Virus record (IMG/VR): IMGVR_UViG_3300049783_001441
DNA from: a virus
Taxonomy: Duplodnaviria; Heunggongvirae; Uroviricota; Caudoviricetes
DNA: 64,000 nt
Reading direction: 5' to 3' (one strand)
Positions 1-64,000 of this stretch are shown here, one piece after another. The stretch's first letter is position 1. The number at the start of each line of letters is the position of its first letter. The position numbers and the translations under genes were made by a program. The notes under the pieces were generated by a model. The model was given only the letters and a program-made list of their open reading frames with translations, made no database searches and was not told the origin of the DNA.

Positions 1-730
1 CGAGGTAAATACTGGTTGCTGACCATGCGGCGATGCCCGTTTGGCTCACCAGAGTCCAGTTACCCGCTTCGGCCACGGTGAAGGATCCCGCTGCGGTGTG
101 CCCTGCGGTGCTCTTCAGCAAGCGGACGCCCTCCGTCACAGGCTCGCCCGAGGCGTAGGTAGTTCCGCCAACGAACGCGGGGATCTCGTGAGTCGTTACT
201 GGGACGGAGGTAACTGCCGTCCACGAGCCGGCGCTGAAGACACCGGCGCTGGTGAAGGTTGCGCTAGCTTGGTAGACGATACCGCCCGAGTTGACCAGCT
301 CGTCCGCGAGGTAAACCGTCGTTGCGGCCCACGGTGCGATACCGGTCTGCCCGAGCAGTGTCCAGCTACCCGCTTCGGCCTCCGTGAAGGTGGCGGCTGA
401 CGTGTGGCCGGCAGTGCTGCGGAGCAAGCGGACGCCCTCGGTGGCGGTGCCGCCCGAGGCGTAGGTGGTGGCGGCGGTCCAGGCGATAACGTCGGTAGAC
501 GACGCGAGTGTGGACGCGGTTGAGGTCCACGCAGCGCCGCCATAGCGGAACGGCGCGGCGGTGCTACCCAACTGGATGTAGGTGTCTCCGGTCTGCAAAC
601 CGAGCAAAGTACCCGCCGCAATCAGGCTGGGGTCTAGGGTACCTGTGAAGGTGCGGTGTCCGTTTAGCTCAAGGGGTGCGACCCCATCACCGGAGGTTAC
701 GGTAAGGGCAGTGGCGATGGTCCGACTCAT
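1..730 (-). CDS. fibre-like virion protein, N-terminal part (C-terminus lies beyond the window start); contains tandem ~102-aa repeats
   Basis: rc ATG at 728-730 with GGAG 9 nt upstream; minus frame open to position 1 (not in the ORF track because there is no stop inside the window); a 306-nt direct repeat (56-84 vs 362-390; 1-9 vs 307-315) encodes repeated units of the type TYASG.TATEGVRLL.STAGHT.A..FT.AEAG.WTL..QTGIA.W.AT..YL. Confidence 0.55.
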   Translation of the reverse strand, partial: MSRTIATALTVTSGDGVAPLELNGHRTFTGTLDPSLIAAGTLLGLQTGDTYIQLGSTAAPFRYGGAAWTSTASTLASSTDVIAWTAATTYASGGTATEGVRLLRSTAGHTSAATFTEAEAGSWTLLGQTGIAPWAATTVYLADELVNSGGIVYQASATFTSAGVFSAGSWTAVTSVPVTTHEIPAFVGGTTYASGEPVTEGVRLLKSTAGHTAAGSFTVAEAGNWTLVSQTGIAAWSATSIYL

Positions 731-894
731 AGGGGACTCCAAAATGCAGGGTGTAGCTGTGCGTAAGTAAGATACAGCCTAGCATTAACCCAACACCGCG
801 CGCACTACAAACCCACCGGCGCTTAACGCCGAAAAGCCGCGACACTACAGTTAGCGGCGAGGCTTTGAGGTCTGCACTGACGAGCGTTTTCGGC

Positions 895-1896
895 CTAGCC
901 TAGACGCCCGGCTCGCGTACCGAATCGGGCGAATGAACCACTGATACGGGGGTCTGCTGATACGGCGCGGTTGGGGAAAAGTGTTACCCGGACCTTCAGA
1001 TCGGGCTGGATGGCAGCGGCCAATGACGGGTTAGTCGCACCGTCCCCCGCGTCCACCGTGTCTAGTCCGCCGGCCAGCGAGAGGGCGTTACCGTTGCTGA
1101 CCTTGCCGGCCAGCGGGATAACGAGCATCAGGAATGCCGATGTCTCCGGGGCCTTTACGGAGTTGTCATGGAGGTCCACGAGCGCGCCGTGGTCCAACTG
1201 GCGAGGCTTGAGGCCAGCCGAGTTAGCAAGCGACGAACCACCCTTATTGGTGACGGTTGCGATTCCACTGGAGTTACCTACGTGCGACCGGAACAGGCCA
1301 TGGTGCGTCGAAACCAGCGCGCAATGCGTGGGTGAGTTCGACAGAGCGCGGCCTTTGTGCAGGAAGTACTGCTCAATACCGCACCGCTGGATCAGGTTCA
1401 AGTCTGATTGGAGCGGTGCGCCGTCGTCGGCGCTGAACGCGTCAACCGCCATATGCGAGGCTAGGAACTCGGTGCGCCAAGCGGTGTCTCCACCCAGTGC
1501 CTTACGCGAGACGGCGACCCCGTGCTGACCCAACTGGTGATGGATGGACCCGTAGGTTCCGCCAAACAGGTTGGTGTCTGCAAACGGGCGGTCCGGCGTG
1601 GCCAATGCTGTGCCCGCGTAGAACTGCGGGTAGCGGAACAGCGGCACAAACATCGTGGTGGTGTCGGCGTCGTACACGACCGAGCCGGTCGGGAAGTTGT
1701 TGGCAACCTCGATAGCCGTCGCGGCTGCGGCGGTCGTCATAACGCCGCGGGGTAGATTGACGGTGTCGTAGATAGGGTCGGTAGGGCGGACGTTTCGGAT
1801 AAACTCCCCATACGAACTAGCGCTAGCTTGCTGGCATCCAGCAGCGGTGGAGGCAATCGGGGATGCCAGGTTACCGGTGGGGCGGCTTCGGTTCAT
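895..1896 (-). CDS. virion structural protein, paralogue A (333 aa; family not recognised, capsid-like or vertex/fibre-associated)
   Basis: about 50% identical to the 8632-9630 product (DPIYD..PRG, PLFRY, GGT.GSIH, LASHMAVDA.S.DDGA, SPTHCALVS, GLKPR.LD.GALV.LHD.SVKAPET, RVTLFP.R.VS); GGGAG RBS; lies directly upstream of the fibre gene. Confidence 0.55.
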   Translation of the reverse strand: MNRSRPTGNLASPIASTAAGCQQASASSYGEFIRNVRPTDPIYDTVNLPRGVMTTAAAATAIEVANNFPTGSVVYDADTTTMFVPLFRYPQFYAGTALATPDRPFADTNLFGGTYGSIHHQLGQHGVAVSRKALGGDTAWRTEFLASHMAVDAFSADDGAPLQSDLNLIQRCGIEQYFLHKGRALSNSPTHCALVSTHHGLFRSHVGNSSGIATVTNKGGSSLANSAGLKPRQLDHGALVDLHDNSVKAPETSAFLMLVIPLAGKVSNGNALSLAGGLDTVDAGDGATNPSLAAAIQPDLKVRVTLFPNRAVSADPRISGSFARFGTRAGRLG

Positions 1897-2117
1897 TGTG
1901 TTCTCCCATGCCGCGCTGAAACGGCAAAGTGATGATAGGGTCTATTTTTCGTGGCGTCGTTGGGCATGGTTGGATCCGTCCCAGCGGTGTAATAATAACG
2001 GGTCGCGACCATCTTATCACGGTTGACCGGGGCGTAGTCACCTGCTTTGACCGGCTTTACGGCGCTAGCCGCCGCCACCCCTTCACCAGCACCCACGGAA
2101 AGGCTTACCCAGCACAC
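1893..2117 (-). CDS. small hypothetical protein (74 aa)
   Basis: ORF with ATGA overlap onto 895-1896; no recognisable motif; could instead be a non-coding divergent promoter region. Confidence 0.25.
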   Translation of the reverse strand: MCWVSLSVGAGEGVAAASAVKPVKAGDYAPVNRDKMVATRYYYTAGTDPTMPNDATKNRPYHHFAVSARHGRTQ

Positions 2118-2209
2118 CAGCCCGGTGGTAGTTTTTCTTGGGGCCTACGCGCGAGGGCTACACACCGTAACCCTAGCTGCAAGGCCCGCTATGCACCGGC
2201 CCCCGCTCG

Positions 2210-3670
2210 GTGGGGCAGGCTGCACTGTGGGTTTTTCGGTTGGCTTGTAGCGGCTCGCGTTGTTACATTTCCGTACTAGGAGGGACCATCGCAAACAAGC
2301 CCAGCGTAGGTAAACAGATCGCGAAGTTAGTGCGGGAGCGGCAAGCCGACGCCGCGCAACGGCAAGCCGTTGCCTGCGGCGACCGCGGCGGCACTAAGCG
2401 CTCTGCCAACCCGAAACCTAAGCCGCTACCCCCGTTACCGCCGCAAGCGGTGCTCCAACCCGCCCCTAACCGGGTGGCGTTGTGCTCGGGTTGTGGCCTC
2501 AACACAAAGGACACGCCCCCGCTGCCAGTCCGCACCGCGAGGCCAAAAGCTAAGTTCCAACTGATCTTTAGGTGCGCCAGTGAAGAGGGACTACACGCGG
2601 GTAACTATGAATGGCTCAACGGCATCCGGCATATGCTGCCGCCCTTTGAGCCTTTACCGTTGCTGCGCTGCCCGCACGGTGCGCCCGCTGCGCTCAAAAA
2701 CGCCATGCGTGGCGATACTCACCTTAAAAAGCGGCTACTCGGTTGCCAGCTCGCCGAGCTAGACTGGGCTAAGACGACCACCAGCGAGACCGTACTCGTG
2801 ACTCTGGGTTCGTCGGCGTTCGGCGTGCTCCAGACCGCGCTAGGGGTCACCGATAAAAAGGATAAAGTCAAGTGGGACGACGTTTGGGGGACGTACATCA
2901 CGCTTGCCGGGCACACGGTTTACGTGGCGTCCGACTGGACCATGCCGAACTACCTTTCCGAGCACATGCGCGGGGTGGACATCGCCCGTATGTCCCGCCG
3001 CCCTGCCCGTGAGCAGCCGGACCCTATTTACCGGGTAGACCCTGGACAGTTCCTAAAGGCGCTGAAGGTAACCAAACGCAAGTGGGGTCCGATTGCAGCC
3101 GACATCGAGACCGGAGGCTTCGAGCCGCAGTACCAGCCGCTCCGAACACTCGGCATAGCTCACCCCAGTTACGGCGCTTTGGTGCTTGCGGCGCGGGATA
3201 TGGACGGCACTCGGCTCTTTAAAAAGAAGTGGGTCAAACGCTGTGTCGAGGCGTTGTACGAGTACGCGGTTATCTGGCATAACTCCACCTTCGACACGCG
3301 CTGGCTGGAGTACAAGACGGGTAAGCTCGCGGGTCCGAACACCCTGGATACGATGCTTCTACACCGTATTCTGTTCGAGTTGGCCCCGCATAGCTTGGCG
3401 GTTGCTTGCTCCATGGAGTGGTACACCGGCGGGTGGAAAGACGGCCTAAACCACGGGCTATCCGTGCGCTACTTGTCCGACCTCATGCTCTACAACGGCA
3501 TGGATTGCCTCAATACGTGGCGGCTGTACGCGATTCTGTGCCAGCGCTATCAGGCCGAATACGGCTACCCGGCTTACCCGATTCCGGCTCTCATACCGCA
3601 ACCGGGCCGCATCATTCACGGGGTTGAACCACCGCACCGCTTCGGCGAGCTTGTCCGGGTGGCCGCATGA
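2210..3670 (+). CDS. DNA polymerase I-like 3'-5' exonuclease (DEDDy) protein
   Basis: Exo I AADIETGGF, Exo II IWHNSTFDTRWL, Exo III YNGMDCLNTWRLY; 5' end uncertain (N-terminal about 60 aa low complexity; AGGAGG at 2279-2284); 4-nt overlap with the next ORF. Confidence 0.75.
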   Translation: MGQAALWVFRLACSGSRCYISVLGGTIANKPSVGKQIAKLVRERQADAAQRQAVACGDRGGTKRSANPKPKPLPPLPPQAVLQPAPNRVALCSGCGLNTKDTPPLPVRTARPKAKFQLIFRCASEEGLHAGNYEWLNGIRHMLPPFEPLPLLRCPHGAPAALKNAMRGDTHLKKRLLGCQLAELDWAKTTTSETVLVTLGSSAFGVLQTALGVTDKKDKVKWDDVWGTYITLAGHTVYVASDWTMPNYLSEHMRGVDIARMSRRPAREQPDPIYRVDPGQFLKALKVTKRKWGPIAADIETGGFEPQYQPLRTLGIAHPSYGALVLAARDMDGTRLFKKKWVKRCVEALYEYAVIWHNSTFDTRWLEYKTGKLAGPNTLDTMLLHRILFELAPHSLAVACSMEWYTGGWKDGLNHGLSVRYLSDLMLYNGMDCLNTWRLYAILCQRYQAEYGYPAYPIPALIPQPGRIIHGVEPPHRFGELVRVAA

Positions 3671-5058
3671 CTGTCTCCGCACCTATACCGATTCGCGACC
3701 TACGCGTGGACTGGTCAGCCCCGGAAGCCGACCGCCGCGAGGACTACGCGGGCCGGGTAATGACCCGCAACGGGATCCCCGTCCAGCACGACGTAGCTTG
3801 GAAGCTGTACCGCCGCCTAGACGGCATCGTGAACGAGTTCACGGACTACATTCGGGAGCGCGTCCCCGGCTTCACCTTGACAGCTGCCGGCACTCACAGC
3901 GTCGTGTATCGCCACCTGGGGTTGTCGCCGGACTTGGAGTTACCCGAAAACGTCACCCTCACCGACTCGGGCGGTTTTTCGACAAACCACGCCGCACTTT
4001 GCGGCATAGTGCGCAAGCTGGGTGATGACTCTAGCGCGAAAGAGCTACTTCGCCGGGTCATACTGGCCAACAAAGCGCAGACCACGCGGGACGCCGCGAA
4101 GTCGTTCCTACACCCGGACAGGCTCACGCTGCTGGAGTGCGCCGGGGTAAAAGTACCGAAACCCAATGACTACCACGTCGTGGACGGGTTCATCCATTGC
4201 CGGTTCTCCCCTAAGACCTTGAACGGGCGCTTCGCCGCGTCCAAGCCCAACAACCACGGGTACAACAAGGCGATAAAAGCCATCTTTGGGCAACCTGGGT
4301 GGTCGTTCATCCAGGCCGACGCGGACCAGATCCACATTCGCATCCAGGCGAACGAGTGGGGGATCCCTCGCCTGTGTAACGTGCTGAATAGCGGCGAAGA
4401 TCCTCACATGGCGGTTATGCGCGCCCTCTGGGGTGACGCCGAGGTCGCGAAGCTGCCCGGATTCAACGGGTGGGTAAAGAAGCCGGATCCGGGCTCGGAG
4501 GCGGACGCCTGCCGGCAGTTGGGCAAGGTGCTCAACTACACCGGGGCCTACGGCGGCGGCGCGGCTACGTTGCTAGCGGCGGCGCTCAAGCCGATTAACC
4601 GCCTCGGCATACCGGTTATGCACGGTGCCGGTCTGGCGCAATTCCAAGACTTGCTGCGCTCGCGGAAAGCGCTAGAGCCCGAATGGGCGGAGCACTATTC
4701 TCGCGTCCGTGCCGAGTGGAAAGCGCGGGGTTACCTCGAAACCTCCGCGACCCGTCGCCGGTTCCGCTGCAAAGGCGGCAAGGTTACCGAGCTTTACAAC
4801 TGCACGGTTCTCGGTTTCGAGGCGGACCTCATGGGTGCAATGACTCACGGTGCCGCCGTGAAGTGGCCAAAGTACCTAGTTAACCAGTCGCATGACTCCC
4901 TGGTTCTGCACGCTCCTGACGAGATGGCGGAAGAGTTAAAGCGCGAACTGGAGCTGCACATGAACGTGCGCTACATCGCTAATCCGGGCTTCACCGCCCA
5001 CAATACCCCCTACACTGCGGGTGCCTCCATCACCCCCACGCTACAAGAGGTCAAGTAA
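3667..5058 (+). CDS. family A DNA polymerase, polymerase-domain protein
   Basis: motif A-like FIQADADQIHIRI, motif B RQLGKVLNYTGAYGGG, motif C NQSHDSLVLHAP; ATGA overlap with the exonuclease ORF. Confidence 0.8.
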   Translation: MTVSAPIPIRDLRVDWSAPEADRREDYAGRVMTRNGIPVQHDVAWKLYRRLDGIVNEFTDYIRERVPGFTLTAAGTHSVVYRHLGLSPDLELPENVTLTDSGGFSTNHAALCGIVRKLGDDSSAKELLRRVILANKAQTTRDAAKSFLHPDRLTLLECAGVKVPKPNDYHVVDGFIHCRFSPKTLNGRFAASKPNNHGYNKAIKAIFGQPGWSFIQADADQIHIRIQANEWGIPRLCNVLNSGEDPHMAVMRALWGDAEVAKLPGFNGWVKKPDPGSEADACRQLGKVLNYTGAYGGGAATLLAAALKPINRLGIPVMHGAGLAQFQDLLRSRKALEPEWAEHYSRVRAEWKARGYLETSATRRRFRCKGGKVTELYNCTVLGFEADLMGAMTHGAAVKWPKYLVNQSHDSLVLHAPDEMAEELKRELELHMNVRYIANPGFTAHNTPYTAGASITPTLQEVK

Positions 5059-5870
5059 TGGGCACCACCAAAAACGCCAAGAGCAAAGCCGAAACGCCAG
5101 CTACCGTAGCCGACAAGCCACCCAAGCTGTTCTACCGTTACCTGATTGACGGGGGCAGGTCGGACAGCACCGCCAGCCTATACACGCGCATAGTGTCGCG
5201 CTGGGCCGACTACGAAGGGATGCTCGCGTACCTCGCCAGTCGTTCGCACCCGGACGCGGCGGAAGGCACCATGTGCCCGCTGATCAGCGCGGCTAACCAC
5301 TGGTGCGACTGGATGAGTTTGCCTCGGTCCCCCGTTAAGTACCGTTGGCGCAAAGTGGACGCTTACCTCGGGCTTATCGTCACCCGTGTAGAGGCGCTGG
5401 ACTTCCTAGACTTGTGCCCTCCGGGGCTCTCTAGGCTCTGTGCGCAGTTCGTTTTGGAGACCGGGCTCCGGGGTAACTCCCTGGTCGCTATCACCCTGCC
5501 CATGATTGCCGACGCCCGCGCGTCTAAGTTCCTACGCGTGCGGGGGAAGCGCGGGAAGCTGATCCAGTTGAGGGTTAGCAAGCGGGGCTGCAAGATTCTA
5601 AAGAAAATCAACAAGCTAGGTGGTTTCCCGCCCAACGAAGAAACGCTGCGCCGTCACTGGCGAGCGTGCCGAGCCGGGTACACTGGCCCCCGCGAAGACA
5701 TAAAATCATGGAAGATGCACACGTTCCGCCACGCGTTCGCCACCGAGTTGGCCCGCCGGGGAGCGCGGGAACGGGCGCTGCAAGAGATTCTAGGTCACTC
5801 GGACCCGAAAACCACTGCTCGGTATGTCCACCACATTGCGATCGACGATGCTATGCAGTTGCTCGAATAG
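5058..5870 (+). CDS. tyrosine site-specific recombinase (short, Xer-like, no arm-binding domain)
   Basis: C-terminal catalytic signature HTFRHAFATELARRG ... LGHSDPKTTARYVHH (H-x-x-R ... Y); start overlaps the polymerase stop. Confidence 0.75.
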   Translation: MGTTKNAKSKAETPATVADKPPKLFYRYLIDGGRSDSTASLYTRIVSRWADYEGMLAYLASRSHPDAAEGTMCPLISAANHWCDWMSLPRSPVKYRWRKVDAYLGLIVTRVEALDFLDLCPPGLSRLCAQFVLETGLRGNSLVAITLPMIADARASKFLRVRGKRGKLIQLRVSKRGCKILKKINKLGGFPPNEETLRRHWRACRAGYTGPREDIKSWKMHTFRHAFATELARRGARERALQEILGHSDPKTTARYVHHIAIDDAMQLLE

Positions 5871-5884
5871 CCTGGAGTCCCACT

Positions 5885-6631
5885 ATGCCGAAAGCCCGCC
5901 CCACGAAAGCCCGACCCTTTTACCCCTTGGTGCGCAACCCGCTGGCAGCGGAGTTTGAGCCTAACCAAACCGGGGACGCCCTGGACCGGTTCTACACGCC
6001 GTGGCCGCTCGCGCGGTTCGTCGCGTCGTTCGTCAAGTCGGTGTGTCTGAAGCACGAGTTACCCGTGAACTCCGTCATTGAACCCTCGGTCGGTGGCGGC
6101 GCGCTCGCCATGGCGGCGCGCTCCCGGTGGCCGCACGCCTCGCTGCAACTGGTGGACCTCGACCCGGAGGCCGCCGGGCTCAAGCTGCCGCTGCACGAGC
6201 CGGAAGGAGTTACCGCCTACCACCAAGACTGGCTCACCTCGAAGCTACGCGCGGACCTAGTGCTTGCAAATCCCCCGTTCACGGGTGCCAACGCCCTGCC
6301 GCACGTATGGCACGCAATGGCTTGTGCGGACACCGTGGCGCTCTTGCTGCCCTTGTCCCTGCTCGGAGGCGTAGGGCGCTGGAAAACCACTGTGCAGGGG
6401 CGCGAGCACCGCCTCATAGCCGTTGGGGCCGTTCACCCGCGACCGTGGCCGCTTAGTCTTCGCGAATCCGCCGTGATGATCTGGACCCGGCACGTAACCG
6501 TGCATCACAAGCTGGACCTCGGACCGGAGCTAATCGCCACGCCCCGCTGGACGTGCGTAGCCCCGAAGGTGAGCAAAGCTAGCGCAGACGCCGCCCGTGC
6601 AAGGCGAGCTGGTCGCCGCTCTGCGGACTAG
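5885..6631 (+). CDS. N6-adenine DNA methyltransferase (NPPF)
   Basis: DRFYTP, motif I EPSVGGGALA, motif IV LANPPFTG; ATG 5885 with GGAG 8 nt upstream (the track ORF 5666-6631 is an upstream extension into the recombinase gene). Confidence 0.65.
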   Translation: MPKARPTKARPFYPLVRNPLAAEFEPNQTGDALDRFYTPWPLARFVASFVKSVCLKHELPVNSVIEPSVGGGALAMAARSRWPHASLQLVDLDPEAAGLKLPLHEPEGVTAYHQDWLTSKLRADLVLANPPFTGANALPHVWHAMACADTVALLLPLSLLGGVGRWKTTVQGREHRLIAVGAVHPRPWPLSLRESAVMIWTRHVTVHHKLDLGPELIATPRWTCVAPKVSKASADAARARRAGRRSAD

Positions 6632-7311
6632 AGCCCGTGGCGTAGCGCGCCTGGGTGGAACACTTCCATCGGATTGTAGCCGTGGTCGCCTTGCTCGTCA
6701 GCTCGCATAGCTAGGATAGCCGCCGCGGCGCGGGTCGCGCCGCCCGATACGCGGTAGGTCGCCCGCACGTTACCGCCAGAGTCTATGATCTCTTCCGGGT
6801 GGCCCGGTTCAGGGCTCCAACACACAGCAGTTGGTGGGCTGCCAAGGGGCCATTCAGGGCGGCCTATCTCGTCCGCAGACAGGGTAAACCCGGCGCAAGC
6901 GATGTCGATAAAGGCACCGAGCGCCGGGCACACTAACCACGCGTGCATTTCCGGTAATGTCTTCGCCGCGAGCTGCATTTTAACGTCGGGGTGGTCCCGC
7001 CCTTGCCACTCGAAGCCCACGCGGGACGGGCCACCGTCGTCGCCGCGCCCACCTTCAGTAAACTGGTGCCAATAGGCCGTACCCGCGACCACGTGCAGCC
7101 GTGGTAACCCCGCCTTTCTCGCAGCCGCAACCGCCGCATACGACGCGGTCACGCACTGTAAACCGAGCCCGCTCTCTGCGATTTTGTCCGGGTCCATACC
7201 TTCGCGTAGGAGGGTCCGGCCCACCAGCTCTGACAACCGGCAAAGCTGGTTGGCACGTACTGGACCGAGCAACCGGGGGTCTCGGCTTACTGTAACTTCT
7301 AGTTGTAGCAC
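6628..7311 (-). CDS. hypothetical protein (weak NlpC/P60-like Cys motif)
   Basis: GLQCVTASYAAVAAARKAGLPR resembles the DCSGLV..Y......G..LPR Cys box; otherwise unassigned; last gene of the minus-strand structural block. Confidence 0.4.
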   Translation of the reverse strand: MLQLEVTVSRDPRLLGPVRANQLCRLSELVGRTLLREGMDPDKIAESGLGLQCVTASYAAVAAARKAGLPRLHVVAGTAYWHQFTEGGRGDDGGPSRVGFEWQGRDHPDVKMQLAAKTLPEMHAWLVCPALGAFIDIACAGFTLSADEIGRPEWPLGSPPTAVCWSPEPGHPEEIIDSGGNVRATYRVSGGATRAAAAILAMRADEQGDHGYNPMEVFHPGALRHGL

Positions 7312-7324
7312 GGCGGCTCCTACC

Positions 7325-8470
7325 TTAGAATGCGCTCATAACGGTTCGCCGCCAACCGCCCGTGAACTTAATGTAGAGGTAGTCTACACCGCCGTCCGTC
7401 CCGTATGCGAAACAGCCCACCGAGGCCGTGGACAGAGACGCCGACGTTGCGATGGTGCCGTCAGCGGACAACGCGAGCCGCAGCCCTTGGTGCTCGTCGC
7501 CCGCCTTTTGCTCGATGTCTAGGGTCGCGGTGGCGTTCGTGCTCACCGCCGCGGCGTCCCCGTTGACCTTGTGCAGACCCGTGGTGCCCGCGACGAAGCC
7601 TGCGATGGTGTGGCCTAACGACGCCGTGCCGCTACCCGCGCCCTGGAAGTCGATCCCGAACGCCGCGCCTTGCGCTTCGGCGATGGCACCGCGCCCAACG
7701 GCGGCAGAATGCAACCCCTTAGCCTGCGAGCCGGTGCCGATAGCTACGCAGTCCGTGTCGCTTACCGACGCCCCTACGCCTATGGCCACGTAGTCCACGG
7801 CCCCCGCGCCGATTATGGTTCCAAAGCCAAAATCGTAGTTCCTGGCAGACACCGCCAGAACCGTGGACGCTGCCACGCCGCCCGTCAGTAGCAGGTCGGC
7901 TTGGTCCGTGCCTAGCAGCACTGTCGAGAAGCTCTTTAGCTGGGATGTCAGCGAGGTTACGGTCAGGGTGCCGACATTCGTGGTGCCCGTGTCGGTAACT
8001 GTCAGCAAGGTCGCCGCAGCGCCCACAACAAACTGTGAGTTGTTGACGCCCTCCGTCACCACGAAGCCGCTGGAGTCTCCGACGCCGTGTACGAAACGGC
8101 AGGTGGTGGTCGCAGTCGCCGCCCCGGCTACCGTCCAGTCAGCTTGTTGTAGCTGCGTCCAGTTAGCCCCGTCATACGCCGTGATGTCACCGGTAGTGAT
8201 GCCTGGGATGCTCGTGTCGGTCAGTGCCAGGAACGTGGTAACTCCGGCGCTTGCGCCCCCGGTTGCGATCCACGCCGCCCCATCGTAGCGCCACAAGCTG
8301 TCAGCGCTGGTGGTGTCTAGGAAGGTGTCACCGAGAGCAAGCTCGCGGAAGGTGTAACCAGCAGCGTTCGGGTCGCCGGCCCCTATAAACCACCGTGAAC
8401 CCCTTATCTTCATGGCGAAGATCCCGTCGCCCCCGGACAACTGGATGTTTTTGTACGCTGTGGGTGGCAT
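7325..8470 (-). CDS. Gly/Ala/Thr-rich fibre or spike protein
   Basis: 381 aa, low-complexity G/A/T/V-rich shaft-like sequence with an N-terminal conserved-looking domain (KNIQLSGGDGIFAMKIRGSRWFIGAGDPNAAG); immediately downstream of paralogue B. Confidence 0.55.
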   Translation of the reverse strand: MPPTAYKNIQLSGGDGIFAMKIRGSRWFIGAGDPNAAGYTFRELALGDTFLDTTSADSLWRYDGAAWIATGGASAGVTTFLALTDTSIPGITTGDITAYDGANWTQLQQADWTVAGAATATTTCRFVHGVGDSSGFVVTEGVNNSQFVVGAAATLLTVTDTGTTNVGTLTVTSLTSQLKSFSTVLLGTDQADLLLTGGVAASTVLAVSARNYDFGFGTIIGAGAVDYVAIGVGASVSDTDCVAIGTGSQAKGLHSAAVGRGAIAEAQGAAFGIDFQGAGSGTASLGHTIAGFVAGTTGLHKVNGDAAAVSTNATATLDIEQKAGDEHQGLRLALSADGTIATSASLSTASVGCFAYGTDGGVDYLYIKFTGGWRRTVMSAF

Positions 8471-8631
8471 GTGTGCTCCGCGTGGGTCTGGGGTCTTGCG
8501 CCGCGCAACCCGCGCCGGCAGCGCAAAGGCGCTAGCTGGTGACGGGTAACCCGGAAAAGTAGAGGCATAAAACAGAGCCGCCCCGCCCGAGCAAACGAAC
8601 AGGGCGGCGGTCAGTCAACCAGAGGGTCGAC

Positions 8632-9630
8632 TTACTTCGTGAGCATCATCGGAGCTTGCGGGCCGAACTTGCTACGGGCACCCGGATCAGACGAGGAGAC
8701 GGTCCGGTCTGGGAAGAGTGTAACGCGGATAACGACGCCAGGCTGGACAGCGTTGGCAACGGCGGGGAGGGCGTTCGTGCCGTCATCAATCGAGTCGAAC
8801 CCGGTGACGTTGGCCAGAACCGAGCCGCTGGTTGCCTTGCGGAAGAACGGAATGCGCAGGGTCAAGTATGCGCGGGTCTCTGGGGCCTTGACACTGTCGT
8901 CATGCAGCACAACGAGTGCTCCACGGTCGAGCTTGCGGGGCTTCAGGCCGGACGGGCTCTGGAGGCTTGCACCACCGGAGGTCTTGGCAGCGGCAGCGCC
9001 ATCAGAATCGCCAGCGTGGGCGCGGAAGATTCCTGGGAAGCATGAAACCAGGGCGCAATGCGTCGGGGAGTCTGCAACCGTGCGGCCACCGATCAGGTAA
9101 TCCTGCTCAAGCGTGCCCTTTTGGATGCTGTTAACGTCGGTGAGCAAGAGCGCTCCGTCGTCGTTGGAGTAAGCATCAACGGCCATGTGCGAGGCAAGGT
9201 ACTCTGCGGTCCAGGCTTCGCCGCCGGCAGGGAGGTTGTTGCGTGAAGTAGCAACGCCGCCATGGCCGGTTTCATTGTGGATGGACCCGAAAGTCCCGCC
9301 GTAGATATTGGTCTCGTCCAAGCCGCGAGCCGGTGCAGTCACGCCGCTGGTGTAGCGGTGGTAGCGGAACAAGGGGATGGCGATGAACTTTTCGGTGGCG
9401 TCCCACGAGATCGTGCCGGCGGGGTAACCGTTAGCAGTTTCCATGGCAGCCAACACGACGGCAGACGACAAGTCGCCACGCGGAATGATGATGCTGTCGT
9501 AAATCGGGTCATCGAGGCCAACGCGAGCGATGAAATCGCTGAAAATGTCGCCCTTGTTGAACTGGCCCATCTTGCAGCCGGCTGCGGCCACCGATGCGAT
9601 AGGGGATGAGAGGCGAGTGTTGTCGTTCAT
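8632..9630 (-). CDS. virion structural protein, paralogue B (333 aa from the ATG at 9630)
   Basis: paralogue of 895-1896; start MNDNTRLSSPIASVAAAGC with GGAG RBS; the track ORF extends to 9678. Confidence 0.55.
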   Translation of the reverse strand: MNDNTRLSSPIASVAAAGCKMGQFNKGDIFSDFIARVGLDDPIYDSIIIPRGDLSSAVVLAAMETANGYPAGTISWDATEKFIAIPLFRYHRYTSGVTAPARGLDETNIYGGTFGSIHNETGHGGVATSRNNLPAGGEAWTAEYLASHMAVDAYSNDDGALLLTDVNSIQKGTLEQDYLIGGRTVADSPTHCALVSCFPGIFRAHAGDSDGAAAAKTSGGASLQSPSGLKPRKLDRGALVVLHDDSVKAPETRAYLTLRIPFFRKATSGSVLANVTGFDSIDDGTNALPAVANAVQPGVVIRVTLFPDRTVSSSDPGARSKFGPQAPMMLTK

Positions 9631-9649
9631 GGGGAACTCCGACCGCGCT

Positions 9650-10114
9650 TTACGCGGGTATAATAGTGGAAATTTCAAGATGAGAGAGGTTGTCTGGGCG
9701 GGTCTGCCCTAAAATGACTTCCGCAAAGAGTACCGGCCAACGCGGCGGCTTTACGGTGAAAGACGCATGTTCACGACTTACCAACTGTGCTGGTATGACT
9801 ACGCCTAAATGGGAGTGCGTTGCGTCGGCGAAAAACCGAACGGACAGCGCTCCCGGTGCGGCCCACTGTACGTCCAGCTTAGCTGCCGGCACCAGTGAGA
9901 ACACCATGCGAAAACCCAAGCCCCAGCTAAGGGGGTCGGCCCACAACAGGCCGCAATGGTTGCGGGCTAATTCCTTAGCCCTGGCCGCCTCTGGTTGGAG
10001 CACCCCATCGGCCACCACTGTAAATATCGGCCCTGGCTTATCCAGTGTGCCCGCCGCAAACCCCGTTCCAGGGGTTGACAGCAGCAGTAGCCTATTTTTC
10101 AGCGGTTCAGCCAT
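9650..10114 (-). CDS. hypothetical protein (154 aa)
   Basis: ORF in the operon upstream of paralogue B; no motif recognised. Confidence 0.45.
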   Translation of the reverse strand: MAEPLKNRLLLLSTPGTGFAAGTLDKPGPIFTVVADGVLQPEAARAKELARNHCGLLWADPLSWGLGFRMVFSLVPAAKLDVQWAAPGALSVRFFADATHSHLGVVIPAQLVSREHASFTVKPPRWPVLFAEVILGQTRPDNLSHLEISTIIPA

Positions 10115-10159
10115 GGGGCGAGATCTCCAGCAGGGGTTACTTACTTACTTACTTTGAGC

Positions 10160-10585
10160 TTAGTAGACGCTGGTGCCGTCGTCAAGGGTAACTGCGACCG
10201 TCACTTCGTCGTCTGCGCCGTCAGCGCCTTCAGCGATGGCTCCAGCGTTGGCACGCATTTCGCGGACATACTGAACGGTGGCGGGTGCGGACATTCCGAT
10301 AGCGAAGCCGGCTCCGACTTGCGCGGACGAGTCAACGCCAGCAGCGTTGAGGCCCATTGCGATTCCGGTGCCGACGACGGCTCCGGCGATAACGTCGGTC
10401 AGGACTCGCATCTTGGAGCCTTGCTCGGGAAGCCATTCGCCAGCGAAGCGCTCGATAAGGAACGAAGCGCCAACGCCCGCGCCAACTCCAGCAGCCGCGG
10501 GAGCGGCCATCATGCTGTAATCGATGACGGTGGACAGAGCGCCACCTTGCTGGCTAAGGTCCATGTAGTAGTTATCGGTGTTCAT
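10160..10585 (-). CDS. Gly/Ala-rich small hydrophobic protein
   Basis: 141 aa with several G/A-rich hydrophobic stretches (AAPAAAGVGAGVGASFLI, VIAGAVVGTGIAMGLNAAGV). Confidence 0.45.
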   Translation of the reverse strand: MNTDNYYMDLSQQGGALSTVIDYSMMAAPAAAGVGAGVGASFLIERFAGEWLPEQGSKMRVLTDVIAGAVVGTGIAMGLNAAGVDSSAQVGAGFAIGMSAPATVQYVREMRANAGAIAEGADGADDEVTVAVTLDDGTSVY

Positions 10586-10655
10586 TGGAAACTCCTGCGG
10601 GTTATTTTAGCCAGTTACAGGCCGGTGAGCTACCCCAGCTCGGGTTTTTCTAGGG

Positions 10656-11486
10656 TTACTCGGCAGATTTGCCAAGCGCCTTTAAGGGTGCGGTAACTCC
10701 GGCTAGCGCGCCTTTCAGCTCACTCCCGAAGTAAAACAACACCGCAAGAAACACTACAATTAGGACCACGGCGTAGTACGCCCCGGCTGATTGTATGAAG
10801 ACTTTGAAGATGTTTTTTGACCACTCGCTGAAGCCTCCCTTGGCTTCAATCGCGGTATCTTTTAACGCGGCCAGTGCCCTAGGCACCGTAGTAATCGCCA
10901 CCTCCAGCCCACCGTTTAGGGCTCGCGAGGCAGTTTCATACCAGCCCGAATCTAGCGGCTCTAGCTCGCCGTCCATAATCTCATTCGCCAGCCTAAAGGC
11001 CACCTGGGAGCCGAGGTTGCCAGCCACTCGCGCGGCTCCTCGGATGGTATCTTCGATGTCGCCGGTGCCGTTTGCACGGGGTATCGCGGGCAGGCCAGCC
11101 AGCCCCAGAATGTGGAGTGCGCTGAACTGCTCCCAACCGTAGGTAGCTTCCAGCCGGCCCAGCTTGCGGGCGGACGCGACCTTGAACTGGTCGTTACCGG
11201 TGTCGGCGTAGCCAACGGCGTAGATATACGCGGCGCGGACGTGCGCGCCAAAGTTGGTGCGTGGACGCATCATTACGCGGGCGGTAACATTGGACGGGGT
11301 GCCGTCTGGCACCAGGCTAACGAGCGCCGCCATGCTGGGGTTAGACGAGCCGGCGAGGCGAGTGTCCGAGCAGCCACAACCACCGGAGCTAGCCGCTACA
11401 GAGGCGATGGACGAGGCGAGGTGGGAGTCTTCGCAGGCCGAGCATTTCCCCTTATTCGTATTCCCGCAACCGGATAACTCACTCAT
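10656..11486 (-). CDS. Cys-rich protein with C-terminal transmembrane anchor
   Basis: N-terminus CGNTNKGKCSACEDSH...SSIASVAASSGGCGC shares the IASVAA..GC motif with both virion-protein paralogues; C-terminal helix AYYAVVLIVVFLAVLFYFG. Confidence 0.5.
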   Translation of the reverse strand: MSELSGCGNTNKGKCSACEDSHLASSIASVAASSGGCGCSDTRLAGSSNPSMAALVSLVPDGTPSNVTARVMMRPRTNFGAHVRAAYIYAVGYADTGNDQFKVASARKLGRLEATYGWEQFSALHILGLAGLPAIPRANGTGDIEDTIRGAARVAGNLGSQVAFRLANEIMDGELEPLDSGWYETASRALNGGLEVAITTVPRALAALKDTAIEAKGGFSEWSKNIFKVFIQSAGAYYAVVLIVVFLAVLFYFGSELKGALAGVTAPLKALGKSAE

Positions 11487-11865
11487 AGGTAACCTCTGTG
11501 AGACTTGCGCCCCTGCTGCTAGTCCACTTTAACACTGCTAGTAACCCGAAGGCCACCGCAATGCAGGCCAAAGTCCACACCCACCACGGGGTAGCTTTAA
11601 CTTTTTCGATTCCGGCCTCTGCTCGGTCCAGGCTGTCCACCCAAAAACCGCCCTCTTCCGAGCTTAGCGGATCCGAGCCCCAGTCCGAGTCTGTCGAATC
11701 TGACGGCACTAGGTCCGTGCTCTCTTCGCCAGACTGCGGGCTGGGGTCGGTGTAGCCGTTAGACGGGTCGTCCAAAGCGTCCTGCTTACTAGATAGCTGG
11801 TTTTTTAGCCGGTTTGCTAACCCGGCGGCGCGACCTGCTTGGAACTCTGGGAAGGGCTTACCCAC
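11479..11865 (-). CDS. tail-anchored membrane protein (acidic N-terminal domain)
   Basis: C-terminal helix WWVWTLACIAVAFGLLAVL. Confidence 0.45.
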   Translation of the reverse strand: MGKPFPEFQAGRAAGLANRLKNQLSSKQDALDDPSNGYTDPSPQSGEESTDLVPSDSTDSDWGSDPLSSEEGGFWVDSLDRAEAGIEKVKATPWWVWTLACIAVAFGLLAVLKWTSSRGASLTEVTYE

Positions 11866-11868
11866 GAG

Positions 11869-12390
11869 TTACCTCCGCCCGACGAGAACGAGCATTAACA
11901 CCACGAACAGGGCTGCGAGCGCCGCGGCTCCCAGCCCCACCCACTTCCAAGGGCTCTCTGTCTCCACCAAGTAATTCGCGGCGTCTTTCAGGATCGCCCC
12001 GGCAGACTTTGACTCTGCCGGTGGGGGTGTGTCCACACCGGGCGCGTCGTCGGGTTGGTGCGAAGCGTATTCGCGGAGCATGGCTAGCTCCACGATCTGC
12101 CAGTCAACCATGCGAGCATGGGCGTAGCGGTCGTTCGCCGTGGCCGTTGCCGGCGGGCTAACCTTAATCAAGGTCTGCTCGATGCGGCGGTCAGCTTCGG
12201 CGATAAACGCGCGCAAGCCTTTACTGTCCACTGGCGGGCTCTGGATGGCCGTGAACCAGTTAACCCCGCTAGCTTTGAGCCAGCTTAGGCGAGCGCCTAG
12301 CTGGGTGTAGGAACCGTCCTCGTAGGGGTAGTCTACGCCTTGAACGCCGGTGGGGTTGCTCGTGTGGCTATCGGTGGCATTATGCGGCAT
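11869..12390 (-). CDS. tail-anchored membrane protein
   Basis: C-terminal helix VGLGAAALAALFVVLMLVLVG. Confidence 0.45.
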   Translation of the reverse strand: MPHNATDSHTSNPTGVQGVDYPYEDGSYTQLGARLSWLKASGVNWFTAIQSPPVDSKGLRAFIAEADRRIEQTLIKVSPPATATANDRYAHARMVDWQIVELAMLREYASHQPDDAPGVDTPPPAESKSAGAILKDAANYLVETESPWKWVGLGAAALAALFVVLMLVLVGRR

Positions 12391-13333
12391 TGGACTTGCC
12401 TCCGAGTGTCTTCGCGAGGAGCACCACGAGCACGAGTGCGGCCACGAGAATCAGAGCCCCCGCCGCGTATGCAAAGTAGTTGGGCTTGTCGTCGGTCAAC
12501 CCGAACTCGCCGCCGGCATCGAGTTCGCCGTTGTTACCGGGCTCGTCAGGGCGGTCCATTCTGCGGCCGTCTTCGCGGTCCATTTTGGTGCTGTTACCTT
12601 CGCTGCGATCTTCGAGGGTGTCAGCGCCGGGTACGCCACGGGTCTTGATGCCCTCGGGGTGCTTGATGCGCTGCATGGCCGTAGAGTTTAGCACCTGCAA
12701 CCGCGCCGCTTCACCGTGGCCCGTGGTGATCACGCCACGCGTGCGGTAGGCCGCCACTGGGATCACGCCGCCGGTTAGTCCCGGCATCGGGACATCGGCC
12801 CAACTCTCTTTGAATGGGGTCAGCATGAAGCCCGCGCCGTACTTGCGGAGTAGCTGCCCTAGCTCGCGGTAACCTGCCCGCCACGCCTCTACTTCGGGCA
12901 GCGTGCGTGCAGCGGCACGGCGAGCCCTACCGGTCAGGGGATCAGCCGGGTTGGCCGATGGCCCGCTAGGGTTGAGCAATCGGCGCACCTTTTCAGGCAT
13001 CCGGCCCGGCCTGGCAACGACGTGTTTGATTACCTGCTTCCAAGTCTGGCCCAGAAACGGCTTAATCAGAGCTTGCAGGCGGATAGAGTCGCGGCCTACT
13101 TCGGCTGTCAGGTTCGCCATGCGCAGATAATAGTACGGGCGCATACCCGTAGACAGCCACAGGTTTTTGTGCGCTTGCTTTTTGGTGAGTACCGCCCGAA
13201 CGACCTCTTGCTGTGCGGCCTTTAGGAAGGCTTCGCGGTCGCTAGTACCCCACGATGGCCACAACTGGGCCGCGTCTAGCGCTAGTGTGGGTAAGTCTCG
13301 GGAAAGCCCCGCCGAAATGTCCGTGTGGCTCAT
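12380..13333 (-). CDS. tail-anchored membrane protein (317 aa)
   Basis: C-terminal helix FAYAAGALILVAALVLVVLLA. Confidence 0.5.
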   Translation of the reverse strand: MSHTDISAGLSRDLPTLALDAAQLWPSWGTSDREAFLKAAQQEVVRAVLTKKQAHKNLWLSTGMRPYYYLRMANLTAEVGRDSIRLQALIKPFLGQTWKQVIKHVVARPGRMPEKVRRLLNPSGPSANPADPLTGRARRAAARTLPEVEAWRAGYRELGQLLRKYGAGFMLTPFKESWADVPMPGLTGGVIPVAAYRTRGVITTGHGEAARLQVLNSTAMQRIKHPEGIKTRGVPGADTLEDRSEGNSTKMDREDGRRMDRPDEPGNNGELDAGGEFGLTDDKPNYFAYAAGALILVAALVLVVLLAKTLGGKSNAA

Positions 13334-13659
13334 GGCGAACCCCTTCGCGGTAACATGGCAATGATGAGCACAACAAGTGCCAGGATAACCACCACGACAA
13401 CCGATAGGCCGGCATAGTTCGTTGGGTTTAGCTGGCTAAGGGCCAGCTCTAAGTGTTGCTCCACGCGGAGCAACATCGCATACGTTTCGGCATCGCCAGC
13501 TCGGCGGGCACGCAACTTTTGCCGCTGCACCTCGGCGAGCTTGGCCGGGATACTGGCGCTGGTCTGTAGGTACGCGGATACGCCGGGGGCTAACGCCGCC
13601 AGGGTATCCGAGTCCAAACGCCCGACAATGTCGAGCGCAGCGCCAGTAACGTCAGCCAT
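13330..13659 (-). CDS. tail-anchored membrane protein
   Basis: C-terminal helix LSVVVVVILALVVLIIAML. Confidence 0.45.
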   Translation of the reverse strand: MADVTGAALDIVGRLDSDTLAALAPGVSAYLQTSASIPAKLAEVQRQKLRARRAGDAETYAMLLRVEQHLELALSQLNPTNYAGLSVVVVVILALVVLIIAMLPRRGSP

Positions 13660-13662
13660 GGC

Positions 13663-14106
13663 CTAGCCGCGAGCCTTGCTGATGCCGAGCGCAATGAGCA
13701 CACCCAACAGCACAAACACCACGAGACCAATCACGCGCCCTGGGGTTACCAGGGGTGCGGGAGGGGTGACTAGGGGGTTGTTACTGGTGGTGTCGTCAAG
13801 TTCGTCAAACACGTCCTCGCCAGCCGAACCCTTACCTTGAGCGGCGCGGATAAGTTCAGCGGCGGTCGGTCCGAGTGCGTCCACGAGGTCCGCAGCGAGA
13901 CGAGCAGCTTCCGCTGGGCTGATGCCGGAATCACCGGAGCCGCCGCCGGAATCTGGGGTGTCGCCACCGGTCTTTCTGCCGTTTTCGAGTGGGGCCTTAC
14001 CCGCGAGGCGAGCTTCGCTAAGCTGTGGTTGGCCGCCATCTTCTTCGAGCAACAGACGTTCGTATTCGGCCTCGTCGGGCCAGTCTTCTAGGGGTGGCAT
14101 AGGCAA
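13663..14106 (-). CDS. tail-anchored membrane protein
   Basis: C-terminal helix VIGLVVFVLLGVLIALGI. Confidence 0.45.
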   Translation of the reverse strand: MPMPPLEDWPDEAEYERLLLEEDGGQPQLSEARLAGKAPLENGRKTGGDTPDSGGGSGDSGISPAEAARLAADLVDALGPTAAELIRAAQGKGSAGEDVFDELDDTTSNNPLVTPPAPLVTPGRVIGLVVFVLLGVLIALGISKARG

Positions 14107-14124
14107 CTCCTCGGGCTTTACCCG

Positions 14125-14904
14125 TTAGGTTTGAGTCATTGTAACTGGTTTCCCGCCAAAATAGGCGGCAACAGCTAGTAGTAGCATGGCGGCAACGAGA
14201 AAAAACAAGTTACCACCTTTGGGTGCCCGACCGGCTCCGGCCAGCCACCCGTGGTTTCGGGCCGACGAGGTTACCACCCGGCTGGAGGTAGACCCGAAGG
14301 GCTCCCAGTCGGCGGTAGCGTCGGCTTCGCGGAATTGAATACTGCACGACACGTTACCTCGCGCGTCGGCGGCGCACTCTGGAGGCGTGCCGATGTCCAC
14401 AAAAATGTGGGTCGGGCTACCCGGCATATTTACCCCGCTGTCCGAGGTCCAGCGCTGCCCGTTGGGGTGGAACCCTGCGAGCATGAAGCGGTACGGAAGG
14501 CCGATAGAAGCCGCCGCAGCCGCCAGGAATACCGAGAAGTCGTCACAGTCCCCAAGCTGGTGCTCTATGGTGTCTAGCGGGTGCTGGATGTACTCTCCCG
14601 CCTCCAACACGTAGTAAAGGTTCTCCACGGCCCACTGGTGGATGGCACGGGCTTGGTTCACGTAGTCTCTGGGTGCTACTCTGGCCTTGCGGAGAATGCG
14701 GGTAACCACGAACACGCGCAACTCGTTGGCCTCCGCGGCCTCGTCGGAAACTTTGCGCAGACTGCCCAGCCGCTCGGACCACGACATTCGGTCCCACGAA
14801 GAGCGGGAGACTTGCGGGCCACGAATCGTGGGTACCGAAATCTTACGGGGCTTGCGCGGGCGACCTAGGCGGGTCTCGTCCATCACGGGTAAGGGGATCA
14901 GCAT
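14125..14904 (-). CDS. transglutaminase-like cysteine protease, C-terminally membrane-anchored
   Basis: Cys box GDCDDFSVFLAAAAASIGLPYRFMLAGF (cf. G.C.DFA.....L.RA.GIPAR.V.GY), His SPTHIFVDIG, then Asp; C-terminal helix LFFLVAAMLLLAVAAYFG. Confidence 0.6.
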   Translation of the reverse strand: MLIPLPVMDETRLGRPRKPRKISVPTIRGPQVSRSSWDRMSWSERLGSLRKVSDEAAEANELRVFVVTRILRKARVAPRDYVNQARAIHQWAVENLYYVLEAGEYIQHPLDTIEHQLGDCDDFSVFLAAAAASIGLPYRFMLAGFHPNGQRWTSDSGVNMPGSPTHIFVDIGTPPECAADARGNVSCSIQFREADATADWEPFGSTSSRVVTSSARNHGWLAGAGRAPKGGNLFFLVAAMLLLAVAAYFGGKPVTMTQT

Positions 14905-14907
14905 TGG

Positions 14908-15660
14908 TTACTCCGGGGCCGCTGCGAGGCGCAACGCCGTGTAGATGGCCACGATCAAAAGCACGACCATGAGGGCGGCCTTGCCGCCTACCCTTAACCG
15001 TTTGGCGTTGGCGAGGGACAGCATCGGTCGGCCCCCGGCAGCGCTGCTGCCTTTGTCGTGCGCCAGGGAGCCCGCAGCGGCAATCGCAGCGGCCTCGGTG
15101 GCGTTGTTCACCTCTGACGACTCGCGCGCCGCCCACGCCCCTAGAAACGACGTGTAAGCCGCTGTGCGGATACGGATGTGCGCGGCATTCCAGGCGTGCC
15201 GTTCGATGCGCCGCCCGAACAGTAACGCCAGATCCAGCACGCTCATATCCGACTCGCCTGCTGTCTTGACCGTGTCAGCCCAGCGGCCCGCGTCTAGCTC
15301 TTGCTCGATGAGGGCGCGGACGTTGGTTACCGGGTCAAGCCTCGGGTCTGCCGGGTGCGCGTATGCGCGACCTTCGCGGAATACCGGACCCGGCGGGTTC
15401 AGTATGCTGCCCGCGCCGTCTGGCACCTTCAGTTGGTGCAGCCCAACACTGAACTCCCGTGTACGCCCGTCTGGCCACTTCGTGTACGCAACAGCGTCGT
15501 TACGAAGGCGGCTTTCGGCCCACGCATTCGCCGCCGCAGCTAGGGTAAGTGCCGGAGTCGTGCCGTACTGGCCGTAAACCCGGATGAGCGTGGCTAGGTT
15601 CTGCCGCTGCTCTGCATTCAGGCTGGCAGCGGGTGTGAAGGCGGCTAGGGGTAGGCTCAC
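14908..15660 (-). CDS. tail-anchored membrane protein
   Basis: probable GTG start at 15658-15660 overlapping the upstream stop (GTGA); the track ORF extends to 15846, which is an implausible 190-nt overlap; C-terminal helix ALMVVLLIVAIYTALRLA. Confidence 0.45.
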   Translation of the reverse strand: MSLPLAAFTPAASLNAEQRQNLATLIRVYGQYGTTPALTLAAAANAWAESRLRNDAVAYTKWPDGRTREFSVGLHQLKVPDGAGSILNPPGPVFREGRAYAHPADPRLDPVTNVRALIEQELDAGRWADTVKTAGESDMSVLDLALLFGRRIERHAWNAAHIRIRTAAYTSFLGAWAARESSEVNNATEAAAIAAAGSLAHDKGSSAAGGRPMLSLANAKRLRVGGKAALMVVLLIVAIYTALRLAAAPE

Positions 15661-16286
15661 TTGGACCCCCGGAACTTGGACCACGCGAACACCGCTGCGA
15701 TTGTGACCAGCAGCACCAAGCCGAACGCTACGGAGCCTTTGGCTGCGACCTTGGCTGCGTCTCGCACGGGTTGGACGTAACTCGCGGCCTTGTCGGCAAC
15801 CCCGCTGATCCACGGCACAATGCCCTCGGACTTTGAGGGGTACCACGGTACCAAAGGTCCGCTCGCAGGCTGGTACTGGAACCGGCGGTTGTTGCCGGAA
15901 GCGCGGTGACTAACGTGGACGTGCCCGCCCTTGCTCGCGTGGTACAGGATTACCTGACCTACCGGAATATCCGGGTTCAGGTACAGGTACTCCATAAGGT
16001 CGCGCGACGTGCCTTCCACCGGCTTGACATCCGCAGCTTCGCCCTTGATGTGCTGGGAGTTATTGTTGCTCCCCACGCACGCACTGTTGTTGATTACGGC
16101 AGTTCGGAAGCCGCTTATGCGCTGTAGCCCGCCGAACTGCACCCACAACGGGTCCAGCACGTTGATAGCCAGCGCCATGAGCGCCGCCCTCTGGGTGGGG
16201 CTAGGCGTGTTGGGGTTACCCGCAGCGGCGGCGCAACCACTACGGGTAAGCGCCTCTTCGGACAGATACAGGCTAAGCATGGCCAC
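15657..16286 (-). CDS. LAS-family (peptidase M15-like) zinc metallopeptidase, C-terminally membrane-anchored
   Basis: SQHIKGEAADV matches S-x-H-x-x-G-x-A-x-D; second metal motif GGHVHVSH; C-terminal helix VAFGLVLLVTIAAVFAW. Confidence 0.65.
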   Translation of the reverse strand: MAMLSLYLSEEALTRSGCAAAAGNPNTPSPTQRAALMALAINVLDPLWVQFGGLQRISGFRTAVINNSACVGSNNNSQHIKGEAADVKPVEGTSRDLMEYLYLNPDIPVGQVILYHASKGGHVHVSHRASGNNRRFQYQPASGPLVPWYPSKSEGIVPWISGVADKAASYVQPVRDAAKVAAKGSVAFGLVLLVTIAAVFAWSKFRGSK

Positions 16287-16289
16287 GGG

Positions 16290-16892
16290 TTACCTCAACT
16301 TCGCGTAGGCGCGGGGTACGGTCATTGCGAGCAAGGCAAGGCTGATACTGACCAGCGCAATCAGCAGGTACAGACCCAACATACTCACCCGGCGTTGGTT
16401 GCGCTGTCCGGCTGTAATGCGGGTCTCGCGGGCTTTCTCGACCAACAGAGCGCCTTCGCGGGTAATGTCGCCCTGGAGGATAGCGGTTGCAGCCGCCTCC
16501 TTTTCGCGAGCGCCACCACCGTTTTTGGTGCGCATCTTCTCGATAGACTGCGCCAATTCTGCGGGGGTATCGTCAGAGTACTTGGCGTACACGCGGCGGT
16601 ACCGCTTGCTGAAGCCTTGCTCTTCCAGTTGGTTACGGATCAGCACCTTGGTCGGGTCCGTGTTGGCGGCCCCGGCTCCGATAGCACTACCTACGATCGA
16701 GACAACCGCGCCCGCAGCCGCCAAGGCGACATTGATCGGGGGTAACGGCAGCATTACGCCGATCGTGGTTAGTGCTGAACCCACCGCAACCGTGCCGCCG
16801 CCTATCGCCGTCTGCGCTGCGATACCTTTCTCTACCCGCTCAACTTCCGTTGGCGTTGGCGTGTGGAGTACGGGTGGCTGGGACGGCAGCAC
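16290..16892 (-). CDS. tail-anchored membrane protein
   Basis: hydrophobic ALAAAGAVVSIVGSAIGAGAA plus C-terminal helix LGLYLLIALVSISLALLAM. Confidence 0.45.
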   Translation of the reverse strand: MLPSQPPVLHTPTPTEVERVEKGIAAQTAIGGGTVAVGSALTTIGVMLPLPPINVALAAAGAVVSIVGSAIGAGAANTDPTKVLIRNQLEEQGFSKRYRRVYAKYSDDTPAELAQSIEKMRTKNGGGAREKEAAATAILQGDITREGALLVEKARETRITAGQRNQRRVSMLGLYLLIALVSISLALLAMTVPRAYAKLR

Positions 16893-17308
16893 TACGCCAC
16901 CTCAAGCGCCGCGTCCGGCCCCGGAGCCGGGAACAGCGCGACCAGCACGACTAGCGCAATGAGGGCGAAGATAGCGGCAACTCCGCCGATCCATGCCCAC
17001 TTGTTTTCGCCACGGAAAACGTCTAGGTAACTGGGTGGGTTCAGCAGCGCGTTTTCGGCGTCTTCGTTCGCTTGTAGCGCCAACTCTAGGTCCACGGCGG
17101 CTTGATCGAGGTCGCCTTCGTCGTTGGCGCAATCGTCGAGACGCCCTTCCCACTTGGCGTACCACGCGCTTAGCTTCTTATTGCGGTACGACTTCTTACC
17201 GTCCGCTTTGGCAGCCATGTAACCATCATACAGCCGTTGGGCCTTGGCGCACGAGGTCTTTTCAGGCGTGGCCGCTAGGCGGCTCGGGCTGGGTTTAGAT
17301 GGTCGCAT
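16892..17308 (-). CDS. tail-anchored membrane protein
   Basis: C-terminal helix WIGGVAAIFALIALVVLVALF. Confidence 0.45.
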   Translation of the reverse strand: MRPSKPSPSRLAATPEKTSCAKAQRLYDGYMAAKADGKKSYRNKKLSAWYAKWEGRLDDCANDEGDLDQAAVDLELALQANEDAENALLNPPSYLDVFRGENKWAWIGGVAAIFALIALVVLVALFPAPGPDAALEVA

Positions 17309-17411
17309 TGTAACTCCGGTGGGGCAACCTATCGCAATAAACCCCCGGAACCAACTGGTTCCGAGGGTTTAGGCGTGACTACGCTTGAGTTACCTCGCGC
17401 GTGGCCTTCGG

Positions 17412-18629
17412 CTAGAAGTCGAGGTCAGCGACCGTAATCTGCGAGGTCTTGGTGGTCTTGCGGGGCTTGCGGGCCTTCGGCTTGGTGGTCTTTGCCTTCG
17501 GGGCGGCCTTTGCCTTTGCCTTTGCCTTTGCCTTTGCCTTCGGGGCGGCCTTTGCCTTCGGGGCGGCCTTCGGTGCGGCCTTTGCCTTGGCGCGGGCGGC
17601 GTCACGGGCAGCGTTGAGCTTCAGCCACTTGGCGGCTACTGGCTTGATCTTCGCGGCTTCGGCAGTGCTGGGCTTGTGCAGTTGCGACTGGCTGGAGACA
17701 GCCTTGACGCGGCCTTGCAGGCTTGCAGTAGCGCGGACAGTGAGCTTGCCCTTGCTAGCGCCGCTCGTGCCGCGGCCCACGTAGAAGCCAGTTACCCAAC
17801 CGGCACCAGTCTCGTAGCGCACGGGCTGGCCTAGCGACGGGACTGCGGTGAGCGCCTTACCGGAATCGGTGGCGGCGGTCTTCTTTGCGGCGGGAGCTTT
17901 GCGCTTCGCGGTAGCTTTGCGCGTAGCCGGAGCGGCGGTCTTCTTAGCGGCAGTCTTCTTTTTGGCCGGAGCTTTGCGCTTTGCCGGAGCGGTCTTCTTT
18001 GCAGCGGTCTTCTTTGCCTTGGTATCGCGCTCGCTAGTCGAGCCCGGCCCGCTGCGTGGGCGTCCGCCTGCCGGTGCCTTGGCGGTCTTGCGCTTCGCCG
18101 CGGGAGCTTTGCTCGTCGGAACCAGCTTCATGCCGCGGATAGCGGCGAGCGAGCGCAGCTCTGCGAGGGAGAGTTCCTTGCAGTTGGCCGCGGCAGCAGC
18201 GGTAACCGGAGCACCGAGTGCGAGCGACCATGACGAACCGCTCTTGTTGGCCTTGCTGCCGGCGAACTTGTAGTTCGCGAGGCAACGGGCCTGGGTGGCT
18301 GCGCCGGTAGCCTTGACGGCGATCTCGGCGACGTTACCCTTGCGGATAGACACTTTCACCGGGATGCTGGACAGCTTGCTGCCGGCACCGAGGCGGAGCT
18401 TAGCGGTGTACCAGACGGTAGCGCGCTTGGCGTTACCCTTGGTTTCCTTGCGGCGGTTGTTGATTGCGGCCTGAATCTTGGCGGACTCGGCAGCGGCGGG
18501 TGGGTAGCGTTTAAGCAGTGCTTTGGTAGCAACGATCATGGGAGGAACCTCCGTCCAAACGGACATAGTGTGCGGGGCTCCAAACAAAGCACCCGGAGAC
18601 AGGGTAACCCCTGGTCCGGGTAACGGCAA
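17412..18629 (-). CDS. Lys/Ala/Pro-rich histone-H1-like basic DNA-binding protein
   Basis: 405 aa; long KAKAAPKAAPKAKAAPKAKAKAKAK and KKTAAKKTAPAKRKAPAKKK tracts encoded by GCCTTT-type simple repeats (about 17500-17600). Confidence 0.55.
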   Translation of the reverse strand: MPLPGPGVTLSPGALFGAPHTMSVWTEVPPMIVATKALLKRYPPAAAESAKIQAAINNRRKETKGNAKRATVWYTAKLRLGAGSKLSSIPVKVSIRKGNVAEIAVKATGAATQARCLANYKFAGSKANKSGSSWSLALGAPVTAAAAANCKELSLAELRSLAAIRGMKLVPTSKAPAAKRKTAKAPAGGRPRSGPGSTSERDTKAKKTAAKKTAPAKRKAPAKKKTAAKKTAAPATRKATAKRKAPAAKKTAATDSGKALTAVPSLGQPVRYETGAGWVTGFYVGRGTSGASKGKLTVRATASLQGRVKAVSSQSQLHKPSTAEAAKIKPVAAKWLKLNAARDAARAKAKAAPKAAPKAKAAPKAKAKAKAKAKAAPKAKTTKPKARKPRKTTKTSQITVADLDF

Positions 18630-18669
18630 CTGGCGTGCCGGGTAACTAATAGCGTCGGGCCGCTCTCAA

Positions 18670-20631
18670 TTAGCCACAGGCGCAGCCGCCCCAGTCGTGC
18701 GTAACTTCTCCGCAGTCTTGGCACTGGTCCAAGTAAGGCGCGTGGGGGTCTTCGTCCGTGGGGCCGGTAAACTCTGGCGTGCTGAACTTGTTCGCGGTGA
18801 TCCAGTTGAGCTGGTTCGTGGCGGTGTGCAGCGCGGCGGCTTCGGCGGGTAGCATTGCAGTGGGCACGTCACCTCTGAAGGTGTCCAAGTTCGCGCCAGT
18901 CTCGTTGTCCTCCTCGTCGTCATCGAGGTAGGCGTCTAGGGCGAAATCGTCTTCGTCTTCGTCTTCGTCCTCGCTCGTGCCGTCTTCGTCCGTGCCGTCT
19001 TCAATCTCGGACTCCACGTCGTCGTGCTCGATGTCGGCGGGGGTAACGGCTTCGTCACCGGCTAGCTCGGCTGCGTGGGCGCTCTGGTTCAGTGCGCGCC
19101 ACTGGACCCACATCAGGTCGTCGCCCATACTCTCGCCAGCTTCCGGGTGTACGCAGTCAAAGTCGAATAGCGCGGACAACCACTTAGCGTGGGCGTCGAG
19201 CGACCCAAGGCATTCACCGTAGCGCTCGCCACCCAGCGAAACGAAGGCTTCGTTCAGCCGGCGGATCACCTTGTCGGGGTTACCCTTTTTGTGGTCCTTA
19301 GCGACCTTGCGCACGGTCTGGCGCACAAGCTCGTCTTCATCCGTCTCGGACAGCCTACCTAGCACCGGGGCGTCTGGGAGCCCGGCGAGTAGCTCTACGG
19401 TGTAGTCGCGGAGGTCTGCGGCGTTCTGCGCGTCAGCCTCTTCGTTGTGCTCTTCTGGGGTCATATCGTCGGGGGTCGTAGCTTCGCCCTCTTCGGCGGC
19501 TTCGGCGGCTTCGGCGGCTTCGTCCGACTCCGCGTGGTACTCGGCTTGCTCGTCTTCGTGGTCGCGCGCATCGAAGTCTAGCTCTTCCGGCTCTTCCGGC
19601 TCTTCCGGCTCGTGCGCTACGTCGCGCTCGTGCATCGGGGTGTCCCCGGACAGCGCCGCTACCCGCCCCTTGGTCGGCATCGGCACGCCCGCGCCCAGTT
19701 GCGGGGTCGCTGCGGCTTCGGCTTCGCGCTTCGCTTGCAGTTCGTCCAGAATGCCGTCAACGCGGGCGTTGAGCGCGGCTTCGGTCTCCGCGGGCTCGGT
19801 CTCTGGTTCGGTCTCTGGTTCGGTCTCGGGGTCCATCATCACAACCTCACCGACTGCCGGGCGCCACGGGATCACGCCACTGAAGAACGGGTCGAGCGCC
19901 GCGCCGACGCGCGGCGTCGGGATGGCGGCGGCAAGCTCGGTCTCGGCTTCACCCATAAAGGATCGCGCAATGGTTTCGGACTCGGCAAGCTCCATCGCCA
20001 CCCCGTCGAGGTCTTCGCAGTGCTCGGTGAGCAACCACGTCGGGTCCTCTGCTCGGTACACGCGCAAGACGAGCGCCGCGAACCGGGGGTAGATGGTGTC
20101 CCAGGACTCTTCGGACTGCGCGGCTACCAGCTTTGCCAACGCCTTGAGCAGTCGCCGACTGGTTAGGGGCTTCGCTTCGGGGTCGGCGGCAGGTGTAGTC
20201 GGGTTCATGGCTTCGTCGCGGAACTCGTAGAGCCTAGCTCGCCACGTATCGCCGGGAGAGGTCGCCTCAAGGCCGGGGTACCATGCCAGCAACCGCGCCG
20301 CCTGGACCGTCTGTTGTGCCGCCTTGTCGTGGTCCATACCCGTACCGACCGCCTCTGAATACGCCGCGCTAAGTTCGCCCAGCACGATCGCAGCGGAGTC
20401 GAGGTCTTCCGGGTCATCTTCGCGGGTCTGGTGAGCTTGCTCCAGCAGGTACCGCGTGGTCTGCGTCCACCCCTTTTCATCCGTGTCGACGGCGTCTAGT
20501 GCCTCGCGGATCGCGGCTCGGGTCGCCCACACGTTGTCTTCAGTGGCTTTGTGGATCGCGGCCTTCAGGTGCTTCAGCGCGGCCTTTCGGACTTGCTTAA
20601 GTTCGGCCTTGGCGGCCTTTTTCTTGCTCAT
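18670..20631 (-). CDS. large acidic low-complexity protein with C-terminal Cys cluster
   Basis: start MSKKKAAKAELK at 20631; E/D-rich repeat blocks (ETEPETEPETEP, EPEEPEEPEE, AEAAEAAEAAE, EDEDEDEDD); C-terminus CQDCGEVTHDWGGCACG. Confidence 0.55.
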   Translation of the reverse strand: MSKKKAAKAELKQVRKAALKHLKAAIHKATEDNVWATRAAIREALDAVDTDEKGWTQTTRYLLEQAHQTREDDPEDLDSAAIVLGELSAAYSEAVGTGMDHDKAAQQTVQAARLLAWYPGLEATSPGDTWRARLYEFRDEAMNPTTPAADPEAKPLTSRRLLKALAKLVAAQSEESWDTIYPRFAALVLRVYRAEDPTWLLTEHCEDLDGVAMELAESETIARSFMGEAETELAAAIPTPRVGAALDPFFSGVIPWRPAVGEVVMMDPETEPETEPETEPAETEAALNARVDGILDELQAKREAEAAATPQLGAGVPMPTKGRVAALSGDTPMHERDVAHEPEEPEEPEELDFDARDHEDEQAEYHAESDEAAEAAEAAEEGEATTPDDMTPEEHNEEADAQNAADLRDYTVELLAGLPDAPVLGRLSETDEDELVRQTVRKVAKDHKKGNPDKVIRRLNEAFVSLGGERYGECLGSLDAHAKWLSALFDFDCVHPEAGESMGDDLMWVQWRALNQSAHAAELAGDEAVTPADIEHDDVESEIEDGTDEDGTSEDEDEDEDDFALDAYLDDDEEDNETGANLDTFRGDVPTAMLPAEAAALHTATNQLNWITANKFSTPEFTGPTDEDPHAPYLDQCQDCGEVTHDWGGCACG

Positions 20632-20689
20632 ATTGGTGTCCTCTGCGCATAAAGTCCACCGGGTGCGCGCTACACGCCGGTTCGCCGGG

Positions 20690-22366
20690 TTAGACCCGGA
20701 TATTTCGCAACGCCCGGAGCCGGAGTGCCTTGATAGCACCGGTCGGCCCGACGATGGAACTCACAGTGCGTATCCGGCGCAAGCCGGCTCGGCTCGTCAC
20801 CCATAGCGGAGAATTAGCGTCCATCACTGTTTCGTAGCCCGACTCTGCGCGTCGACCCCACACTCCGGCGTTGTCCAGCCACACCACCGGCACCTTGCGG
20901 CCAATGGCCTCGTACTGGACTTTAGCGTCACTATCGCCCCACGCCACCACTCCGGCCACGTTCAGCGTGCGGATCTGGTCCATCCACCACGCGGTGAGAT
21001 CTAGATGCCCGGTGTAGCTGTCCATAGGCTTGGCTCTCTTGGCCGCTCCGAATGCTTCGGTAGGCGTCCCGTTGAAGTGCAAAACCACGCCCACCAAGGG
21101 GTTTGACGTGAAGGATCGCACCATCGGCAAGCTGGTTCGGATCAGGTCTGCGCATGAGCCGCTGATGTCGATGAGCACTAGCGACACGGGTGGATCCAGT
21201 TCCGCCCTGCGTGCCGAGCTAAGCCGGTACCGTTTGGAGACCAGTTCACGGATGAGCTTCGCTCCGTCAATTCGCGGGGACTCTAGGTAGCCCGCGCCCA
21301 CGCTGAACCCGTCGAACAGGGCTTCGAGCGCCATGGTAATATCGCGTTGCAGCTTCGGGTGAGGTGCCGGGTACTTCGTGATGAGGTCGTCGTACTGGTC
21401 CGTATAGTTACGCATGCCGCTCATGGGCGTGCCGTTGCGCCCGGCTCCGCCGCTCGACCCGGCCACAGGGGGTGGCCCGACCAAGTCTTCTAGCTCTTTG
21501 AGTAACTCCTGCTCGCGCTGGCTTGCGCCCGCGTCGTCGTCAGCTTCCCACTGACCCTCTGCCTCGCCTTCGCCTTCGCCGGCTTTGGGGTCTTTTGGCT
21601 CTATAGGCTCGCCCTTTTCGCCCTTTTCGTCTTCGCTGTCTTCGCCTTCGCCGCCCTCTTGGCCGTCTTCGCCTTCGCTCTCTCCGTCTTCGCCGCCGCC
21701 ATCGCTCTCGCCTTCACCGTCTTCGCCCTCTTCCCCTTCTCCGTCCTCGCCATCTTCGCCGTCATTGCCATTTTCGCCGTCCTCGCCGTCCTCGCCATCG
21801 TCAGCCTCTCCGTCTTCGTTTTCGCTGGGTTCGTTTTCGTCGTCTTCGGGGTCAGCCCCCGAGCCTTCGCCTTCACCGTCTGCATCTTCGTCGTCGTCTT
21901 CGCCGGGTTCGCCTTCGCCGCCGCCTTCACCGCCCGGCTCTTCGTCTTCGTTACCGTCTTCGTCTTCGTCTTCGTCATCTTTACCGGGCTCACCCTTACC
22001 GTCGCCGGGCTCACCGTCGCCGCCCGGTCCCGGAGGGTCGCCGCCGGGTGGGTTGTCGTCTTCATCCGGGGGTATTCCGCCGCCGCCGCCGCCGGAAGGC
22101 GGGTCTTCGGTGTCTTCGTCGGAGTCTTCCTGCTCGGGTTCAGGTGGTGCGTTCACGGGTGCAAGCACCGTGGCACCGCCCATCTGCTCAACCCACTCGA
22201 ACAGCTCTTCTAGGCCCAGTGCCCGTGTCTCGTAATCCTCCGTGGGGACTGGCACGCGCACCGGGTCGCCAATGCCAGTTAGCTTCAGCCACGCACCGCC
22301 GTCTTGCGGCGTGATGGTAAGCTCGGTGCCGAGTAGGGCAGCGTCCAGCAGGGCGTCTAGTGTCAT
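20690..22366 (-). CDS. vWA-domain protein with long Gly/Glu/Asp-rich linker
   Basis: MIDAS-type VSLVLIDISGSCADL at the C-terminal domain; about 250-aa GEGEDGEDGE low-complexity region; 4-nt overlap with the MoxR gene. Confidence 0.6.
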   Translation of the reverse strand: MTLDALLDAALLGTELTITPQDGGAWLKLTGIGDPVRVPVPTEDYETRALGLEELFEWVEQMGGATVLAPVNAPPEPEQEDSDEDTEDPPSGGGGGGIPPDEDDNPPGGDPPGPGGDGEPGDGKGEPGKDDEDEDEDGNEDEEPGGEGGGEGEPGEDDDEDADGEGEGSGADPEDDENEPSENEDGEADDGEDGEDGENGNDGEDGEDGEGEEGEDGEGESDGGGEDGESEGEDGQEGGEGEDSEDEKGEKGEPIEPKDPKAGEGEGEAEGQWEADDDAGASQREQELLKELEDLVGPPPVAGSSGGAGRNGTPMSGMRNYTDQYDDLITKYPAPHPKLQRDITMALEALFDGFSVGAGYLESPRIDGAKLIRELVSKRYRLSSARRAELDPPVSLVLIDISGSCADLIRTSLPMVRSFTSNPLVGVVLHFNGTPTEAFGAAKRAKPMDSYTGHLDLTAWWMDQIRTLNVAGVVAWGDSDAKVQYEAIGRKVPVVWLDNAGVWGRRAESGYETVMDANSPLWVTSRAGLRRIRTVSSIVGPTGAIKALRLRALRNIRV

Positions 22367-23400
22367 GTGATGTTCCGGTTGCTCGGTGTGGACGTGCGGC
22401 GAATGTCGCGGGACAGGTCACGGGGCGACTTGTGGCTGATCTTGCCAGAGGCCAGGATCTTCGCAATGCGGGTAGCGGTAGTCCGGGGGCTAGAACCGTC
22501 CGCGCTGCGTAACACCCAACCACGTAGGACGAACTCCAGTTCGAGGATTAGCAGGGGAGTCTGGTCAGAGGCGCTCGCCAGGGTCAACGGGACGTCTAGG
22601 TCCGCGATCTCGCGGAGCGCCGCTTCGGACTCTTGCAGGGACAGGATTGACCCGTTCTCCTTTGCCAGCGCCAGTAGTTCTTTAAGCATCATCGTCAACC
22701 ATACCGAGTTGAACTTCGTTTTCAGGTTCAGGACTTCGACTTGTATGGTATCGGGTAGCTCGGGCACCTGAACGCGGCGGACACGGCGCATGAATGCGTC
22801 AGTGAGAGGGCGCATATCGTTACTGGTAATCGCGACAATTACGTTGGAAAGGTCGGTGTAAAGGTGCCGGCCTGGAGCAATCGGCACCCGGCCAGACTGC
22901 AACCAATCGAGCAGCAACGCCTCGACCCGCTCCGGGGCCTTGTCGATTTCATCCAGAATCAGGATTACTTGGCGACCGCCGGAGGACCGCTCGCCCTTGA
23001 CAAGCGGCGTCTCGCGGGGTTGCCCGGTTGTGAGCCGCGCCACTTGCGCCAACACGCCCAACTGCAACGTCTCTTTGGAGTTACCCGCTACAGCCGCTTG
23101 CACATTGACACCGGCGAATAGGTCGCTGGAATCGGCCCATGCGTGGAATTGGAATATCTTGGTGGTGCCGCCAGTGAGCCGAGCCAACGACTCGCCAAGG
23201 TACGTCTTACCGACGCCGGGAGCCCCTTCCAGCAGCATGGCTTGCGCACCGTCCATGCCCGACAAGCGACGACGGAACAAGCCTCGACAAGCGGCCACAA
23301 CCGGAAGCGCAGGGTAGTAACCCACGCGCTTTAGCTCGCCGACCCACTGTCCAGTCGACAGCGCGCCTAGCTCGTCAAAATCAAGGGTGCGTTCAGCCAT
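22363..23400 (-). CDS. MoxR-like AAA+ ATPase
   Basis: Walker A GAPGVGKT, Walker B ILILDEIDKAP, sensor VIVAITSN; the MoxR-vWA gene pair is typical. Confidence 0.8.
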   Translation of the reverse strand: MAERTLDFDELGALSTGQWVGELKRVGYYPALPVVAACRGLFRRRLSGMDGAQAMLLEGAPGVGKTYLGESLARLTGGTTKIFQFHAWADSSDLFAGVNVQAAVAGNSKETLQLGVLAQVARLTTGQPRETPLVKGERSSGGRQVILILDEIDKAPERVEALLLDWLQSGRVPIAPGRHLYTDLSNVIVAITSNDMRPLTDAFMRRVRRVQVPELPDTIQVEVLNLKTKFNSVWLTMMLKELLALAKENGSILSLQESEAALREIADLDVPLTLASASDQTPLLILELEFVLRGWVLRSADGSSPRTTATRIAKILASGKISHKSPRDLSRDIRRTSTPSNRNIT

Positions 23401-23485
23401 GTGGTAACTCCAGTCTAAAAGGGCGTGGGCAGGTGGCCCGTGTGCGCCCCACTATAGCGGATAGGTGCAGCGCAAGCCACTTACG

Positions 23486-24031
23486 CTAAAGGTACAAGTC
23501 ACGCTTAGCGACAGGTAACTGTAGGTAATCTGGCCCGCTCTTCAGCAACGCCGACTCGTAGACCTCGTGGTTGTATGCGGCCTCGCAAGTCTCGTTCAGC
23601 CGGGCACCGAGCCGGCCCGCTGCCGAGGGCACGTACAGGCCAGACAACGCCCAGGTGAGCAAGGTGGCAACCCGTTCGTCTAGGCCCGCTTCGCTCCGCG
23701 CAAAGGGCGCTAGGCGCTTGATTACAGCGGCGACCGACGCTTGGTAGTAGGCGTCTGTAGACCCCTCTAACCGGTACGTCACCGGGCGATCCCGTGTGTG
23801 CTTCTCGGAGCCTAGCGCCGCGTAGAAGCGCTTCAGCCACCCGTAGCGGTAAGTAGGCCCCAGGTTGTCAGCAGCCCACGCATGGGGCGACAGGAACGCG
23901 CCAACGGCCCAGGTGTGCTCGCGGGTGAGGTTGGCTACTCGGGTTGGGGGTTGCCGGTTGAGTAACGGTAGCGTCCACTGCCCGGCGGGGCTAACCGCGT
24001 GGGGTTCCCCGGCTGGCGTTTTAGCTGGCAT
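23486..24031 (-). CDS. hypothetical protein
   Basis: 181-aa ORF in the operon; no motif recognised. Confidence 0.4.
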   Translation of the reverse strand: MPAKTPAGEPHAVSPAGQWTLPLLNRQPPTRVANLTREHTWAVGAFLSPHAWAADNLGPTYRYGWLKRFYAALGSEKHTRDRPVTYRLEGSTDAYYQASVAAVIKRLAPFARSEAGLDERVATLLTWALSGLYVPSAAGRLGARLNETCEAAYNHEVYESALLKSGPDYLQLPVAKRDLYL

Positions 24032-24147
24032 CGGTGGGCTCTAACAGGGCAACGCCGATAGCGGGTGGGCGGGGGTTGTTGCGTTCGATGTTCATGGCGG
24101 GGTCCTGGGGTTTGATTGCGGTTTGTGGTGGGGTTCGCGGGGTGCGG

Positions 24148-24468
24148 TTACCACCCGGAGTCGTGTACACTCGTGAACACGGGGTTGTAGTTCAGAAGGT
24201 CGTGTTCGTCGGGGTCTAGGCCGACATTGGGGTCGTACCACGGGTCGGCTTGGCACCGCCCCATGCCGTCCAGCCGGGGGAGCGGCACGTGCTTGCCGGT
24301 TGCCCGCGACGGGGCGGTTAGCGGTGCTTGGCAGTTCACGTGCGTGCGCGTGGCTACCCCCATTCGAGCCCGCGACCGGGCGTCTCGGTACTGCGCACCT
24401 TTGGGGATCTCCTTGCCGCACGCTGCGCAGGTGTGCGCTTTGCGGCTTGTGCGTATGCGGCTACCCAT
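24148..24468 (-). CDS. small zinc-ribbon protein
   Basis: CAACGKEIPKGAQY...THVNCQ (C-x-x-C ... C). Confidence 0.4.
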   Translation of the reverse strand: MGSRIRTSRKAHTCAACGKEIPKGAQYRDARSRARMGVATRTHVNCQAPLTAPSRATGKHVPLPRLDGMGRCQADPWYDPNVGLDPDEHDLLNYNPVFTSVHDSGW

Positions 24469-25234
24469 CGGCTTGCCCCGCCACCATGGCGGCGATCTGC
24501 GGGTTCTCCCTTAGGAACACCGAATGGTAGTGTTGGACCCAGTCGGGCGCGGTTACGCGTTCAAGCTCCCGGAGCATGGCGGCGTGCCATCCGGGGTTCT
24601 CCGCCACGAACCACGTCGGCGCGAAGCGAGCGGCGGTAACCAACTGAAGTGCGTACAGTCGGCAGAACTTACCGGTCAGGTTTCGGCCCGACACCCCCTC
24701 AATCGCAAAGCGCGGGTCTCCGCCTTGCGGGCCACCTAGCAGCGGGTGTCGTGTGGCCCACCCCTCGCGGCCATGGACCCGCCAGCCGATGCCCAGCGCC
24801 AACGAGCTAAGCTCCCCACGGGGGCGAACTGGCCCTTTGGCGCTCACGAACAGCAAGCTAAGCGGGCTACGAGCTTTGCCCGGCTTGTAGTTCCCCCACG
24901 CGGACACCGCGCTTTGCTGGTCGCCCATACGGCACCAGTACTCGACTTGTGCGTTGATCCAGTGAGGCTCCACGCCGGAGCCCACGAAGTAGACCATATC
25001 TAAGTCGAACAGCGGCACTTGACCGTGAGCTGCGCTCACGACGCCGCCGACGTGGCCGTCAATGGGCTGGACGTGCCCACCGTTAATGCGCCTCACGACG
25101 CGCCCATAGTGGGCGGAGTGCTCGTTGCAGTCGGGTTGGTCGGTCCACGGCCATGCCAGGCGACACGGGCTTGTCGTGCGTGTTGGGTCGCTCATGGCTT
25201 GCCCGCCATAGCCATGAGTTCGCTCACTCGGCAC
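24461..25234 (-). CDS. hypothetical protein (257 aa)
   Basis: ORF overlapping its neighbours by a few nt; function unknown. Confidence 0.45.
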   Translation of the reverse strand: MPSERTHGYGGQAMSDPTRTTSPCRLAWPWTDQPDCNEHSAHYGRVVRRINGGHVQPIDGHVGGVVSAAHGQVPLFDLDMVYFVGSGVEPHWINAQVEYWCRMGDQQSAVSAWGNYKPGKARSPLSLLFVSAKGPVRPRGELSSLALGIGWRVHGREGWATRHPLLGGPQGGDPRFAIEGVSGRNLTGKFCRLYALQLVTAARFAPTWFVAENPGWHAAMLRELERVTAPDWVQHYHSVFLRENPQIAAMVAGQADG

Positions 25235-25461
25235 CAGTACACCTCACCGAACCCGTGAACCACGCGGATCTCGGTGCCGTGCGGGCCTTGACGGTACCCT
25301 TGCGCCTCCACCCACTCGCCAGTTTTGGTGGTGAACCACTGGCCCCCCTCTGCTGTGTCTTCTTCCGCGGCTTCTTCCGCGTCTATTTCGGCGAGGATCG
25401 CGGCTAGTTCCTCTGCGACTAGACGCCGCAGTTCGGTGATCTCTGCTAGGTCGTTGCTCAT
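25192..25461 (-). CDS. small acidic hypothetical protein
   Basis: 89 aa; conserved-type RBS CCGAGGACACACACACTATGAG upstream. Confidence 0.35.
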   Translation of the reverse strand: MSNDLAEITELRRLVAEELAAILAEIDAEEAAEEDTAEGGQWFTTKTGEWVEAQGYRQGPHGTEIRVVHGFGEVYWCRVSELMAMAGKP

Positions 25462-25708
25462 AGTGTGTGTGTGTCCTCGGTTGCATGGTGTCTGGGTGGG
25501 TTGTAGCCGGGCTTTGCGAGCCCGGCCACTTTTTATGGCTAGCTGGTGCCTAGTTTATGCCTAGCTTGTGCCTAGTCGGCTCCGATGCTCATTGAGCGGT
25601 GGCCTCTGCCGGGGCCGGCGGGGTAGGTTGCAAGTCAGGTCAACCCCTAAGTTTGCGGCGGCTTGCACAACCTCGTCGAGCGTAAAGGTGACGTCGGGCG
25701 CGCTAGGT

Positions 25709-26509
25709 TCAACCGCCATGGTACAATTCCAAGCGGTTGCCGTGTGGGTCGGTGAAGTAGTCCGCCGGGGCGAGTGCGGCGGAGCGACGGAACCACTTTG
25801 GGCGGTATGGCCAGTCTTCGTCACATGCTTCATCCCCAGCCGCGTATAAACCTTTGGCGCCACCCACCGACTTGGTCTTCACCAACTCCCCAACCGGCAC
25901 CGGGCAAGGCGCCGGCTTTGGCCAAGCGAGCTTCGGCCCCCACGTGCCGCCCTTTGCCGGGGTTACGGGCGGGTACCCAGGCTTGGTCAGCCCCAGTAAC
26001 TCCAGCGTGGCTTTGGCCGCGTCGAAGGCTTCTGGCAGGGTGGCGTAGGTCTTCGAGGTGAAGTCGCCGTTGTCCATGTAGATTTCAAACCGGTTTGCCG
26101 GGTACATGTGCGCGTGGTCGCCGTTGGTGCCGAACTTGCGGTGTGCGATCGTGGCATGGTCCGGGGCACTCGCCAACCACCCCTCTGGCAACTCTGCGGG
26201 GTCCACGGGCGCAGACGCGGGCTCGGGGGCAACCGGCGCAGGTTCGTCCGACTCGGTAACCACCATGTCGAAGTTGTACGCCTTCTCGCCGACTAGTTCG
26301 ACGGTGCGGACTGGCACCAACCGGTAGACGGCCAGTAACTCACTCTCGAAAGGCCAGTCGTCGTCGCCCTTGGCTTCGTAGGTCAGGCCATGGCGGTGGT
26401 CTTGGAAGTCCTCCAGCGCCTCTTCACGGGTGTAGCGCTCCCAGCCGCCATCGGGCACGTAGAGCAGGTGGTCTTTGGGTGCGGGTTCGGTGGGGGTTCC
26501 TGCGCTCAT
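25709..26509 (-). CDS. hypothetical protein; N-terminal domain paralogous to the 26506-26781 product
   Basis: shared HL.Y.P.G....Y.REQAL..F..HR......E...W....KLAVY.L.PVRTV.L....PKYNMVVTE. Confidence 0.45.
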   Translation of the reverse strand: MSAGTPTEPAPKDHLLYVPDGGWERYTREEALEDFQDHRHGLTYEAKGDDDWPFESELLAVYRLVPVRTVELVGEKAYNFDMVVTESDEPAPVAPEPASAPVDPAELPEGWLASAPDHATIAHRKFGTNGDHAHMYPANRFEIYMDNGDFTSKTYATLPEAFDAAKATLELLGLTKPGYPPVTPAKGGTWGPKLAWPKPAPCPVPVGELVKTKSVGGAKGLYAAGDEACDEDWPYRPKWFRRSAALAPADYFTDPHGNRLELYHGG

Positions 26510-26781
26510 GGGGTGGGCTCCTCGGTAACCACCATGTTGTACTTAGGCCCCTCCGCACCCGCGTAGGCGGTGAGGGTAACCGTCCGCACCGGGGTCAGTA
26601 GGTAGACCGCGAGCTTTTCGGCATCGGGGCTCCACTCGCCGTTGTGCTCTGCGATTGCTTCCGCGTTCGCGCGGTGGCGGTCAAACTCTGCAAGGGCTTG
26701 TTCGCGGGTGCAGGTGTAGAGGCGTGCTCCGTTGATGCCGTGCGGGTGGTAAACAAGGTGGTCTTCTGGTTCGGTGCTCAT
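26506..26781 (-). CDS. small protein paralogous to the N-terminal domain of the downstream gene
   Basis: see 25709-26509; ATGA overlap. Confidence 0.45.
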   Translation of the reverse strand: MSTEPEDHLVYHPHGINGARLYTCTREQALAEFDRHRANAEAIAEHNGEWSPDAEKLAVYLLTPVRTVTLTAYAGAEGPKYNMVVTEEPTP

Positions 26782-26818
26782 GGTGTGGTGTCCTCGTTGG
26801 GTGTTGGTTGGGTGTCGG

Positions 26819-27514
26819 TTACGGGGCCATGGTTGCGCGCACCGCCGCTTTCGTGGCTTCGTGTGCCTGAACTGTCCAGTGCGCCAAGAGGTAGAGAGAG
26901 GCGTCCACGGGTGGGTTGACTGGCTCGCGCATCACCGTGCGCTCCCCAACCCAGCGCGGCACCGTGCGCCCGCCGCCCCCGAGGGGCCGGGGGTAACTGG
27001 CGCGCAACCCGTCCGCGCCCACGGACACTAGCAACCCTCTGGGGCCTGCAATGGTCAAGCGCTCCGGCTCGGACCCGGTCAGGCGGACGTACTGCGGTGG
27101 TAGCGCAGGCAGCACCGGGCGCATGGACCCGGCGAACAGGCGGTAAGTCTCCGCGTCGTCTTCGTTGCCGGCTTCAGCCTGCTCGCTTGCAACGCCCTCC
27201 AGCAGTGCCCGTGCAGAGTCGAGCATGGTGGCCTCAACGAACACCGGAACCCAGCCGGAGTAGGCTTCGCGGGGCTGGTCGATGTCGGCAAGCGTGCGGG
27301 CCATTCGGGCAGACGCAGCGAGTAGCGGGGCGGTGCCGGTAGCGTCGTCTAGCTCCTCGGTCACGGTGAACTTGCCGTGCTCGCCACGGTACTCGACGCT
27401 GGTGTAATCGACCCCCGCGCCGGTGCACTGCATAGCGAACCGGGGGTTACCCGCTTCAGTGAGCAGGGCGGCGGCTTCTGCGGGGGTCACTGGCTCGTAC
27501 TTGTACCCACTCAT
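26819..27514 (-). CDS. hypothetical protein
   Basis: 231 aa; 4-nt overlap with the upstream gene. Confidence 0.45.
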   Translation of the reverse strand: MSGYKYEPVTPAEAAALLTEAGNPRFAMQCTGAGVDYTSVEYRGEHGKFTVTEELDDATGTAPLLAASARMARTLADIDQPREAYSGWVPVFVEATMLDSARALLEGVASEQAEAGNEDDAETYRLFAGSMRPVLPALPPQYVRLTGSEPERLTIAGPRGLLVSVGADGLRASYPRPLGGGGRTVPRWVGERTVMREPVNPPVDASLYLLAHWTVQAHEATKAAVRATMAP

Positions 27515-28014
27515 TCTTCACTGCCCGCAATGCTCGCGGCCCACTCAAAGGCGCTGGTCAGACTGACGGCCCGGCCTGTAGGTCCGGCATGGTCCACCCG
27601 GAACAGGCTCGCGCTGTCTACGCCTCCCCGGACTTCGTAGATCGCCCAGCTTTGCTCGGTGTACGTGCAACCACGGCCCGCCATAATCCGCGCACCGGGT
27701 AACCTTACCTGCACCAGCTCAAACCACTGCGTTTCGAGCATGGCCAGGGTCGCGGGGTCGTTGAGCACGGGCACGAGTCGCGCCGCCACCGCTTCGGTGT
27801 CGCCGTCCAAACGGCACAAGGGCGCGTCTCCGCCGATAGCGACATACGGCCCTTCAGTGACCGTCCGCACTCGCGGTATTGGCCCCTTCGAGTAAGTAAC
27901 TTGCATACGGGCTTCGATGATCCCGCCGTTACGCATTACGCTTTCGCCGCGTGCTATCGCAGCTTGAATCGGTATCAGTGCCCGTAAGGCGTCGGCTAGT
28001 GATCCTGCACTCAT
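27511..28014 (-). CDS. hypothetical protein
   Basis: 167 aa; operon overlap. Confidence 0.45.
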   Translation of the reverse strand: MSAGSLADALRALIPIQAAIARGESVMRNGGIIEARMQVTYSKGPIPRVRTVTEGPYVAIGGDAPLCRLDGDTEAVAARLVPVLNDPATLAMLETQWFELVQVRLPGARIMAGRGCTYTEQSWAIYEVRGGVDSASLFRVDHAGPTGRAVSLTSAFEWAASIAGSEE

Positions 28015-29102
28015 GGCGTGGCATCCTCGGGGTTTGTTGGGGTGGCGGGCTCGGTAGCCGCGGCGTCCAGGGCGTCACCGAGCAGCTTGCGGGCTTCAGT
28101 CACGCGGTCGTGGCTCGCGGTGGCCTGCCCTTGGAGGAGCTTAGCCGCTGCTTCGTAGAAGCTTGTGAAGCCGTCACGCTCGGCTGGGCCATGCAACCCA
28201 CCTTCGAGCCCGCCGTCGCCCAGCATCGCCGCGTGGGCGTCGTAGGCGGTTTGCGCCTCTGCGTCGGTGGCGCCTTCCGGGTAACCGGTAACCTGCCAGA
28301 GTCGAGCAGCGGTTGCCGGGCGTCGGCTGCTGACCGAGACCCCTAGCACTAGCTCCGCGGCCTTTGCAGCGGCTATCAACTCAACGACCGCCGGGTGTGC
28401 AAGTGCGGCTTTGCGCGCTGCAATGGCCTGGTGCGCGTCCCGGACTTCGCGAACCCCTTCGTACCATTGCTCGGTCGCACGGGAGGTTCGCGGGTAGAGC
28501 GGCTGGCGCCCTTTGGCGGACAGGGCAGCGGCCCGCCCTTCAGCGCGGTAGCGCTCGGGGTCCACCGTGTAGCAAGGGGCGTCCGGGCGAAGGGTTAGCT
28601 CCACCTGCAACTCGCTTAGCTTGGGCGGGGTGGTGTCCTCTTCGTCGCCTTGCTCGCCGCAGCGGTCGCACTCATAGTCCGTGTCCACGTCGTCTTCGGT
28701 GACTGGCCAGCCTCGGAACACGTAGCGAGTCTCGTCGCAGCCATGGCCCTCGCCATGGCAACCCCAGTACAGGTAGACCCCGTTGGCGTTGTACAGGTCG
28801 GTCGGGCCGTCGCCAATCATGGTCACCATGACTTCGTTGAGACGGGCAACGCACTCGGCCTTGCCCCAAACACCACCGGGAATCCCGCGCTGGTTGGCCG
28901 ACCACAGGTCGTGCGCGGACACGGTGTCGTGGGTGGAGTAACCTCGGTCGATGTCCCGTTGTAGGTGCGCACGGGTCGCTTCGATAATCCACTCCTTGGT
29001 AAGTGGGGTCGCAGCGAGGGTTTCGAGGTGCGCGGCGCGTTCGGCGCGAGCGGCTTTGCGTGCGGCCACAGCGGCGGGTTGCAGGGCTTCTAGGTGAGTC
29101 AT
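28011..29102 (-). CDS. hypothetical protein with central Cys/His cluster
   Basis: 363 aa; WGCHGEGHGCDETRY...YECDRCGEQGDEED. Confidence 0.45.
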   Translation of the reverse strand: MTHLEALQPAAVAARKAARAERAAHLETLAATPLTKEWIIEATRAHLQRDIDRGYSTHDTVSAHDLWSANQRGIPGGVWGKAECVARLNEVMVTMIGDGPTDLYNANGVYLYWGCHGEGHGCDETRYVFRGWPVTEDDVDTDYECDRCGEQGDEEDTTPPKLSELQVELTLRPDAPCYTVDPERYRAEGRAAALSAKGRQPLYPRTSRATEQWYEGVREVRDAHQAIAARKAALAHPAVVELIAAAKAAELVLGVSVSSRRPATAARLWQVTGYPEGATDAEAQTAYDAHAAMLGDGGLEGGLHGPAERDGFTSFYEAAAKLLQGQATASHDRVTEARKLLGDALDAAATEPATPTNPEDATP

Positions 29103-29749
29103 TACGGGGTGTCCTCGGTGGTGGGTGGGCTGGGCTCGGTAGTCACGGCGTCAAAGGCCCAGCCTTCGGGTAGCTCATAGTCGTCGGGGGCACGCTCGAC
29201 GGACGCACTCCACTGGTCTGCGGGGTCGATCTCGTAGGCCGCTGTGAGCACGCGGTAAGGGGTGCCGTCGCCCAGTGCAAGAATGTCACCGACCCGCACG
29301 CCCAACCCGAAACCGTGAACCATGCCGGTTGTGCCGGCCTCGCCAGCCGCCACAAAGAAGCACGAGTGCGCCCAGTTGCCCCTGCGCTTGCGGTAGTCGT
29401 GGACGCGCGGGGTGCTCGCTGGGGCTGGTTGGTTTTCGGCTTGCGGGGCTGGCGCCGTGGCGCGCATGTTCGTAGTGACCAACCCAGCGCCCGTCCGCAC
29501 TGCGCAACGGAGAAGTTCGGCAGCGACGAGAATCGGCGTCAGTGGGCCGGGTGGTAGCTCTAACTCGCCACGGGTTCCGGGTTGTGGGTACACGAGCACC
29601 CGGTAGTGCTCATCGTCGCGGCGCAAGACGCGGACCTTGAGGTCCGGCGACTCGGCTCGCCACGTGTGCCCCGGAATCCGCGACAGGTGCCAAGTCCAGT
29701 CGTCGGGTAGCTCGCTCGGGCGCTCAATCACAGGCTTCGGGTATTTCAT
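29102..29749 (-). CDS. hypothetical protein
   Basis: 215 aa. Confidence 0.45.
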   Translation of the reverse strand: MKYPKPVIERPSELPDDWTWHLSRIPGHTWRAESPDLKVRVLRRDDEHYRVLVYPQPGTRGELELPPGPLTPILVAAELLRCAVRTGAGLVTTNMRATAPAPQAENQPAPASTPRVHDYRKRRGNWAHSCFFVAAGEAGTTGMVHGFGLGVRVGDILALGDGTPYRVLTAAYEIDPADQWSASVERAPDDYELPEGWAFDAVTTEPSPPTTEDTP

Positions 29750-29879
29750 GGCTGTCCTCCATGTTGGGTGTGAATGAAGCCTAACGGGGCCGGGGCGGGG
29801 GGGCTACACAACTAGGCATAAACTAGGCATAAACTAGGCGCTGGCTGTGGTGCGCCCCCCCGAACTGCCGGCGTCTGTG

Positions 29880-30392
29880 CTAGCGTTTCGTCAGATCGCC
29901 GGGCATCAACAAACGCCCTGCACCGCCCTCTACACTGACCACGGCGTAGCCGCCCCAGTCACCGGTCAGACCTGGTGCTTTGCCGGCTCTGGCAAGTTGC
30001 CCGACCCGGTCCCAGCCATCCGGGCCATAGTAAAACCCGTTGCCCAGGTACCTGCACGGTAGCTTGAGGTCGGCTTCGGCGTACCACTTGCCACCCTCTT
30101 TGTAGTAGTCGATGTGGACGTTGGCGTCGGCCATGGTGTCGACTTCGGGTTCGGTGTCTGGCACGAGGGTTGCGGTTCCGGGCGTTTCGGCGGGCTGGTC
30201 GGGCTTGTTACACCCTGGGCGTCTCGCCGTGTTTTTCTGCCACTTCTTGAGCCAAGACATGCTGCGGTGCGTCCCTCTTCCTTCTCTGCCGCCATCGAAT
30301 ACGGTCACGAACTTCTTTCCGCTGCTACCGGACTGCCAGACTGTGTACTCATTGCCGTCAATGACGCCGCGCTCTACAGTTTCGCCACTCAT
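29880..30392 (-). CDS. hypothetical protein
   Basis: start MSGETVERG at 30392 (ATGA with the upstream zinc-ribbon gene); the track ORF extends to 30506. Confidence 0.4.
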   Translation of the reverse strand: MSGETVERGVIDGNEYTVWQSGSSGKKFVTVFDGGREGRGTHRSMSWLKKWQKNTARRPGCNKPDQPAETPGTATLVPDTEPEVDTMADANVHIDYYKEGGKWYAEADLKLPCRYLGNGFYYGPDGWDRVGQLARAGKAPGLTGDWGGYAVVSVEGGAGRLLMPGDLTKR

Positions 30393-30622
30393 CTCCGTCT
30401 CCTCATCTTGTGCCGACTCGCAGCGGATCCTGTGCAATACTTGCCGTGGCCCACGGCGCCGCATTCGGGGCAGGTCTTGCCTGCGTTCCGACCCGTACCC
30501 GCCCATAACTCTTCCAAGGCCCCCGGAAACGGCATGTCAACCACCTCCCCATCTTCCCGCCGCAGTCTCGGCGGCTCACATGCGGAGGCCATTGCCATTG
30601 CGTACAGCATCGCGATATTCAT
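30389..30622 (-). CDS. small zinc-ribbon protein
   Basis: CEPPRL...CPECGAVGHGKYC. Confidence 0.4.
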   Translation of the reverse strand: MNIAMLYAMAMASACEPPRLRREDGEVVDMPFPGALEELWAGTGRNAGKTCPECGAVGHGKYCTGSAASRHKMRRRR

Positions 30623-31476
30623 TCGGTCACCTCGTAGGCGATGAGGTCGCCAGCATCACCGTATTGCGCCCACTCTTCGGAGTCTTTCACCGTCCCGATT
30701 GGGACGGACACACCATTTGGCCGGTGGGCGTAGCCTTTCGCATCTTCGTCCACAGGACACTCCCCGCCATGCCAAGCCACAACGCCGTTAGGGTCTCGGC
30801 CTGCTTTGGCGGCGGTAACTTCTGGGCCGGTCGCTGGTGTCCAGAGGGTTCCGCGTAGGGCGTAGTGGCCGGGTACCCACCCCGCCTCCATGCTGTTGAC
30901 GGTGATGTCTCCGTCCTTCCAAATGACCATGCCGTAAGGGTTTGCGGACGACACAACAAGCGCCTCATACACACACAGCATCCGCTTCCGGCGGTAGTGG
31001 GTGACGAAACCCCATGGGTCGTCGGGCGTCCCTTGTATAGTCCACCGCTCTTCGGATCTTTGACCCAGCGCCTCCCCAGCCCCAAACTCAACCCCATCAG
31101 GTCGCTCACCCTCCTTCGCCAGTTTGGCCCAAGGCCCCCACTCTTCGGGCTCTGCGGCGGGCTTAGGCTGACGCTTGACCCACCCGGCGCGCTCGTAGTG
31201 GTCGTATTGGCCTTCACCGCGTGCCGAGACCATTCGGAGAAGCGCGGAGAATCCAGGCGGCAGGGCCATCCCGTTCCTACATGATGCCGAACCCTCGGAC
31301 ACATGCACCACGTTTATGAGTTTGTCCGGGTCGCAGTATTCTAAGGCGGCGAGGTCTCCGTCTGTGATTTCCATGTAGGATGGCAGGAAGAACTTCGACT
31401 CTGCGGCCTGCTTGCCGTAGTCCAACAGGAATTTGTTGAGCCGCCGCGCCGTCTCTGGCGGTAGTTCATTTGGCAT
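30619..31476 (-). CDS. hypothetical protein
   Basis: 285 aa. Confidence 0.45.
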   Translation of the reverse strand: MPNELPPETARRLNKFLLDYGKQAAESKFFLPSYMEITDGDLAALEYCDPDKLINVVHVSEGSASCRNGMALPPGFSALLRMVSARGEGQYDHYERAGWVKRQPKPAAEPEEWGPWAKLAKEGERPDGVEFGAGEALGQRSEERWTIQGTPDDPWGFVTHYRRKRMLCVYEALVVSSANPYGMVIWKDGDITVNSMEAGWVPGHYALRGTLWTPATGPEVTAAKAGRDPNGVVAWHGGECPVDEDAKGYAHRPNGVSVPIGTVKDSEEWAQYGDAGDLIAYEVTE

Positions 31477-31561
31477 TGTCGTCTCCGAATACGTGGCGCA
31501 TGATAGCGGCCAACGCCTGTTGTGGTTGCTCGTTGGGGATGTAGACCAGTACGGGCATGGG

Positions 31562-32359
31562 TTACTCCGTACCGAGTAGCAGTTCTAGCCCGCCATCACC
31601 AGCCGCAACGCCGGACAACTCGCCGTCCCACTTGTCAATGGCGCGGAGTCGCAGCGTGCGGTCTGTTACCGTGTCGGCCAGCAGCGTTTGGGCGGCAGCT
31701 TCGGCGGTCGCTACAGCCAGCAACGCGGCGGCCTCTCCGCCTGCGGTAGCCGCGGCTTGTAGCGCCTCGGTCTTGATGCGCGCTAAGTCGTTCAACGCTT
31801 CAGCAGCGGCTTGTTCGGCGATTTGCTTGGCTTCGATGGCGTGCTGGAAGTCTTCGTCGTAACGGAAATCCGTCAAAGACACCTCGCCAAGCTCAATCCA
31901 GCTGCGGTTGAGAACGGGCTCAAGCGCGGTCTGGATGGCATCCTTGACTTCCGCGCGCTTCGTGACCAACTCTTCGGCGGTATACTGCGCGGTAGCGGCC
32001 TTCACGGACTCGTTGAGAGCCGGCTGAATGACCACGTCGTTGAGCGCTTCCATCGTGCCGATGGTCTGGTAGATGTCGCGGACGTGGTCGCCGTCGAGTC
32101 GGTACGAAAGCACCACCTCGGAGGTAACCACCTGCATATCCTTGGAGGAGGCGACGGCGGTGATGGTCATGCGTTGCAAGCGGGTGTCGTACGTGATCAT
32201 GGAGGACATGGGCGACATGCCGTACCAGCCTTCGGTCCAGACTCCATCTTGAGTCTCGGACCACGAGGTCCAGACGCCGACGTAGCCGGGGGTGACTTTA
32301 CTGCATGCGCTGGTGAGGGTAAGTAGGGTGAACAGGGCAAGGGCGACAAGTGATCGCAT
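31562..32359 (-). CDS. SPFH/band-7 (HflC/K-like) domain lipoprotein
   Basis: signal peptide plus lipobox MRSLVALALFTLLTLTSAC; SPFH-like core DMQVVTSEVVLSYRLDGDHVRDIYQTIG...ALNDVVIQP...YTAEELVTKRAEV; Ala-rich coiled-coil tail. Confidence 0.55.
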   Translation of the reverse strand: MRSLVALALFTLLTLTSACSKVTPGYVGVWTSWSETQDGVWTEGWYGMSPMSSMITYDTRLQRMTITAVASSKDMQVVTSEVVLSYRLDGDHVRDIYQTIGTMEALNDVVIQPALNESVKAATAQYTAEELVTKRAEVKDAIQTALEPVLNRSWIELGEVSLTDFRYDEDFQHAIEAKQIAEQAAAEALNDLARIKTEALQAAATAGGEAAALLAVATAEAAAQTLLADTVTDRTLRLRAIDKWDGELSGVAAGDGGLELLLGTE

Positions 32360-32415
32360 AGTTACTCCGAATGGCCATGTGGCCGGGGTTGTTGGGTGAA
32401 GGTTGAGGTTGGAGG

Positions 32416-32970
32416 TTACTCGGAGCGGGGGAGCCAGTCACGGAGTTCGCGCTTGGCGGTCTCCACGGCACCCTGCTCGCCGGGCGTCCCGGTGGGGTTG
32501 TGCAGTCGGTCGATTGCTGCGCGTGTTTTGGCCCACTCGGCCTCACGACCTAGCTGGTAGCTCTGGCCGGTGGTCGGGTGCTCTGGCTCGGGCCCTTGAA
32601 CGTAACCCGCGCTGGGTTCTGACTCCGGCACCGCCGCCCCCTGGCCCCGCTGCGACTCAATGAAGGCGGTCAAGAGTACCACGTCGGGGTCCGGCTGGTT
32701 GGCCGGGTGGACGTGCAGCGCGAGCGGGGCTTGCAGGTAACCGATGGTAGTCCACACCCGGCGCAGCGCCTTCGCGGCCTTGGTTTTGCGGCGCACGTAC
32801 TTGTCCGCGATCCGGCTTTTGATGGTGTCCCCGGCGGCGCGGATACCGTCGTAGAAGCCCACCGATTGCCCCTTCTTGTGGGCGCTGTCGATTGCTCGAT
32901 GCAGGGTTGCGTGCAGTGCGCGCATCTGTTTGGCGTGGCCGGGTGGGGTGTCTTCGTTGTCAGTTGGCAT
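32416..32970 (-). CDS. hypothetical protein
   Basis: 184 aa. Confidence 0.45.
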   Translation of the reverse strand: MPTDNEDTPPGHAKQMRALHATLHRAIDSAHKKGQSVGFYDGIRAAGDTIKSRIADKYVRRKTKAAKALRRVWTTIGYLQAPLALHVHPANQPDPDVVLLTAFIESQRGQGAAVPESEPSAGYVQGPEPEHPTTGQSYQLGREAEWAKTRAAIDRLHNPTGTPGEQGAVETAKRELRDWLPRSE

Positions 32971-33208
32971 CTTCAGTATCCTCGTTGTCGGTGTCGTCTA
33001 GCCCGCGGTCCCAGCGTTGACACACGCCGTAGAAGCCCTCGCCCTTGCCCCTTCGGCAGTCGTGGATCCCCTCGCAGCGGATCCCCGATGCGCGGGCTTG
33101 GTCCGAGTCGGCGTTACAGGGTTTGCCCCGGCTCACCATCGTAACGCCGCTGCCCGGTTGCCCCAACCCCAGGGCAGTCAGGAGATCGTGTAGCTTGCGC
33201 TTACTCAT
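32960..33208 (-). CDS. small Cys-containing hypothetical protein
   Basis: start MSKRKL at 33208; the track ORF extends to 33256. Confidence 0.35.
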   Translation of the reverse strand: MSKRKLHDLLTALGLGQPGSGVTMVSRGKPCNADSDQARASGIRCEGIHDCRRGKGEGFYGVCQRWDRGLDDTDNEDTEDAN

Positions 33209-33641
33209 GGTCGGTGTCCTCCGCGGCGACTGCTGCCGGCTCCAGAGCCCACGCATCGAACAAGGCCCCGTGACTGTCGAGGGGCACCACGACCCGGCGC
33301 TTACCGGCGGTGCCGTCTTGGTTGACGAGGGCCAGCGTTACCTGCCCACCGGGGGCAAACCCGCTGCCGGAGAACGCGACAACCTCTGCGAGTTGGCCAA
33401 ATATATAATCCACATGCGCACCCACACAAGACTTACCCCGTACCCGGTCTCCGACCTTCCAGCCGGTTACCTCCTCGGCCCACGCGGCTTTGGCGGCGCG
33501 GTGAGCGACCGAGGCTTTGTTCAGCGCACGCTTAGCCGCTACGGTCTCCGCTTTGGTGCTTAGCACCGCGAGGTGGGCCGCTGATCGGTATTCGATCTCG
33601 TCTTTAGTGCTCATGGGGTTGTCGCTGTCTCGGTTACTCAT
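33201..33641 (-). CDS. hypothetical protein
   Basis: 146 aa; RBS CCGAGGACACCGACCATGAG. Confidence 0.45.
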   Translation of the reverse strand: MSNRDSDNPMSTKDEIEYRSAAHLAVLSTKAETVAAKRALNKASVAHRAAKAAWAEEVTGWKVGDRVRGKSCVGAHVDYIFGQLAEVVAFSGSGFAPGGQVTLALVNQDGTAGKRRVVVPLDSHGALFDAWALEPAAVAAEDTDHE

Positions 33642-34104
33642 GGTCGGTGTCCTCGGTTGGTGGTAGGTTGGTCAGAACGTGGAGGGTGGCCGCTCTGCAA
33701 CCCCGACCCCAGTAATACACGATAGCCGCGTTCAGTGTGTCTAGCGCGCTCTCGGGTACGTCTAAGAAGCCAGCTAGTGGGGCCGGGCCACCTCCGGGCT
33801 CCGCCAACTGCCAGCCGCCGGGCTCGTTGGACAGTATGCGCCCGGTCGCGAGTTCCCGCAACGCCAAGCGGCTCGCGGGGTCCGTGCGCACCAAGGCGGC
33901 GAAAGCCCAGCCGGCGGGGGGTTTCGGGCGTCTCGTGAGCAGGCGGGCGCTCGGGCTGTACCGGGTGTCGCCCTCGCGGGGTGCGTTGTAAGCGTTGGTC
34001 AGGTTCGCGTTGAGTCGGCGTAGAATTGGCTTCGGCAGGTTGGCCGCGCCGATCGCGACGGCGAGTTCTTCGATCTGGAGAGGAGTCAAGGTGCAGTCGT
34101 ACAT
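33634..34104 (-). CDS. hypothetical protein
   Basis: 156 aa. Confidence 0.45.
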   Translation of the reverse strand: MYDCTLTPLQIEELAVAIGAANLPKPILRRLNANLTNAYNAPREGDTRYSPSARLLTRRPKPPAGWAFAALVRTDPASRLALRELATGRILSNEPGGWQLAEPGGGPAPLAGFLDVPESALDTLNAAIVYYWGRGCRAATLHVLTNLPPTEDTDHE

Positions 34105-34107
34105 GGG

Positions 34108-34779
34108 TTACTCCGCGTCGGGTTTGGGTTCGGGTTCGGCCAACAACGCTGTTACCCGGTGCTGAAGGTAGGCGGTGATAGTGAGATCGTCGCACCACAG
34201 CAGCCCGTCTTGGTTAGGTTGGGTGTCGTCCAGCCCGTTGTCGAAGTCGCCAGCGTCGTAGGTTTCCGCCGCCAGCCACAACACCACGTTCGCAGGCGTG
34301 TTCTCCAAGGGGTAGTCGTTGCACCCGGCGTTACTCTGCACGGTGGACAGGCGGGCGAGCAAGTCCGCGAGCACGGCAAGCTCTGTCGGTGTCAGTGGGG
34401 CGGTCTGGGTCCGGGTCTGCACGGTGGACGCCAACAGCTGCACCGCGAGGGCGCGGTAACGCCCGGTCGGTAGTCCCGGCGGCATGTTCGCGGTGGTGGT
34501 TACTCCGTCCGGGGTGTCGGCGTAGCCGACAACTGCGCCAGAGAGGTAGAACTGCAACCGCGTCCGCCCGCACGGGGACGTAGCGCGGCCCACGTAGCTC
34601 GGGTGGTTGGTGTCGGACCCGTCCCAAGTCCAACCGACTGGGGCCTCGGCGGGGCGCCCGTACAAGGAGGGCTCCACGGGGGCGGCGGTGGCCCGTGCGC
34701 TCGCTAGAGCGGCGGTAGCGGTCCGCGCCCACGCCCAGACAGCTGGCTCCACGTCACGCGAGGTTTCTTGGTTGCTCAT
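34108..34779 (-). CDS. hypothetical protein
   Basis: start MSNQETS at 34779 (ATGA with the upstream gene); the track ORF 34108-35154 is an out-of-frame overlap extension. Confidence 0.45.
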   Translation of the reverse strand: MSNQETSRDVEPAVWAWARTATAALASARATAAPVEPSLYGRPAEAPVGWTWDGSDTNHPSYVGRATSPCGRTRLQFYLSGAVVGYADTPDGVTTTANMPPGLPTGRYRALAVQLLASTVQTRTQTAPLTPTELAVLADLLARLSTVQSNAGCNDYPLENTPANVVLWLAAETYDAGDFDNGLDDTQPNQDGLLWCDDLTITAYLQHRVTALLAEPEPKPDAE

Positions 34780-35567
34780 GGCATGGTCTCCAGGGCTGTC
34801 TTGATTAGAAAGGCGTCCACCCGGTCGGTGAATGCCCTCACGGCCTCTCTGGCCCCCGCTGGGGACGCGCAAGCCGTGGATGTGATGTGCAGGGCGGGTC
34901 CGCGCTTGTCGACGTACAGCACCCAGCCAGCGTCCAAGTCGGCCCAAACCCAGTTCCGGTGACGAAACTGGACGCAGAGTAGCTGGCGACCGAGCGCAGC
35001 CCGAAAGAAACGCCGCGTGTTCGTGGATAGGTCGGGCCACTGCCCGTTGGCTAGGCGCTCGTTCCAGCGGGCCATGCGTAGGTAGACGTTTGACAGCCAC
35101 GCTTGATAGCGCTCGGCTTCTCCCGGTGCGTGCTCCGGGTGCAGGAGCAGCCACGAGTACGCCTGACTCACGCTGTGATGGTCGATGGTGGTCTCGGCAG
35201 TCTCGGTGATCTCGGTCTCGGTGATCTCGGTCACTCCGTGGGCTTGAGCTGCGACCTTAGCGGCGAGTCGGGCTCTGCTCACCCGCCCAGCGTGCGCCAA
35301 AACGGCCCGATGAGCGCGAGCGGCGGTGTTCGCGGCGGTGTTCGCAGCGGCTTTCACGGCCTTCGCACTGGTTATTTCGGCTTCATCCGGTGGCGTTCGC
35401 CGGCTTGCCACGTTCAGCGCCCTTGTAGCGCGAGCCAGTGCAGCGTTTGCCGCTCGCCGGATGTCCACGGCTGTCTGCCGTGCCGCGAGATCAGCCTCGG
35501 AGGCCACAAAAGCCGCCTCGGACTCAAGGCCCAGTCCATTTAGGGGCCTTCCGACTGTCTTTATCAT
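34776..35567 (-). CDS. hypothetical protein; first gene of the leftward operon
   Basis: start MIKTVGRP at 35567 with AGGAGG RBS; contains a TEITETEITET repeat. Confidence 0.45.
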   Translation of the reverse strand: MIKTVGRPLNGLGLESEAAFVASEADLAARQTAVDIRRAANAALARATRALNVASRRTPPDEAEITSAKAVKAAANTAANTAARAHRAVLAHAGRVSRARLAAKVAAQAHGVTEITETEITETAETTIDHHSVSQAYSWLLLHPEHAPGEAERYQAWLSNVYLRMARWNERLANGQWPDLSTNTRRFFRAALGRQLLCVQFRHRNWVWADLDAGWVLYVDKRGPALHITSTACASPAGAREAVRAFTDRVDAFLIKTALETMP

Positions 35568-36011
35568 GGTGTCCTCCTCTGATTGTGCCTGAACCCTAAG
35601 CCACTGCTTTGGGGCTGTCAACACAAAGTGGTTTTTAGCGTCTAAAACTGGCGTTTTCAAGTGTCACAACCCGTCGTGGAAACTGAACCTACCCCGGTAA
35701 TCGGCGTTTGCCCGTGGAAAAGTGTTGGCATGTCAAGAGTTTTCGTCTGCCCTCAAGTTGAGGCAATCGCCGTTGTTGCCCTGGGGCCCTCACCCGCAAC
35801 TTGCGCAGCTCACCCCGGCTCTTTCTCCCGTTTAGCCTCTTTCCCTGCTCCGGCTCGACCCGGCTTTGGGCTCGATTTCGGGTCAATTTCGGCCCCTAGC
35901 CTCATGCGCACGAACATCGTTCAGATCGTGTCCGTGTACGGAAAGTCGCCAATGCACGAAAAGGTTGGGGGTTTATAGATGTGATAGAGAGAGAGTTGTA
36001 AAGTCTATGTA

Positions 36012-36029
36012 TAGTATAGACTACTATAC
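36012..36029. repeat. AT-rich palindrome AGTATAG-ACTA-CTATACT
   Basis: 7-bp inverted arms with 4-bp spacer inside the AT-rich stretch 35960-36030. Confidence 0.5.
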
Positions 36030-36048
36030 TGCTCACACTGCCTAGCCT

Positions 36049-36130
36049 GTGAAAGTTAGTGGTTGCTTCCGCGATACCATGCGACTAGTAAAAAGCGTCG
36101 TTTTCGGCGAAAAAAAGCACTAACTTTCAC
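36049..36130. promoter_or_regulatory. 13-bp inverted repeat GTGAAAGTTAGTG ... CACTAACTTTCAC (56-bp spacer), operator-like
   Basis: perfect 13-bp arms at 36049-36061 and 36118-36130; further half-site copies AACTTTCA at 36145 and TAACTTTCAC at 36472-36481. Confidence 0.5.
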
Positions 36131-36176
36131 AAGGGGGTCGTTGAACTTTCATAACCGTACCCTCCGTGAGTACTTT

Positions 36177-36662
36177 GACCGGCTGATAATGCGTGTAATT
36201 CAGCCCGTGTACGGAAATGCTGGGAGCACACACAAGCGTATCTCACGGTGGAAACTCCCGTATTGCTGAAAAGGTTACATTTCTGACATTTCCGTACACG
36301 GAATCCCAGATATATTGAAGACCCCCCTCCCAGACACAATCGGCGTGTTTTGGCCCAAAGCCCCCAAATGACCCCGTTGGCGTTCAAACTGGCATACGGA
36401 CAAAACGGACAGAAAATGGTCGTTTCAAAACTAGCCACAAGTGGTCGCGGAGTGGCTCACTTACCGGTTTTTAACTTTCACGGCAAAACACCCACTTCGG
36501 CGCATAGGCGGGCTTCATGGCTAGCTTTCAGCGAAAATGTAAGTGCGTTAAAACGCCAAAACCCTAGTAGCCAGGGGCTTATCGCCGAATCAGGCTCTCC
36601 AACCTCGCCATTACCCTGCTTTGCCCTGCATAGTGCCCGCAAAAGTCGACCGGCTGATAATG
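36177..36662. repeat. 15-bp direct repeat GACCGGCTGATAATG (36177-36191 and 36648-36662), contains a GATAAT -10-like hexamer
   Basis: exact 15-mer twice, 471 bp apart. Confidence 0.5.
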
Positions 36663-36805
36663 GACCCCCTAGCCCGTGGCGACCTTTCGCCGGCCTTGCC
36701 CGAAAACGGGGCTTCCGGTGTCCGCTGTGGGTGCCCGTGGCCTCTCAACCGTCCGGGGGCTATGGAGAGAGCGCGCACACTGCGCAAACACCCCACGAGG
36801 TCTCC

Positions 36806-37181
36806 CATGGCTACCCACATTGACACCACCGGCTTTAATTCGGTCCTAGTCCCCCTCTCTGCACTCGCTCGCGGGCACGACGGCCCGGTCGGCGCTCGCT
36901 TCGCCATGATGACCGTACCCACCGGTGCGGTCTGCTTCGTGCAGTCACAGTTCTTCGTAAACGACGCAGCCGGCCTAGCGGTCGCTCAAGTCGTGGACGG
37001 GGTCACCGACATTTCCACGGGCACCGCTGCGGGTAACCCTGCCGTCACGGGCGTCATTACGCTGCGGATTACGCACCCCGACGAGGCGGTGTGCATCACC
37101 GACGACACCCGCTCGACAATCTTCACCCAGAGCGACGTGGATGTCAGCGTACAATGGTCGAAGTACGGGTTCAACTCGTAG
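36806..37181 (+). CDS. hypothetical protein (125 aa), first rightward gene
   Basis: ATG 36806 (MATHIDTTGF) with GAGG upstream; high-GC coding character resumes here. Confidence 0.45.
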
Positions 37182-37449
37182 AGTGAACGTGTTCACTAAC
37201 CGCAAGCACTTACGCCGGTAGGCGGGGAGTTACCCCCACTACCGGCGCGAGGGTCACTGTTCGGCCATTGTAGGCCCGTTGTTTGGCGGTTACTACGGCT
37301 GCGAGAGCCAGAAAACCAAGGCGCTAGCGTTGGTGGCCCGTGCGTTTGCCGGCCTATTTCGTGGTCCCTCCCCGGTATTGGTGGCGGGTTGCTTACTCTG
37401 GAGTTACCGGTTGGAGCGCGAATGCGCAGACACCACCCTGGAGCCCCAC

Positions 37450-39144
37450 ATGAGCGGAAGATCAATCGTTGACGACCTCGTCGCACTCGTAGCCGAGGCC
37501 GACCTGGCTGCGAACCTAGCGACAGCCCTGGCATCCACACAGGCGCAGCTCGCAGCGTGCCAAGCGGCGCTAACCGCGCTACAACTCCAGAGCGCAGCGG
37601 ACGCAGCCGCGTGCGCTGCCCGCATCACCGAATTGGAGCTTGAAGTGTATAACTTGCAACTTGCCCTTGATATGTCGACCGGCGGAGGCGGAACGTCCAC
37701 CGGCGGTGTCACTGCCGCCGCTTTGGTCGCCGTGAGTGCCAGTCAGTTCACGCTGAACTCGGACGTTAACGGCCTCGTTCAGAGTCCCCCCGCCGACGTG
37801 GTAGGTGGCGTCCAGTTCGACACCTCGAAGACTGGTAACCCGAATTACCCACCAGGGACGAACGCGGCGTACTACAACTACCCGCTCCCCGCCGCAATGC
37901 CAGCAGCCGCAGACGGTGAGTTTCTGGTGCTCGTGACCACGACGGTAGTGTTCAACACCTCCCCGAACCTGATGAACCGTGAAACCATCCTGGGCTGGGG
38001 TACGGACACTACCGAGATTCAAGGAATCAAGCTGTTCTCCGTAGGCTCGGACGCCTACACGTACTACGTCAACGGTAACGACTCGCACGGCATCGCCGCG
38101 AGCGGTGGCCCGGACGTGTTCGGCAAGACTGAAATGCACATGGGCCAGGATGTTGACGGCATGAACGCGTCCATCCGCGAGTGGGTCTACCCCACCTCGG
38201 TCTACGGTTACAACCGCACGAGCAAAGACATTCAAGTCTCGACAACGCAGCAGTTCGACGACGTTCTAGTGGACGGGCAGACCTCGAAGCGCCCTAGCTT
38301 CTTTATCGGCTGTAGCACTGACGGCGTGGCGGGTACTGTCTACCCCATGAATGTCCCCGCGTTCACGATGGAGCAGTCGGTTACCCCGGTTGACCCAGAC
38401 GACGGCACCGTGATCACTGCCGCCATGATCACAATCGCACACGACCCCTTCGGACGCATTAGCGCCGTTGCGGACTCCGGTACAGACCAGCTCCGCATTA
38501 CCCAGACCGGAGTCGCTGCGGGCGCATCGACTACCGCCGCAAACACCCCTCGACTGGTGATTACACGCCCTGCCGGGTTCGTTGACGACGGCACATACGA
38601 GCACTTCATCGTCATTGACAAACTGGAAATGGCAGGCGGGCTAGAAGCGAGCACTCGAACAGAACCGGGTTGCATGGGAATCGGCATCGCCGACGGTGCC
38701 GGCCTCTCCGACACCTCCATGACCAATGCCTACGTCGCTTGGAACCAAGTGTCGTTCTCCGGCGGGGCAACGGCCCACAACCAAGCCGCCTCGACTGCTT
38801 ACGACGGAAGCGGCACGCAAGACACCACCGCCGGCGGCGTGGGGTTCGGCGATGCGGACGGTGGTTACCTTGTTCACTTGGAAGCCCACGGTAAGTGGTC
38901 GCCGGGTGTTGGCGAGTCAGGCGACGTAGGCCAGTGTGAGCTGATCCAGTACCAGGGTAACGGCGGCGTCCGCATTGCGCAGGGTATCAGCACTCCAAAG
39001 GACCGTGGCGGCGCAGCTTGCCCGGTTACCTCCACCTTGGAAGCATTCCTGTCCCCCGGAACGGAAGTGACCGCCGGCGAGTACGTGTTCCGTGCCCGTT
39101 GGGTTAGCTACAAGGTCCGCAACGTCGAGCACATCACGACCTAG
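37450..39144 (+). CDS. fibre-like protein with N-terminal coiled coil
   Basis: start MSGRSIVDD at 37450 (GGAG 7 nt upstream); Ala/Leu heptad region LAANLATALASTQAQLAACQAALTALQLQ...ELELEVYNLQLALD followed by a GGGGTSTGG linker and a large beta-type domain. Confidence 0.55.
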   Translation: MSGRSIVDDLVALVAEADLAANLATALASTQAQLAACQAALTALQLQSAADAAACAARITELELEVYNLQLALDMSTGGGGTSTGGVTAAALVAVSASQFTLNSDVNGLVQSPPADVVGGVQFDTSKTGNPNYPPGTNAAYYNYPLPAAMPAAADGEFLVLVTTTVVFNTSPNLMNRETILGWGTDTTEIQGIKLFSVGSDAYTYYVNGNDSHGIAASGGPDVFGKTEMHMGQDVDGMNASIREWVYPTSVYGYNRTSKDIQVSTTQQFDDVLVDGQTSKRPSFFIGCSTDGVAGTVYPMNVPAFTMEQSVTPVDPDDGTVITAAMITIAHDPFGRISAVADSGTDQLRITQTGVAAGASTTAANTPRLVITRPAGFVDDGTYEHFIVIDKLEMAGGLEASTRTEPGCMGIGIADGAGLSDTSMTNAYVAWNQVSFSGGATAHNQAASTAYDGSGTQDTTAGGVGFGDADGGYLVHLEAHGKWSPGVGESGDVGQCELIQYQGNGGVRIAQGISTPKDRGGAACPVTSTLEAFLSPGTEVTAGEYVFRARWVSYKVRNVEHITT

Positions 39145-39183
39145 CAGGCTTGCGGCTAGGCGGCGGGCGAGGTAAGTGCGGCA

Positions 39184-39570
39184 ATGCCGACGATTACACT
39201 CATGCTCGCCGCCCTAGCTGCCGTAGCTGCCGCGAATCCAGACTATACGCCCGCAGAGGTCACCTTCCCGGTTACTCTGCGGGCTACTGTCGTTGGCGAG
39301 CCGGCGCAGCCGGCGAAGACTCCCGAGCTGCCCGAGCTGCCGGGGCCTAGCGAGGCACCGAGCGGCTTACCAGCGCGGCGGCACGAGCCGGTAAACGCCC
39401 CCGTAGCGCAGCCGGGAGACCACCCTACTGCCGGGTGGCTGCTCGTAGACTCGGACGGAGACGGTCGCAGCGACGTGGCATTGCGGTGCTGGTACGTCGA
39501 GGCTTTTGGGGCTGGCCGGCAGGTGTGGGCCGGGTGCGAGCCCGACGAACCTGGCACTCCGCCCGAATAA
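39184..39570 (+). CDS. small secreted protein
   Basis: signal peptide MPTITLMLAALAAVAAA. Confidence 0.45.
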   Translation: MPTITLMLAALAAVAAANPDYTPAEVTFPVTLRATVVGEPAQPAKTPELPELPGPSEAPSGLPARRHEPVNAPVAQPGDHPTAGWLLVDSDGDGRSDVALRCWYVEAFGAGRQVWAGCEPDEPGTPPE

Positions 39571-39723
39571 GGCTTGCGCACCACCTACGCCGCGTTACAG
39601 CAGTCGGGATTGGTGACTAACCTTGCAGGACCGTATCAACAGGTAAAAAGCAAGGCCGGCTAGCTCCGGGTGATTGCGTGGAAGAGCGCAAACGAACAGT
39701 AGGCGGCGAGTCGAGCAGGGTAA

Positions 39724-39769
39724 GCGCACCCGGCTAGGCTCGCCGCTGTTTCGTTGCGCACCCGGCTAG
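39724..39769. repeat. 14-bp direct repeat GCGCACCCGGCTAG (39724-39737 and 39756-39769)
   Basis: exact copies 32 bp apart in the intergenic region upstream of 39861; flanked by a possible hairpin GGCGGCGAG...CTCGCCGC plus TGTTTCGTT. Confidence 0.4.
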
Positions 39770-39860
39770 CCCGCAGTAACCAAAGCGTGGCCACGCTTAA
39801 CGTCGACCCGTTACTCCCTTGACTAGCCTACGCGTGCTATGCTAACGGGCGGAGGTTTAC

Positions 39861-40664
39861 ATGGTTGCAGTCCCAGTCAGCGAAGAGCAATGGAAAGCGG
39901 GTATAGCCAAGGTGCAAGCCCGCGACTGGCTCCACGTCTTCCACGGCACGCGGTTGTCCGTGGCCCCGCAACTGCTGAACGGATTCGACGCGAACCGGAT
40001 TAAGAAGCGGCACTACAACGGCCCACGCCACGCGGGTCTGTTCGTGTCGGCGAACCTAGAACTAGCCCGTAGCTTCTCGGACTACGGGCTGTTCGTGCTG
40101 GCGCTACGGGTCCAGGCTAAGCACCTGCACGGCACCGACTATTCGGGTAACATCGACACCCCGGCAGAGGGCCGCGAATGGCGTTTCAAGTACCCGGACA
40201 GCTTCCGGCCAGGGTTGTCCTACTCGATGCTCCGGGACCACGAACCGCAAGGGTTACTCCGCGGCCTAGTCCGACCGAGGCAGATTACCGGGGTGTGGTA
40301 CTCGACCTCCAGCGCGCCCGATGCCGGGCGCTGGTACACCCGCAAAGAGTTCCTGAAGCTCAACCTCACCGTCGCACCTGAAGGCCAGTACGGGTCGAAG
40401 TACAAGATTCGCGAGCTAGGTTACGACCTGTCGAATCCGGGTTACTCGTTGCCGGAGTTCATGGCCGCATTCGCCTCCGCTATCGAAGTGGAACCGGCGG
40501 AGGTAACCCCGGTCGTCCAGCGTCACTGGGCCATGGCCGGGCGGTTCGGAGGCGAAGACTGGATCGAGGAGCAGCTAGACTCTGCCGGGTTCGGGCCGAC
40601 CGCGACCAAGGCGTTCATTGCAGCGTTGCGCCGGTCTCTAGGTCCAGCCGGGCAGGGCGCGTAG
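39861..40664 (+). CDS. hypothetical protein (267 aa)
   Basis: GGAGG RBS; no confident motif. Confidence 0.45.
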   Translation: MVAVPVSEEQWKAGIAKVQARDWLHVFHGTRLSVAPQLLNGFDANRIKKRHYNGPRHAGLFVSANLELARSFSDYGLFVLALRVQAKHLHGTDYSGNIDTPAEGREWRFKYPDSFRPGLSYSMLRDHEPQGLLRGLVRPRQITGVWYSTSSAPDAGRWYTRKEFLKLNLTVAPEGQYGSKYKIRELGYDLSNPGYSLPEFMAAFASAIEVEPAEVTPVVQRHWAMAGRFGGEDWIEEQLDSAGFGPTATKAFIAALRRSLGPAGQGA

Positions 40665-40667
40665 CCC

Positions 40668-40967
40668 ATGACCATGCACGACGCCGACACCCCACCCCCT
40701 GAAGCCCTGGCCGCCGTTCGCGACTGGCTCGTTGCCTCCGGTCGCGAGGGTCACGCCGCCGCCCTAGACTCCGCGTGGGAGCGGGCAACGGGTGTGGGGC
40801 CGGTGCCGCCAGAGGACTTGGACCCGGAGCAAACGGCCATCTTGAAGCTAAGGTTACTCGCCAGAGCAGCCACCATTAACGTGCTGCTCGGTTCCGTCCG
40901 AGCCATCGCTATTGCCGCTGTGGTGGGCTTTATCTGGCTGATCGTGCGCAGCTTGACGCGCAGGTAA
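40668..40967 (+). CDS. small protein with C-terminal TM helix
   Basis: AIAIAAVVGFIWLIV. Confidence 0.4.
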   Translation: MTMHDADTPPPEALAAVRDWLVASGREGHAAALDSAWERATGVGPVPPEDLDPEQTAILKLRLLARAATINVLLGSVRAIAIAAVVGFIWLIVRSLTRR

Positions 40968-41028
40968 CCCGGTGGCACGGGTCAGTGGCGCGGGGTAGAG
41001 TAGGGGGCACCTACACACTGGAGCCTCC

Positions 41029-41721
41029 ATGCCGCCCAAACGCCCCGCCCGCAAGGTCATAGTCAAACCCGAACCCAAGCTCCGGCTGCACAAAGGCCGC
41101 CGATACGCGTTGCATTACTTGGCGAACGAAGCCTTGGTGTTCCCAGCGATGGACCGCCAACTGACCACCCTCTACAAGCCGGCGGCGGCGCTTGCCGAGA
41201 AGCTGATCAAGGCGCAGTATCCGCCCGCAGATATGAAGGTGCTGGCGCGACACGGCACCGCCGCGCCTAAAGCCGGTTGGCACTTCCTGCGCGTGCGAGA
41301 CGGGGTAACTCGGTACGCTGAAAGTATGCTCTTCGTGCTCCCGTGGGACGACAACCGCCTAGCGCCGCTGCTGCACAACCACCCGTCCGGCGACCGGGCG
41401 AAGGGGCACGGGATGCGGGTTGGCACCCCCATCGTTCGAGTCGACGCGGCTAAGGTGTCCGACGCTCGCTTCGCACCTATCGTGCAGTACGACGACATGA
41501 AGGACGCGCTGCAAAGCCGTAAGGGTACCACCCAGCGAGCGCTAACCACCGTGATCAATGGAGCCCGCACCCTCGAAGACGTGGCCGCGCTCTGGCCTGA
41601 CGCGTTGCGGTACCGCGCGGAGCTTCAGGGTGTCAGTCCGAGACTCGGCACAGGCCGGTGGAGCGGCGGTATGCCCACTCCCATAGCCGGTCTGGACATG
41701 GACGACGTGGTGCTCGGGTAG
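41029..41721 (+). CDS. hypothetical protein
   Basis: 230 aa. Confidence 0.45.
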   Translation: MPPKRPARKVIVKPEPKLRLHKGRRYALHYLANEALVFPAMDRQLTTLYKPAAALAEKLIKAQYPPADMKVLARHGTAAPKAGWHFLRVRDGVTRYAESMLFVLPWDDNRLAPLLHNHPSGDRAKGHGMRVGTPIVRVDAAKVSDARFAPIVQYDDMKDALQSRKGTTQRALTTVINGARTLEDVAALWPDALRYRAELQGVSPRLGTGRWSGGMPTPIAGLDMDDVVLG

Positions 41722-41747
41722 TCCAGTGGCACGGGTCGCTAGACGCG

Positions 41748-42104
41748 CTAGACGCGCACGCGGGTCAGGAATGTCCGCGTGAAGCGTATCGGGTCGTCAA
41801 GGTTTTCGCGGACATACTCGGAGATCCGGGCCACGCCACCGACGCCTACCGTCACGGTAACGAGCGTGTTGACCAACCCACCCGGCTCCATGAGCTTCGG
41901 GGTTCGTAGGTTCAGCGGGTACCCTAGAGTGGACGCTAAACGGAGCGGGCGCATGCGCAGCAACCCGGAGAAGCTCGCCTCGCGGTTAGTCTCACGGGAC
42001 AAGGCGTAGGCGTCGTCCAAGTCTGCCATGAGCGAGTCCGGCAGCGATACGATGTACGAGGTGCCGTCTAGCGCGAGAATGCGGGTAACGAAAGTCTGGG
42101 GCAT
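41748..42104 (-). CDS. hypothetical protein
   Basis: 118 aa; part of a short minus-strand block embedded in the rightward arm. Confidence 0.4.
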   Translation of the reverse strand: MPQTFVTRILALDGTSYIVSLPDSLMADLDDAYALSRETNREASFSGLLRMRPLRLASTLGYPLNLRTPKLMEPGGLVNTLVTVTVGVGGVARISEYVRENLDDPIRFTRTFLTRVRV

Positions 42105-42148
42105 GGAGGCTCCTTACCGGTTGAGCCTCCAGTGTAACCCGGCGCGGC

Positions 42149-42691
42149 TTACCCGGTGAGTTTGCCGGCTACGCTCAAGGTCATCTTGTCCCATATGGCG
42201 TCGCGGCCCTCTGCCGCTCGTACGTGCTTGCGGAAGCACCGCACGGCCATGCCAGCGCAGGACCGAGCATCGTCGTCGCTCCGCCGCTCATTGAACGCTG
42301 CGGCCCAGATCATCTTTTCGCCGTCTGTGAGTTCGTCCGGGTGCGGCTTCGGTTTGGCGGCGGTGGCAAGCGGCGCAAGGGGTGCGGCAACAACGGCAAA
42401 GCCCGCGGCGGTAACCACCTGCACCGCGGCGGCGAGGGTTCCAGCCTCGGGCGTGGTCGCTTCCAAGGCTGCCACCCCCGCAGCCAGCGACTCCACGTGC
42501 CGCACTTGCCCGACGTAAACCCAGCCGGCCCACCACAAGCGCGCCTCGCCGGAGTCTCGCAGGTAGGGGTTCAAGTGGACCATCGGCGGGACACAGAGCG
42601 CGGGTTCGGTCATCTGGGTGAGGTAGCTTAGGTGGCCCCTGCGGCCAGCGTCGAACGCGACTTGCCATTGGTTGTCTTCGTGGGTTGTCAT
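42149..42691 (-). CDS. hypothetical protein
   Basis: 180 aa. Confidence 0.4.
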   Translation of the reverse strand: MTTHEDNQWQVAFDAGRRGHLSYLTQMTEPALCVPPMVHLNPYLRDSGEARLWWAGWVYVGQVRHVESLAAGVAALEATTPEAGTLAAAVQVVTAAGFAVVAAPLAPLATAAKPKPHPDELTDGEKMIWAAAFNERRSDDDARSCAGMAVRCFRKHVRAAEGRDAIWDKMTLSVAGKLTG

Positions 42692-43371
42692 TACGGGGTC
42701 TCCAGGTTGCGCAGTGCATAGTCGAGCACTACGGGGCGGGTGTGGGTGGGTAGTAAGTCCGAGGGGTGCGCGGGCGTGCCGCGCCAGGGCTGCTTACGGG
42801 CTTCGGGGCGAGTAACCGGGCGCGGTGTTGGCGACGTTACCGGTGCAGTGCGAGCGTGCGGGGCCGGGCGGTGTAGCGGCTTAGCCGCCGGGTTTCGCGG
42901 TGTGCCGGCGGCGTCCGCGTAGGCGTTTGGTGGTATCCGAGTGAGGGGTTTCGGGGCCGGGGGTGTGGGGTGCATGAAGCTGTGGTGTAACAGCGCGCAG
43001 TCGGCGTAGGCGGAGACGGTCTTGTGCTCCACCAAACCCCCGTATAGCCGCTGGTATCGCACGGCTTTGTGACTACGGCGCAAGGTTTCCAGGGCACGGT
43101 CCACGTCCGCCATCTGCATGAACTGGGAGCCTGCTACGAGTTCGCGCAACCGGGCCTCGCGGGCACCCCCCCGTTTCAGGAAGCCCCGGAGGGCAGCTTT
43201 AGCGCGCTCGTGAGCTTCAGGGTCGAGGGTGGTCGCGGGCTCGGACTTCCAGTCGGGGGCGTCAGGGTAGGTAGCCCGCCGGTTACGCTCAAGCCACGCG
43301 CGGTTCTCCGTGTCGGCAGCGTCTTGACCCCAGATCGCTACCCATGGGGCGTAGTCGGGGTGGCGGTTCAT
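42691..43371 (-). CDS. hypothetical protein (Pro/Thr-rich C-terminus)
   Basis: start MNRHPDYAPW at 43371 (ATGA with the upstream gene); the track ORF extends to 43452. Confidence 0.4.
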   Translation of the reverse strand: MNRHPDYAPWVAIWGQDAADTENRAWLERNRRATYPDAPDWKSEPATTLDPEAHERAKAALRGFLKRGGAREARLRELVAGSQFMQMADVDRALETLRRSHKAVRYQRLYGGLVEHKTVSAYADCALLHHSFMHPTPPAPKPLTRIPPNAYADAAGTPRNPAAKPLHRPAPHARTAPVTSPTPRPVTRPEARKQPWRGTPAHPSDLLPTHTRPVVLDYALRNLETP

Positions 43372-43625
43372 TTCGCCACCTGCGCAGTGCGCCCTTCCGG
43401 GTCCGCGTACACGCTGACGGAGTGCCAAATCGAACGCGGGAAGAAGATGCACTTCACACCCTCCACGCGGTCGTGCTTGGTCTTAGGTGCGCTGCCGGTG
43501 GCCCGCTTCAGGAACTTCCTGGCGGCGTCCAGGCTGCCCAGATCGGACGCGGAGCCTTCGTAGTGTTCGACGGTGGGGCCGTTCGGGTTGCTGACGCGGT
43601 GAATGTAGGAGATTGCAATGCGCAT
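43368..43625 (-). CDS. small hypothetical protein
   Basis: 85 aa. Confidence 0.35.
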   Translation of the reverse strand: MRIAISYIHRVSNPNGPTVEHYEGSASDLGSLDAARKFLKRATGSAPKTKHDRVEGVKCIFFPRSIWHSVSVYADPEGRTAQVAK

Positions 43626-43673
43626 GGTGGTGTCCGTTGGTGTGGGGTGGTGTGGTGTGGTGGGGGCCTAGGA

Positions 43674-44171
43674 CTAGCCGTTGAACCCGATTGCTTCGCG
43701 GGCTTTCACGGCGTCTGGCCCTTCGGTGAGAACACTAGTAAAGCGATAGCCCTTAAGGTATCCGGCCTCGCGTAGCGCGTCCTTATTGTCGAGCCACCAG
43801 ACGCCGCCGATTGCGCGGGTGTGAGGGGCGCCCACATTGATCCGCCCGTTGCGAACCGCGCCCTCTTTGCCGTACCGCTCGATCTCAAGGTCGATGGCGA
43901 TTGAGCCCGCGCCGGTTTCACCCGGTGCGTTCGCGGTGATGACGACGCGGCGGGTGTAAAGGCGATGCCAGTACGGGGTGCCAGCGGCCTTGCGGGTGTT
44001 GACCTTGCCGTAGAACACCCAGTTTTCTACTTGGATGTCTAGCACCATGCAGCCGAGCGCTTCCAAGCGCTCAACGATGTTGACCGCGCGCTGGCTGTGC
44101 TCCGCTGCGATCTCGTTATCGTCTTGCCATTCACACTCGAATGGGGCAGCCGGTGGGGGCGTAGTGGGCAT
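43674..44171 (-). CDS. hypothetical protein
   Basis: ATG at 44171 (MPTTPPP) with GAGG upstream; the track ORF extends to 44246. Confidence 0.4.
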   Translation of the reverse strand: MPTTPPPAAPFECEWQDDNEIAAEHSQRAVNIVERLEALGCMVLDIQVENWVFYGKVNTRKAAGTPYWHRLYTRRVVITANAPGETGAGSIAIDLEIERYGKEGAVRNGRINVGAPHTRAIGGVWWLDNKDALREAGYLKGYRFTSVLTEGPDAVKAREAIGFNG

Positions 44172-44288
44172 GGAGCCTCGGTGGTGGGGTGTGAGACGAA
44201 CCTCACACCCCACCCCTACACCGACTACCCTGAAGCTGGCAACCAAATACTTTGTATTTCGTGATTGCCGGCGTGTTAAGGTACCCTG

Positions 44289-44627
44289 GTGCCTGGAGGT
44301 TCGATGGTTTACGCCAACTTTGTGACACTGCCCGACATTGTAGCGCTGGAGCCTATGGCGGCTCGCTTAGGCGTCAGCGTGGTTGCCCGCCGGTCCACCG
44401 GCTTTCTAGGTGCTTACAAGCGGGCTGGCGGCAACCCCGCCAAGCTGCCGGAGGCGTGGGCGGTGAAGCGTAGAAACTTCATCCGGCGGCATGTGGCCGG
44501 AGCACGGGCGAACAACGAACCGTGGTTCCGAGACGGGGAGCCCACGCGCCGCCACCTAGCGCTGATCATGTGGGCGTACACGCCGACTCCCAGGCGGCTT
44601 GCCGCCGGGCAAAACCCTAGTTACTAA
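44289..44627 (+). CDS. hypothetical protein
   Basis: 112 aa. Confidence 0.4.
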   Translation: MPGGSMVYANFVTLPDIVALEPMAARLGVSVVARRSTGFLGAYKRAGGNPAKLPEAWAVKRRNFIRRHVAGARANNEPWFRDGEPTRRHLALIMWAYTPTPRRLAAGQNPSY

Positions 44628-44668
44628 GCCAGTGCGCAGGCACCTACGCCGCGCAATAGGAGTTACTA

Positions 44669-45055
44669 ATGAGTGCTTGTCTAGTCACACGGGTTGAGGA
44701 CATCAACGGCTACGATTTTCTGGTGGAGATTCACCCTTGGGCCAAGCGCCAGATGCGCTTCGCACTGTTCAACGCGAAGCGCATGGGCCAGCCAGGGCGG
44801 GACATTCAGATCACAGGCCGTGTTGTGTCGACATACCGCGTGGACGTGGAGCACGACGGGCGGGCTTCCGCCATTCCGCTAGGGCAGTTGATGGTCCTCG
44901 ACGAGTCTTGGTACACCCCAGAGGACCAGGGGCTAGAGCTTGAGGTAACGGTGTACCGTAACGGGGGCTCCCGCCTTTCCGGCACCGGTTACACGGCGTC
45001 CGGTGGGCGTTTTGCATTCGACTTCTCGCCGTTCGTGCGGGTTTCGAGCGAGTAA
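44669..45055 (+). CDS. hypothetical protein, tandem paralogue 1
   Basis: shares (V/L)VTRV.D...D.Y(L/I)VE(I/V)...A.RQ.R.A... and a C-terminal ..GTGYT(A/P)(S/N)G..(A/G)F...PFVRV with 45110-45514. Confidence 0.45.
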   Translation: MSACLVTRVEDINGYDFLVEIHPWAKRQMRFALFNAKRMGQPGRDIQITGRVVSTYRVDVEHDGRASAIPLGQLMVLDESWYTPEDQGLELEVTVYRNGGSRLSGTGYTASGGRFAFDFSPFVRVSSE

Positions 45056-45109
45056 GCGGCCAGCCGCCTAGCGGGTTACCAAGAGGCACGCAAGGCGCTT
45101 CCGCCGCGA

Positions 45110-45514
45110 ATGGAGTTTCACATGGGTAAAGTGCTAGTCACGCGAGTAATGGACAGCTTCGATGACGACTACATCGTAGAGGTCAGTAAGAACGCCCGCC
45201 GCCAGATTCGGGCTGCGCGGGAACATGCTGCGGGTGGGGAGAGCGTGGAGGTCGGCATTAGTGCGCGGCTTCTGCGGGTTTACGACATCGGACGGTACAC
45301 AGACGAGGCGTCCAGAATCCCCGTGGGTTGGTTAGCCAAGAAGCCCGGTAAGTGGTTTTCGCCAGCCGCAGAGGCGCAACTGCTCGTTATCGAGGTCTCC
45401 GAGGACGGGGGCACCACGATCACGGGCACCGGCAACACCCCGAACGGCGCCCTATGGGGTTTCTACGGCGAGCCGTTTGTGCGGGTGGGTGCCCAACGCC
45501 TGCGCGTTATCTAG
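45110..45514 (+). CDS. hypothetical protein, tandem paralogue 2
   Basis: see 44669-45055. Confidence 0.45.
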   Translation: MEFHMGKVLVTRVMDSFDDDYIVEVSKNARRQIRAAREHAAGGESVEVGISARLLRVYDIGRYTDEASRIPVGWLAKKPGKWFSPAAEAQLLVIEVSEDGGTTITGTGNTPNGALWGFYGEPFVRVGAQRLRVI

Positions 45515-45652
45515 GCGAGGGCGTAAGCATGAGAGCGAGTAAGCACTCCCGCGTAACCACCGAATAGTCGGCTACGTTCGCCCGCCCGCGTGTAGTCGGT
45601 TATTCGGGGGCCGTGCTGGCAACCGCCAGCCGTAACACGACGGAGCGATAAC

Positions 45653-46141
45653 ATGCAAGAGCTAGTACCCACATGGGCGCAGGAAATCCGCTGGGGTAAG
45701 ATCTTCGACGAAGAGACGCTAACCGACGCGCTCGCCGAGCTGGTAGACGACGGCTACAAGCCAGACGACGCGGTCGCGCTCCTCCTCCGCGAAGTAGCCG
45801 AGAACGCCACGGAGGAGGTGGCCACCCAACTGGCTAAGCTGCTCAATCAGATCCACACGCCGGGGCCAGCGGGCACAGTGTTGCGCCTCGTCGGTACACC
45901 GCTCATCCTCGCCTTGGAGGAGTGGGCAGTTAACGCGATTCGCGGCCTCAAGCCGAGCCCCGAACGCCGACTCAAGCGAATCCGTAAGCGCGCCGACCGG
46001 GCCGCTGGTTACGCCCCAGCAGAGGCCGCCGCAATCCGCTTCTTCGCGGAGGTTCACCAGGGCGATATGGTAGCTTTGGGGCACCTTGCCGTGCTCTCCA
46101 GCTTCAGCCGCAACGAGAAAAAGGCCGCGCGAAACGCGTAA
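45653..46141 (+). CDS. hypothetical protein
   Basis: 162 aa; stop embedded in the CGCGTAAC repeat cluster. Confidence 0.45.
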   Translation: MQELVPTWAQEIRWGKIFDEETLTDALAELVDDGYKPDDAVALLLREVAENATEEVATQLAKLLNQIHTPGPAGTVLRLVGTPLILALEEWAVNAIRGLKPSPERRLKRIRKRADRAAGYAPAEAAAIRFFAEVHQGDMVALGHLAVLSSFSRNEKKAARNA

Positions 46142-46161
46142 CGCGTAACGCACCGCGTAAC
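46135..46161. repeat. three CGCGTAAC 8-mers in 27 bp (46135-46142, 46142-46149, 46154-46161)
   Basis: read directly; related GCGTAAC/GCGTAAGC motifs at 45520-45556 and the palindrome at 52835-52848. Confidence 0.45.
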
Positions 46162-46193
46162 CCTTGAAACCAAACCCGAAACTTGGAGGTCTC

Positions 46194-46655
46194 ATGGACC
46201 CGATAGTAGACCTAGACTCTGACCTTTCCGCTGACTCGGACAGCGTAGCTGACGCCAACAACCACCTGACGGACCTAGTCGGCATTCTGGACGGTGCGCA
46301 GGACGCAAACCCCGAGTTCACCGGAACTAGCCTAGCTGCGCAGTACGGACTAACCATGCTGCTAGTTATCGTGATTACGCAAGCCGCCCGCCGTTACTCC
46401 AAGTTCCTGAACTTCGACAAGGGCACCATCCCGGTGCTCGCTGGCGTGATCTCCACGCTGCTCGTCGTGGTCGGAAGCGCGGTCGGAAGCGCGGTGTATG
46501 GCATGGATTACTCTTGTCTGCAAGTCTTGCAGTTCGGCACGTCCGCCGCCATGGCCTCGGTGCTTAGTTACTACGGCGTGGACCGCTCTTGGAAGGTGTT
46601 CCGCCTAGCCGTTGCTTTCCGCGCCGCTAAGCGCGCCTCCGCAGACTCCCAGTAA
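46194..46655 (+). CDS. holin-like membrane protein
   Basis: ATG 46194 with GGAGGT RBS (the track start 46164 is a TTG); 2-3 hydrophobic helices (LTMLLVIVITQAA, IPVLAGVISTLLVVVGSAVGSAVYG, LQFGTSAAMASVLSYYG); immediately upstream of the muramidase. Confidence 0.4.
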   Translation: MDPIVDLDSDLSADSDSVADANNHLTDLVGILDGAQDANPEFTGTSLAAQYGLTMLLVIVITQAARRYSKFLNFDKGTIPVLAGVISTLLVVVGSAVGSAVYGMDYSCLQVLQFGTSAAMASVLSYYGVDRSWKVFRLAVAFRAAKRASADSQ

Positions 46656-46691
46656 TGCGATGTTACGACCCCGAAAACGAGGACAACTAAT

Positions 46692-47480
46692 ATGCCCACC
46701 GTCAAGCTGACCGCCGCCCTGGCTAGACTAGCCCCTTACGCCGCCATGCTGGGCGTTGACCCGGCCACGCTGCACACAGTGGTCCAAGTGGAGTCTGGTA
46801 ACATCCCGTGGGTTATCGATGGCTACCCGCTGACCCGCCTGGAGTTACACCACGTCTGGTCCCGGTCCCCGGTGGCCCACCAACCGCTGCTCGATGACTT
46901 CATTCGGGTGGACGGCAAGGTCCACTACCTGCCGAGGGGCAAGGCACGCACGGGCCGCTACAAAAACGGACCCTGGCAAGGGCACCGCTACTGTCTGCGG
47001 ACGCATGAAGTCCCTGGAGGTTACCCGATTCTACGCGAGGCTACGCACCTAGACGGTGACTGGTCCTGGGTGTCTCTACACGACGTGAAGTGGTCAACTG
47101 CACAGCACGACCTCCAGATACACTGCATGGAGCGGCTGGTGTCCATTGCCCACATGCAAGACGACCACGAGGTTGCGCGGAAAGCGGAAGCCGCCGTGTG
47201 GGAATCAGCTAGCTACGGTGGACTGCAAGTCATGGGTTTCAACTTCCGTGATGGCGACCATGCGAGCGCCGCCGATATGTTCGGCGACTACGAGACAGAG
47301 CCAGGGCAGCTAATTAGTTTCGTCCAGCGGGTACTATCCAAACCCCACGAATTGAGTGCCCTCCGAAGGGGTAACTTCCTCACCTTCGCGGCGTCTTACA
47401 ACGGGCCCGGACAGCCCGAGGTGTACGCCGCGCGCATGACCCGGTTACTCCGAGAAACGCGCCGCGAGCTGCGGGGTTAG
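46692..47480 (+). CDS. endolysin, DUF3380-type N-acetylmuramidase-like
   Basis: AAMLGVDPATLHTVVQVESGNIPWVIDGYPLTRLELHHVWSRS matches the I.AV.EVES.G.GF...GRP.ILFERH.F.R.T signature of the phage muramidase family. Confidence 0.5.
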   Translation: MPTVKLTAALARLAPYAAMLGVDPATLHTVVQVESGNIPWVIDGYPLTRLELHHVWSRSPVAHQPLLDDFIRVDGKVHYLPRGKARTGRYKNGPWQGHRYCLRTHEVPGGYPILREATHLDGDWSWVSLHDVKWSTAQHDLQIHCMERLVSIAHMQDDHEVARKAEAAVWESASYGGLQVMGFNFRDGDHASAADMFGDYETEPGQLISFVQRVLSKPHELSALRRGNFLTFAASYNGPGQPEVYAARMTRLLRETRRELRG

Positions 47481-47599
47481 CGGGTCTAGTGGACTTGCGT
47501 GGTGTAACGGTTTAATAATGGTGTATCGAGCCGCCTCCGGGCGGTCAGACTCACAGCGGTTCAGGCTATCGCCAAGACCCCCACACTGGAATACCACCC

Positions 47600-48073
47600 A
47601 TGACCGCACCCATTGCACTAGCCGAGTCTGCCGCCGCCGCAGAATCAGCGCCACCACCCCGACAACAGCACAAACAGCCAGCCAAGGGTTTCAACGGGGA
47701 CAGCACAGAAACGGCATTAATAGCCATGTTAGACCGCCACGGGGAACGGACAGTAGCGGCAACCGCTAAAGGCATGAGCGCCATTGCCGAGGAGTTACGA
47801 GACCTTCGCACAGCGGTAGACGGGGTAAGAGAGGACAACACCCGCACCATGAATCGAATGCTGATGCTGGTCGGTGCGGTGGCGCTTGTAGCCATTGTTA
47901 TGATGGCCGGGCTTGTTCGAGCTACTTACCTCACCGCGGGTCTGGACGGCATCAAGGCCGGCAGCGGCAGTCCGTACAGCCACAACGACGGCCCGGCGGA
48001 CGCAGTCAATCTGGATGAGGACACCAGCAACCACGGCGGGGGTTCCATGGCCACGCCTCGGCCTAGGCGGTAA
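47600..48073 (+). CDS. membrane protein with single internal TM helix (lysis accessory?)
   Basis: MLMLVGAVALVAIVMMAGLV helix; downstream of the endolysin. Confidence 0.4.
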   Translation: MTAPIALAESAAAAESAPPPRQQHKQPAKGFNGDSTETALIAMLDRHGERTVAATAKGMSAIAEELRDLRTAVDGVREDNTRTMNRMLMLVGAVALVAIVMMAGLVRATYLTAGLDGIKAGSGSPYSHNDGPADAVNLDEDTSNHGGGSMATPRPRR

Positions 48074-48077
48074 GCAG

Positions 48078-48101
48078 GCGAATGGGCGAATGGGCGAATG
48101 G
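48078..48101. repeat. (GCGAATGG)x3 tandem repeat
   Basis: read directly, immediately after the stop of 47600-48073. Confidence 0.5.
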
Positions 48102-48163
48102 CGAGGCGCGGCGGTGTAGGTTAGCTTTAACCCAACCCGCGCACCCCAGTCTAGGAGCCCTTA

Positions 48164-49042
48164 ATGAGCGTCGTCATACACCACAACGGTTACAGAGCAG
48201 AAGACCTTTACACCTGGCTTTCTAGCACAGGTAAAGCCTACGGGGCGGCGGGTCCGGGGCGGCTAGAAGTCGGCTCCGTGGACGCCGTTCTGACCGAAAT
48301 AGCCCGCGAGAACGGCTGGTATGTCGAGGCCGCCCCGGCGCGACTGCTGGCTATGCTCCCGGCGGGCCAGTTGTGGGGGCCGCTCGCAGCGCTCAACTAC
48401 CGAACCGGACTAACCGGTAGGTTGGAGCAGGTAACGACCTTCGAGTTTGGCCATTGCGTGCAGGTGGACCTTGTGGACGACGCCGGCGACGTGGTTGTGA
48501 GCGAAGTGTCGAGTTACTGGCCCGCGCCAAGTGCGCAGGCCACGAGCGTTGGCCCGTCCTGCCGCCTGCTAGTCATCGAATGGCTGGACACTGCGGGGAA
48601 CGTCTGCGCCACGAAGTACCGGTTCAAGCCTTACGTTACGCTGGCCGCCCCGATTAGCAAGCAAGCTGGCGAGACGTGGTCCACGTATGCGGCCCGCTTT
48701 GCCGCTGCCGCTGCTGTACCAGGTGCGCTGGCCGCCGCCGGCCCGAGCATTGCCGCCGGTCGTCGCCGCCGCCAGAACGTCATCGACGAGCTGTCTGCCG
48801 TTATCGGCGGCGTGCTGCTGGCCGCAGACCCCAACACCGACCCGTCAATCGGCGGCACAGCGTTCCTGTCCTCGCTCGCGGGCGCTGACTCTGCTTTCCT
48901 GCACAGCGGCTCCACAGCGCTGGCTACTGCCGTCACCGCCTCGTCTCCCAGCACGTTCCCGTGGTTGGCTGTAGAGTTAGCTCCGGGGCTTACGGTGCAG
49001 GTGTACTTACTCTCGAAGCTGGCCCCTTGGACAGCGGCCTAA
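48164..49042 (+). CDS. hypothetical protein (292 aa, Ala-rich C-terminus)
   Basis: stop overlaps the patatin start (TAATG). Confidence 0.45.
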   Translation: MSVVIHHNGYRAEDLYTWLSSTGKAYGAAGPGRLEVGSVDAVLTEIARENGWYVEAAPARLLAMLPAGQLWGPLAALNYRTGLTGRLEQVTTFEFGHCVQVDLVDDAGDVVVSEVSSYWPAPSAQATSVGPSCRLLVIEWLDTAGNVCATKYRFKPYVTLAAPISKQAGETWSTYAARFAAAAAVPGALAAAGPSIAAGRRRRQNVIDELSAVIGGVLLAADPNTDPSIGGTAFLSSLAGADSAFLHSGSTALATAVTASSPSTFPWLAVELAPGLTVQVYLLSKLAPWTAA

Positions 49043-49908
49043 TGGCCGCTATGCGGCGGGACCAGACGTGGGTGGTCGCCAGTGGTGGCGGCGCTCGCGG
49101 GCGGTGCGAGCCGCCGCAGATCCAAGGTGCTATCGACGAAACCCTAGCGGCCACGGGGCTTTTCCCTGCTGGCTTTGTGGGTAACAGCATCGGAGCCACA
49201 ACGGCCCGGTTCGCCGCGGCTAACGCCATGGAGGAGCTAGACCAGTTCAGCCGGGAAACAATCCGCGAGCGCGACGTGCAAAGGGTGAACGACCCGAACC
49301 CGCTGGACGGGTGGAAGAGCCTGAATATCTTCATGCGCCGGCTGCGCCCGTACTTGGAAGCGCACCCGTGCACCGCCCAGTGCTGGGTGCTTGTTACCGA
49401 CCGGAACTTGTGGGCACCCGGATCCGGTGAGCCCGAGGACTTACCCGGTGCGAAGCTGGTGCGCATTGACCGGTTAAGCGTAGCGGCGCAGCTCAAGTGG
49501 ATCGGGCGTAGCAGCGCTATATTACCCTTCCATGAGCCCGTGGAGGGTTGGCGATACATGGACGGTGGCGCGGTTGCCGTCTACCCGCCGTTACCCCGGC
49601 TCGCGCGAAAGGCTTGCGCCCGGTTGTACGCGGTTGGTGCAAGCCCGTACAAGCTGGCAGACCGCGCGTTTGGTCGCTGGGAGCGGGGTAGTGTGGGCGT
49701 GCTGAACCAACTGTCGGAGGTCCACGTAGGTAACATCCTCCGCAGGGACGTTGCGAGACTTACCCGGTACGCGGAAGCCATGGACGTGTGGATTTCCGCC
49801 CCGGATAACCTCGCAGACGTTGGTGACACCTTCGAGTTTGGCGCCGAGATTGACAGCAAGCGCATAGCTGCCGGGCACCGCGCGTGGGCTAACCGGGTGA
49901 AGCTGTAG
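49042..49908 (+). CDS. patatin-like phospholipase
   Basis: oxyanion GGGARG, nucleophile elbow GNSIG (G-x-S-x-G), DGG dyad motif YMDGGAV; start MAAMRRDQTWVVASGGG at 49042. Confidence 0.7.
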   Translation: MAAMRRDQTWVVASGGGARGRCEPPQIQGAIDETLAATGLFPAGFVGNSIGATTARFAAANAMEELDQFSRETIRERDVQRVNDPNPLDGWKSLNIFMRRLRPYLEAHPCTAQCWVLVTDRNLWAPGSGEPEDLPGAKLVRIDRLSVAAQLKWIGRSSAILPFHEPVEGWRYMDGGAVAVYPPLPRLARKACARLYAVGASPYKLADRAFGRWERGSVGVLNQLSEVHVGNILRRDVARLTRYAEAMDVWISAPDNLADVGDTFEFGAEIDSKRIAAGHRAWANRVKL

Positions 49909-49989
49909 GTCGGAGAGCGGCACCCGGTTGCGGGTGCCCACCCTGCGAGCTAACAAAGCAGGCCGCGATAGCGGCGGGAGGATCTTCTA

Positions 49990-50313
49990 ATGGACATCAA
50001 AGCAGGTATCGAGTCGCGGGCACTAGGCGAGGTTGTACGGGCCGTCAGGGCGCACACCAAGGTTAACCAGAAAGACCTCGCGGATAGGTTGGGCTGGAAA
50101 ACGTCGTCGTTGTCGGCCATCGAGAACGGGCGCAACGCGGTAGACGCGGCAGTCGTGGGGCAACTTTGCACCGTGCTGAAATTCGAAAAGGGCAAACTTG
50201 CGCAGGCCGTGGTCGCCACGATCAACACGCTACGCGCGAAGGAAGGCACCGCAAAGCGCCATGAACTCTACATGGTCCACGAGGCGAACCTACTGGCGGG
50301 TGGAGCCGAGTAA
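49990..50313 (+). CDS. XRE-family helix-turn-helix transcriptional regulator
   Basis: VNQKDLADRLGWKTSSLSAIENGRN HTH. Confidence 0.7.
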   Translation: MDIKAGIESRALGEVVRAVRAHTKVNQKDLADRLGWKTSSLSAIENGRNAVDAAVVGQLCTVLKFEKGKLAQAVVATINTLRAKEGTAKRHELYMVHEANLLAGGAE

Positions 50314-50331
50314 GCCGAGTAAGCCGAGTAA
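50305..50331. repeat. (GCCGAGTAA)x3 tandem 9-mer giving three consecutive in-frame TAA stops for the XRE gene
   Basis: read directly. Confidence 0.6.
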
Positions 50332-50364
50332 ACTGTAGCCTGGGGCGTTTCGCGCTCCGGGTTT

Positions 50365-50455
50365 CATTTTGCCCGGCGTTCGTCGCAGTGTGCGGCGGGC
50401 AAAAAAGTAGCCCCTATGCAGGCGGAATCGGGGAAGAAACCTACATAGGGGCGAC
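50365..50455. terminator. two adjacent stem-loops in a convergent intergenic region (TTTTGCCCGGCG...CGGCGGGCAAAA; CCCCTATGCAGG...CCTACATAGGGG)
   Basis: inverted repeats with one mismatch each; the U-tract geometry is atypical, so the terminator function is tentative. Confidence 0.3.
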
Positions 50456-50690
50456 TCCCCAAAATGAGACGAGCGAGCGAAGCGCTCAACCCTCCATGGT
50501 CTAAGCGGTCACGGCGGGACAGGCAAGGCCAGATCAGCCGCGCACACCGGAGCCGGCGTGGTGTAGTTGACGATAACTGTGGGTTGCCGGGTACGTTGGC
50601 AGTTAACCATGGTAGCGAAAGCTCCCACGATCACGGCGAGGAGCACCCAGTTGGTACGCGGGGCGGGTGCCGGGGCGGGCGCTTCGTAGT

Positions 50691-51116
50691 TCATGGGCGC
50701 AACTTCGGGCGGCAGTCAATGGCGGGGCCGCTAGTCAACCGGAGTCCGAGCCCGTAAAAGCCAGCGCCCAACACCGAGTAGGGGCCGCGGCGCATGTGCT
50801 CGTACCGGACACGCTGCACTAGCTCCACCGGACGGGTCGCCATGTATTGATGGCCGACGTAGGCTAGGCCGTGGCCCACGCAGGATGCGACCATGAGCAA
50901 CAGCAGTGCCACCTGTAGCGGAAACCACGCGGTCGGAACCACGAGCGGGGACAGGTAGCAAGCGCTGAAAACCGCACAGTCCAACAGGGTCAGCTCGGGC
51001 GGCTTCGAGAACTCGTAGAAGTCCGCGAGGCCGGCGTACCCTGGTGGCCCGGCAATGTCGGCGGTAGTGTCCATTTCCATTTCCATGTCGGTGTCGGTGT
51101 CGGTGTCGGTGTCCAT
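50691..51116 (-). CDS. polytopic membrane protein with simple-sequence-repeat-encoded N-terminus (MDTDTDTDTDMEMEMD)
   Basis: ATG at 51116 with GGAG upstream; 3-4 hydrophobic helices; the track ORF extends to 51182. Confidence 0.45.
   Translation of the reverse strand: MDTDTDTDTDMEMEMDTTADIAGPPGYAGLADFYEFSKPPELTLLDCAVFSACYLSPLVVPTAWFPLQVALLLLMVASCVGHGLAYVGHQYMATRPVELVQRVRYEHMRRGPYSVLGAGFYGLGLRLTSGPAIDCRPKLRP
51071..51114. repeat. hexanucleotide tracts (CCATTT)x2 and (GTGTCG)x4-5 inside the 5' end of the membrane-protein gene
   Basis: read directly. Confidence 0.6.
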
Positions 51117-51250
51117 TAGGGCTCCATTCGGGGGAAAGTCGGCGTTTGGTCGTTTTCGGGCTAAAAAGTGTGGCGAACTCACAACAGACTGTTATCAGGG
51201 TGGTGTTGCTGCCGCAACAAGCAATTTTGCGCACTTCGGAAGGAACTTAC

Positions 51251-51689
51251 AATGTCTTGTATCTACATCAACACCGTCACTGGCGCTATCACTGACGACT
51301 GGCACGTCGCGGAGCCCTGGATGGTGGACGCGGAATACCACCGGAACTGGAGCGTCATGGCGGACGTGGAGGAGTTGGCCGCTTTCGTGACCGAGAAGAA
51401 CGCAGACGGGACCGGCTCGACCTACATTGCGACGGACGCCGGGGAGCACGCCGCGTCTCACCGGTTCGGCGTGGTCCGTATGCCGGAAGTCGGCGACCTC
51501 GTGTCCTACGGGTTCAACGGGGATTGCTACCCGTGCGGCAAGATCGAGCGGATCAGCCCGACCGGCTCGCGAATCACGACCGATACCGGGACGCGCTTCA
51601 CCCGGCAAAAGCTCTCGGGTAGCTGGCGCTCCGGCGGCACTTGGTGGATGCGCAAGGGCCACGTTACGGCGTACAACCTTAGTTTCTAG
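51251..51689 (+). CDS. hypothetical protein (146 aa)
   Basis: ATG 51251 MSCIYINTVTGA; the track ORF starts earlier at 51168. Confidence 0.4.
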
Positions 51690-51795
51690 GCCGCTACTAG
51701 TCGGGCGCGCACCGGGGTCGTCTCGGGTGCTCGCCAGTCTGTTAGTTTTCTAGTCCGCACACCCCCTGGCGCGGTAACCTCTGGAGATTCTGAAA

Positions 51796-52188
51796 ATGAC
51801 TAAGCTCGTTACCCGTTACACCCCGCTCGTTTACCAGTGGCTCGGGCTGCTCTACCTCGCGGTCGCGGTGTACGGCAACATCCGCACGGCGGACTGGTGG
51901 CAGGTGGCCCTTGGGTTGGCCTACGCTGCACTATGGGGTTGGGTCACGCAACCGCCCCGCGAGCCCACCGAAGCCCGGTGGGTCCACTCCAAGACGGGCC
52001 GGACCTACGCCCTGGTCGGCTACGCACGTTTGCGGCGGTACGATCCCCGCTCGCATGACAGGCTCCGAGTGGTCGTGTACCGCTCGTGCGACGACGGCGA
52101 GCTTTGGGTGCGCCACGCCAACGACTTCCTTGAGCGCTTCGAGGAGCTAGGCGACGGGGCTTACTACCCCGGTGTAGGTGCGCCATGA
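51796..52188 (+). CDS. small membrane protein
   Basis: N-terminal hydrophobic helices LVYQWLGLLYLAVAVYG, VALGLAYAALWGW. Confidence 0.4.
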   Translation: MTKLVTRYTPLVYQWLGLLYLAVAVYGNIRTADWWQVALGLAYAALWGWVTQPPREPTEARWVHSKTGRTYALVGYARLRRYDPRSHDRLRVVVYRSCDDGELWVRHANDFLERFEELGDGAYYPGVGAP

Positions 52189-52380
52189 AGTGGGCACTAC
52201 TACTCTTCGTCTACGTCAACCTAAACCTGAACGCCTTGTGGTTTGTGGTGCTCGTGAATATCGCCACGCACGACACCCAGCACCAAGACCTAGCCCGCAC
52301 CCACTGCGCGGACATCAATCGAAGCATGCAGACCATCGGAGCGGCACCATGAGAGATACCCTGACACCCACAACGTAAGA

Positions 52381-52418
52381 AGCCCGCCGCGTGCAACGAG
52401 CACCCGGCGGGCTTTTCC
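52381..52418 (+). terminator. rho-independent terminator
   Basis: GCCCGCCG-cgtgcaacgagcacc-CGGCGGGC followed by TTTTCC, between the convergent 51796-52188 (+) and HU (-) genes. Confidence 0.45.
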
Positions 52419-52441
52419 GCGTGCGGCAGTGAAGCCCCAGC

Positions 52442-52720
52442 TTACTTGTTCAGCTTGCCCTTGAGCACTGAAGACTGCGAGAACGAGCAGCCCTTGCTGG
52501 CCTTGATCTTCATCGAACGGCCTGTCTGCGGGTTGCGGCCTGTACGGGCCTTGTTGCTGCGGCGGTTGAATGTACCGAAGCCAGGGATGGAGATCTTATC
52601 GCCGCGCTTGATGCGGGCCGGAGCAACGTCCTTGAACGCGGCTTCGAGGACGGCTTGAACGGTGGCTTGGCTCTCGCCGCTCTTTTTGGCGACGGCTTTG
52701 ACGAAATCATTGTGGGTCAT
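52442..52720 (-). CDS. HU/IHF-family DNA-binding protein
   Basis: MTHNDFVKAVAKKSGESQATVQAVLEA...PGFGTFNRRSNKARTGRNPQTGRSMKIKAS, the canonical HU arm. Confidence 0.8.
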   Translation of the reverse strand: MTHNDFVKAVAKKSGESQATVQAVLEAAFKDVAPARIKRGDKISIPGFGTFNRRSNKARTGRNPQTGRSMKIKASKGCSFSQSSVLKGKLNK

Positions 52721-52834
52721 GGGGTAGCTCCGGTGGGCGCGTGGCCCATGGTTGGTGTGCGCCCCTGGTTTAGCGGGTGCGCAGGGTAAAGGCAAGCAGG
52801 AAGCGACTTAAACCGGGCTGGGCGGACCTACCCC

Positions 52835-52848
52835 GGTTACGCGTAACC
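52835..52848. promoter_or_regulatory. perfect 14-bp palindrome GGTTACGCGTAACC between the divergent HU and GNAT genes
   Basis: read directly; contains the recurring CGCGTAAC motif. Confidence 0.5.
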
Positions 52849-52874
52849 AGTAACCCGCCACAGTGGAGCCTTAC

Positions 52875-53288
52875 ATGCCGCGAAACGAAGCCCAGCCAGA
52901 ATGGTTGGAAGACCCCGAAGACCTAGACGACTTAGGGTTAGACCCGTGGGCGTTTGCCCGTGACAATGGCGTGAACATCCTGGCGAACAAAGACTTTAGG
53001 GCCGCGTACACCGTGGCCGACAAGCTCGTAGCGGTCCTGTTCGATGCGTCCGACTCGGACGGTTACGAGTTCGACATTGCGGTAACCGCGCGCTGGCGTA
53101 GGCGCGGGCTAGGGGCGAAGCTCACCGACTACGCGCTCTCGATCTACGAGGAGACCAGTGACGCTTACGGCGAGGATTACACCCTGAACCTGGACGTAAT
53201 AAACCCCGCTGCGGAAGCCATGCTCGCGAAGCGGGGTCTGGTTGTGGTGGGTCGCGAGCGCGGCCACACGTTGATGACCCGGCGATAG
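52875..53288 (+). CDS. GNAT-family N-acetyltransferase
   Basis: motif A WRRRGLGAKL; ATG 52875 with GGAG RBS. Confidence 0.5.
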   Translation: MPRNEAQPEWLEDPEDLDDLGLDPWAFARDNGVNILANKDFRAAYTVADKLVAVLFDASDSDGYEFDIAVTARWRRRGLGAKLTDYALSIYEETSDAYGEDYTLNLDVINPAAEAMLAKRGLVVVGRERGHTLMTRR

Positions 53289-53297
53289 AGCGGCGGG

Positions 53298-53834
53298 TTA
53301 TTCGGGTGCGTGGGGGACGCTGGCGGTGGTAACCTTGACCGGCGGAGTAACTAACGCTAGCACCGCCTCCACCGCCGCTATGGCCTTCGCTAGTGTGGGC
53401 GCACGGTGACTCGTCCGCGCACCGTCCGGGTGCTTGGCAGTCCAGTGAAACCCGTGTTCTGCGCCAGAGGCGTCAGGGCGTACCTCGGAGTCGGTGGCCT
53501 TGTGCCGCGCGTAGTCCCCGTTGATACGCCAGCCAGGGTACGCCGGTACCGCTACCGGCAGGCTGTCGCGGTAGGCGAACACGGCTTCGCTGAACCCCTG
53601 CGAAAAGCGGTTGACTCGGTAGCTAGCGTTAAGGTCGAGTTCGGGCAACTCCGCCACATACGCCAGCAGCGCCAACCCTTCAGCGCCTACGAGCGCGAGC
53701 CCTTCAGCAAACAAGGGTGTGCCCCTCGCCACCCAGAGGTCGCCGTCGTGTCTCCAACCCTCGCCGCCGTGAGATAGCAACTTTGCGAGCGACGGGGCTA
53801 GCCCCAGGGCTTCCAATTCTTTTTGAGACTGCAT
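53298..53834 (-). CDS. hypothetical protein
   Basis: 178 aa. Confidence 0.4.
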   Translation of the reverse strand: MQSQKELEALGLAPSLAKLLSHGGEGWRHDGDLWVARGTPLFAEGLALVGAEGLALLAYVAELPELDLNASYRVNRFSQGFSEAVFAYRDSLPVAVPAYPGWRINGDYARHKATDSEVRPDASGAEHGFHWTAKHPDGARTSHRAPTLAKAIAAVEAVLALVTPPVKVTTASVPHAPE

Positions 53835-53894
53835 GTTGAGTGTCCTCTAGTGGGTTTAGTGCGCAGTAACCGGGGTGTCGGGCGCGCGTAGGCG

Positions 53895-54533
53895 CTAAGG
53901 TTTGCGCCCCTCGATAATTACCTGGACGCGACCCAGAGCGCTGGCGACCCCAGAGGTGAACCGTGGGCTGGTGCTTGCGGCGGCAGTCAGCGGGGCCGTA
54001 GCAAGCGCGTGTACGGCCTCCAGGCGCTCAAGGGCACACGCGGGGTGGTCTCGCCAGCACTCGGCGTGGTGGGCTGGTTCCGGCTCTGTAGAGTCGAGGT
54101 TGTCACCCCACCACACCAGGGTGGAGTGCCACGTGATGTACGGGTTGTCCGCGATGTCCGCGCCACACGTCATGCACGGTCTGGAGCGGAAACCACCGGG
54201 GTACGCCACCTGCCCTGCCGGGAGTCGCACCAAAAAACACGCAGCTTCTACGTTGGGTGTGCGGTGGTGGTAGTCCGTGCAGACCTCCGCGTTCACCGCC
54301 TGCCCCAGCTGCTCAAACACCCTCGTGAGTGCGGTGGGGTTCCACCCGGTGTACGCGAAGTCGGCGAAGCACACCGACGTGTAACCCCGCGCCGCTTTAC
54401 GATCGAACACAGCTTGGAAGGTCGACTGCACGTTGGGTGAGGTGTCGGCGAACGAGTCGAAGTAGCTCGCGAGGTAAGGGGCAAGGTCCAGGGATTCCCG
54501 TGGTCGGCGTGGTTTGGGGGTTTGGTTGCTCAT
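53895..54533 (-). CDS. hypothetical protein
   Basis: 212 aa. Confidence 0.4.
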   Translation of the reverse strand: MSNQTPKPRRPRESLDLAPYLASYFDSFADTSPNVQSTFQAVFDRKAARGYTSVCFADFAYTGWNPTALTRVFEQLGQAVNAEVCTDYHHRTPNVEAACFLVRLPAGQVAYPGGFRSRPCMTCGADIADNPYITWHSTLVWWGDNLDSTEPEPAHHAECWRDHPACALERLEAVHALATAPLTAAASTSPRFTSGVASALGRVQVIIEGRKP

Positions 54534-54913
54534 TTCGGGACTCCTAGTACCGCCGCAGCAGTCTCCAGCGGGTTCTGGGTCCGCGTCTTGCTACCGGCCT
54601 GCACTCGGGCGGCAGCGAAGCCCAGCCGGTCGGCGACGGCTTGCGTGGCCGCTGCGGCGTACTGGAACGCCTCACCCCGCTCTCTGCCGGTCGCCGCGTC
54701 CAGCCGGCCCATCTCGGCGGCTGTAGGGGTCACGGACGGGTGCTGCCGTAGGATCTCGGCCCGTAGGTATGGCGCGGCGGACGGAAGCTCGTGGGTCCAC
54801 AACGGGTGGCCTGCTAGGTGCTCCATCAGTTCGTGGGCCTCGGCGAACGGACCCCAAAGCCGCCCTGTCGATACGGTCAAAATTGCATGTAGTGGGAACT
54901 CTTTCGTGCTCAT
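54530..54913 (-). CDS. hypothetical protein
   Basis: 127 aa; ATGA overlaps on both sides. Confidence 0.4.
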   Translation of the reverse strand: MSTKEFPLHAILTVSTGRLWGPFAEAHELMEHLAGHPLWTHELPSAAPYLRAEILRQHPSVTPTAAEMGRLDAATGRERGEAFQYAAAATQAVADRLGFAAARVQAGSKTRTQNPLETAAAVLGVPK

Positions 54914-55623
54914 TTCGGGGCTCCGGGCATAGCGTCAATGGCTCTCTGGCGAATCTTCACCCAGTCTTCGGGGGTCAAGACGCTGCCGGCCATGAGGTGG
55001 TCGGCCCAACACACGGCGTGGCGTGGGGTGTTACCCCAGTCGCGCTTAGGCTCGTCGTGCGTGGTCTTGTGGTGTGGGTACATGGCGGAGTCAATCAGAA
55101 ACTCCACGTGCTTGCTGGCGTGCCAGAGGTGCCAACCTTGCGTGTAGAACCGGAGCACTAGCCAACCCATGTGCGGGTTACACTTGCACCGTCGAGACCA
55201 GTAAGGCCCCTCTTTGGCCTCGCCGCTGCGGTAGTCCCACCGGTTACCCAGGTGACTGGTGATGAGGTCGGCGGCGTTGCCGGCGTCGTCTTCGTCCGCC
55301 GGACCGGCATTCAGCGGCTCGACAACCTCGGTGTCGGCGCGGTCGTGCGCCAAGTAACCCAGCGTGGACCCGGTACCGTCGCAAGGGTGGCACCCGAAGC
55401 CTTTGCATTCAGGGCAACGCGTGTCGGCGGCTTCGGTGAACGACACCGCCGGGTGCAAGGCCCGGACGGCGGCGCGAAAGGCCAGGGTGTTGCGCCCGTG
55501 CCGATCGCTATAGCGGCAGATAACCTCTGTTTCCGCGCCGCTAAGGGTGTAAGGTAACACCCAACACCGCTGCATTGCGGTTGCGATTTCCGGGGTAACC
55601 GGCGGGGGTGTGGGGTCAGTCAT
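54910..55623 (-). CDS. protein with DnaJ-type zinc finger (2x CxxCxGxG)
   Basis: CPECKGFGCHPCDGTGS. Confidence 0.45.
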   Translation of the reverse strand: MTDPTPPPVTPEIATAMQRCWVLPYTLSGAETEVICRYSDRHGRNTLAFRAAVRALHPAVSFTEAADTRCPECKGFGCHPCDGTGSTLGYLAHDRADTEVVEPLNAGPADEDDAGNAADLITSHLGNRWDYRSGEAKEGPYWSRRCKCNPHMGWLVLRFYTQGWHLWHASKHVEFLIDSAMYPHHKTTHDEPKRDWGNTPRHAVCWADHLMAGSVLTPEDWVKIRQRAIDAMPGAPK

Positions 55624-56207
55624 TACTTACTCTCCAGGGCGACAAGCGCCTCCAGTGCGGGCTGAATACACGGCACCCAGGTGGTTTCCCAGAAGTCTCG
55701 AAAGGTGGGGTCAGGCATGGTGCAGGTGTGCTCCCAGGGCGCGTCGAAGTCGGTGGTTTGCATCCACTCCTCGGACGAGTCGCACGATTCGAGCTTGTCC
55801 CACTCCTCGCGGGCGTCGGCTTTGCTCATTTCGCCGTCTTTGCGAAGCTCAATGATGAGTGCTTTCACGCCCGCCGCTGTGGCGTCGTAGTCGTCTTGCC
55901 GGGGCAGGTTGCACAGCTTCCCGTATGCGTAGCCCTGGTCAATATTGAGGCAGAACGCGGCGAGGCTGCGGGGTCCGCCCCGCGACCACCAACGGTACCG
56001 CCAGACGCCGAACTCGCCATGGACCACGAGCAGCCCGTTCTCGTGAAGCTCCAGGGTGAACCCGCACCCTCGGGTGTTCGTGCCGCGCACTTGCAGGTGA
56101 GTCGGCGGGGTGATCTCGAAGGAGCCCGCGTGCCCGAAGTTCCACCAACGCGGGTGGCGGCGAGGGTGCGGGGCGTCGTCGGGTACTGCGTCGTCGGCGC
56201 GGGTCAC
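55623..56207 (-). CDS. hypothetical protein
   Basis: 194 aa. Confidence 0.4.
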   Translation of the reverse strand: MTRADDAVPDDAPHPRRHPRWWNFGHAGSFEITPPTHLQVRGTNTRGCGFTLELHENGLLVVHGEFGVWRYRWWSRGGPRSLAAFCLNIDQGYAYGKLCNLPRQDDYDATAAGVKALIIELRKDGEMSKADAREEWDKLESCDSSEEWMQTTDFDAPWEHTCTMPDPTFRDFWETTWVPCIQPALEALVALESK

Positions 56208-57646
56208 TCTGGCACCATCGTGAAGTCGATTACCGGCGTTTTGCGGGTCGGTATGGCCAGAATGCTCTCGACGTGCCGGTCAAATGCCGCCTTGGAGGAG
56301 GCGCTTCTGCGCCAGTAGCGCAACCCCTCAACCACCGACTCACACGAAGGGCACGTCGGGAGGTTACTCGATTTCACGATGGAGCTAGAGTAAACCGTGC
56401 CGCACGCTACGGGCACCGCCACGGCTTGCACCCCTAGCGCGCAGATTCCCGGCACCACGATGTGCGCGAAGGCTTCGTCGTCGCTGGGAGACTCCACGAG
56501 TGAGCCGACCGCGTAACCGCTAGGCAGAGTAGCTAGCGGGGCGGGGCCGCGGGGCATCGGGGTTACCCGGCGCTCGTCTAGCCGGCGTTCAACTTCACGG
56601 GACTTGCGGTACAGCCCCACCGTGGACTGGTTGGCCAGATTCACGATGGCGCACGCCGCCTTCGCGTGGCCGTGGGTCGGGTCGGTGCCCGCGTCCATAG
56701 CCAGCAACGCCGTGATCTTGGTGGCGTGCAGCGCGCACCTAGACAGCACGACGGCCTCGCTCTGGGTGCCGGCGTCGTGGGTCTTCGCTGCCCACTCGGT
56801 GATGACCGCCAGGGCGGCGGGCGGTAAGGTCAGCGTCTCCACGGTAGCGGCGTGGGCTACGACGCGGCGCAAGGCTTCGCGGGCTCCACGTAAGCACACG
56901 ACCGCGCTGCTGGGGCTGGTGGTACCCGGACCAGGGCGCTCGGCCTCTCCGTAGACCCACAGGAACCGCCCTGCGAGCCCTTGCAGCCAAGCTACGTCGG
57001 ACAGGGAGCCTACCACCTGCTCGGGAGTCAGGCACACGGCCACCGACAACCGGGCAGAGGGCAGCAGGATTCGGTACCGCGCGCCGTTGGCCGTGTCGGA
57101 CAAGTCCGCTTCGTCGTACGCTGCCATGAAGAACGCGCGCCCTTCCCGACTGGCCGCCGCCGCCGCAAAGAACGCCTCACCTTCGTGGTAGACCGCGAGG
57201 GACTTCGCGGGGGCGGCCTGTGCTAATGCCCACTTCACCGCTTGGTAGGTCGCGGGGGTCCGCATCAGCCCGTGCGGGTTTATAACGGGGGCTTCAGGGT
57301 CTTCGTGCTCTGGCGGTGTGCTCTCCGCGGCTTTGGCATCGGCAACCAGCTTGCACATGGCGTCCATGGTGGACGACTTACGGGTAACCCCGGACGCCCC
57401 TACAAACGCGGTGTAGAGATGGAGCGCAGACGGGCCGTGCGGGGTTTCGACAATGGCCGAACCGCTGCACGACTCTAGCGCCTGTAGGGCGGCGAATAAC
57501 GGGAAAACCAAGGGTGCGTCGATACTGCGCTCGCTCAAGCGCAGGAATTGCGCGACGAACGAGTCAGCGGGGAGTAGCCGGGCAATGGCGCGCACCGCGG
57601 CGCCTGGGTTGAGTGGGTAGTCTAGGGTTACTGCTTCAGTGGTCAT
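56204..57646 (-). CDS. large hypothetical protein (481 aa), possibly replication-associated
   Basis: start MTTEAVTLD at 57646; contains the segment YTAFVGASGVTRKSSTMDAMCKL; no Walker A identified. Confidence 0.4.
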   Translation of the reverse strand: MTTEAVTLDYPLNPGAAVRAIARLLPADSFVAQFLRLSERSIDAPLVFPLFAALQALESCSGSAIVETPHGPSALHLYTAFVGASGVTRKSSTMDAMCKLVADAKAAESTPPEHEDPEAPVINPHGLMRTPATYQAVKWALAQAAPAKSLAVYHEGEAFFAAAAASREGRAFFMAAYDEADLSDTANGARYRILLPSARLSVAVCLTPEQVVGSLSDVAWLQGLAGRFLWVYGEAERPGPGTTSPSSAVVCLRGAREALRRVVAHAATVETLTLPPAALAVITEWAAKTHDAGTQSEAVVLSRCALHATKITALLAMDAGTDPTHGHAKAACAIVNLANQSTVGLYRKSREVERRLDERRVTPMPRGPAPLATLPSGYAVGSLVESPSDDEAFAHIVVPGICALGVQAVAVPVACGTVYSSSIVKSSNLPTCPSCESVVEGLRYWRRSASSKAAFDRHVESILAIPTRKTPVIDFTMVPE

Positions 57647-57648
57647 AG

Positions 57649-57918
57649 TTACTGTCCTCGGGAATGGTATTCGGCGACCTCGGCAGGGGTCCAGACGCGC
57701 AAGCGCCAACCCTCCCGACGCCGCAGCCGCAGCTTGTTGCGGAAGTTCTTTTGACTGTAGGCGCGGCCTTGCAGCTCGCACGCGAGGCCAAGCGCTACGC
57801 GGGGCGGCTTACACCCGATGGCGGCTTCCCACCACGAGCGGGGTAACCCGCACAGGTGCTCTTGGGCTCCGGTGATCACGCCGGCTCCATCGTAGGGGTT
57901 CATCAGAGGTCCGAGCAC
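57649..57918 (-). CDS. small hypothetical protein
   Basis: 89 aa. Confidence 0.35.
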   Translation of the reverse strand: MLGPLMNPYDGAGVITGAQEHLCGLPRSWWEAAIGCKPPRVALGLACELQGRAYSQKNFRNKLRLRRREGWRLRVWTPAEVAEYHSRGQ

Positions 57919-57991
57919 TCGGCTTGAGTCTGCGCAATGGCAGCGCGGCGGTCCGCGTCAATAACGCTGAAAAGTGAGGTACAGCGGGTCA

Positions 57992-58282
57992 TTACAGCAC
58001 CTCCAAGGCTTCGTAGAATGCGGTCCGGGGGCCGGGGCCGCAGTCGCAGCAAGCGCACGCAGAGGCTACGAACTCTTCAGGTTCGTAGTCGTCCGCCAGC
58101 ACGATGACGCCGTGAGTTGTTAGCTCGTTGATACCGGCGGTCATGGCTGCGTACTGCTTGTAGGTCACGTCGCCGGTGTCGCCGTTCGTGGCGAGCACGG
58201 TGCAGTCACGACAAACCCAAATCAGGGCGTGCGTCTCGGCTAGTAGCTGGGCCATGGTGATAACGGCAGCGGTCGCGGTCAT
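57992..58282 (-). CDS. small Cys-rich protein
   Basis: start MTATAAV at 58282 with CCGAGGACAACCCACC upstream; CRDC...CACCDC. Confidence 0.4.
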   Translation of the reverse strand: MTATAAVITMAQLLAETHALIWVCRDCTVLATNGDTGDVTYKQYAAMTAGINELTTHGVIVLADDYEPEEFVASACACCDCGPGPRTAFYEALEVL

Positions 58283-58400
58283 GGTGGGTTGTCCTCGGTG
58301 TGTCGCCGGTTGCTTCCGACACCAACACCATAAGCCGGCGTGAAGAGTGCGCAACACTGTTGTTTGCACGCCCCCCAAAACGGGGCTTGGCTCGGTGTTC

Positions 58401-59495
58401 TTAGTTGTGATCGGGCGCCTCCAACTCCACGACCCCCAACGTGGCAAGCTCGGCTTGCACCTCCTTAGACCAGTCACCCTCCGCCGCCTCTAGGAAGTAG
58501 AAAGGGGGTTTCCAGCCACCGGTGAGCAGCGCCCGGACTTGCTCTTTGGTCGCGGAGCCCTCGGCGTCTATGCGACCTTTGCGATCACGGACCACGAACA
58601 TAGTGTCGCGGTCGTGGGGGTTGCGCCCGCTGCGCTGCACTTTGCACCACCCGGCATCCTCCAAGTCGTGCGTGTGCATGCGGAGGTAGCTGTAGACCAG
58701 GGCGTCGTGTTCCCAGTACGCGCACCGGTAAACCTCGCCAGTAGGGGAGACCCAGGCGTTGTCGAGGCTCGTGTCAGTTACCCGCTGGCTCCAGTAGGCG
58801 TGTGTGGCGGTGAGGGTGTGGTCCAGCCAGTTGTCGTCCTGCACCCAGGCGTCTTGCAGCACCACGTGCGCGTCGGTCTGTGTTTGGTACGGGCGACCCC
58901 AACCGTGGAACCAGCAGTTGCGCCCGTCCCGTTTCCACGCTGCCCCTTTACCGGGCTCACGCTCCACAAGGCACCAACGCACCGGGGCGTCACCAGCGAA
59001 TGCGGCGGGTACTGGGCGGAACTCCCAGACCTCTTCGTTGCCGTCGCCTACCTCCATGCCGACGCAGTGTCGCCGACGCTCAAAGCCGGGCAAGTCCATA
59101 GCCGCGTTACCCGGTGCGCTGATATAAAGGAACGCGGACGCGGTCGCCTTCGCGTGCTTCACAGTGTCTGCGATCCACTGGGCACTATGGCAAGGGCGGG
59201 CGAACACGATGACGGCATCGGGCAGCTTCACAACGCCGTGCTTGGCGGTGTCGCCGTAGAGTAGGCGGGTTACCGCCGCCGGGTGCCGGGTAACGCCGGC
59301 TGCAATCTTGTCGTGCATGAGGTCGAGGCCGACCGCACCGGGGCACCCGTTCAGGATGAGCGCTTCGGTGAAGTTACCGTACCCGCAGCCGGCGTCGATG
59401 ATAGCTTTCGAGCCGTAGTTGGCGGCCATCCAAGCCAAGAACTCGGGTGCGGGGTTGAAGAACGGGGCGGGGCTGATGAAGGGCAGCAGGTCCAT
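58401..59495 (-). CDS. class I SAM-dependent methyltransferase
   Basis: motif I IIDAGCGYGNFT, acidic post-I GLDL. Confidence 0.55.
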   Translation of the reverse strand: MDLLPFISPAPFFNPAPEFLAWMAANYGSKAIIDAGCGYGNFTEALILNGCPGAVGLDLMHDKIAAGVTRHPAAVTRLLYGDTAKHGVVKLPDAVIVFARPCHSAQWIADTVKHAKATASAFLYISAPGNAAMDLPGFERRRHCVGMEVGDGNEEVWEFRPVPAAFAGDAPVRWCLVEREPGKGAAWKRDGRNCWFHGWGRPYQTQTDAHVVLQDAWVQDDNWLDHTLTATHAYWSQRVTDTSLDNAWVSPTGEVYRCAYWEHDALVYSYLRMHTHDLEDAGWCKVQRSGRNPHDRDTMFVVRDRKGRIDAEGSATKEQVRALLTGGWKPPFYFLEAAEGDWSKEVQAELATLGVVELEAPDHN

Positions 59496-59500
59496 GGCGG

Positions 59501-60088
59501 TTACTCCTTTGCAGCGGCGGCGGCAGTCTCACCAGCGGCCACTTCAGCGAGGCTGGCAGCGTAATCGAGACAGATGGTAGCCAACGCTAATGCGTCCACG
59601 TAGCGCAGGTTTGAGTCGGGCAGCGTGGCGGCGTGCATCTCGTCTAGGTCCAGGCCGACTACCATGAGCTGATCCCAGAACAGCGAGCGGTCGGCGTCTT
59701 CCCAGCCGCCGGGACGCTCCCACAACCCTAGCGCGTTGTGCAACGGCAGCGAATCCACCGTCAACGGCACAACCTCGGCCAGCCACCAAGCGCAGTGAAC
59801 TTGGCTCGTAGGGTCGGATAGGTCCACTTGGAGGCAATCCGGGTGGAAAGAGCGGCTGTAGTCCGCCGCAAAGGTGTCGCCGAGGTCGGCCCACACGCCG
59901 CAAGGGGCGACTACCCAGTTACCCGTTATGTCCGGGTCCGCGCCGACCACTACGCCGTAACCCGCGCGGTTCCGGGGTTGGTTGTCGCCGGCTACGCCGT
60001 CGCCGTGCCCCAGCACGCGGGTGCCAGAGCGCAGGATGCCGGCCAGCGGGCCGTTCGTGGTGAAGTTGGGTGGGTCAAGGTGTTGCAT
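59501..60088 (-). CDS. hypothetical protein
   Basis: 195 aa. Confidence 0.4.
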   Translation of the reverse strand: MQHLDPPNFTTNGPLAGILRSGTRVLGHGDGVAGDNQPRNRAGYGVVVGADPDITGNWVVAPCGVWADLGDTFAADYSRSFHPDCLQVDLSDPTSQVHCAWWLAEVVPLTVDSLPLHNALGLWERPGGWEDADRSLFWDQLMVVGLDLDEMHAATLPDSNLRYVDALALATICLDYAASLAEVAAGETAAAAAKE

Positions 60089-60407
60089 CGGATGCTCCAG
60101 AGGTTTCGTGAATGAGGGCGTAGAATGTCACGCGGGCGAGCCGCGCGGTGGGGTGAGCGTGGCGGGTAAGTCGGAGCATGGGCACCGCACCGGGGTCGCC
60201 GTCTGCGTAGAATATGGCGTCGGCGGCATGGGGCGTCCAACACGGCCCGAAGCTGGCGCCCGCACCCCGCAGGAACAACCCGTCGTCGCGGGTGAGGACC
60301 ACCCCAACCCGCGCGGTGAGCGTGCCGGGGCTGGGCAGGGCTCGGGCGCGGGCGCTGGTTTCGAGCGCACGTAGGGCCGTGGCGCGGATCAGGACGTAGT
60401 CGCTCAT
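60075..60407 (-). CDS. hypothetical protein
   Basis: 110 aa. Confidence 0.35.
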   Translation of the reverse strand: MSDYVLIRATALRALETSARARALPSPGTLTARVGVVLTRDDGLFLRGAGASFGPCWTPHAADAIFYADGDPGAVPMLRLTRHAHPTARLARVTFYALIHETSGASDATP

Positions 60408-60985
60408 GGGGTGGCCTCCAGGGTGTCGTGTGCGGCTTTCAGGTTTTCAATGTGGGTCAGGTTGGCGGCGACCCACTCCCAGGCGGCGACCAGTGCCCTC
60501 GCTTCCGCGAAGGCCCCGTTACCGGTGAACACGGGGGACGCTTGCTCGTCTGAATCGGCGGCATTGGGCTCTACCCGTAGCCACAAACCCAGCCGGAAAG
60601 ACCCGTTACCGGCTACAGGTACCGGCGGCGGGTAGCACCTCCGGGTAACCTCGTGCCAGTACAGCGCGTTACCCAGGTGAGCTACCAAGGCCCCGCAGAC
60701 CGCGCGGAGCGTGGCGGGGTCGGAGAGGTCGTGTAGAGCGTCGTGGCGCAGGGTTTCGCTGTTAGCCCTGACCCGGTCGTCGCCGTCCACAAAGCCGCCG
60801 GGGTAACAACCCAGGTCCGACGCGCGCTTAGGCCACGGGCCGGCTCCGAATGTCACCCGGATACCACTGCTATCGAGCATGACCCGCCACCAAGGGCACG
60901 GGGTAGCCTTGAGCCGGCGGGCCAGGGCGTCTAGCTCGGGGTTGGCGAGCCTCGGGGGTCCGGGTGTGCGGTAACTAACCGGCAT
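60404..60985 (-). CDS. hypothetical protein (weak Nudix-like segment)
   Basis: 193 aa; GGFVDGDDRVRANSETLRHDALHDL only loosely resembles a Nudix box. Confidence 0.4.
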   Translation of the reverse strand: MPVSYRTPGPPRLANPELDALARRLKATPCPWWRVMLDSSGIRVTFGAGPWPKRASDLGCYPGGFVDGDDRVRANSETLRHDALHDLSDPATLRAVCGALVAHLGNALYWHEVTRRCYPPPVPVAGNGSFRLGLWLRVEPNAADSDEQASPVFTGNGAFAEARALVAAWEWVAANLTHIENLKAAHDTLEATP

Positions 60986-61283
60986 GGGGTGCCTCTGGCG
61001 ACGGGGCGAACATGCCCCGGAACCACGCGTTCGGGCAGACCTCGTCGATGTACTCCACGGCGACCGCGTCCAAACTTACACGGAGGGCAACCAACATAAA
61101 AAGCGGGTAACCCCCAGAGTCCGCGCCCCAAGACGGCGACAGCGGCGCTGCGAGCGCGTGGCCCTTGAATCGCAGAGTGACTATCTGGGCTTCGGCATCC
61201 GAAAACCCCTTGCTTGCGAGGTAGTTAGTCACGTACTGTTCGAGGGTGGCGGGGGTGGCTGCGGGCAATGGGTAGGGGGTCAT
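60975..61283 (-). CDS. hypothetical protein
   Basis: 102 aa. Confidence 0.4.
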   Translation of the reverse strand: MTPYPLPAATPATLEQYVTNYLASKGFSDAEAQIVTLRFKGHALAAPLSPSWGADSGGYPLFMLVALRVSLDAVAVEYIDEVCPNAWFRGMFAPSPEAPHAG

Positions 61284-61377
61284 TCGGGCACCTTAGCGGT
61301 TGCGGGTTGGGGGGTAGCGGACGGCGCAATGGGCTGCACCGGCAGGGTCGGGTCGTCCGCGATAAGCGGGGCGAGCT

Positions 61378-61803
61378 TCAAGGGGTAAGGGGCGCTAATT
61401 GTGGGGTCTCCTTCAGGGTTTGCATCAATTCGTAGGCGTCGGCTGCTAGGCGGGTGTCCGCGCGCCACACGTCGTCTTTCCACAGGCACGACGACGCCGG
61501 CGTGCCGTCCGCGTAGTAGGTTTCTTCGGAGTACATTGTGCGGACCTCCGGCCCGTGGCAGTGCTCCAGCACCTCGCGGGCGGCGGCCACGAAGGGGTAG
61601 GCGTCGGCAAGCACGAACTTCGGCTTGCGCGCCCGGAAGGGCCACCCGCGGAAGGGCCAGAGTAGGAGTCGCCAGATCACGAGATTGACCGGGTGAGCCC
61701 GGTACCGCGCACGGTGTAGCGGAAGGTGCCGCGGGGTCCGACGGGCGCGCGGGTACAGGCGCGGCTCATTGGGGCTCACTGGCGTGCGTTTCGAGCGCGG
61801 CAA
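61378..61803 (-). CDS. hypothetical protein (frame ambiguity with the overlapping ORF 61280-61645)
   Basis: two long minus ORFs overlap in different frames here; see findings. Confidence 0.25.
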   Translation of the reverse strand: MPRSKRTPVSPNEPRLYPRARRTPRHLPLHRARYRAHPVNLVIWRLLLWPFRGWPFRARKPKFVLADAYPFVAAAREVLEHCHGPEVRTMYSEETYYADGTPASSCLWKDDVWRADTRLAADAYELMQTLKETPQLAPLTP

Positions 61804-62113
61804 CCCAGTCGGCGGTCATCTGGTAGTACAGAGCGGATAGCTCGCGGTACTCTTCGCGGTGCTCGGGCGCGGCGTCGGCGGCTGTACCTCGGTCTTCGGT
61901 GCGCTTCATGGTGGCGAACAGCGTGGAGAGCACGTCAGGCATGACCCGGCGGTACTCGTCGCTGCCGGGCTCGACCAGCTTCAGACTATTCACGTACCCG
62001 TCAGGGCAGGGCGAGGCGAACCACGTAGTGATCCCGTCAGCGAACTTTGCGAGGTAGACCGACGCGCCGCCGCCAATCGGGGGTGCTTCTCTTAGGGTCG
62101 TTGCACGGCTCAT
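61766..62113 (-). CDS. hypothetical protein
   Basis: start MSRATTL at 62113; the track ORF extends to 62293. Confidence 0.4.
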   Translation of the reverse strand: MSRATTLREAPPIGGGASVYLAKFADGITTWFASPCPDGYVNSLKLVEPGSDEYRRVMPDVLSTLFATMKRTEDRGTAADAAPEHREEYRELSALYYQMTADWVAALETHASEPQ

Positions 62114-62115
62114 GC

Positions 62116-62376
62116 TTACACCAAACCCGTGATGGCGAGAATCTGCGCTAGGCGTTCCTCTGCGTGGACGGTATCGTCCGCCGCGATACTCTGAATGCGG
62201 TCCAGCTTGTGACCCGCGTTTCCCAGCACCGCGCCAAGGTCGTCGATATGGTCCAGCGTGCCTCCGTACGTGCCGGTCATCAAGTTTCGCCACTGCTCGC
62301 GGGTCGCGGCGAATGGGCGGGGGTCGAATGCCCAGACTAGGGCTAGGGTGCGTTCGGCTTTCGGGGTGCGTGCCAT
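62116..62376 (-). CDS. hypothetical protein
   Basis: 86 aa; RBS CCGGAGGACACACCATG. Confidence 0.4.
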   Translation of the reverse strand: MARTPKAERTLALVWAFDPRPFAATREQWRNLMTGTYGGTLDHIDDLGAVLGNAGHKLDRIQSIAADDTVHAEERLAQILAITGLV

Positions 62377-62478
62377 GGTGTGTCCTCCGGTGTGGCTGCT
62401 AGGGGATTAACGGGGCGTGAGGACTTTGCAACTAAATAAGCTACGAAACCCCACGAATAACGGTCAAACGCCCACTAC

Positions 62479-63021
62479 TCACGCCCGCACCCCGCGCAAG
62501 CCCTTACCGCAGCAGGTCTTGCACCTGGTCTTGGTGCCTCGGGAGCCGCACCGACCACAGGTGAGTATGGGGCGGAGCTTGGTGGGCGGGTGTGCGCTGT
62601 CTAGGCTCTGGCGGTACAGCCGGGGCGACTCCGGGTACGTGGTCTTGTGCTCGATCATCTGAATCCGCGCCAGTTGGTGCGGGTCGGTAACCACGGGCTT
62701 CGGGTTACCCGCCTTGGACGGTCGAGTCAGGATGGTACCAGCCGTGTGCGAACCGCCGCCGGGCAGGGAGCGCCGGGGGATCGGGAACAGCGAGCCGCCC
62801 GGAATCTCTGGCCCCGCGTCAATCAGGTCGCGGCAAGTGTGGCAGTAGAACGCGGTCATTACCCGGTTGTAGTTGTGGGCGTCGGCGTAGTCGCTGCACG
62901 CGGTGGTGTTGCAGCGGAGGCCAACGCGCTCGTCTGGGTCGGTGGGTGCAGCAGGGGCGGGGTGGCTGGCGGGGACTACGGCCATGGCTCGCATCGCCGC
63001 CTGAAGGTATTTATTCGACAT
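62479..63021 (-). CDS. Cys-rich protein
   Basis: start MSNKYLQ at 63021; C-terminus LTCGRCGSRGTKTRCKTCCGKG. Confidence 0.4.
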   Translation of the reverse strand: MSNKYLQAAMRAMAVVPASHPAPAAPTDPDERVGLRCNTTACSDYADAHNYNRVMTAFYCHTCRDLIDAGPEIPGGSLFPIPRRSLPGGGSHTAGTILTRPSKAGNPKPVVTDPHQLARIQMIEHKTTYPESPRLYRQSLDSAHPPTKLRPILTCGRCGSRGTKTRCKTCCGKGLRGVRA

Positions 63022-63059
63022 CGTTACTGCCCTCGGTGGGGGTGTACGGGTGGGGTTAC

Positions 63060-63578
63060 TCATTGCGAGTCTCCGATCTGAACGTATAGCTTGATGCCGG
63101 GCTGTCCGAGTACGCCCGGACCAGCGTGGTCCGCCATGACCTCGACCACTTCCTCGGCACTCCATACCCACAACGAGCGCAGGTGATCGGCGTCCAAGGT
63201 GTGCTCATAGACGGCTACGGCGAACGGGGCGGCACCTAGCGTGAACTCGCACGCGTCCCACCATTCGGGGTTTTGGGTGCCGTACTCGGTCGCGGTGCGG
63301 CAAGCGTCACCCAGGGCCGGCTGGCCCCACACGACGAACGTGTTCGGTCGGTTGCCGGCGTATTGCTCGACTAGCTCCGCCCGGTCGATGCCCAGGGTGA
63401 CGGTGACGCCGCCGCTATCGGTGAGCGCTGCTGGGACCACCTCGGGATCCCAGGCTCCCAGGTCAGCGAGGTCGAGCGCTAGCGGGTCGGTGTCGGCGGT
63501 GTCGGCGGGTAACTCCTCGATGCAACCGATCGAGGTCATAGCGAAGGCGAGCGCCAAGAGGCGGATTTTAGTAGGCAT
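63060..63578 (-). CDS. lipoprotein
   Basis: ATG 63578 with GGAG RBS; MPTKIRLLALAFAMTSIGC lipobox. Confidence 0.45.
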   Translation of the reverse strand: MPTKIRLLALAFAMTSIGCIEELPADTADTDPLALDLADLGAWDPEVVPAALTDSGGVTVTLGIDRAELVEQYAGNRPNTFVVWGQPALGDACRTATEYGTQNPEWWDACEFTLGAAPFAVAVYEHTLDADHLRSLWVWSAEEVVEVMADHAGPGVLGQPGIKLYVQIGDSQ

Positions 63579-63642
63579 GGGGTAACTCCGAGTTGGCAAT
63601 TATGCCGGTTAAAGGGGCGAAGGGGCGAAACTAGGGGCGAAA

Positions 63643-63924
63643 CTAGAGGACTAGTAAAACGTCCAGCGGGTGACCAGGGAACCGCGAGCAATAGCCAAAC
63701 CGGTAAGTGGCCAGCGCGGTGGCCAGGGCGGCCACCGGCGGGCTTCCCAGCCCTTTCGTGTATCGCCGGTGTTGGGCGATGCTCCAGGGTTTCCCCAGCG
63801 CGGCTAGAACGTCGAGATCGGTGGCCGGTAACCCGGCGGCGACTAACGCCCCTTTGATGTACCGCAACACGCAGGCCGTGGTATGCAATTGCGGGATAGC
63901 GTAGGCGTAGGCGGGCCCGGTCAT
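63643..63924 (-). CDS. hypothetical protein
   Basis: 93 aa. Confidence 0.3.
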   Translation of the reverse strand: MTGPAYAYAIPQLHTTACVLRYIKGALVAAGLPATDLDVLAALGKPWSIAQHRRYTKGLGSPPVAALATALATYRFGYCSRFPGHPLDVLLVL

Positions 63925-64000
63925 ATCGCAGCTACCCGGCTTTCCACAGTGAGCGCGCTAAGGCCCAGGTAGATCCCGCCTGCCGCGTCCAAGTAGTAGC

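What the first reader, a model, noticed from the sequence alone, without database searches (positions are those of the whole stretch)
10656..17308. Uninterrupted array of 11 genes whose products all end in a single C-terminal transmembrane helix
Every ORF from 10656 to 17308 (minus strand, tightly overlapping) encodes a soluble N-terminal domain followed by one hydrophobic helix within the last ~30 residues. That is a tail-anchored topology. Two carry recognisable enzymatic domains (transglutaminase-like protease, LAS/M15 peptidase). The array sits directly upstream of the virion-protein/fibre genes. In known phages this many consecutive tail-anchored proteins beside structural genes is the hallmark of internal-membrane viruses (the PRD1-like membrane protein set). 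It is not expected in a tailed-phage morphogenesis operon.
Basis: partly seen in the sequence, partly recalled or inferred. Interest (0 to 1): 0.8.

Follow-up and report, generated by a model that had tools for sequence, protein, structure and literature searches.

The report
Eleven membrane-tail-anchored phage proteins in one operon
A large, novel virus-like element found in glacier-ice metagenomes carries a run of eleven genes, all of which seem to make proteins that hang from the cell membrane by their final stretch. Three of these proteins look like enzymes that cut the bacterial cell wall. The arrangement is real and unusual, but nothing here shows that it belongs to a membrane-containing, PRD1-like virus.

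Summary
Eleven tightly packed minus-strand genes (10656-17308; P0001-P0011) each end in one hydrophobic segment of 18-19 residues (mean Kyte-Doolittle 2.3-3.5) lying 3-23 residues from the C-terminus, with no N-terminal signal peptide. That is the layout of a tail-anchored membrane protein. None of the 70 other gene-like ORFs in the window has this layout, and in control phages it is rare and never in runs. The N-domains are not paralogous, and all but the M15 domain are orphans found only in this element. P0007 has a transglutaminase-like core, P0009 an M15 endolysin-type peptidase, and P0008 resembles phage lysozyme/SLT-like enzymes (embedding search only). The element is large (≥64 kb; contigs up to 98.8 kb; ~90 kb examined). 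It carries a split family-A DNA polymerase, an integrase, helicases, a separate holin-endolysin pair and accessory genes shared with tailed phages. It occurs in at least seven ice-metagenome assemblies. PRD1 has no such run. The element has PolA rather than the protein-primed PolB, its size is wrong, and no double-jelly-roll capsid protein or FtsK-HerA-type packaging ATPase was detected. No HK97 capsid, portal or terminase was detected either, so the virion type is unresolved. Best reading: a lineage-specific set of membrane-anchored proteins, including enzymes that act on the cell wall, used during infection.

The parts
16892..17308 (-). P0011, 138 aa ORF (Logan/JGI start gives 108 aa); N-domain of unknown type; C-terminal TM 109-126
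16290..16892 (-). P0010, 200 aa (154 aa from the JGI start); Gly-rich hydrophobic N-terminal stretch (35-76) plus C-terminal TM 171-188; possibly two membrane spans
15657..16286 (-). P0009, M15 (Peptidase_M15_3) endolysin-type peptidase domain with an S-x-H-x-x-G-x-A-x-D motif; C-terminal TM 184-201; homologues in Bacteroides/Pelagibacter phage endolysins lack the TM
   Evidence: Pfam 1.2e-6; phrog_894 endolysin 3.4e-12; tblastn homologues; homologue lacks TM
14908..15846 (-). P0008, 312 aa ORF (250 aa from the JGI start, which overlaps the P0009 stop by 4 nt); possible lysozyme/SLT-like domain; C-terminal TM 290-307
   Evidence: ESM-atlas embedding hits to Phage_lysozyme2/SLT clusters of tailed phages, 0.90-0.92: a lead only; orphan
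14125..14904 (-). P0007, transglutaminase-like (NlpC/P60-type fold) cysteine peptidase domain (Cys motif QLGDCDDF); C-terminal TM 233-250
   Evidence: Pfam Transglut_core 6.8e-8; the only relative is itself
13663..14106 (-). P0006, acidic, largely low-complexity N-region; C-terminal TM 125-142
13330..13659 (-). P0005, small helical N-domain; the most hydrophobic C-terminal TM (KD 3.51)
12380..13333 (-). P0004, helical N-domain, disordered Gly/Asp-rich linker, C-terminal helix (TM)
   Evidence: AF2 single-sequence model, pLDDT 49; C-terminal helix 223-248 of the 64-317 fragment
11869..12390 (-). P0003, N-domain of unknown type; C-terminal TM 153-170 with an RR tail
11479..11865 (-). P0002, acidic N-region; C-terminal TM 95-112
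10656..11486 (-). P0001, orphan N-domain (no relative among 1.84 billion representative proteins); C-terminal TM 236-253
   Evidence: AF2 uninformative
10160..10585 (-). adjacent downstream gene in the same orientation: weak holin/anti-holin-like protein
   Evidence: phrog_126, E = 0.0056; one TM

Best explanation
The eleven genes form one co-directional operon of a large, novel phage-like element from glacier ice. It encodes a lineage-specific set of single-pass, C-terminally anchored membrane proteins with unrelated N-domains. At least three N-domains are peptidoglycan-hydrolase-type catalytic domains: an M15 endolysin-type peptidase (P0009), a transglutaminase/NlpC-fold cysteine peptidase (P0007) and a probable lysozyme/SLT-like domain (P0008). 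The proteins are most likely made during infection and inserted into the host cytoplasmic membrane as tail-anchored proteins. There they probably form a membrane-tethered set of envelope-modifying enzymes and partner proteins, which remodel or breach the host cell wall during phage entry or exit. This set is separate from the element's canonical holin-endolysin cassette (P0016/P0017, 46164-47480). What is shown: the layout, the three enzyme domains, the clustering well beyond chance, and that the element recurs in several samples. What is inferred: membrane insertion, topology (N-domain cytoplasmic under standard tail-anchor insertion), complex formation and the role in infection.
For: Single C-terminal TM segments, no signal peptides, short C-tails. 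Clustering far above the baselines: window 0/70; LR745208 1.8% with no adjacent pairs; MCubed, CSP3 and PRD1 0-1 each. PG-hydrolase-type domains: Pfam and PHROG hits, atlas lead for P0008. The M15 homologues in tailed phages lack the anchor, so the anchor was added in this lineage. A holin-like gene follows the array in the same orientation. The element carries phage genes: split PolA, integrase and MTase; a Vi1/Ackermannviridae-type PG-binding endolysin next to a 2-TM holin; a prohibitin protein shared with tailed phages. The element is present in at least seven independent ice-metagenome assemblies.
Against: Eight of the eleven N-domains have no recognisable function: P0001, P0004, P0007 and P0008 are orphans. 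Several C-tails carry +2/+3 net charge, which argues against tail translocation; the predicted topology is therefore uncertain. No expression data exist (DNA runs only). The virion type of the element is unknown, so no role in entry or egress could be tied to a structural module.
Confidence: 0.35

Rival explanations
1. One reading: the proteins are the virion membrane proteins of an internal-lipid-membrane (PRD1/tectivirus-like, double-jelly-roll) virus. They are inserted into the host membrane with N-domains in the cytoplasm; once the membrane vesicle is enclosed by the capsid, these domains face the capsid, and the lytic domains act when the membrane tube crosses the envelope at entry, as PRD1's P7 transglycosylase does.
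For: This reading explains the topology puzzle: tail-anchored N-domains in the cytoplasm end up on the outer face of the virion membrane. PRD1 P7 is itself a lytic enzyme with a C-proximal TM. Tectiviruses carry NlpC and M15-type enzymes besides their endolysin (PMC6950372). No HK97 capsid, terminase or portal was detected in ~90 kb.
Against: No double-jelly-roll MCP and no FtsK-HerA-type packaging ATPase were detected; the only large ATPase is an AAA+ MoxR-type protein paired with a VWA protein. The polymerase is family A, not protein-primed PolB. The element is at least 64-90 kb, not 15-18 kb. PRD1's membrane protein set is not a run of tail-anchored proteins. No array protein resembles any PRD1 protein. 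The element shares accessory genes with tailed phages.
Confidence: 0.08
2. The proteins are a lysis-accessory module: membrane-tethered endolysin-like enzymes working with the adjacent holin-like gene (10160-10585) to time or complete host lysis.
For: P0009 is endolysin-type. A holin-like gene lies immediately downstream in the same operon orientation.
Against: The element already has a canonical 2-TM holin plus PG-binding endolysin pair elsewhere. Spanins have N-terminal TMs or are lipoproteins, not C-terminal anchors. Eight of the proteins have no lytic domain.
Confidence: 0.15
3. Virion-borne ejection/entry proteins of a tailed phage, packaged in the capsid or tail and injected into the host, where their hydrophobic C-terminal helices insert into the membrane to build an ejection channel, as T7 gp14-16 do.
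For: P0008 resembles phage tail-lysozyme clusters. Lytic domains are typical of entry machinery.
Against: Known ejection proteins are few and large, not eleven small anchored proteins. There is no virion proteomics or structural module to link them to.
Confidence: 0.1
4. Membrane-anchored proteins that build a phage replication or protective compartment, or exclude superinfecting phages, at the inner face of the membrane, with the enzyme domains acting on cytoplasmic precursors or phage proteins.
For: Standard tail-anchor insertion leaves the N-domains in the cytoplasm (inference). The element carries many DNA-metabolism and DNA-binding proteins (HU, a Lys-rich histone-like protein, helicases).
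Against: There is no specific evidence.
Confidence: 0.1

Closest known systems
PRD1 (Tectiviridae) membrane-associated lytic transglycosylase P7/P14
   Same: A phage lytic peptidoglycan enzyme anchored by a hydrophobic segment near its C-terminus (PRD1 P7: 265 aa, TM at 213-243). It is used for DNA entry through the envelope and is separate from the endolysin P15.
   Different: PRD1 has one such protein, not a run of eleven. There is no sequence similarity. PRD1's genome is 15 kb with PolB, a DJR MCP and a packaging ATPase; none of these was found here.
Bacterial tail-anchored membrane proteins (TAMPs; E. coli TA protein biogenesis, PMC6794478; Tat-dependent TA proteins, bioRxiv 10.1101/2023.11.02.564894)
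   Same: Single C-terminal TM with a short C-tail and an N-terminal soluble domain. The Tat-dependent examples include a carboxypeptidase and a protease.
   Different: Those are single host proteins, and the Tat-dependent ones have N-terminal Tat signal peptides, which these lack. Nothing known has eleven unrelated tail-anchored proteins in one phage operon.
Phage endolysins of the M15 (T5-endolysin-like, Peptidase_M15_3) family, e.g. in Bacteroides phages BF503P1 etc.
   Same: P0009's N-domain is homologous (tblastn E down to 6e-12).
   Different: The homologues are soluble, about 130 aa, and have no C-terminal TM.
Huge phage LR745208 (uncultured, 485 kb)
   Same: Shares a homologue of one giant protein (28% identity over 1000 aa), so the element may belong to a large-phage group.
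   Different: It has no array: 1.8% tail-anchored-like genes, never adjacent, and no homologue of P0009.

Membership tests
Tectiviridae / PRD1-like internal-membrane phages | [quoted passage not shown] | tested here: inconclusive
   No DJR MCP family hit among about 120 ORFs scanned with PHROGs/Pfam.
Tectiviridae / PRD1-like internal-membrane phages | FtsK-HerA-type (A32-like) packaging ATPase | tested here: not met
   The only large Walker-A ATPases are an AAA+ MoxR-type protein (AAA_5) paired with a VWA protein and an unknown 621-aa protein with no family hit.
Tectiviridae / PRD1-like internal-membrane phages | Protein-primed family B DNA polymerase | tested here: not met
   The polymerase is family A (Pfam DNA_pol_A 5.2e-10), split into two ORFs 2210-3670/3667-5058. 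It is distantly related to Microbacterium phage PolI.
Tectiviridae / PRD1-like internal-membrane phages | Small genome (~15-18 kb) with two-segment layout | tested here: not met
   The window holds at least 64 kb of the element, and its contigs reach 98.8 kb. Tectivirus genomes are about 18 kb (PMC6950372).
Tectiviridae / PRD1-like internal-membrane phages | Membrane protein complement homologous to PRD1 P7, P11, P14, P16, P18, P32 etc. | tested here: not met
   No array protein matches any PRD1 protein (blastp). PRD1 has 0 tail-anchored-like genes with N-domains of 50 aa or more and no such run.
Caudoviricetes (tailed phages) | HK97 MCP, portal and terminase large subunit | tested here: inconclusive
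   Not detected in ~90 kb (window plus flanks L006/L008/L013). The element extends beyond what was seen.
Caudoviricetes (tailed phages) | Accessory genes shared with tailed phages | tested here: met
   Vi1/Ackermannviridae-type endolysin; M15 endolysin as in Bacteroides phages; prohibitin protein as in Burkholderia/Acinetobacter phages; giant-protein homologue in a huge phage. These are not defining, since accessory genes move between lineages.
Phage lysis cassette (holin-endolysin-spanin) | Spanin-type topology (i-spanin with N-terminal TM; o-spanin lipoprotein) | tested here: not met
   All eleven proteins have C-terminal anchors.
Bacterial tail-anchored membrane proteins | Single C-terminal TM, short translocated C-tail, no N-terminal signal sequence | tested here: met
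   Hydrophobicity scan and starts. AF2 places a C-terminal helix in P0004. Insertion and topology are untested experimentally.

The most novel reading that the evidence does not exclude
The array is the membrane-protein complement of a large (≥90 kb), unrecognised internal-lipid-membrane dsDNA phage. Its tail-anchored proteins are built into the virion membrane with their N-domains, including three peptidoglycan hydrolases, facing the capsid. They serve as an entry machine, much as PRD1's P7 does but greatly expanded. This would be by far the largest bacterial membrane-containing virus known.
Probability: 0.07. Interest if true: 0.9.

Novelty: new variant of a known kind. Interest (0 to 1): 0.45.

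Why it matters
An operon of eleven unrelated tail-anchored proteins, several with cell-wall enzyme domains, is to my knowledge without precedent in phages. The run is far above the background of single C-terminal-TM proteins in this genome and in control phages. If the proteins form a membrane-tethered enzyme assembly, they show a new way for a phage to attack or reshape the cell envelope. If they are virion membrane proteins, the element would be an unprecedentedly large membrane-containing phage. Either way the proteins are orphans confined to one lineage found in glacier ice, so their functions are open.

Tried and rejected
Homologues of the array proteins: only the element itself for P0007 and P0008 (search for homologous proteins). 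Only itself for P0001 among 1.84 billion representatives. ESM-atlas: no hit for P0001, only a weak, unrelated CobN hit for P0004. No tblastn match in INPHARED phages for P0007 or P0004, and none in IMG/VR by the peptide patterns of P0007. So the test 'homologous arrays in other phage genomes' found nothing to compare. AlphaFold2 on single sequences of P0001 and P0004 gave pLDDT 37 and 49; fold searches were not run because such models give meaningless matches. NCBIfam scan of the unannotated array proteins: nothing significant. Search for the virion module: PHROGs and Pfam on about 120 ORFs of the window and flanks found no capsid, portal, terminase, DJR MCP or packaging ATPase. The genome search could not reach the JGI/Logan records. 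The window has no held host genome. Integrase peptide patterns found no relatives in GTDB genomes. Exact 25-mer scans of metagenome contigs and viral contigs found nothing. No tRNA or Rfam family in the window. Promoter/terminator scan: no sigma-70-like promoter; terminator-like hairpins modestly above shuffles, which says little. No RNA holder was listed for the array region. The idea that the C-terminal anchors are a shared, duplicated module was tested and rejected: no conserved motif, no DNA repeats.
Full report
Observation. They are tightly packed, with 3-11-nt overlaps or short gaps, and several carry Shine-Dalgarno-like motifs. Each product ends in one hydrophobic segment. The 19-residue Kyte-Doolittle maximum is 2.2-3.5, and the refined 18-19-residue core ends 3-23 residues from the C-terminus. 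P0010 also has a Gly-rich hydrophobic stretch near its N-terminus. The segments often start with an aromatic or Pro 'P..W/Y' residue, and several are followed by positive tails (GRR, PRRGSP, KARG, SKFRGSK, RAYAKLR). No product has an N-terminal signal peptide, also under the shorter starts that the JGI/Logan gene callers chose. The N-domains are not paralogous (blastp), and the C-terminal segments share only hydrophobicity (alignment A2). So this is not one gene family that has expanded: eleven unrelated N-domains each carry a C-terminal anchor. The clustering far exceeds chance. No other gene-like ORF of the 70 in the window has this layout. Scored the same way, a 485-kb huge phage has 10 such genes among 544 and none adjacent. 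Microbacterium phage MCubed has 0/47, Burkholderia phage CSP3 1/45 and PRD1 0/22. The sequence is real: copies 99.5-100% identical occur in at least seven independent JGI and Logan assemblies of ice metagenomes from 2024.

What the N-domains are. P0007 has a transglutaminase-like core (Pfam 6.8e-8, above the gathering score; Cys motif QLGDCDDF). P0009 has an M15 endolysin-type peptidase with an S-x-H-x-x-G-x-A-x-D motif (Pfam 1.2e-6; PHROG endolysin phrog_894, 3.4e-12). Its closest relatives are endolysins of Bacteroides and Pelagibacter phages, and those lack the C-terminal TM, so the anchor was added in this lineage. In embedding space P0008 lies next to the phage tail-lysozyme (PF18013) and SLT clusters of tailed phages (0.90-0.92). 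This is a lead, not a test. The other eight N-domains are orphans or low-complexity regions: P0001 has no relative among 1.84 billion representatives, and P0007 and P0008 have only themselves. Single-sequence AlphaFold2 models were poor (pLDDT 37 and 49). The P0004 model shows a helical N-domain, a disordered Gly/Asp linker and a C-terminal helix.

Context. The window is not a bacterial chromosome held in GTDB. It is a stretch of a large phage-like element that recurs in glacier-ice metagenomes. Upstream (5', toward higher coordinates) are a Lys-rich histone-H1-like protein, an acidic repeat protein, a VWA protein with a DxSxS MIDAS motif and a MoxR-type AAA+ ATPase. Downstream are a weak holin/anti-holin-like gene (10160-10585), an unknown protein, and a protein with YadA-head-like repeats (7325-8470). 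Further on are a family-A DNA polymerase split into exonuclease and polymerase ORFs in different frames (2210-3670/3667-5058; the same split is in the Logan contigs), a tyrosine integrase and a DNA methyltransferase. Elsewhere in the element there are a canonical 2-TM holin plus a PG-binding endolysin homologous to that of Vi1/Ackermannviridae phages (46164-47480), an SPFH/prohibitin protein shared with Burkholderia and Acinetobacter phages, HU and HTH regulators, helicases, a DUF3987 primase-like protein, and two giant proteins beyond the left edge. One giant protein has CBM5_12/TSP3 repeats; the other is related to a protein of the 485-kb huge phage LR745208. No capsid, portal, terminase, DJR MCP or packaging ATPase family was detected in about 90 kb of this element, so its virion type cannot be set from these data.

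Interpretation. The tail-anchored description is supported as a prediction. Under the standard tail-anchor route in bacteria (PMC6794478), the N-domains would sit in the cytoplasm. That is an odd place for peptidoglycan hydrolases, which makes the topology a real question, not a detail. PRD1's membrane proteins are mostly small proteins with N-terminal or whole-protein TMs. Only the lytic transglycosylase P7 is anchored near its C-terminus, and PRD1 has no run of such genes. No array protein resembles a PRD1 protein. The element has family-A rather than protein-primed family-B polymerase, is at least 4-6 times a tectivirus genome (PMC6950372), and lacks any detected DJR MCP or FtsK-HerA ATPase. 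Its accessory genes are shared with tailed phages. The reading that remains best supported is a lineage-specific, membrane-tethered set of proteins, including three cell-wall hydrolase-type enzymes, made during infection to remodel or breach the host envelope (entry or exit). It is separate from the element's canonical lysis pair. I hold this with modest confidence (0.35), because eight N-domains are uncharacterised and no expression or localisation data exist. Rivals are: virion membrane proteins of an unrecognised large membrane-containing phage (0.08; the one reading that solves the topology puzzle neatly, as with PRD1 P7); a lysis-accessory module with the adjacent holin-like gene (0.15); virion ejection proteins (0.1); and a membrane compartment or exclusion role (0.1).

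Verdict. Novelty: a new variant of a known kind (phage membrane-anchored cell-wall enzymes), organised in a way I found no precedent for. Interest 0.45. Decisive tests are listed in the next steps: complete the element and fold its proteins with MSAs; map topology experimentally; assay the enzymes; run virion proteomics.

Noticed in passing
window 2210-3670 (+) and 3667-5058 (+): The family-A DNA polymerase is split into an N-terminal 3'-5' exonuclease/RNase H-like ORF and a C-terminal polymerase ORF in different frames, overlapping by ATGA. The same split appears in independent Logan contigs, so it is not a one-off assembly error: a split or frameshifted polymerase.
   Followed up: partly
window 20690-22366 (-) and 22363-23400 (-): A MoxR-type AAA+ ATPase (AAA_5, 1.6e-13) next to a VWA protein with a DxSxS MIDAS motif and a long Gly/Asp/Glu-rich low-complexity region: a MoxR-VWA pair encoded by a phage.
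   Followed up: partly
window 17412-18629 (-): A 405-aa protein with long AKK/PAKK lysine-rich repeats resembling histone H1 or bacterial Hc1-type tails, just upstream of the array. The window also encodes an HU-family (Bac_DNA_binding) protein (the exact ORF was not pinned down).
   Followed up: no
window 46164-46655 (+) and 46692-47480 (+): A canonical lysis pair: a 2-TM holin-like protein (P0016) followed by an endolysin (P0017) homologous to the PG-binding N-acetylmuramidases of Vi1/Ackermannviridae and Dickeya jumbo phages.
   Followed up: yes
beyond the left window edge (L006/L013/L014): Two giant proteins: 2862 aa with faint CBM5_12/TSP3 hits, and at least 2112 aa. The latter is related (28% identity over about 1000 aa) to a protein of the uncultured 485-kb huge phage LR745208. 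This suggests the element may be a large or huge phage.
   Followed up: partly
window 7325-8470 (-): A 381-aa protein with G-x-x-S-x-A-x-G repeats like YadA-head/Hep_Hag adhesin or fibre repeats; no family hit.
   Followed up: no
window 31562-32359 (-): An SPFH/prohibitin-family membrane protein (phrog_200, 5.8e-48) homologous to 'lysogenization'/prohibitin proteins of Burkholderia, Acinetobacter and Faecalibacterium phages.
   Followed up: partly
whole element (window plus flanks, about 90 kb): No recognisable virion structural family (capsid, portal, terminase, DJR MCP, packaging ATPase) anywhere in about 90 kb of an element that otherwise looks like a phage. The structural module lies outside the sequence in hand or is highly divergent.
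   Followed up: partly
window 18670-20739 (-): A 689-aa acidic protein with PETEPETEPETE and poly-acidic repeats.
   Followed up: no

What the first reader, a model, noticed from the sequence alone, without database searches (positions are those of the whole stretch)
10656..17308. Uninterrupted array of 11 genes whose products all end in a single C-terminal transmembrane helix
Every ORF from 10656 to 17308 (minus strand, tightly overlapping) encodes a soluble N-terminal domain followed by one hydrophobic helix within the last ~30 residues. That is a tail-anchored topology. Two carry recognisable enzymatic domains (transglutaminase-like protease, LAS/M15 peptidase). The array sits directly upstream of the virion-protein/fibre genes. 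In known phages this many consecutive tail-anchored proteins beside structural genes is the hallmark of internal-membrane viruses (the PRD1-like membrane protein set). It is not expected in a tailed-phage morphogenesis operon.
Basis: partly seen in the sequence, partly recalled or inferred. Interest (0 to 1): 0.8.

Follow-up and report, generated by a model that had tools for sequence, protein, structure and literature searches.

The report
Conserved tail-anchored protein array, dark phage
Eleven neighbouring genes of an uncultured, roughly 100-kb phage-like element from glacier ice all encode proteins held in a membrane by one helix at their very end; the same array recurs in three very distant relatives next to capsid-like and fibre-like genes, so it may be the membrane protein set of an undescribed kind of lipid-containing phage.

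Summary
All 11 minus-strand ORFs from 10656 to 17308 lack an N-terminal signal sequence. Each has one strong hydrophobic helix 4-19 residues from the C-terminus, usually followed by a short basic tail. Only one other such protein occurs among about 85 ORFs in the window (chance of such a run about 4e-11).

Three of the 11 are cell-wall enzymes, not two: an M15 peptidase, a lysozyme/SLT-like protein and a transglutaminase-like protease.

The array is a conserved module. Three distant metagenomic relatives (GC 50-70%) carry 10 tail-anchored genes in the same order. Six of the window's 11 have sequence orthologs there. Downstream come a small membrane protein, a ~150-aa beta protein, a ~330-aa beta-sandwich protein and a fibre-like protein.

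About 90 kb of the element was examined. No terminase, portal, HK97 capsid or tail gene was recognised, and no PRD1-type packaging ATPase. A separate lysis cassette exists.

Best reading (about 0.45): the proteins of a virion lipid membrane, which carry wall-degrading enzymes to the next host. It is not a tectivirus. The capsid fold is unresolved because the models are poor.

The parts
17412..18629 (-). Lys/Ala-rich basic protein (405 aa, pI 11.4) at the head of the same operon. Possible DNA-condensing or core protein.
   Evidence: L008 and L009 have a basic protein in the same position, but sequence similarity to them is weak (z about 3). The link is therefore by position and composition only.
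16892..17308 (-). TA1: 138-aa tail-anchored protein.
   Evidence: TM at 107-125, KD 2.97. N-domain orthologs in L009 (z 10.4) and L008 (z 7.5).
16290..16892 (-). TA2: 200-aa protein with a Gly/Ala-rich hydrophobic stretch (35-73) and a C-terminal TM (174-192).
   Evidence: Orthologs in L009 (z 23) and L008 (z 18) have the same two hydrophobic features.
15657..16286 (-). TA3: M15 (LAS) peptidase with a C-terminal TM. Specific to the window's array.
   Evidence: Pfam PF08291 1.2e-06; PHROG 894 endolysin 2.9e-12. No counterpart in L008 or L009. Its closest homologs elsewhere (49% and 43% identity) also end in a hydrophobic helix.
14908..15660 (-). TA4: lysozyme/lytic-transglycosylase-like protein, 250 aa. 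Start revised to the GTG at 15660 (GTGA overlap with the TA3 stop).
   Evidence: Orthologs hit PF18013 (4e-09) and SLT_3. AES and GLxQ motifs are invariant. N-domain z 16 and 14.
14125..14904 (-). TA5: transglutaminase-core cysteine-protease-like protein, 259 aa.
   Evidence: PF01841 6.8e-08. 46-49% identical orthologs in L008 and L009 share the invariant GDCDDF motif and a C-terminal TM.
13663..14106 (-). TA6: acidic, Pro-rich 147-aa tail-anchored protein. Sequence-variable slot.
   Evidence: TM 125-143, KD 2.95. No significant ortholog.
13330..13659 (-). TA7: 109-aa tail-anchored protein.
   Evidence: KD 3.51. Orthologs in L008 (z 9.9) and L009 (z 8.7).
12380..13333 (-). TA8: 317-aa tail-anchored protein, N-domain of unknown fold.
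   Evidence: TM 288-306. No Pfam or PHROG family; only weak Atlas leads under 0.9.
11869..12390 (-). TA9: 173-aa tail-anchored protein.
   Evidence: TM 151-169, tail RR.
11479..11865 (-). TA10: acidic 128-aa tail-anchored protein.
   Evidence: TM 94-112.
10656..11486 (-). TA11: 276-aa tail-anchored protein (public gene calls start at residue 52, giving 225 aa). It is the last member of the array in all relatives.
   Evidence: TM 239-257. Orthologs in L008 (z 7.6), L009 (z 6.1) and L011. Alternative start.
10160..10585 (-). Gly/Ala-rich (glycine-zipper-like) small membrane protein, 141 aa.
   Evidence: Relatives have a 131-147-aa protein with two hydrophobic segments in the same slot; those three are related to each other (z 14-15). 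The window protein matches by position only.
9650..10114 (-). Small beta-rich soluble protein, 154 aa. Candidate small capsid or vertex protein.
   Evidence: A real gene: conserved in L008, L009 and L011 (alignment A4; z 7.0 and 5.5) and called in public records. The AF2 model is poor (pLDDT 48).
8632..9630 (-). 332-aa beta-sandwich protein. Candidate major capsid or vertex protein.
   Evidence: Homologs P0047, P0048 and P0049 (E 2e-32 to 9e-24) sit in synteny. AF2 gives pTM 0.61 and pLDDT 53, mostly beta. The best structural matches are jelly-roll proteins but only at Z 4.8 or less.
8577..8608 (-). Strong intrinsic terminator directly after the 332-aa gene.
   Evidence: 13-bp stem with 10 G-C pairs and a T tail. 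No comparable site lies inside the array.
7325..8470 (-). Fibre- or spike-like protein, 381 aa, rich in Gly, Ala and Thr.
   Evidence: Homologous to the 424-aa (z 9.7) and 413-aa proteins that follow the ~330-aa gene in L008 and L009.
895..1896 (-). Paralog (49% identity) of the 332-aa protein; start of a second cassette.
   Evidence: Alignment A1.
2..742 (-). 5' part of a giant (2821-aa) fibre- or adhesin-like gene. Its N-terminus resembles that of 7325-8470.
   Evidence: 36% identity over 86 aa. Full length seen in L020, with faint CBM_5_12 and weak TSP3 hits.
46164..48073 (+). Separate lysis cassette: holin-like membrane protein, N-acetylmuramidase, second membrane protein.
   Evidence: PF11860 9.4e-19; TM segments. 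It argues that the array's enzymes are not the main lysis enzymes.
48961..49908 (+). Patatin-like phospholipase. A homolog lies next to the fibre gene in L009.
   Evidence: PF01734 5.6e-04, below Pfam's cut-off. z 7.9 to the L009 patatin.

Best explanation
The array encodes the membrane proteins of a lipid-containing virion, in a previously undescribed lineage of phage-like elements. The membrane could be internal, or an envelope acquired inside the cell.

Proposed mechanism:
- Synthesis: the proteins are made in the producer's cytoplasm without signal peptides. They insert after translation through their C-terminal helix. The N-domains, including three wall-degrading enzymes, therefore stay on the cytoplasmic face and cannot harm the producer's wall.
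- Virion: the patch of membrane ends up in the particle with the short basic C-tails facing the DNA and the N-domains facing outward, under or among the beta-sandwich and fibre proteins encoded just downstream.
- Infection: the viral membrane meets or fuses with the new host's membrane, which inverts the topology. The basic tails now face the new cytoplasm, as the positive-inside rule predicts. The lysozyme-like, transglutaminase-like and M15 domains sit in the cell wall and open a path for the DNA.

Shown: the topology signature, the enzyme domains, conservation and synteny of the module, a separate lysis cassette, and no recognisable tailed-phage genes in the sequence seen.

Inferred: presence in the virion, presence of lipid, the orientation, and a capsid role for the downstream proteins.
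For: - Eleven uniform tail-anchors in one coupled operon; chance about 4e-11.
- The topology is conserved while the sequence drifts. L008 (GC 70%) and L009 (GC 50%) each have 10 tail-anchored genes in the same order. Six of the window's 11 N-domains have orthologs (z 6-92). The other slots vary in sequence but keep the topology.
- Of 32 such proteins, 29 have a net positive tail, with Arg or Lys directly after the helix (summed charge +53, against +8 for the 15 residues upstream).
- Two wall enzymes are core members: the PF18013 lysozyme-like and Transglut_core proteins. All lack signal peptides.
- Each element also has an ordinary endolysin and holin elsewhere, so the array enzymes probably serve another step.
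- The conserved downstream genes are a small membrane protein, a ~150-aa beta protein, a ~330-aa beta-sandwich protein followed by a strong terminator, and a fibre-like protein.
- The module in L008 is about 12 kb and is bounded by an endolysin-type gene. That leaves no room for a terminase, portal, HK97 capsid and tail set.
- None of those genes was recognised in about 90 kb around the window.
- Precedent: PRD1 P7 and Bam35 P26 are virion-membrane transglycosylases with a late TM helix and no signal peptide. P23-77 has four tail-anchored structural or adjacent proteins (PMC8539640). Phage membrane proteins enter the host membrane before a patch is pinched off (PMC6356626).
Against: - There is no direct evidence of lipid or of virion association.
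- The capsid-like assignment is weak. The AF2 models have pLDDT 53 and 48. The best structural Z scores, 4.8 and 5.4, lie within the tool's stated noise range. The matches include lectins, CBMs and tail or baseplate domains as well as capsid proteins.
- No FtsK/HerA-type packaging ATPase was found near the module in any relative, nor in the window. The only good Walker A there belongs to a MoxR-type AAA+ protein.
- A genome of about 100 kb is far larger than that of any known internal-membrane phage I compared.
- Known membrane phages use mixed topologies, not uniform tail-anchors.
- In the window the [330-aa + fibre] pair is duplicated as a cassette. This fits a receptor-binding module at least as well as a capsid gene.
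- About 9 kb or more of the element was not seen.
Confidence: 0.45

Rival explanations
1. A membrane-tethered lysis or egress apparatus that stays in the infected cell. The tail-anchored hydrolases wait on the cytoplasmic face. [quoted passage not shown]
For: Single endolysins with an N-terminal catalytic domain and a C-terminal TMD are known in tailed phages. In M4Lys the TMD is needed for lysis, and lysis is independent of holin and Sec (PMC7143992). Enc34 is another case (PMC8943055, abstract as listed). The M15 protein hits a PHROG endolysin family. Its closest homologs, in unrelated contigs, also carry a C-terminal helix. Lysis genes often lie next to late structural genes.
Against: Eight of the 11 proteins have no enzyme domain. 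A separate holin-like plus muramidase cassette exists at 46-48 kb, and relatives have endolysins with PG-binding domains plus a holin-like gene. The array is co-transcribed with, and conserved in synteny with, the beta-sandwich and fibre-like genes across GC 50-70%. The conserved lysozyme domain is of the 'phage tail lysozyme' type, PF18013, which is used at entry.
Confidence: 0.2
2. Ejection or pilot proteins of a lipid-free capsid, for example a podovirus-like particle whose head genes lie in the unseen sequence. They would be stored inside the particle, expelled at infection, and inserted from outside into the host membrane by the C-terminal helix to build a DNA conduit.
For: Insertion from outside would satisfy the positive-inside rule directly, with the basic tails pulled inward. 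Hydrolase domains fused to membrane-inserting segments are known in ejection proteins such as T7 gp16 (my own knowledge). The 330-aa model and the small protein also match tail, baseplate and fibre domains at the same weak Z as capsid proteins. The duplicated [330-aa + fibre] cassette looks like a host-range module. About 9 kb or more is unseen.
Against: Ten or eleven separate proteins, each with a very hydrophobic 19-34-residue helix (KD up to 3.5), would be hard to keep soluble in a lipid-free capsid. No terminase, portal, HK97 capsid or tail tube was recognised in about 90 kb, nor in the 12.7- and 14.9-kb relatives.
Confidence: 0.15
3. Not a virion component at all: a membrane-bound assembly, replication or superinfection-exclusion platform, or the surface apparatus of a non-viral mobile element.
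For: The element is mostly dark. It carries a MoxR-type AAA+ protein next to an acidic protein with a MIDAS-like motif, an SPFH lipoprotein and a patatin-like lipase, all membrane-related. No capsid or packaging hallmark was identified.
Against: No relaxase, VirB4, VirD4 or TraB-like gene was recognised. Phage-type lysis cassettes, a tyrosine integrase, PHROG matches and a phage-like gene layout are present. Wall hydrolases kept on the cytoplasmic side have no obvious use in a purely intracellular platform.
Confidence: 0.1

Closest known systems
Tectiviridae (PRD1, Bam35): internal-membrane phages
   Same: A late-operon cluster of single-pass membrane proteins lies beside capsid and spike genes. 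A wall hydrolase without a signal peptide is held in the viral membrane by a late TM helix: PRD1 P7 has its TM at 221-239 of 265, Bam35 P26 at 178-196 of 250 (PMC8539640). A separate lysis system exists.
   Different: Tectivirus membrane proteins are mostly tiny and of mixed orientation. Strict tail-anchors with an N-domain over 30 aa number 0 in PRD1 and 2 in Bam35. Tectiviruses have a double jelly-roll capsid protein, an adjacent FtsK/HerA-type ATPase, a protein-primed family B polymerase and a linear genome of about 15 kb. Here I found none of these, a family A polymerase, and 90 kb or more. There is no sequence similarity to any phage record.
Thermus phage P23-77 and relatives (Helvetiavirae; two single jelly-roll capsid proteins plus an internal membrane)
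   Same: An adjacent small (173 aa) then large (291 aa) capsid gene pair parallels the 154-aa then 332-aa beta proteins here. Four tail-anchored structural or adjacent proteins flank the pair (VP15, ORF18, VP19, ORF27). A virion-associated lysozyme is present. VP16 and VP17 appear among the best structural matches.
   Different: Those matches are at noise level: Z 4.8 for VP16 and 3.7 for VP17 with the large model, and 3.9 for VP17 with the small model. hhalign finds nothing. The P23-77 packaging ATPase lies just upstream of its capsid genes, and none is found here. Its genome is 17 kb and circular. Its membrane proteins follow the capsid genes, and many are N-terminally anchored.
Endolysins with a C-terminal transmembrane domain (M4Lys of phage BSPM4, Enc34 endolysin)
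   Same: An N-terminal wall-hydrolase domain, no signal peptide and a C-terminal TM helix, as in TA3, TA4 and TA5.
   Different: Those are single genes inside lysis cassettes of tailed phages (PMC7143992; PMC8943055). Here the enzymes are three members of an 11-gene array far from the lysis cassette. Most members are not enzymes.
Cellular tail-anchored proteins (post-translationally inserted, N-terminus in the cytoplasm)
   Same: No signal peptide, one TM helix at the extreme C-terminus, and a very short tail beyond it.
   Different: Cellular examples are scattered single genes. A conserved operon of 10-11 of them, with peptidoglycan hydrolases as cargo, is not something I could find described.

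Membership tests
Tail-anchored membrane protein topology | No N-terminal signal peptide or N-terminal TM segment | tested here: met
   No hydrophobic 19-mer at or above 1.6 in the N-terminal regions of the 11 proteins. Only 16290-16892 has an internal Gly/Ala-rich stretch, at 35-73.
Tail-anchored membrane protein topology | A single TM helix within about the last 50 residues, with a short tail beyond it | tested here: met
   KD maxima 2.2-3.5; uncharged stretches 19-34 aa; tails 1-19 aa. Shown for all 11 here and for 21 more proteins in L008 and L009.
Tail-anchored membrane protein topology | Post-translational insertion with the N-domain left in the cytoplasm | not testable with these tools
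   Needs reporter fusions or accessibility assays.
Tectiviridae / PRD1-like (double jelly-roll lineage) | Double jelly-roll major capsid protein | tested here: inconclusive
   The 332-aa model has pLDDT 53. Foldseek finds no hit at E <= 1e-3. The best VIA Z is 4.8, to single jelly-roll proteins.
Tectiviridae / PRD1-like (double jelly-roll lineage) | FtsK/HerA-type packaging ATPase beside the capsid gene | tested here: not met
   No Walker A ORF in L008 (12.7 kb). In merged L009/L010 (14.9 kb) the one Walker A pattern match (AVMQSGKS) lies near the far end of the contig, away from the module. In the window, Walker A occurs only in a MoxR-type AAA+ protein and in three implausible sites. Caveat: detection was by motif and Pfam only, and the genomes are incomplete.
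Tectiviridae / PRD1-like (double jelly-roll lineage) | Protein-primed family B polymerase; linear genome of about 15 kb with inverted terminal repeats | tested here: not met
   The polymerase is family A (PF00476). About 90 kb of contiguous element was seen. No inverted terminal repeat on merged L009/L010.
Tectiviridae / PRD1-like (double jelly-roll lineage) | Cluster of virion membrane proteins, including a membrane-anchored transglycosylase without a signal peptide | tested here: met
   This is a functional resemblance only.
Helvetiavirae (P23-77 / SH1-like) | Adjacent small and large vertical single jelly-roll capsid proteins | tested here: inconclusive
   Adjacent 154-aa and 332-aa beta-rich proteins are conserved in four elements. 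Z to VP16 and VP17 is only 3.7-4.8. hhalign is negative.
Helvetiavirae (P23-77 / SH1-like) | Packaging ATPase in the conserved block upstream of the capsid genes | tested here: not met
   with the caveats given above.
Caudoviricetes morphogenesis operon | Terminase large subunit, portal and HK97-fold capsid protein | tested here: not met
   No such Pfam or PHROG hit among about 60 window proteins, nor in the precomputed Pfam of the flanks and relatives. The 332-aa model is mostly beta, unlike HK97. About 9 kb or more is unseen, and very divergent genes could be missed.
Endolysin with a C-terminal TMD (M4Lys type) | N-terminal peptidoglycan hydrolase plus a C-terminal TMD | tested here: met
   Met for TA3, TA4 and TA5 only.
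Endolysin with a C-terminal TMD (M4Lys type) | Located in, and acting as, the lysis cassette | tested here: not met
   The lysis cassette is at 46164-48073, about 30 kb away. Lytic activity itself was not tested.
Sortase (LPXTG)-type or other C-terminal sorting signals | N-terminal signal peptide plus a sorting motif before the hydrophobic segment and basic tail | tested here: not met
   There are no signal peptides, and no LPXTG or LAXTG motif in the 15 residues upstream of the helices. Only the 'hydrophobic segment plus basic tail' part is shared.

The most novel reading that the evidence does not exclude
These elements represent a new high-rank lineage of lipid-containing bacterial viruses with genomes up to about 100 kb. 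They would have neither the HK97/terminase/portal module nor the jelly-roll/FtsK-ATPase module. Their virion membrane proteome would be built almost wholly from tail-anchored proteins. That design would exploit the inversion of membrane topology between producer and recipient cell to deliver wall-degrading enzymes without any secretion signal.
Probability: 0.2. Interest if true: 0.9.

Novelty: new variant of a known kind. Interest (0 to 1): 0.7.

Why it matters
Lipid-containing phages are thought to be common in nature but are badly under-sampled. All described internal-membrane phages that I compared have genomes of about 15-17 kb and recognisable capsid and ATPase hallmarks.

A conserved operon of 10-11 tail-anchored proteins could serve as a sequence-independent signature for finding such viruses in metagenomes. 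It recurs in elements that otherwise share almost nothing, across GC 50-70%. It sits in one element of about 100 kb that has no known structural hallmark.

The array also suggests a simple answer to how a virus can load active wall hydrolases into a particle without exporting them or killing its producer.

If the lysis reading is right instead, this would be by far the most elaborate membrane-tethered lysis system described.

Tried and rejected
- DNA and protein searches of the array, the transglutaminase-like protein and the 330-aa protein against 50,697 phage records and 72,556 plasmids found no match. The family A polymerase gives only weak hits (26-33% identity) to actinophage polymerases.
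- IMG/VR scans with two array proteins and with alignment A2 found nothing. GTDB species genomes and JGI metagenome contigs scanned with A2 also gave nothing.
- No whole genome is held for the window. Records behind L020 and L021 could not be searched.
- The transglutaminase-like protein searched alone found only itself, and its contig could not be fetched. A profile of three orthologs added only a 128-aa fragment from a 1.1-kb contig labelled Saccharibacteria, plus distant single-gene relatives without an array, such as L012.
- PDB sequence searches found nothing useful for TA4, for alignment A1 or for the fibre-like protein.
- The ESM Atlas gave no usable lead for the 332-aa protein (no usable feature hit; its stored model is poor, pLDDT 0.25), for TA8 (feature scores about 0.8) or for TA11 (feature scores about 0.8; poor stored model, pLDDT 0.43). 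An atlas fold search returned one viral 204-aa cluster of unknown function, with TM 0.40 by the query and 0.59 by the target.
- hhalign of A2 against P23-77 VP17, and of A4 against VP16, showed no similarity.
- Complex prediction for the 332-aa and 154-aa proteins returned no verdict.
- Merging L009 and L010 gave 14.9 kb with no terminal repeats. Walking found no longer contigs.
- Sequencing-run search: the stretch is held by ice-metagenome runs only, and no RNA holder is listed.
- I considered and rejected sortase-type, PEP-CTERM and PGF-CTERM sorting signals, because there are no signal peptides and no motifs. I also rejected a haloarchaeal origin, because of the bacterial Shine-Dalgarno sites, an HU protein, lipobox lipoproteins and a mixed pI distribution.
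- The giant ORF left of the window is not a tape-measure protein. It carries SNF2-type helicase motifs.

Full report
**1. The observation**

The stretch 10656-17308 holds 11 back-to-back minus-strand ORFs. I scanned them with a Kyte-Doolittle 19-residue window. Each product has exactly one strong hydrophobic segment (maxima 2.2-3.5; 1.6 is the usual threshold). It ends 4-19 residues before the C-terminus. None has an N-terminal hydrophobic segment. The product of 16290-16892 has an additional weak Gly/Ala-rich stretch.

Among about 85 ORFs in the window, only one other protein has this topology (40668-40967). The probability that 11 of 12 such genes form a single run is about 4e-11.

The genes are translationally coupled. 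Their junctions share a GGAG(G)T(A)AC Shine-Dalgarno motif that often contains the upstream stop codon. That pattern relocates the start of the fourth gene to the GTG at 15660, giving a GTGA overlap. It also supports the long forms of 14125-14904 and 10656-11486.

No intrinsic terminator of any strength lies inside the array. A strong one (13-bp stem) sits at 8608-8577, right after the 332-aa gene downstream.

**2. What the proteins are**

Pfam confirms Peptidase_M15_3 in 15657-16286 and Transglut_core in 14125-14904. PHROGs places the M15 protein in an endolysin family.

The product of 14908-15660 aligns with two relatives that hit PF18013 ("phage tail lysozyme", 4e-09) and SLT_3. The catalytic-type AES motif and the GLxQ motif are invariant in all three.

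The other eight N-domains (about 70 to 290 residues) match nothing in Pfam, PHROGs or the ESM Atlas; of these only TA4, the lysozyme-like member, was also searched against PDB sequences, without result.

**3. The array is a conserved module**

The array proteins themselves are nearly orphan. I therefore searched 1.84 billion representative proteins with a profile of the 332-aa protein encoded just downstream (8632-9630) and its in-window paralog (895-1896, 49% identity). Three homologs came back, at E 2e-32 to 9e-24.

Their contigs are syntenic with the window. They are L008 (GC 70%), L009/L010 (GC 50%) and L011 (GC 57%).
- L008 and L009 each carry 10 tail-anchored genes. Three lie in a divergent leftward operon and are orthologs of the window's first, second and fourth genes. 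Seven lie in a rightward operon that begins with the transglutaminase-like gene.
- After these come a small protein with two hydrophobic segments, a ~148-aa soluble protein, the ~320-aa protein and a ~415-aa fibre-like protein.

I removed the last 30 residues (helix and tail) and compared N-domains against shuffled controls.
- Clear orthologs: TA1 (z 10 and 7.5), TA2 (23 and 18), TA4 (16 and 14), TA5 (92 and 64), TA7 (9.9 and 8.7) and TA11 (7.6 and 6.1).
- TA3, the M15 peptidase, is specific to the window.
- TA6, TA8, TA9 and TA10 occupy slots whose sequence is not conserved but whose topology is.

The ORF 9650-10114 looked doubtful on its own. It is real: it is conserved in all three relatives and called in public records.

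**4. A shared sequence signature**

Across the 32 tail-anchored proteins of the three elements, the uncharged stretch is 19-34 residues. The tail beyond it is 1-19 residues. In 29 of 32 the tail is net positive, with Arg or Lys directly after the helix. The summed tail charge is +53, against +8 for the 15 residues upstream.

This resembles the last part of a Gram-positive sorting signal. However, there is no signal peptide and no LPXTG-like motif.

**5. Context**

The window comes from ice metagenomes and is almost entirely dark. Recognisable genes are:
- a family A DNA polymerase split into two ORFs, a tyrosine integrase and a methyltransferase;
- a MoxR-type AAA+ protein next to a very acidic protein with a DISGS (MIDAS-like) motif;
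- an SPFH lipoprotein, a patatin-like lipase and an N-acetylmuramidase flanked by membrane proteins, which together form a lysis cassette;
- an HU protein;
- weak helicase and primase matches.

Walking outward through public contigs added 18.5 kb on the left. This held the 2821-aa continuation of the fibre-like gene at 2-742, a RecD-like helicase and a giant SNF2-type helicase fusion. Walking added 7 kb on the right, with a DUF3987 protein and a ResIII helicase.

In this span of about 90 kb, nothing was recognised as a terminase, portal, HK97 capsid or tail component. Nothing was recognised as an FtsK/HerA-type packaging ATPase either. The longest contig on record is 98.8 kb, so about 9 kb or more remains unseen.

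**6. Are the downstream proteins capsid proteins?**

This is unresolved.
- AlphaFold2 on five sequences gave a mostly beta model of the 332-aa protein, with pTM 0.61 and mean pLDDT 53.
- Foldseek found nothing at E <= 1e-3 in PDB or BFVD.
- An exhaustive VIA-align search gave its best matches to jelly-roll proteins: geminivirus coat protein and P23-77 VP16 at Z 4.8, an HCIV-1 chain at 4.1 and VP17 at 3.7. Lectins, carbohydrate-binding modules and Tc-toxin domains score the same. The tool states that Z below about 8 may only mean a common arrangement.
- The 154-aa protein modelled poorly (pLDDT 48). Its best match is a baseplate domain at Z 5.4.
- Profile-profile comparison with VP16 and VP17 was negative.

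The adjacent small-then-large beta-protein pair resembles the P23-77 layout, and a strong terminator follows the large gene. Both are suggestive only.

One observation points the other way. In the window the [330-aa + fibre-like] pair exists twice, with divergent fibres. That is typical of receptor-binding cassettes.

**7.

I applied the same hydropathy method to annotated genomes of PRD1, Bam35 and P23-77. All three have late-operon clusters of single-pass membrane proteins, but of mixed orientation and mostly very small.

Strict tail-anchors with an N-domain over 30 residues number 0 in PRD1, 2 in Bam35 and 4 in P23-77. PRD1 P7 just misses, with a 26-residue tail.

The useful parallel is narrower. 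PRD1 P7 and Bam35 P26 are virion-membrane transglycosylases with a late TM helix. P26 is reported to lack a signal peptide (PMC8539640).

So a uniform run of 11 sizeable tail-anchored proteins is not a known hallmark. It is unusual even among membrane-containing phages.

**8. Most likely mechanism (inference, confidence about 0.45)**

The array encodes the membrane proteins of a lipid-containing particle.

Tail-anchoring keeps the N-domains, including the wall hydrolases, in the producer's cytoplasm. No export is needed and the producer's wall is not damaged.

Phage membrane proteins are known to enter the host membrane before a patch is taken into the particle (PMC6356626). In the particle, the basic C-tails would face the DNA and the N-domains would face outward.

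When the viral bilayer merges with the membrane of a new host, the orientation inverts relative to the producer. The basic tails then lie on the cytoplasmic side, as the positive-inside rule predicts. The enzymes lie in the wall, where they can clear a path.

This reading explains five things:
- the uniform topology;
- the basic tails;
- hydrolases without signal peptides;
- the existence of a separate lysis cassette;
- the linkage to beta-sandwich and fibre-like genes.

It does not explain how about 100 kb of DNA would be packaged without a recognisable motor. No direct evidence for lipid exists.

**9. Rivals**

(a) A membrane-tethered lysis or egress system, modelled on endolysins with a C-terminal TMD (PMC7143992; PMC8943055). 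Confidence about 0.2. Against it: the separate lysis cassettes, the eight non-enzymatic members and the conserved synteny with structural-looking genes.

(b) Ejection proteins of a lipid-free capsid whose head genes lie in unseen sequence. Confidence about 0.15. In favour: the charge pattern and the weak matches to tail and baseplate domains. Against it: ten or more very hydrophobic helices would be hard to store without lipid, and no head or tail genes were found.

(c) A non-virion membrane platform, or a non-viral element. Confidence about 0.1.

**10. Novelty and verdict**

A virion membrane is the best single explanation. Membership in Tectiviridae or any described family fails on the features I could test, and the "hallmark" premise is overstated.

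I rate this a new variant of a known kind (lipid-containing phage membrane modules). There is a real chance (about 0.2) that it marks a much more distant lineage.

Noticed in passing
window 895-1896 and 2-742 versus 8632-9630 and 7325-8470; L020:10006-18471: The [~330-aa beta protein + fibre-like protein] pair occurs twice as direct repeats on the minus strand. The second fibre gene runs off the window and is 2821 aa in a public contig, with faint CBM_5_12 and weak TSP3 hits. Only the first ~86 residues of the two fibre proteins are alike (36% identity). This looks like two alternative host-recognition cassettes.
   Followed up: partly
window 2210-6631 (+): Between the two cassettes, on the opposite strand, lies a block with a family A DNA polymerase split into two ORFs (an exonuclease-like part at 2210-3670 and a polymerase part at 3667-5058), a tyrosine integrase (5058-5870) and a methyltransferase-like ORF. 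It may be an inserted or inverted block.
   Followed up: no
window 20690-23400 (-): A MoxR-type AAA+ ATPase (22363-23400) is followed by a 558-aa protein. The N-terminal ~300 residues of that protein are an extreme Asp/Glu/Gly run, and its C-terminal part carries a DISGS (MIDAS-like) motif. This is a MoxR plus VWA-like pair inside a phage-like element. The VWA assignment rests on the motif only; Pfam found nothing.
   Followed up: no
window 31562-32359 (-) and 48961-49908 (+); L009:9196-10086: Two membrane-related genes: an SPFH/Band 7 protein with a lipoprotein signal (LTSAC lipobox), and a patatin-like phospholipase. A homolog of the phospholipase (z 7.9) sits right after the fibre gene in L009. 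Both could bear on membrane handling by the element.
   Followed up: partly
window 10115-10160 (-): Directly after the stop of 10160-10585 comes AAGT repeated four times, which places TAA stops in more than one frame. The conserved 154-aa gene follows.
   Followed up: no
window 17412-18629 (-): A 405-aa protein with pI 11.4 and long AKK/KAKA runs, like histone H1-type or actinobacterial HU tails, lies at the head of the operon. L008 and L009 have basic proteins in the same position, but with only weak similarity (z about 3).
   Followed up: partly
L022:1-4645 (18.5 to 13.9 kb left of the window): A giant ORF of more than 2103 aa carries SNF2-type helicase motifs (DESH, TGT, QTVGRIHR) and long extensions. 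It resembles the large helicase fusions of plasmids and some phages, and it is not a tape-measure protein.
   Followed up: partly
L001:10001-10681 and L005:5862-6587: The closest homologs of the M15 peptidase (49% and 43% identity) lie in unrelated high-GC contigs and also end in a hydrophobic helix with a basic tail. C-terminally anchored M15 peptidases therefore exist outside this module. L005 looks like a small phage with several short beta-rich proteins and an ORF of more than 2000 aa.
   Followed up: partly
window 8632-9630, 895-1896 and 10656-11486 (N-termini): A short motif, S-P/S-I-A-S-x-A-A-x-G-C, recurs near the N-terminus of both ~330-aa paralogs and of the long form of TA11. A similar SPIAS sits at the C-terminus of the small beta protein of L009. 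It looks lipobox-like, but no signal sequence precedes it, and its meaning is unknown.
   Followed up: no

What the first reader, a model, noticed from the sequence alone, without database searches (positions are those of the whole stretch)
10656..17308. Uninterrupted array of 11 genes whose products all end in a single C-terminal transmembrane helix
Every ORF from 10656 to 17308 (minus strand, tightly overlapping) encodes a soluble N-terminal domain followed by one hydrophobic helix within the last ~30 residues. That is a tail-anchored topology. Two carry recognisable enzymatic domains (transglutaminase-like protease, LAS/M15 peptidase). The array sits directly upstream of the virion-protein/fibre genes. 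In known phages this many consecutive tail-anchored proteins beside structural genes is the hallmark of internal-membrane viruses (the PRD1-like membrane protein set). It is not expected in a tailed-phage morphogenesis operon.
Basis: partly seen in the sequence, partly recalled or inferred. Interest (0 to 1): 0.8.

Follow-up and report, generated by a model that had tools for sequence, protein, structure and literature searches.

The report
Conserved array of tail-anchored phage membrane proteins
Eleven back-to-back genes really do each encode a protein ending in one membrane helix, and the same gene set recurs in three other very different uncultured virus-like elements. It looks like the membrane kit of an unknown, possibly lipid-containing, bacterial virus, but this is unproven.

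Summary
Eleven tightly packed minus-strand genes (17308 to 10656) each encode a protein with one strong C-terminal transmembrane helix and no N-terminal signal peptide. No other gene of 60 aa or more in my rough 80-gene call of the window passed the same strict test.

Three products carry cell-wall hydrolase domains. The third is a lysozyme/SLT-like protein.

The array belongs to a larger module: a very basic protein, 10-11 tail-anchored proteins, a hydrophobic ~140-aa protein, two beta-sandwich proteins and a fibre. An exhaustive profile search found the same module, in the same order, in three other metagenomic elements with 50-70% GC.

The host element is at least 91 kb and comes from ice metagenomes. 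It has no relatives in cultured phages, plasmids, IMG/VR or 185,000 species genomes. No terminase, portal, HK97 or double-jelly-roll capsid protein, or FtsK-type packaging ATPase was detected in it.

PRD1 and Toil controls show that "all tail-anchored" is not the tectivirus pattern. In those phages the entry lysins, plus one Toil structural protein, end in a helix.

My best reading (about 0.4) is a virion membrane-protein set with membrane-bound entry lysins in a new virus lineage. The main rival (about 0.3) is a divergent tailed phage with M4Lys-like self-inserting lysis and envelope proteins.

The parts
17412..18629 (-). Very basic protein (ORF 405 aa; called as 369 aa; pI 11.4) with Lys/Ala-rich repeats. 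It heads the module and is a putative DNA-condensing protein.
   Evidence: Translation and pI. Proteins of pI 10.8-11.7 with the same C-terminal 'KGKRY.V'-type motif sit at the head of the array in L014 and L015. No Pfam or PHROG hit.
16892..17308 (-). Tail-anchored protein 1, 138 aa, helix at about 104-131
   Evidence: dG -3.5. Homolog in L015, 125 aa, E 6e-7.
16290..16892 (-). Tail-anchored protein 2, 200 aa. Gly/Ala-rich hydrophobic stretch at 35-73 plus a C-terminal helix at 169-193.
   Evidence: Homologs in L014 (225 aa) and L015 (218 aa), E 2e-17 and 5e-21. Alignment A5.
15657..16286 (-). Tail-anchored peptidase M15 (LAS-type zinc peptidase), 209 aa, helix at 184-203
   Evidence: Pfam PF08291, 29.1 bits against a cut-off of 23.2. 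PHROG 894 endolysin, E 3e-12. An H-x6-D motif and a later His cluster are readable in the translation.
14908..15660 (-). Tail-anchored lysozyme / lytic-transglycosylase-like protein, 250 aa, helix at 228-249
   Evidence: Homologs in L014 and L015 (E about 1e-9) hit Pfam Phage_lysozyme2 (4e-9) and SLT_3/SLT. The catalytic-type 'AES' and 'GL.Q' motifs are conserved (A7). The window protein itself has no Pfam hit.
14125..14904 (-). Tail-anchored transglutaminase-like cysteine peptidase, 259 aa, helix at 233-251
   Evidence: Pfam PF01841, 33.2 bits against a cut-off of 23. Homologs in L014 and L015, E 6e-47 and 3e-51. Cys120, His166 and Asp195 are invariant (A3).
13663..14100 (-). Tail-anchored protein 6, 145 aa, acidic and Pro-rich N-domain, helix at 123-141
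13330..13659 (-). Tail-anchored protein 7, 109 aa, helix at 82-104
   Evidence: dG -5.8. Homologs in L015 (110 aa, 2e-8) and L014 (115 aa, 4e-6).
12380..13333 (-). Tail-anchored protein 8, 317 aa, helix at 286-307, N-domain unknown
   Evidence: The Atlas feature search gave nothing usable.
11869..12390 (-). Tail-anchored protein 9, 173 aa, helix at 150-171, ends in RR
11479..11865 (-). Tail-anchored protein 10, 128 aa, helix at 91-112
10656..11486 (-). Tail-anchored protein 11, 276 aa, helix at 233-257, Cys-rich N-terminus carrying an 'S.IAS..A..GC' peptide
   Evidence: Homolog in L014 (197 aa, 1.5e-6). Motif.
10160..10585 (-). 141-aa Gly/Ala-rich hydrophobic protein with an acidic tail. Its position is conserved (131-147 aa, two helices in relatives).
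   Evidence: Weak PHROG holin/anti-holin hit, E 0.006.
9650..10114 (-). 154-aa soluble protein, predicted beta-sandwich at low confidence
   Evidence: Family A4. AF2 pLDDT 48. Only generic beta-sandwich matches, Z of 5.4 or less.
8632..9630 (-). 332-aa jelly-roll-like protein. Candidate major structural or fibre-anchoring protein.
   Evidence: Paralog of 895-1896. Distant homologs at E 2e-32 to 9e-24. AF2 pLDDT 53, pTM 0.61. The best fold matches are all jelly rolls at Z of 4.8 or less.
8577..8608 (-). Strongest terminator-like hairpin of the region (13-bp stem plus T run), just after the 332-aa gene
   Evidence: The same placement occurs in L015. There are hairpins without a clear T run in L014.
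7325..8470 (-). 381-aa fibre-like protein (Gly/Ala/Thr-rich repeats)
   Evidence: Homologs in L014 (424 aa) and L015 (413 aa), E 6e-12 and 9e-9. Its N-terminus is shared with the 2862-aa protein.
6628..7311 (-). 227-aa protein, last gene of the operon, unknown
895..1896 (-). 333-aa paralog of the jelly-roll-like protein, with its own promoter-like site
   Evidence: 48% identity, E 1e-99. Promoter-like site at 2020-1992.
1..742 (-). N-terminal part of a 2862-aa giant fibre-like protein that runs off the window
   Evidence: Full gene seen on L003, L004 and L011. N-terminal 85 aa are 36% identical to the 381-aa fibre.

Best explanation
The 11 genes form one operon. It is the core of a conserved module of about 16 genes: a highly basic DNA-binding-type protein, then 10-11 tail-anchored membrane proteins, then a small polytopic hydrophobic protein, then two beta-sandwich proteins, then a fibre.

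I read it as the virion membrane-protein set of a new lineage of bacterial virus-like elements whose particle contains a lipid membrane, either internal or an envelope.

Proposed mechanism (inferred):
- The proteins are made in the cytoplasm without signal peptides. They insert post-translationally by their C-terminal helices into a patch of host membrane that ends up in the particle.
- Their N-domains lie on one face of that membrane.
- Three of them (M15 peptidase, lysozyme/SLT-like, transglutaminase-like cysteine peptidase) are membrane-bound cell-wall cutters used at entry, as PRD1 P7 and Toil gp23 are thought to be.
- The others link the membrane to the shell and genome, or remodel it for DNA delivery.
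- The jelly-roll-like 332-aa protein is made in excess of the fibre, because a terminator follows its gene. It is either a shell protein or the base that holds the fibre.

Shown: topology class, operon structure, enzyme domains, conservation and synteny, and the absence of detectable tailed-phage hallmark genes.

Inferred: presence in the particle, presence of lipid, orientation in the membrane, and a role in entry.
For: (1) All 11 products have one C-terminal helix and no signal peptide.

(2) The module is conserved in order and in number of tail-anchored proteins (11 in L014, 10 in L015). These elements have 69.5%, 50% and 57% GC and come from other samples. Six of the 11 window proteins have detectable homologs there.

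(3) Tail-anchored wall hydrolases have a direct functional parallel in tectiviruses: PRD1 P7/P14 and Toil gp23 'entry lysozyme' end in a helix.

(4) Separate ordinary lysis genes exist, so the anchored enzymes need not be the lysis enzymes. These are muramidase PF11860 at 46692-47480, a CHAP+PG_binding endolysin with a two-helix 97-aa neighbour in L016, and a PG_binding_1 protein in L014.

(5) In about 91 kb of the element, no terminase, portal, HK97 capsid or tail gene was found by Pfam or PHROGs. The family is absent from IMG/VR.

(6) The 332-aa family models as a beta jelly roll. The best matches include single-jelly-roll capsid proteins of membrane-containing viruses: P23-77 VP16 at Z 4.8 and HCIV-1 at Z 4.1. 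These matches are weak.

(7) The strongest terminator-like hairpin lies right after the jelly-roll gene in both the window and L015. This fits a major structural product followed by a minor fibre.

(8) The fibres lack signal peptides and share an N-terminal anchor domain.
Against: - No capsid protein of any known lineage and no packaging ATPase were identified. The only Walker-A ATPase in the late operon is a MoxR-type AAA_5.
- The fold models are of low confidence (pLDDT 53 and 48). All structural matches are below Z 5.5, which the tool itself calls uninformative.
- A genome of 91 kb or more is, to my knowledge, far outside the size range of known membrane-containing bacterial viruses. The tectiviruses fetched here are 15-17 kb.
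- The 332-aa gene is duplicated together with a fibre. That fits a fibre adaptor better than a capsid protein.
- Short basic C-terminal ends (RR, RSR, KARG) would by the positive-inside rule put the N-domains outside the cell. This matches what was predicted for the tailed-phage endolysin M4Lys (PMC7143992).
- About 7 kb of the 98.8-kb contig was never seen.
- There is no particle, lipid or expression data.
Confidence: 0.4

Rival explanations
1. The element is a large tailed phage whose head and tail genes are too divergent, or lie in the unseen part, to be recognised. The array is a non-virion membrane complex acting late in infection. It would comprise self-inserting membrane-tethered endolysins of the M4Lys type plus accessory proteins for envelope disruption, lysis timing or superinfection exclusion. 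Lysis cassettes commonly sit next to fibre genes, which would explain the position.
For: - M4Lys of a tailed Salmonella phage is a wall hydrolase with a C-terminal helix and a basic tail. It lyses cells without holin or Sec.
- The window proteins have the same helix-plus-basic-end design.
- The 141-aa protein gives a weak holin/anti-holin PHROG hit.
- PolA, DUF3987 primase, helicases, an integrase, giant fibres and PHROG families such as phiTE_072 are typical of tailed phages.
- The weak fold matches of the 154-aa model include tail-tip and baseplate domains.
Against: - Eight of the eleven proteins have no enzyme domain, and lysis systems of this size are not known to me.
- Separate conventional endolysin and holin-like genes exist.
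- No TerL, portal, capsid, tape-measure or tail-tube gene was found among 82 proteins scanned with PHROGs or in the Pfam tables for about 91 kb.
- The module begins with a histone-like basic protein and ends with structural-type proteins in all relatives. That is not the layout of a lysis cassette.
Confidence: 0.3
2. The element is not a virus. It is a plasmid-like or integrative element that moves between cells in membrane vesicles or through a novel envelope-spanning apparatus. The array would be the membrane machinery, the hydrolases would open the wall, and the fibres would act as adhesins.
For: - No capsid or packaging genes were detected (same calls as above).
- A tyrosine recombinase, a methyltransferase, HU and HTH regulators are present.
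- The family is absent from IMG/VR.
- From my own recall, not checked here: the Antarctic haloarchaeal plasmid pR1SE spreads in vesicles carrying plasmid-encoded membrane proteins.
Against: - No relaxase, VirB4/VirD4 or FtsK/TraB-type ATPase was found by Pfam or by a Walker-A scan.
- Signal-less fibres with a shared N-terminal anchor, a jelly-roll-like partner, phage-type endolysins, and PHROG families elsewhere in the element all point to a virus.
- There were no hits in 72,556 plasmids, none in 185,000 species genomes, and 0 carriers in 36,145 genera. That is unusual for a resident plasmid or ICE.
Confidence: 0.15
3. The pattern is an artefact of ORF calling in GC-rich DNA or of chance hydrophobic C-termini.
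For: High-GC DNA gives many long spurious ORFs.
Against: - Independent gene calls agree.
- SD sites and start/stop overlaps are present.
- Two products reach Pfam gathering scores.
- Six families are conserved in elements with 50-70% GC, and the helix stays at the same place.
Confidence: 0.01

Closest known systems
Tail-anchored entry lysins of Tectiviridae (PRD1 P7/P14; Rhodococcus phage Toil gp23 'entry lysozyme' and gp26)
   Same: A wall-hydrolase or structural N-domain is followed by one C-terminal helix. The gene lies among virion membrane-protein genes close to spike genes. There is motif-level lysozyme/SLT resemblance (AES...GL.Q...R.DP..N) between family A7 and Toil gp23 (not significant).
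   Different: There is no significant sequence similarity. This element has three such enzymes of three different catalytic types, plus eight more tail-anchored proteins.
PRD1-like virion membrane protein set (P18, P32, P34, P11, P16, P20, P22)
   Same: A run of small membrane-protein genes lies inside the late structural operon, next to vertex or spike genes.
   Different: The PRD1 and Toil proteins are mostly 27-120 aa with N-terminal or central helices. Here all are C-terminally anchored, with 65-290-aa soluble N-domains. No DJR capsid protein, no P9-type ATPase and no protein-primed PolB were found, and the genome is at least 91 kb.
Single-jelly-roll two-capsid-protein viruses with an inner membrane (Thermus phage P23-77 VP16/VP17; HCIV-1)
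   Same: A small (147-154 aa) and a large (313-335 aa) beta-rich protein are encoded side by side, next to membrane-protein genes. VP16, VP17 and an HCIV-1 capsid chain are among the top fold matches of the 332-aa model (Z 4.8, 3.7, 4.1).
   Different: The matches are no better than those to lectins, CBMs and toxin domains. There is no adjacent packaging ATPase. The large protein is duplicated together with a fibre.
M4Lys, endolysin with C-terminal transmembrane domain of tailed Salmonella phage BSPM4 (PMC7143992)
   Same: A wall hydrolase with no signal peptide, one C-terminal helix and a basic end. The helix is needed for function.
   Different: M4Lys is a single protein in a lysis cassette of a flagellotropic tailed phage. 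It is not part of a conserved 10-11-gene array.
Bacterial tail-anchored membrane proteins (PMC3087755; PMC6794478)
   Same: Same defining topology: no N-terminal signal and a single helix at the extreme C-terminus. By analogy, insertion would be post-translational.
   Different: In my understanding these are scattered cellular genes, not arrays. I did not check the two papers for this point.

Membership tests
Tail-anchored membrane protein (topology class) | Single transmembrane helix within about the last 40-45 residues | tested here: met
   All 11: KD 2.2-3.5, Hessa-sum dG -0.6 to -5.8, 1-19 residues after the uncharged stretch. DeepTMHMM or TMHMM were not available.
Tail-anchored membrane protein (topology class) | No N-terminal signal peptide or other helix | tested here: met
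   There is no N-terminal hydrophobic core (max KD over 10 residues is 1.7 or less in the first 40 aa) and no second window with dG below 1. Protein 2 has a moderately hydrophobic Gly/Ala stretch.
Tail-anchored membrane protein (topology class) | Post-translational insertion with the N-domain in the cytoplasm | not testable with these tools
   The basic C-terminal ends leave the orientation open.
Peptidase M15 (PF08291), for 15657-16286 | Profile match above the gathering score, and zinc ligands H-x6-D...H | tested here: met
   29.1 bits against 23.2. The motifs are readable in the translation. PHROG endolysin, E 3e-12.
Transglutaminase-like core (PF01841), for 14125-14904 | Profile match above the gathering score, and a Cys-His-Asp triad | tested here: met
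   33.2 bits against 23. Cys120, His166 and Asp195 are invariant in three homologs. The assignment of Asp is by position only.
Lysozyme-like / lytic transglycosylase (PF18013, SLT), for 14908-15660 | Profile match, and a catalytic Glu in an 'ES' motif | tested here: inconclusive
   The window protein has no Pfam hit. Its two homologs hit PF18013 (best 4e-9) and SLT_3. 'AES' and 'GL.Q' are conserved. The PDB profile search gave only a muramidase at E 0.29.
Tectiviridae / PRD1-like (Kalamavirales) | Double-jelly-roll major capsid protein | tested here: inconclusive
   None was found by Pfam, PHROGs or phmmer with PRD1 P3 and Toil gp14 (and others). The 332-aa model looks like a single jelly roll, at low confidence.
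Tectiviridae / PRD1-like (Kalamavirales) | FtsK/HerA-type packaging ATPase (P9-like) | tested here: inconclusive
   There was no phmmer hit with PRD1 P9 or Toil gp12. No such Pfam family occurs in about 91 kb. The only late-operon Walker A is AAA_5. About 7 kb is unseen.
Tectiviridae / PRD1-like (Kalamavirales) | Small (about 15-18 kb) linear genome with protein-primed family B polymerase | tested here: not met
   The element is at least 91 kb (longest contig 98,770 bp). It encodes a split family A polymerase.
Caudoviricetes (tailed phages) | Terminase large subunit, portal, HK97-fold capsid protein, tail genes | tested here: inconclusive
   None was detected by Pfam (precomputed tables) or PHROGs. 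No structure-based search of all ORFs was possible.
Sortase / exosortase-type C-terminal sorting signals (LPXTG, PEP-CTERM and the like) | N-terminal signal peptide plus a conserved motif just before the helix and a basic tail | tested here: not met
   A helix plus basic tail is present. No signal peptide and no shared motif precede the helices (and reading).

The most novel reading that the evidence does not exclude
These elements are a new high-rank lineage of bacterial viruses, or virus-like transfer particles. Genomes reach about 90-100 kb. The particle is built around a lipid membrane carrying about 11 tail-anchored proteins, a histone-like core protein and jelly-roll proteins. They have neither the HK97/portal/terminase set nor the DJR/FtsK set. 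That would be a third way for bacterial dsDNA elements to build a particle.
Probability: 0.15. Interest if true: 0.92.

Novelty: new variant of a known kind. Interest (0 to 1): 0.72.

Why it matters
To my knowledge, membrane-containing bacterial viruses are few, small and hard to detect by sequence. If this module marks lipid-containing particles, it gives a sequence signature that current virus-detection catalogues miss: it is absent from IMG/VR. The signature is a basic protein, a tail-anchored array including a transglutaminase-like and a lysozyme-like protein, a jelly-roll protein and a fibre.

It would also extend such viruses to genomes several times larger than those known. Independently of the virion question, three membrane-tethered wall hydrolases of different chemistry in one operon would be new reagents. 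They would also be a test case for how bacteria insert tail-anchored proteins.

Tried and rejected
- **DNA similarity.** blastn of the region against phages and plasmids gave no match.
- **Protein similarity to cultured records.** tblastn of the TGase, the 332-aa protein and the 200-aa protein against phages, and of the 332-aa protein against plasmids, gave no match.
- **IMG/VR.** Scans with the TGase, M15, A1, A2 and A3 found none.
- **Species genomes.** Genome-contig scans with A1 and A2 found none. The census of 36,145 genera found 0 carriers.
- **Word-indexed homology searches.** These found only the element itself or the relatives already known. They missed relatives that HMMER found.
- **Metagenome scan with the TGase profile.** It returned only generic transglutaminase-domain proteins without the module.
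- **PDB sequence searches.** Nothing useful.
- **ESM Atlas.** No usable hit for the 332-aa or the 317-aa protein.
- **Foldseek.** The 332-aa model had no match at E of 0.001 or better against PDB or BFVD.
- **Complex prediction.** 332-aa family against the fibre N-terminus: no verdict.
- **Expression.** No RNA holder was listed among the sequencing runs.
- **Whole genome.** No whole genome is held for the window. Records behind the loci could not be opened, so about 7 kb of the 98.8-kb contig stayed unseen.
- **Readings considered and rejected for the N-termini and C-termini:**
  - Lipoprotein signal: the conserved Cys is not preceded by a hydrophobic core.
  - Tat signal: no RR followed by a hydrophobic region.
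  - Sortase or PEP-CTERM-type sorting: no signal peptide and no motif.
- **hhalign.** A7 against PRD1 P7 and against Toil gp23 gave only motif-level, non-significant matches.

Full report
**Observation.** The minus strand from 17308 to 10656 holds eleven ORFs. Gene calls on near-identical contigs from other samples give the same eleven genes: 138, 200, 209, 250, 259, 145, 109, 317, 173, 128 and 276 aa.

Each product has a single uncharged hydrophobic stretch of 19-28 residues near its C-terminus. Kyte-Doolittle scores are 2.2-3.5. The summed Hessa-scale free energy is negative for the best 19-residue window in all eleven, and no second candidate helix exists in any of them. None has an N-terminal hydrophobic signal core. 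After the helix come only 1-19 residues, usually with one to three Arg or Lys.

Genes overlap by 1-11 nt or are separated by 3-24 nt. Most have a GGAG/GAGG site upstream. No strong terminator-like site lies inside the array, so it is most likely one transcription unit.

In my rough gene call of the window, every protein that passes the strict tail-anchor test lies in this array. A tailed Microbacterium phage used as a control has four helix-bearing proteins among 62, all under 91 aa, and never more than two adjacent.

**Enzymes.** Pfam confirms the M15 peptidase (15657-16286) and the transglutaminase-like core (14125-14904), both above their gathering scores. PHROGs files the M15 protein with endolysins.

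The 250-aa protein (14908-15660) has homologs that hit Phage_lysozyme2 and SLT families, and it keeps the catalytic-type AES and GL.Q motifs. In the transglutaminase-like family, Cys, His and an Asp are invariant.

**The array is part of a conserved module.**
- The 332-aa protein downstream (8632-9630) has a 48%-identical paralog at 895-1896.
- Each paralog is followed by a fibre-like protein. One is 381 aa. The other is a 2862-aa giant that runs off the window.
- The first ~85 residues of the two fibre-like proteins are 36% identical.
- An exhaustive HMMER search with the two paralogs found three distant homologs (E 2e-32 to 9e-24).
- Their contigs have 69.5%, 50% and 57% GC. Where the contig is long enough (L014, L015/L016), they carry the same gene order:
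  - a transglutaminase-like tail-anchored protein;
  - six or seven further small C-terminally anchored proteins;
  - a 131-147-aa two-helix protein;
  - a ~147-aa soluble protein;
  - the 313-335-aa protein;
  - a 413-424-aa fibre.
- On the divergent strand beside it lie a very basic protein (pI 10.8-11.7) and three more tail-anchored proteins. These include the lysozyme-like one and the homolog of the window's 200-aa protein.
- L014 has eleven tail-anchored proteins and L015 ten.
- phmmer links six of the window's eleven proteins to counterparts there. It also links the 154-, 332- and 381-aa proteins.
- The window's basic protein (17412-18629, pI 11.4) heads its array in the same way.
- Conservation of the topology, number and order across such different base compositions rules out chance and argues for one machine.

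**What the element is.** Only near-identical copies exist, all in ice metagenomes. The longest contig is 98,770 bp. By walking along contigs I saw about 91 kb, from about 20 kb left of the window to 7 kb right of it.

Recognisable genes are:
- a split family A DNA polymerase, a tyrosine recombinase and a methyltransferase;
- a DUF3987 primase, ResIII and RecD/PIF1-type helicases, and a 2112-aa giant helicase;
- HU, HTH regulators and a PF11860 muramidase;
- an SPFH lipoprotein;
- a MoxR-type AAA_5 ATPase followed by a protein with an acidic spacer and a DxSGS motif suggestive of a VWA domain. The VWA assignment is by reading only, with no profile hit.

No terminase, portal, capsid, tail, relaxase, VirB4 or FtsK-type gene was found. 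This holds for the Pfam tables and for the 82 proteins scanned with PHROGs. It also holds for a Walker-A scan.

The module has no relatives in cultured phages, plasmids, IMG/VR, 185,000 species genomes or a census of 36,145 genera.

**Folds.** AlphaFold2 on five sequences of the 332-aa family gave pLDDT 53 and pTM 0.61, with a beta-rich core. Foldseek found nothing significant.

The exhaustive aligner's best matches were all jelly rolls at Z of 4.8 or less. They were a geminivirus coat protein, P23-77 VP16, Tc-toxin receptor-binding domains, an HCIV-1 capsid protein, and CBMs. That suggests a jelly-roll-like sandwich and no more.

The 154-aa family modelled poorly (pLDDT 48) and matched only generic sandwiches.

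**Regulatory hint.** The strongest terminator-like hairpin of the region lies immediately after the 332-aa gene (8608-8577). The same is true after its homolog in L015. L014 has GC-rich hairpins in the equivalent 120-nt gap, but they are not significant. Everything upstream would then be made in excess of the fibre, as expected for major versus vertex components. This is an inference.

In PRD1 the membrane proteins are 27-117 aa with N-terminal or central helices. Only the transglycosylase P7 and its internal product P14 end in a helix.

In Toil the same holds. Only gp23 ('entry lysozyme') and gp26 (a virion protein) are C-terminally anchored.

So a tail-anchored wall hydrolase is a genuine tectivirus feature, but an all-tail-anchored array is not their hallmark. 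No sequence similarity links the two groups.

A tailed phage also has a precedent. M4Lys is an endolysin with a C-terminal helix and a basic end, and it lyses cells without holin or Sec (PMC7143992).

**Mechanism.** My best reading (0.4) is that the module encodes the membrane-associated part of a lipid-containing particle. The tail-anchored proteins insert post-translationally into the membrane patch that is taken into the particle. The three hydrolases act as membrane-bound entry enzymes. The basic protein condenses DNA. The jelly-roll protein forms a shell or fibre base.

The main rival (0.3) is a divergent tailed phage in which the array is a late membrane complex for lysis or envelope handling. 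A non-viral, vesicle- or contact-mediated transfer element is a third option (0.15).

What would separate these readings is listed under decisive next steps. The key missing data are complete genomes with structure-based annotation, and particle biochemistry.

**Limits.**
- Helix prediction rests on hydrophobicity scales, not on a trained predictor.
- Both fold models are of low confidence.
- About 7 kb of the longest contig was not seen.
- The relatives are known only from contigs of 2-13 kb.

Noticed in passing
window 895-1896 and 8632-9630; 1-742 and 7325-8470: There is a duplicated pair of genes, 'jelly-roll-like protein + fibre'. The two fibres (381 aa and a 2862-aa giant) share only their first ~85 residues. 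This looks like exchangeable receptor-binding proteins on a common anchor, each with its own partner protein.
   Followed up: partly
window 10656-11486, 8632-9630, 895-1896 (N-termini): A short peptide of the form L-x-S-x-I-A-S-x-A-A..G-C occurs near the N-terminus of exactly three proteins of the element: the last tail-anchored protein and both jelly-roll paralogs. The Cys is invariant in all five members of the 332-aa family. It could be a shared processing, attachment or interaction site.
   Followed up: partly
L014 7086-7603; L015 5134-5379; window 10656-11486: Several small tail-anchored proteins start with paired cysteines (C-x-C, for example M-A-C-A-C, M-P-C-S-C, G-C-G-C). This is conserved across elements and unexplained.
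   Followed up: no
window 20690-23400: A MoxR-type AAA_5 ATPase is followed by a 558-aa protein with a ~250-residue Asp/Glu/Gly-rich spacer and a C-terminal DxSGS motif suggestive of a VWA domain (read by eye, no profile hit). Next come a 651-689-aa highly acidic protein and then the very basic protein. All lie in the same long minus-strand operon as the array.
   Followed up: partly
window 2210-6631 (+ strand): A replication and recombination island is inserted in the opposite orientation between the two fibre sets. It holds a family A polymerase split into exonuclease and polymerase genes, a 270-aa tyrosine recombinase and a methyltransferase.
   Followed up: partly
window 31562-32359: An SPFH/Band-7 protein with a lipoprotein signal (lipobox L-T-S-A-C), PHROG 200 at E 6e-48, sits in the late operon.
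   Followed up: no
window 25709-26781: Adjacent 91-aa and 266-aa genes share an N-terminal domain and appear to be local paralogs, by visual comparison of the translations. No function is known.
   Followed up: no
L015 9196-10086 / L016 3912-4802: In the 50%-GC relative, a patatin-like phospholipase gene directly follows the fibre gene. A lipid-cutting enzyme in this position would fit a membrane-related entry or exit step.
   Followed up: no
window 40668-40967 (+ strand): A 99-aa protein outside the array also ends in a hydrophobic helix followed by a basic end (S-L-T-R-R). Its KD is 2.19, but it did not pass the stricter dG test.
   Followed up: no
window 44289-44627; L015 10643-11023: A 112-aa protein of the window is homologous (E 4e-13) to a DUF6321-like gene of the L015/L016 element. 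The relationship between the elements therefore extends beyond the module.
   Followed up: no
whole window: All holders of this DNA among public runs are ice metagenomes of one year. The word-indexed protein search missed relatives (for example the TGase homologs at E 1e-47 to 1e-51) that plain HMMER found.
   Followed up: partly
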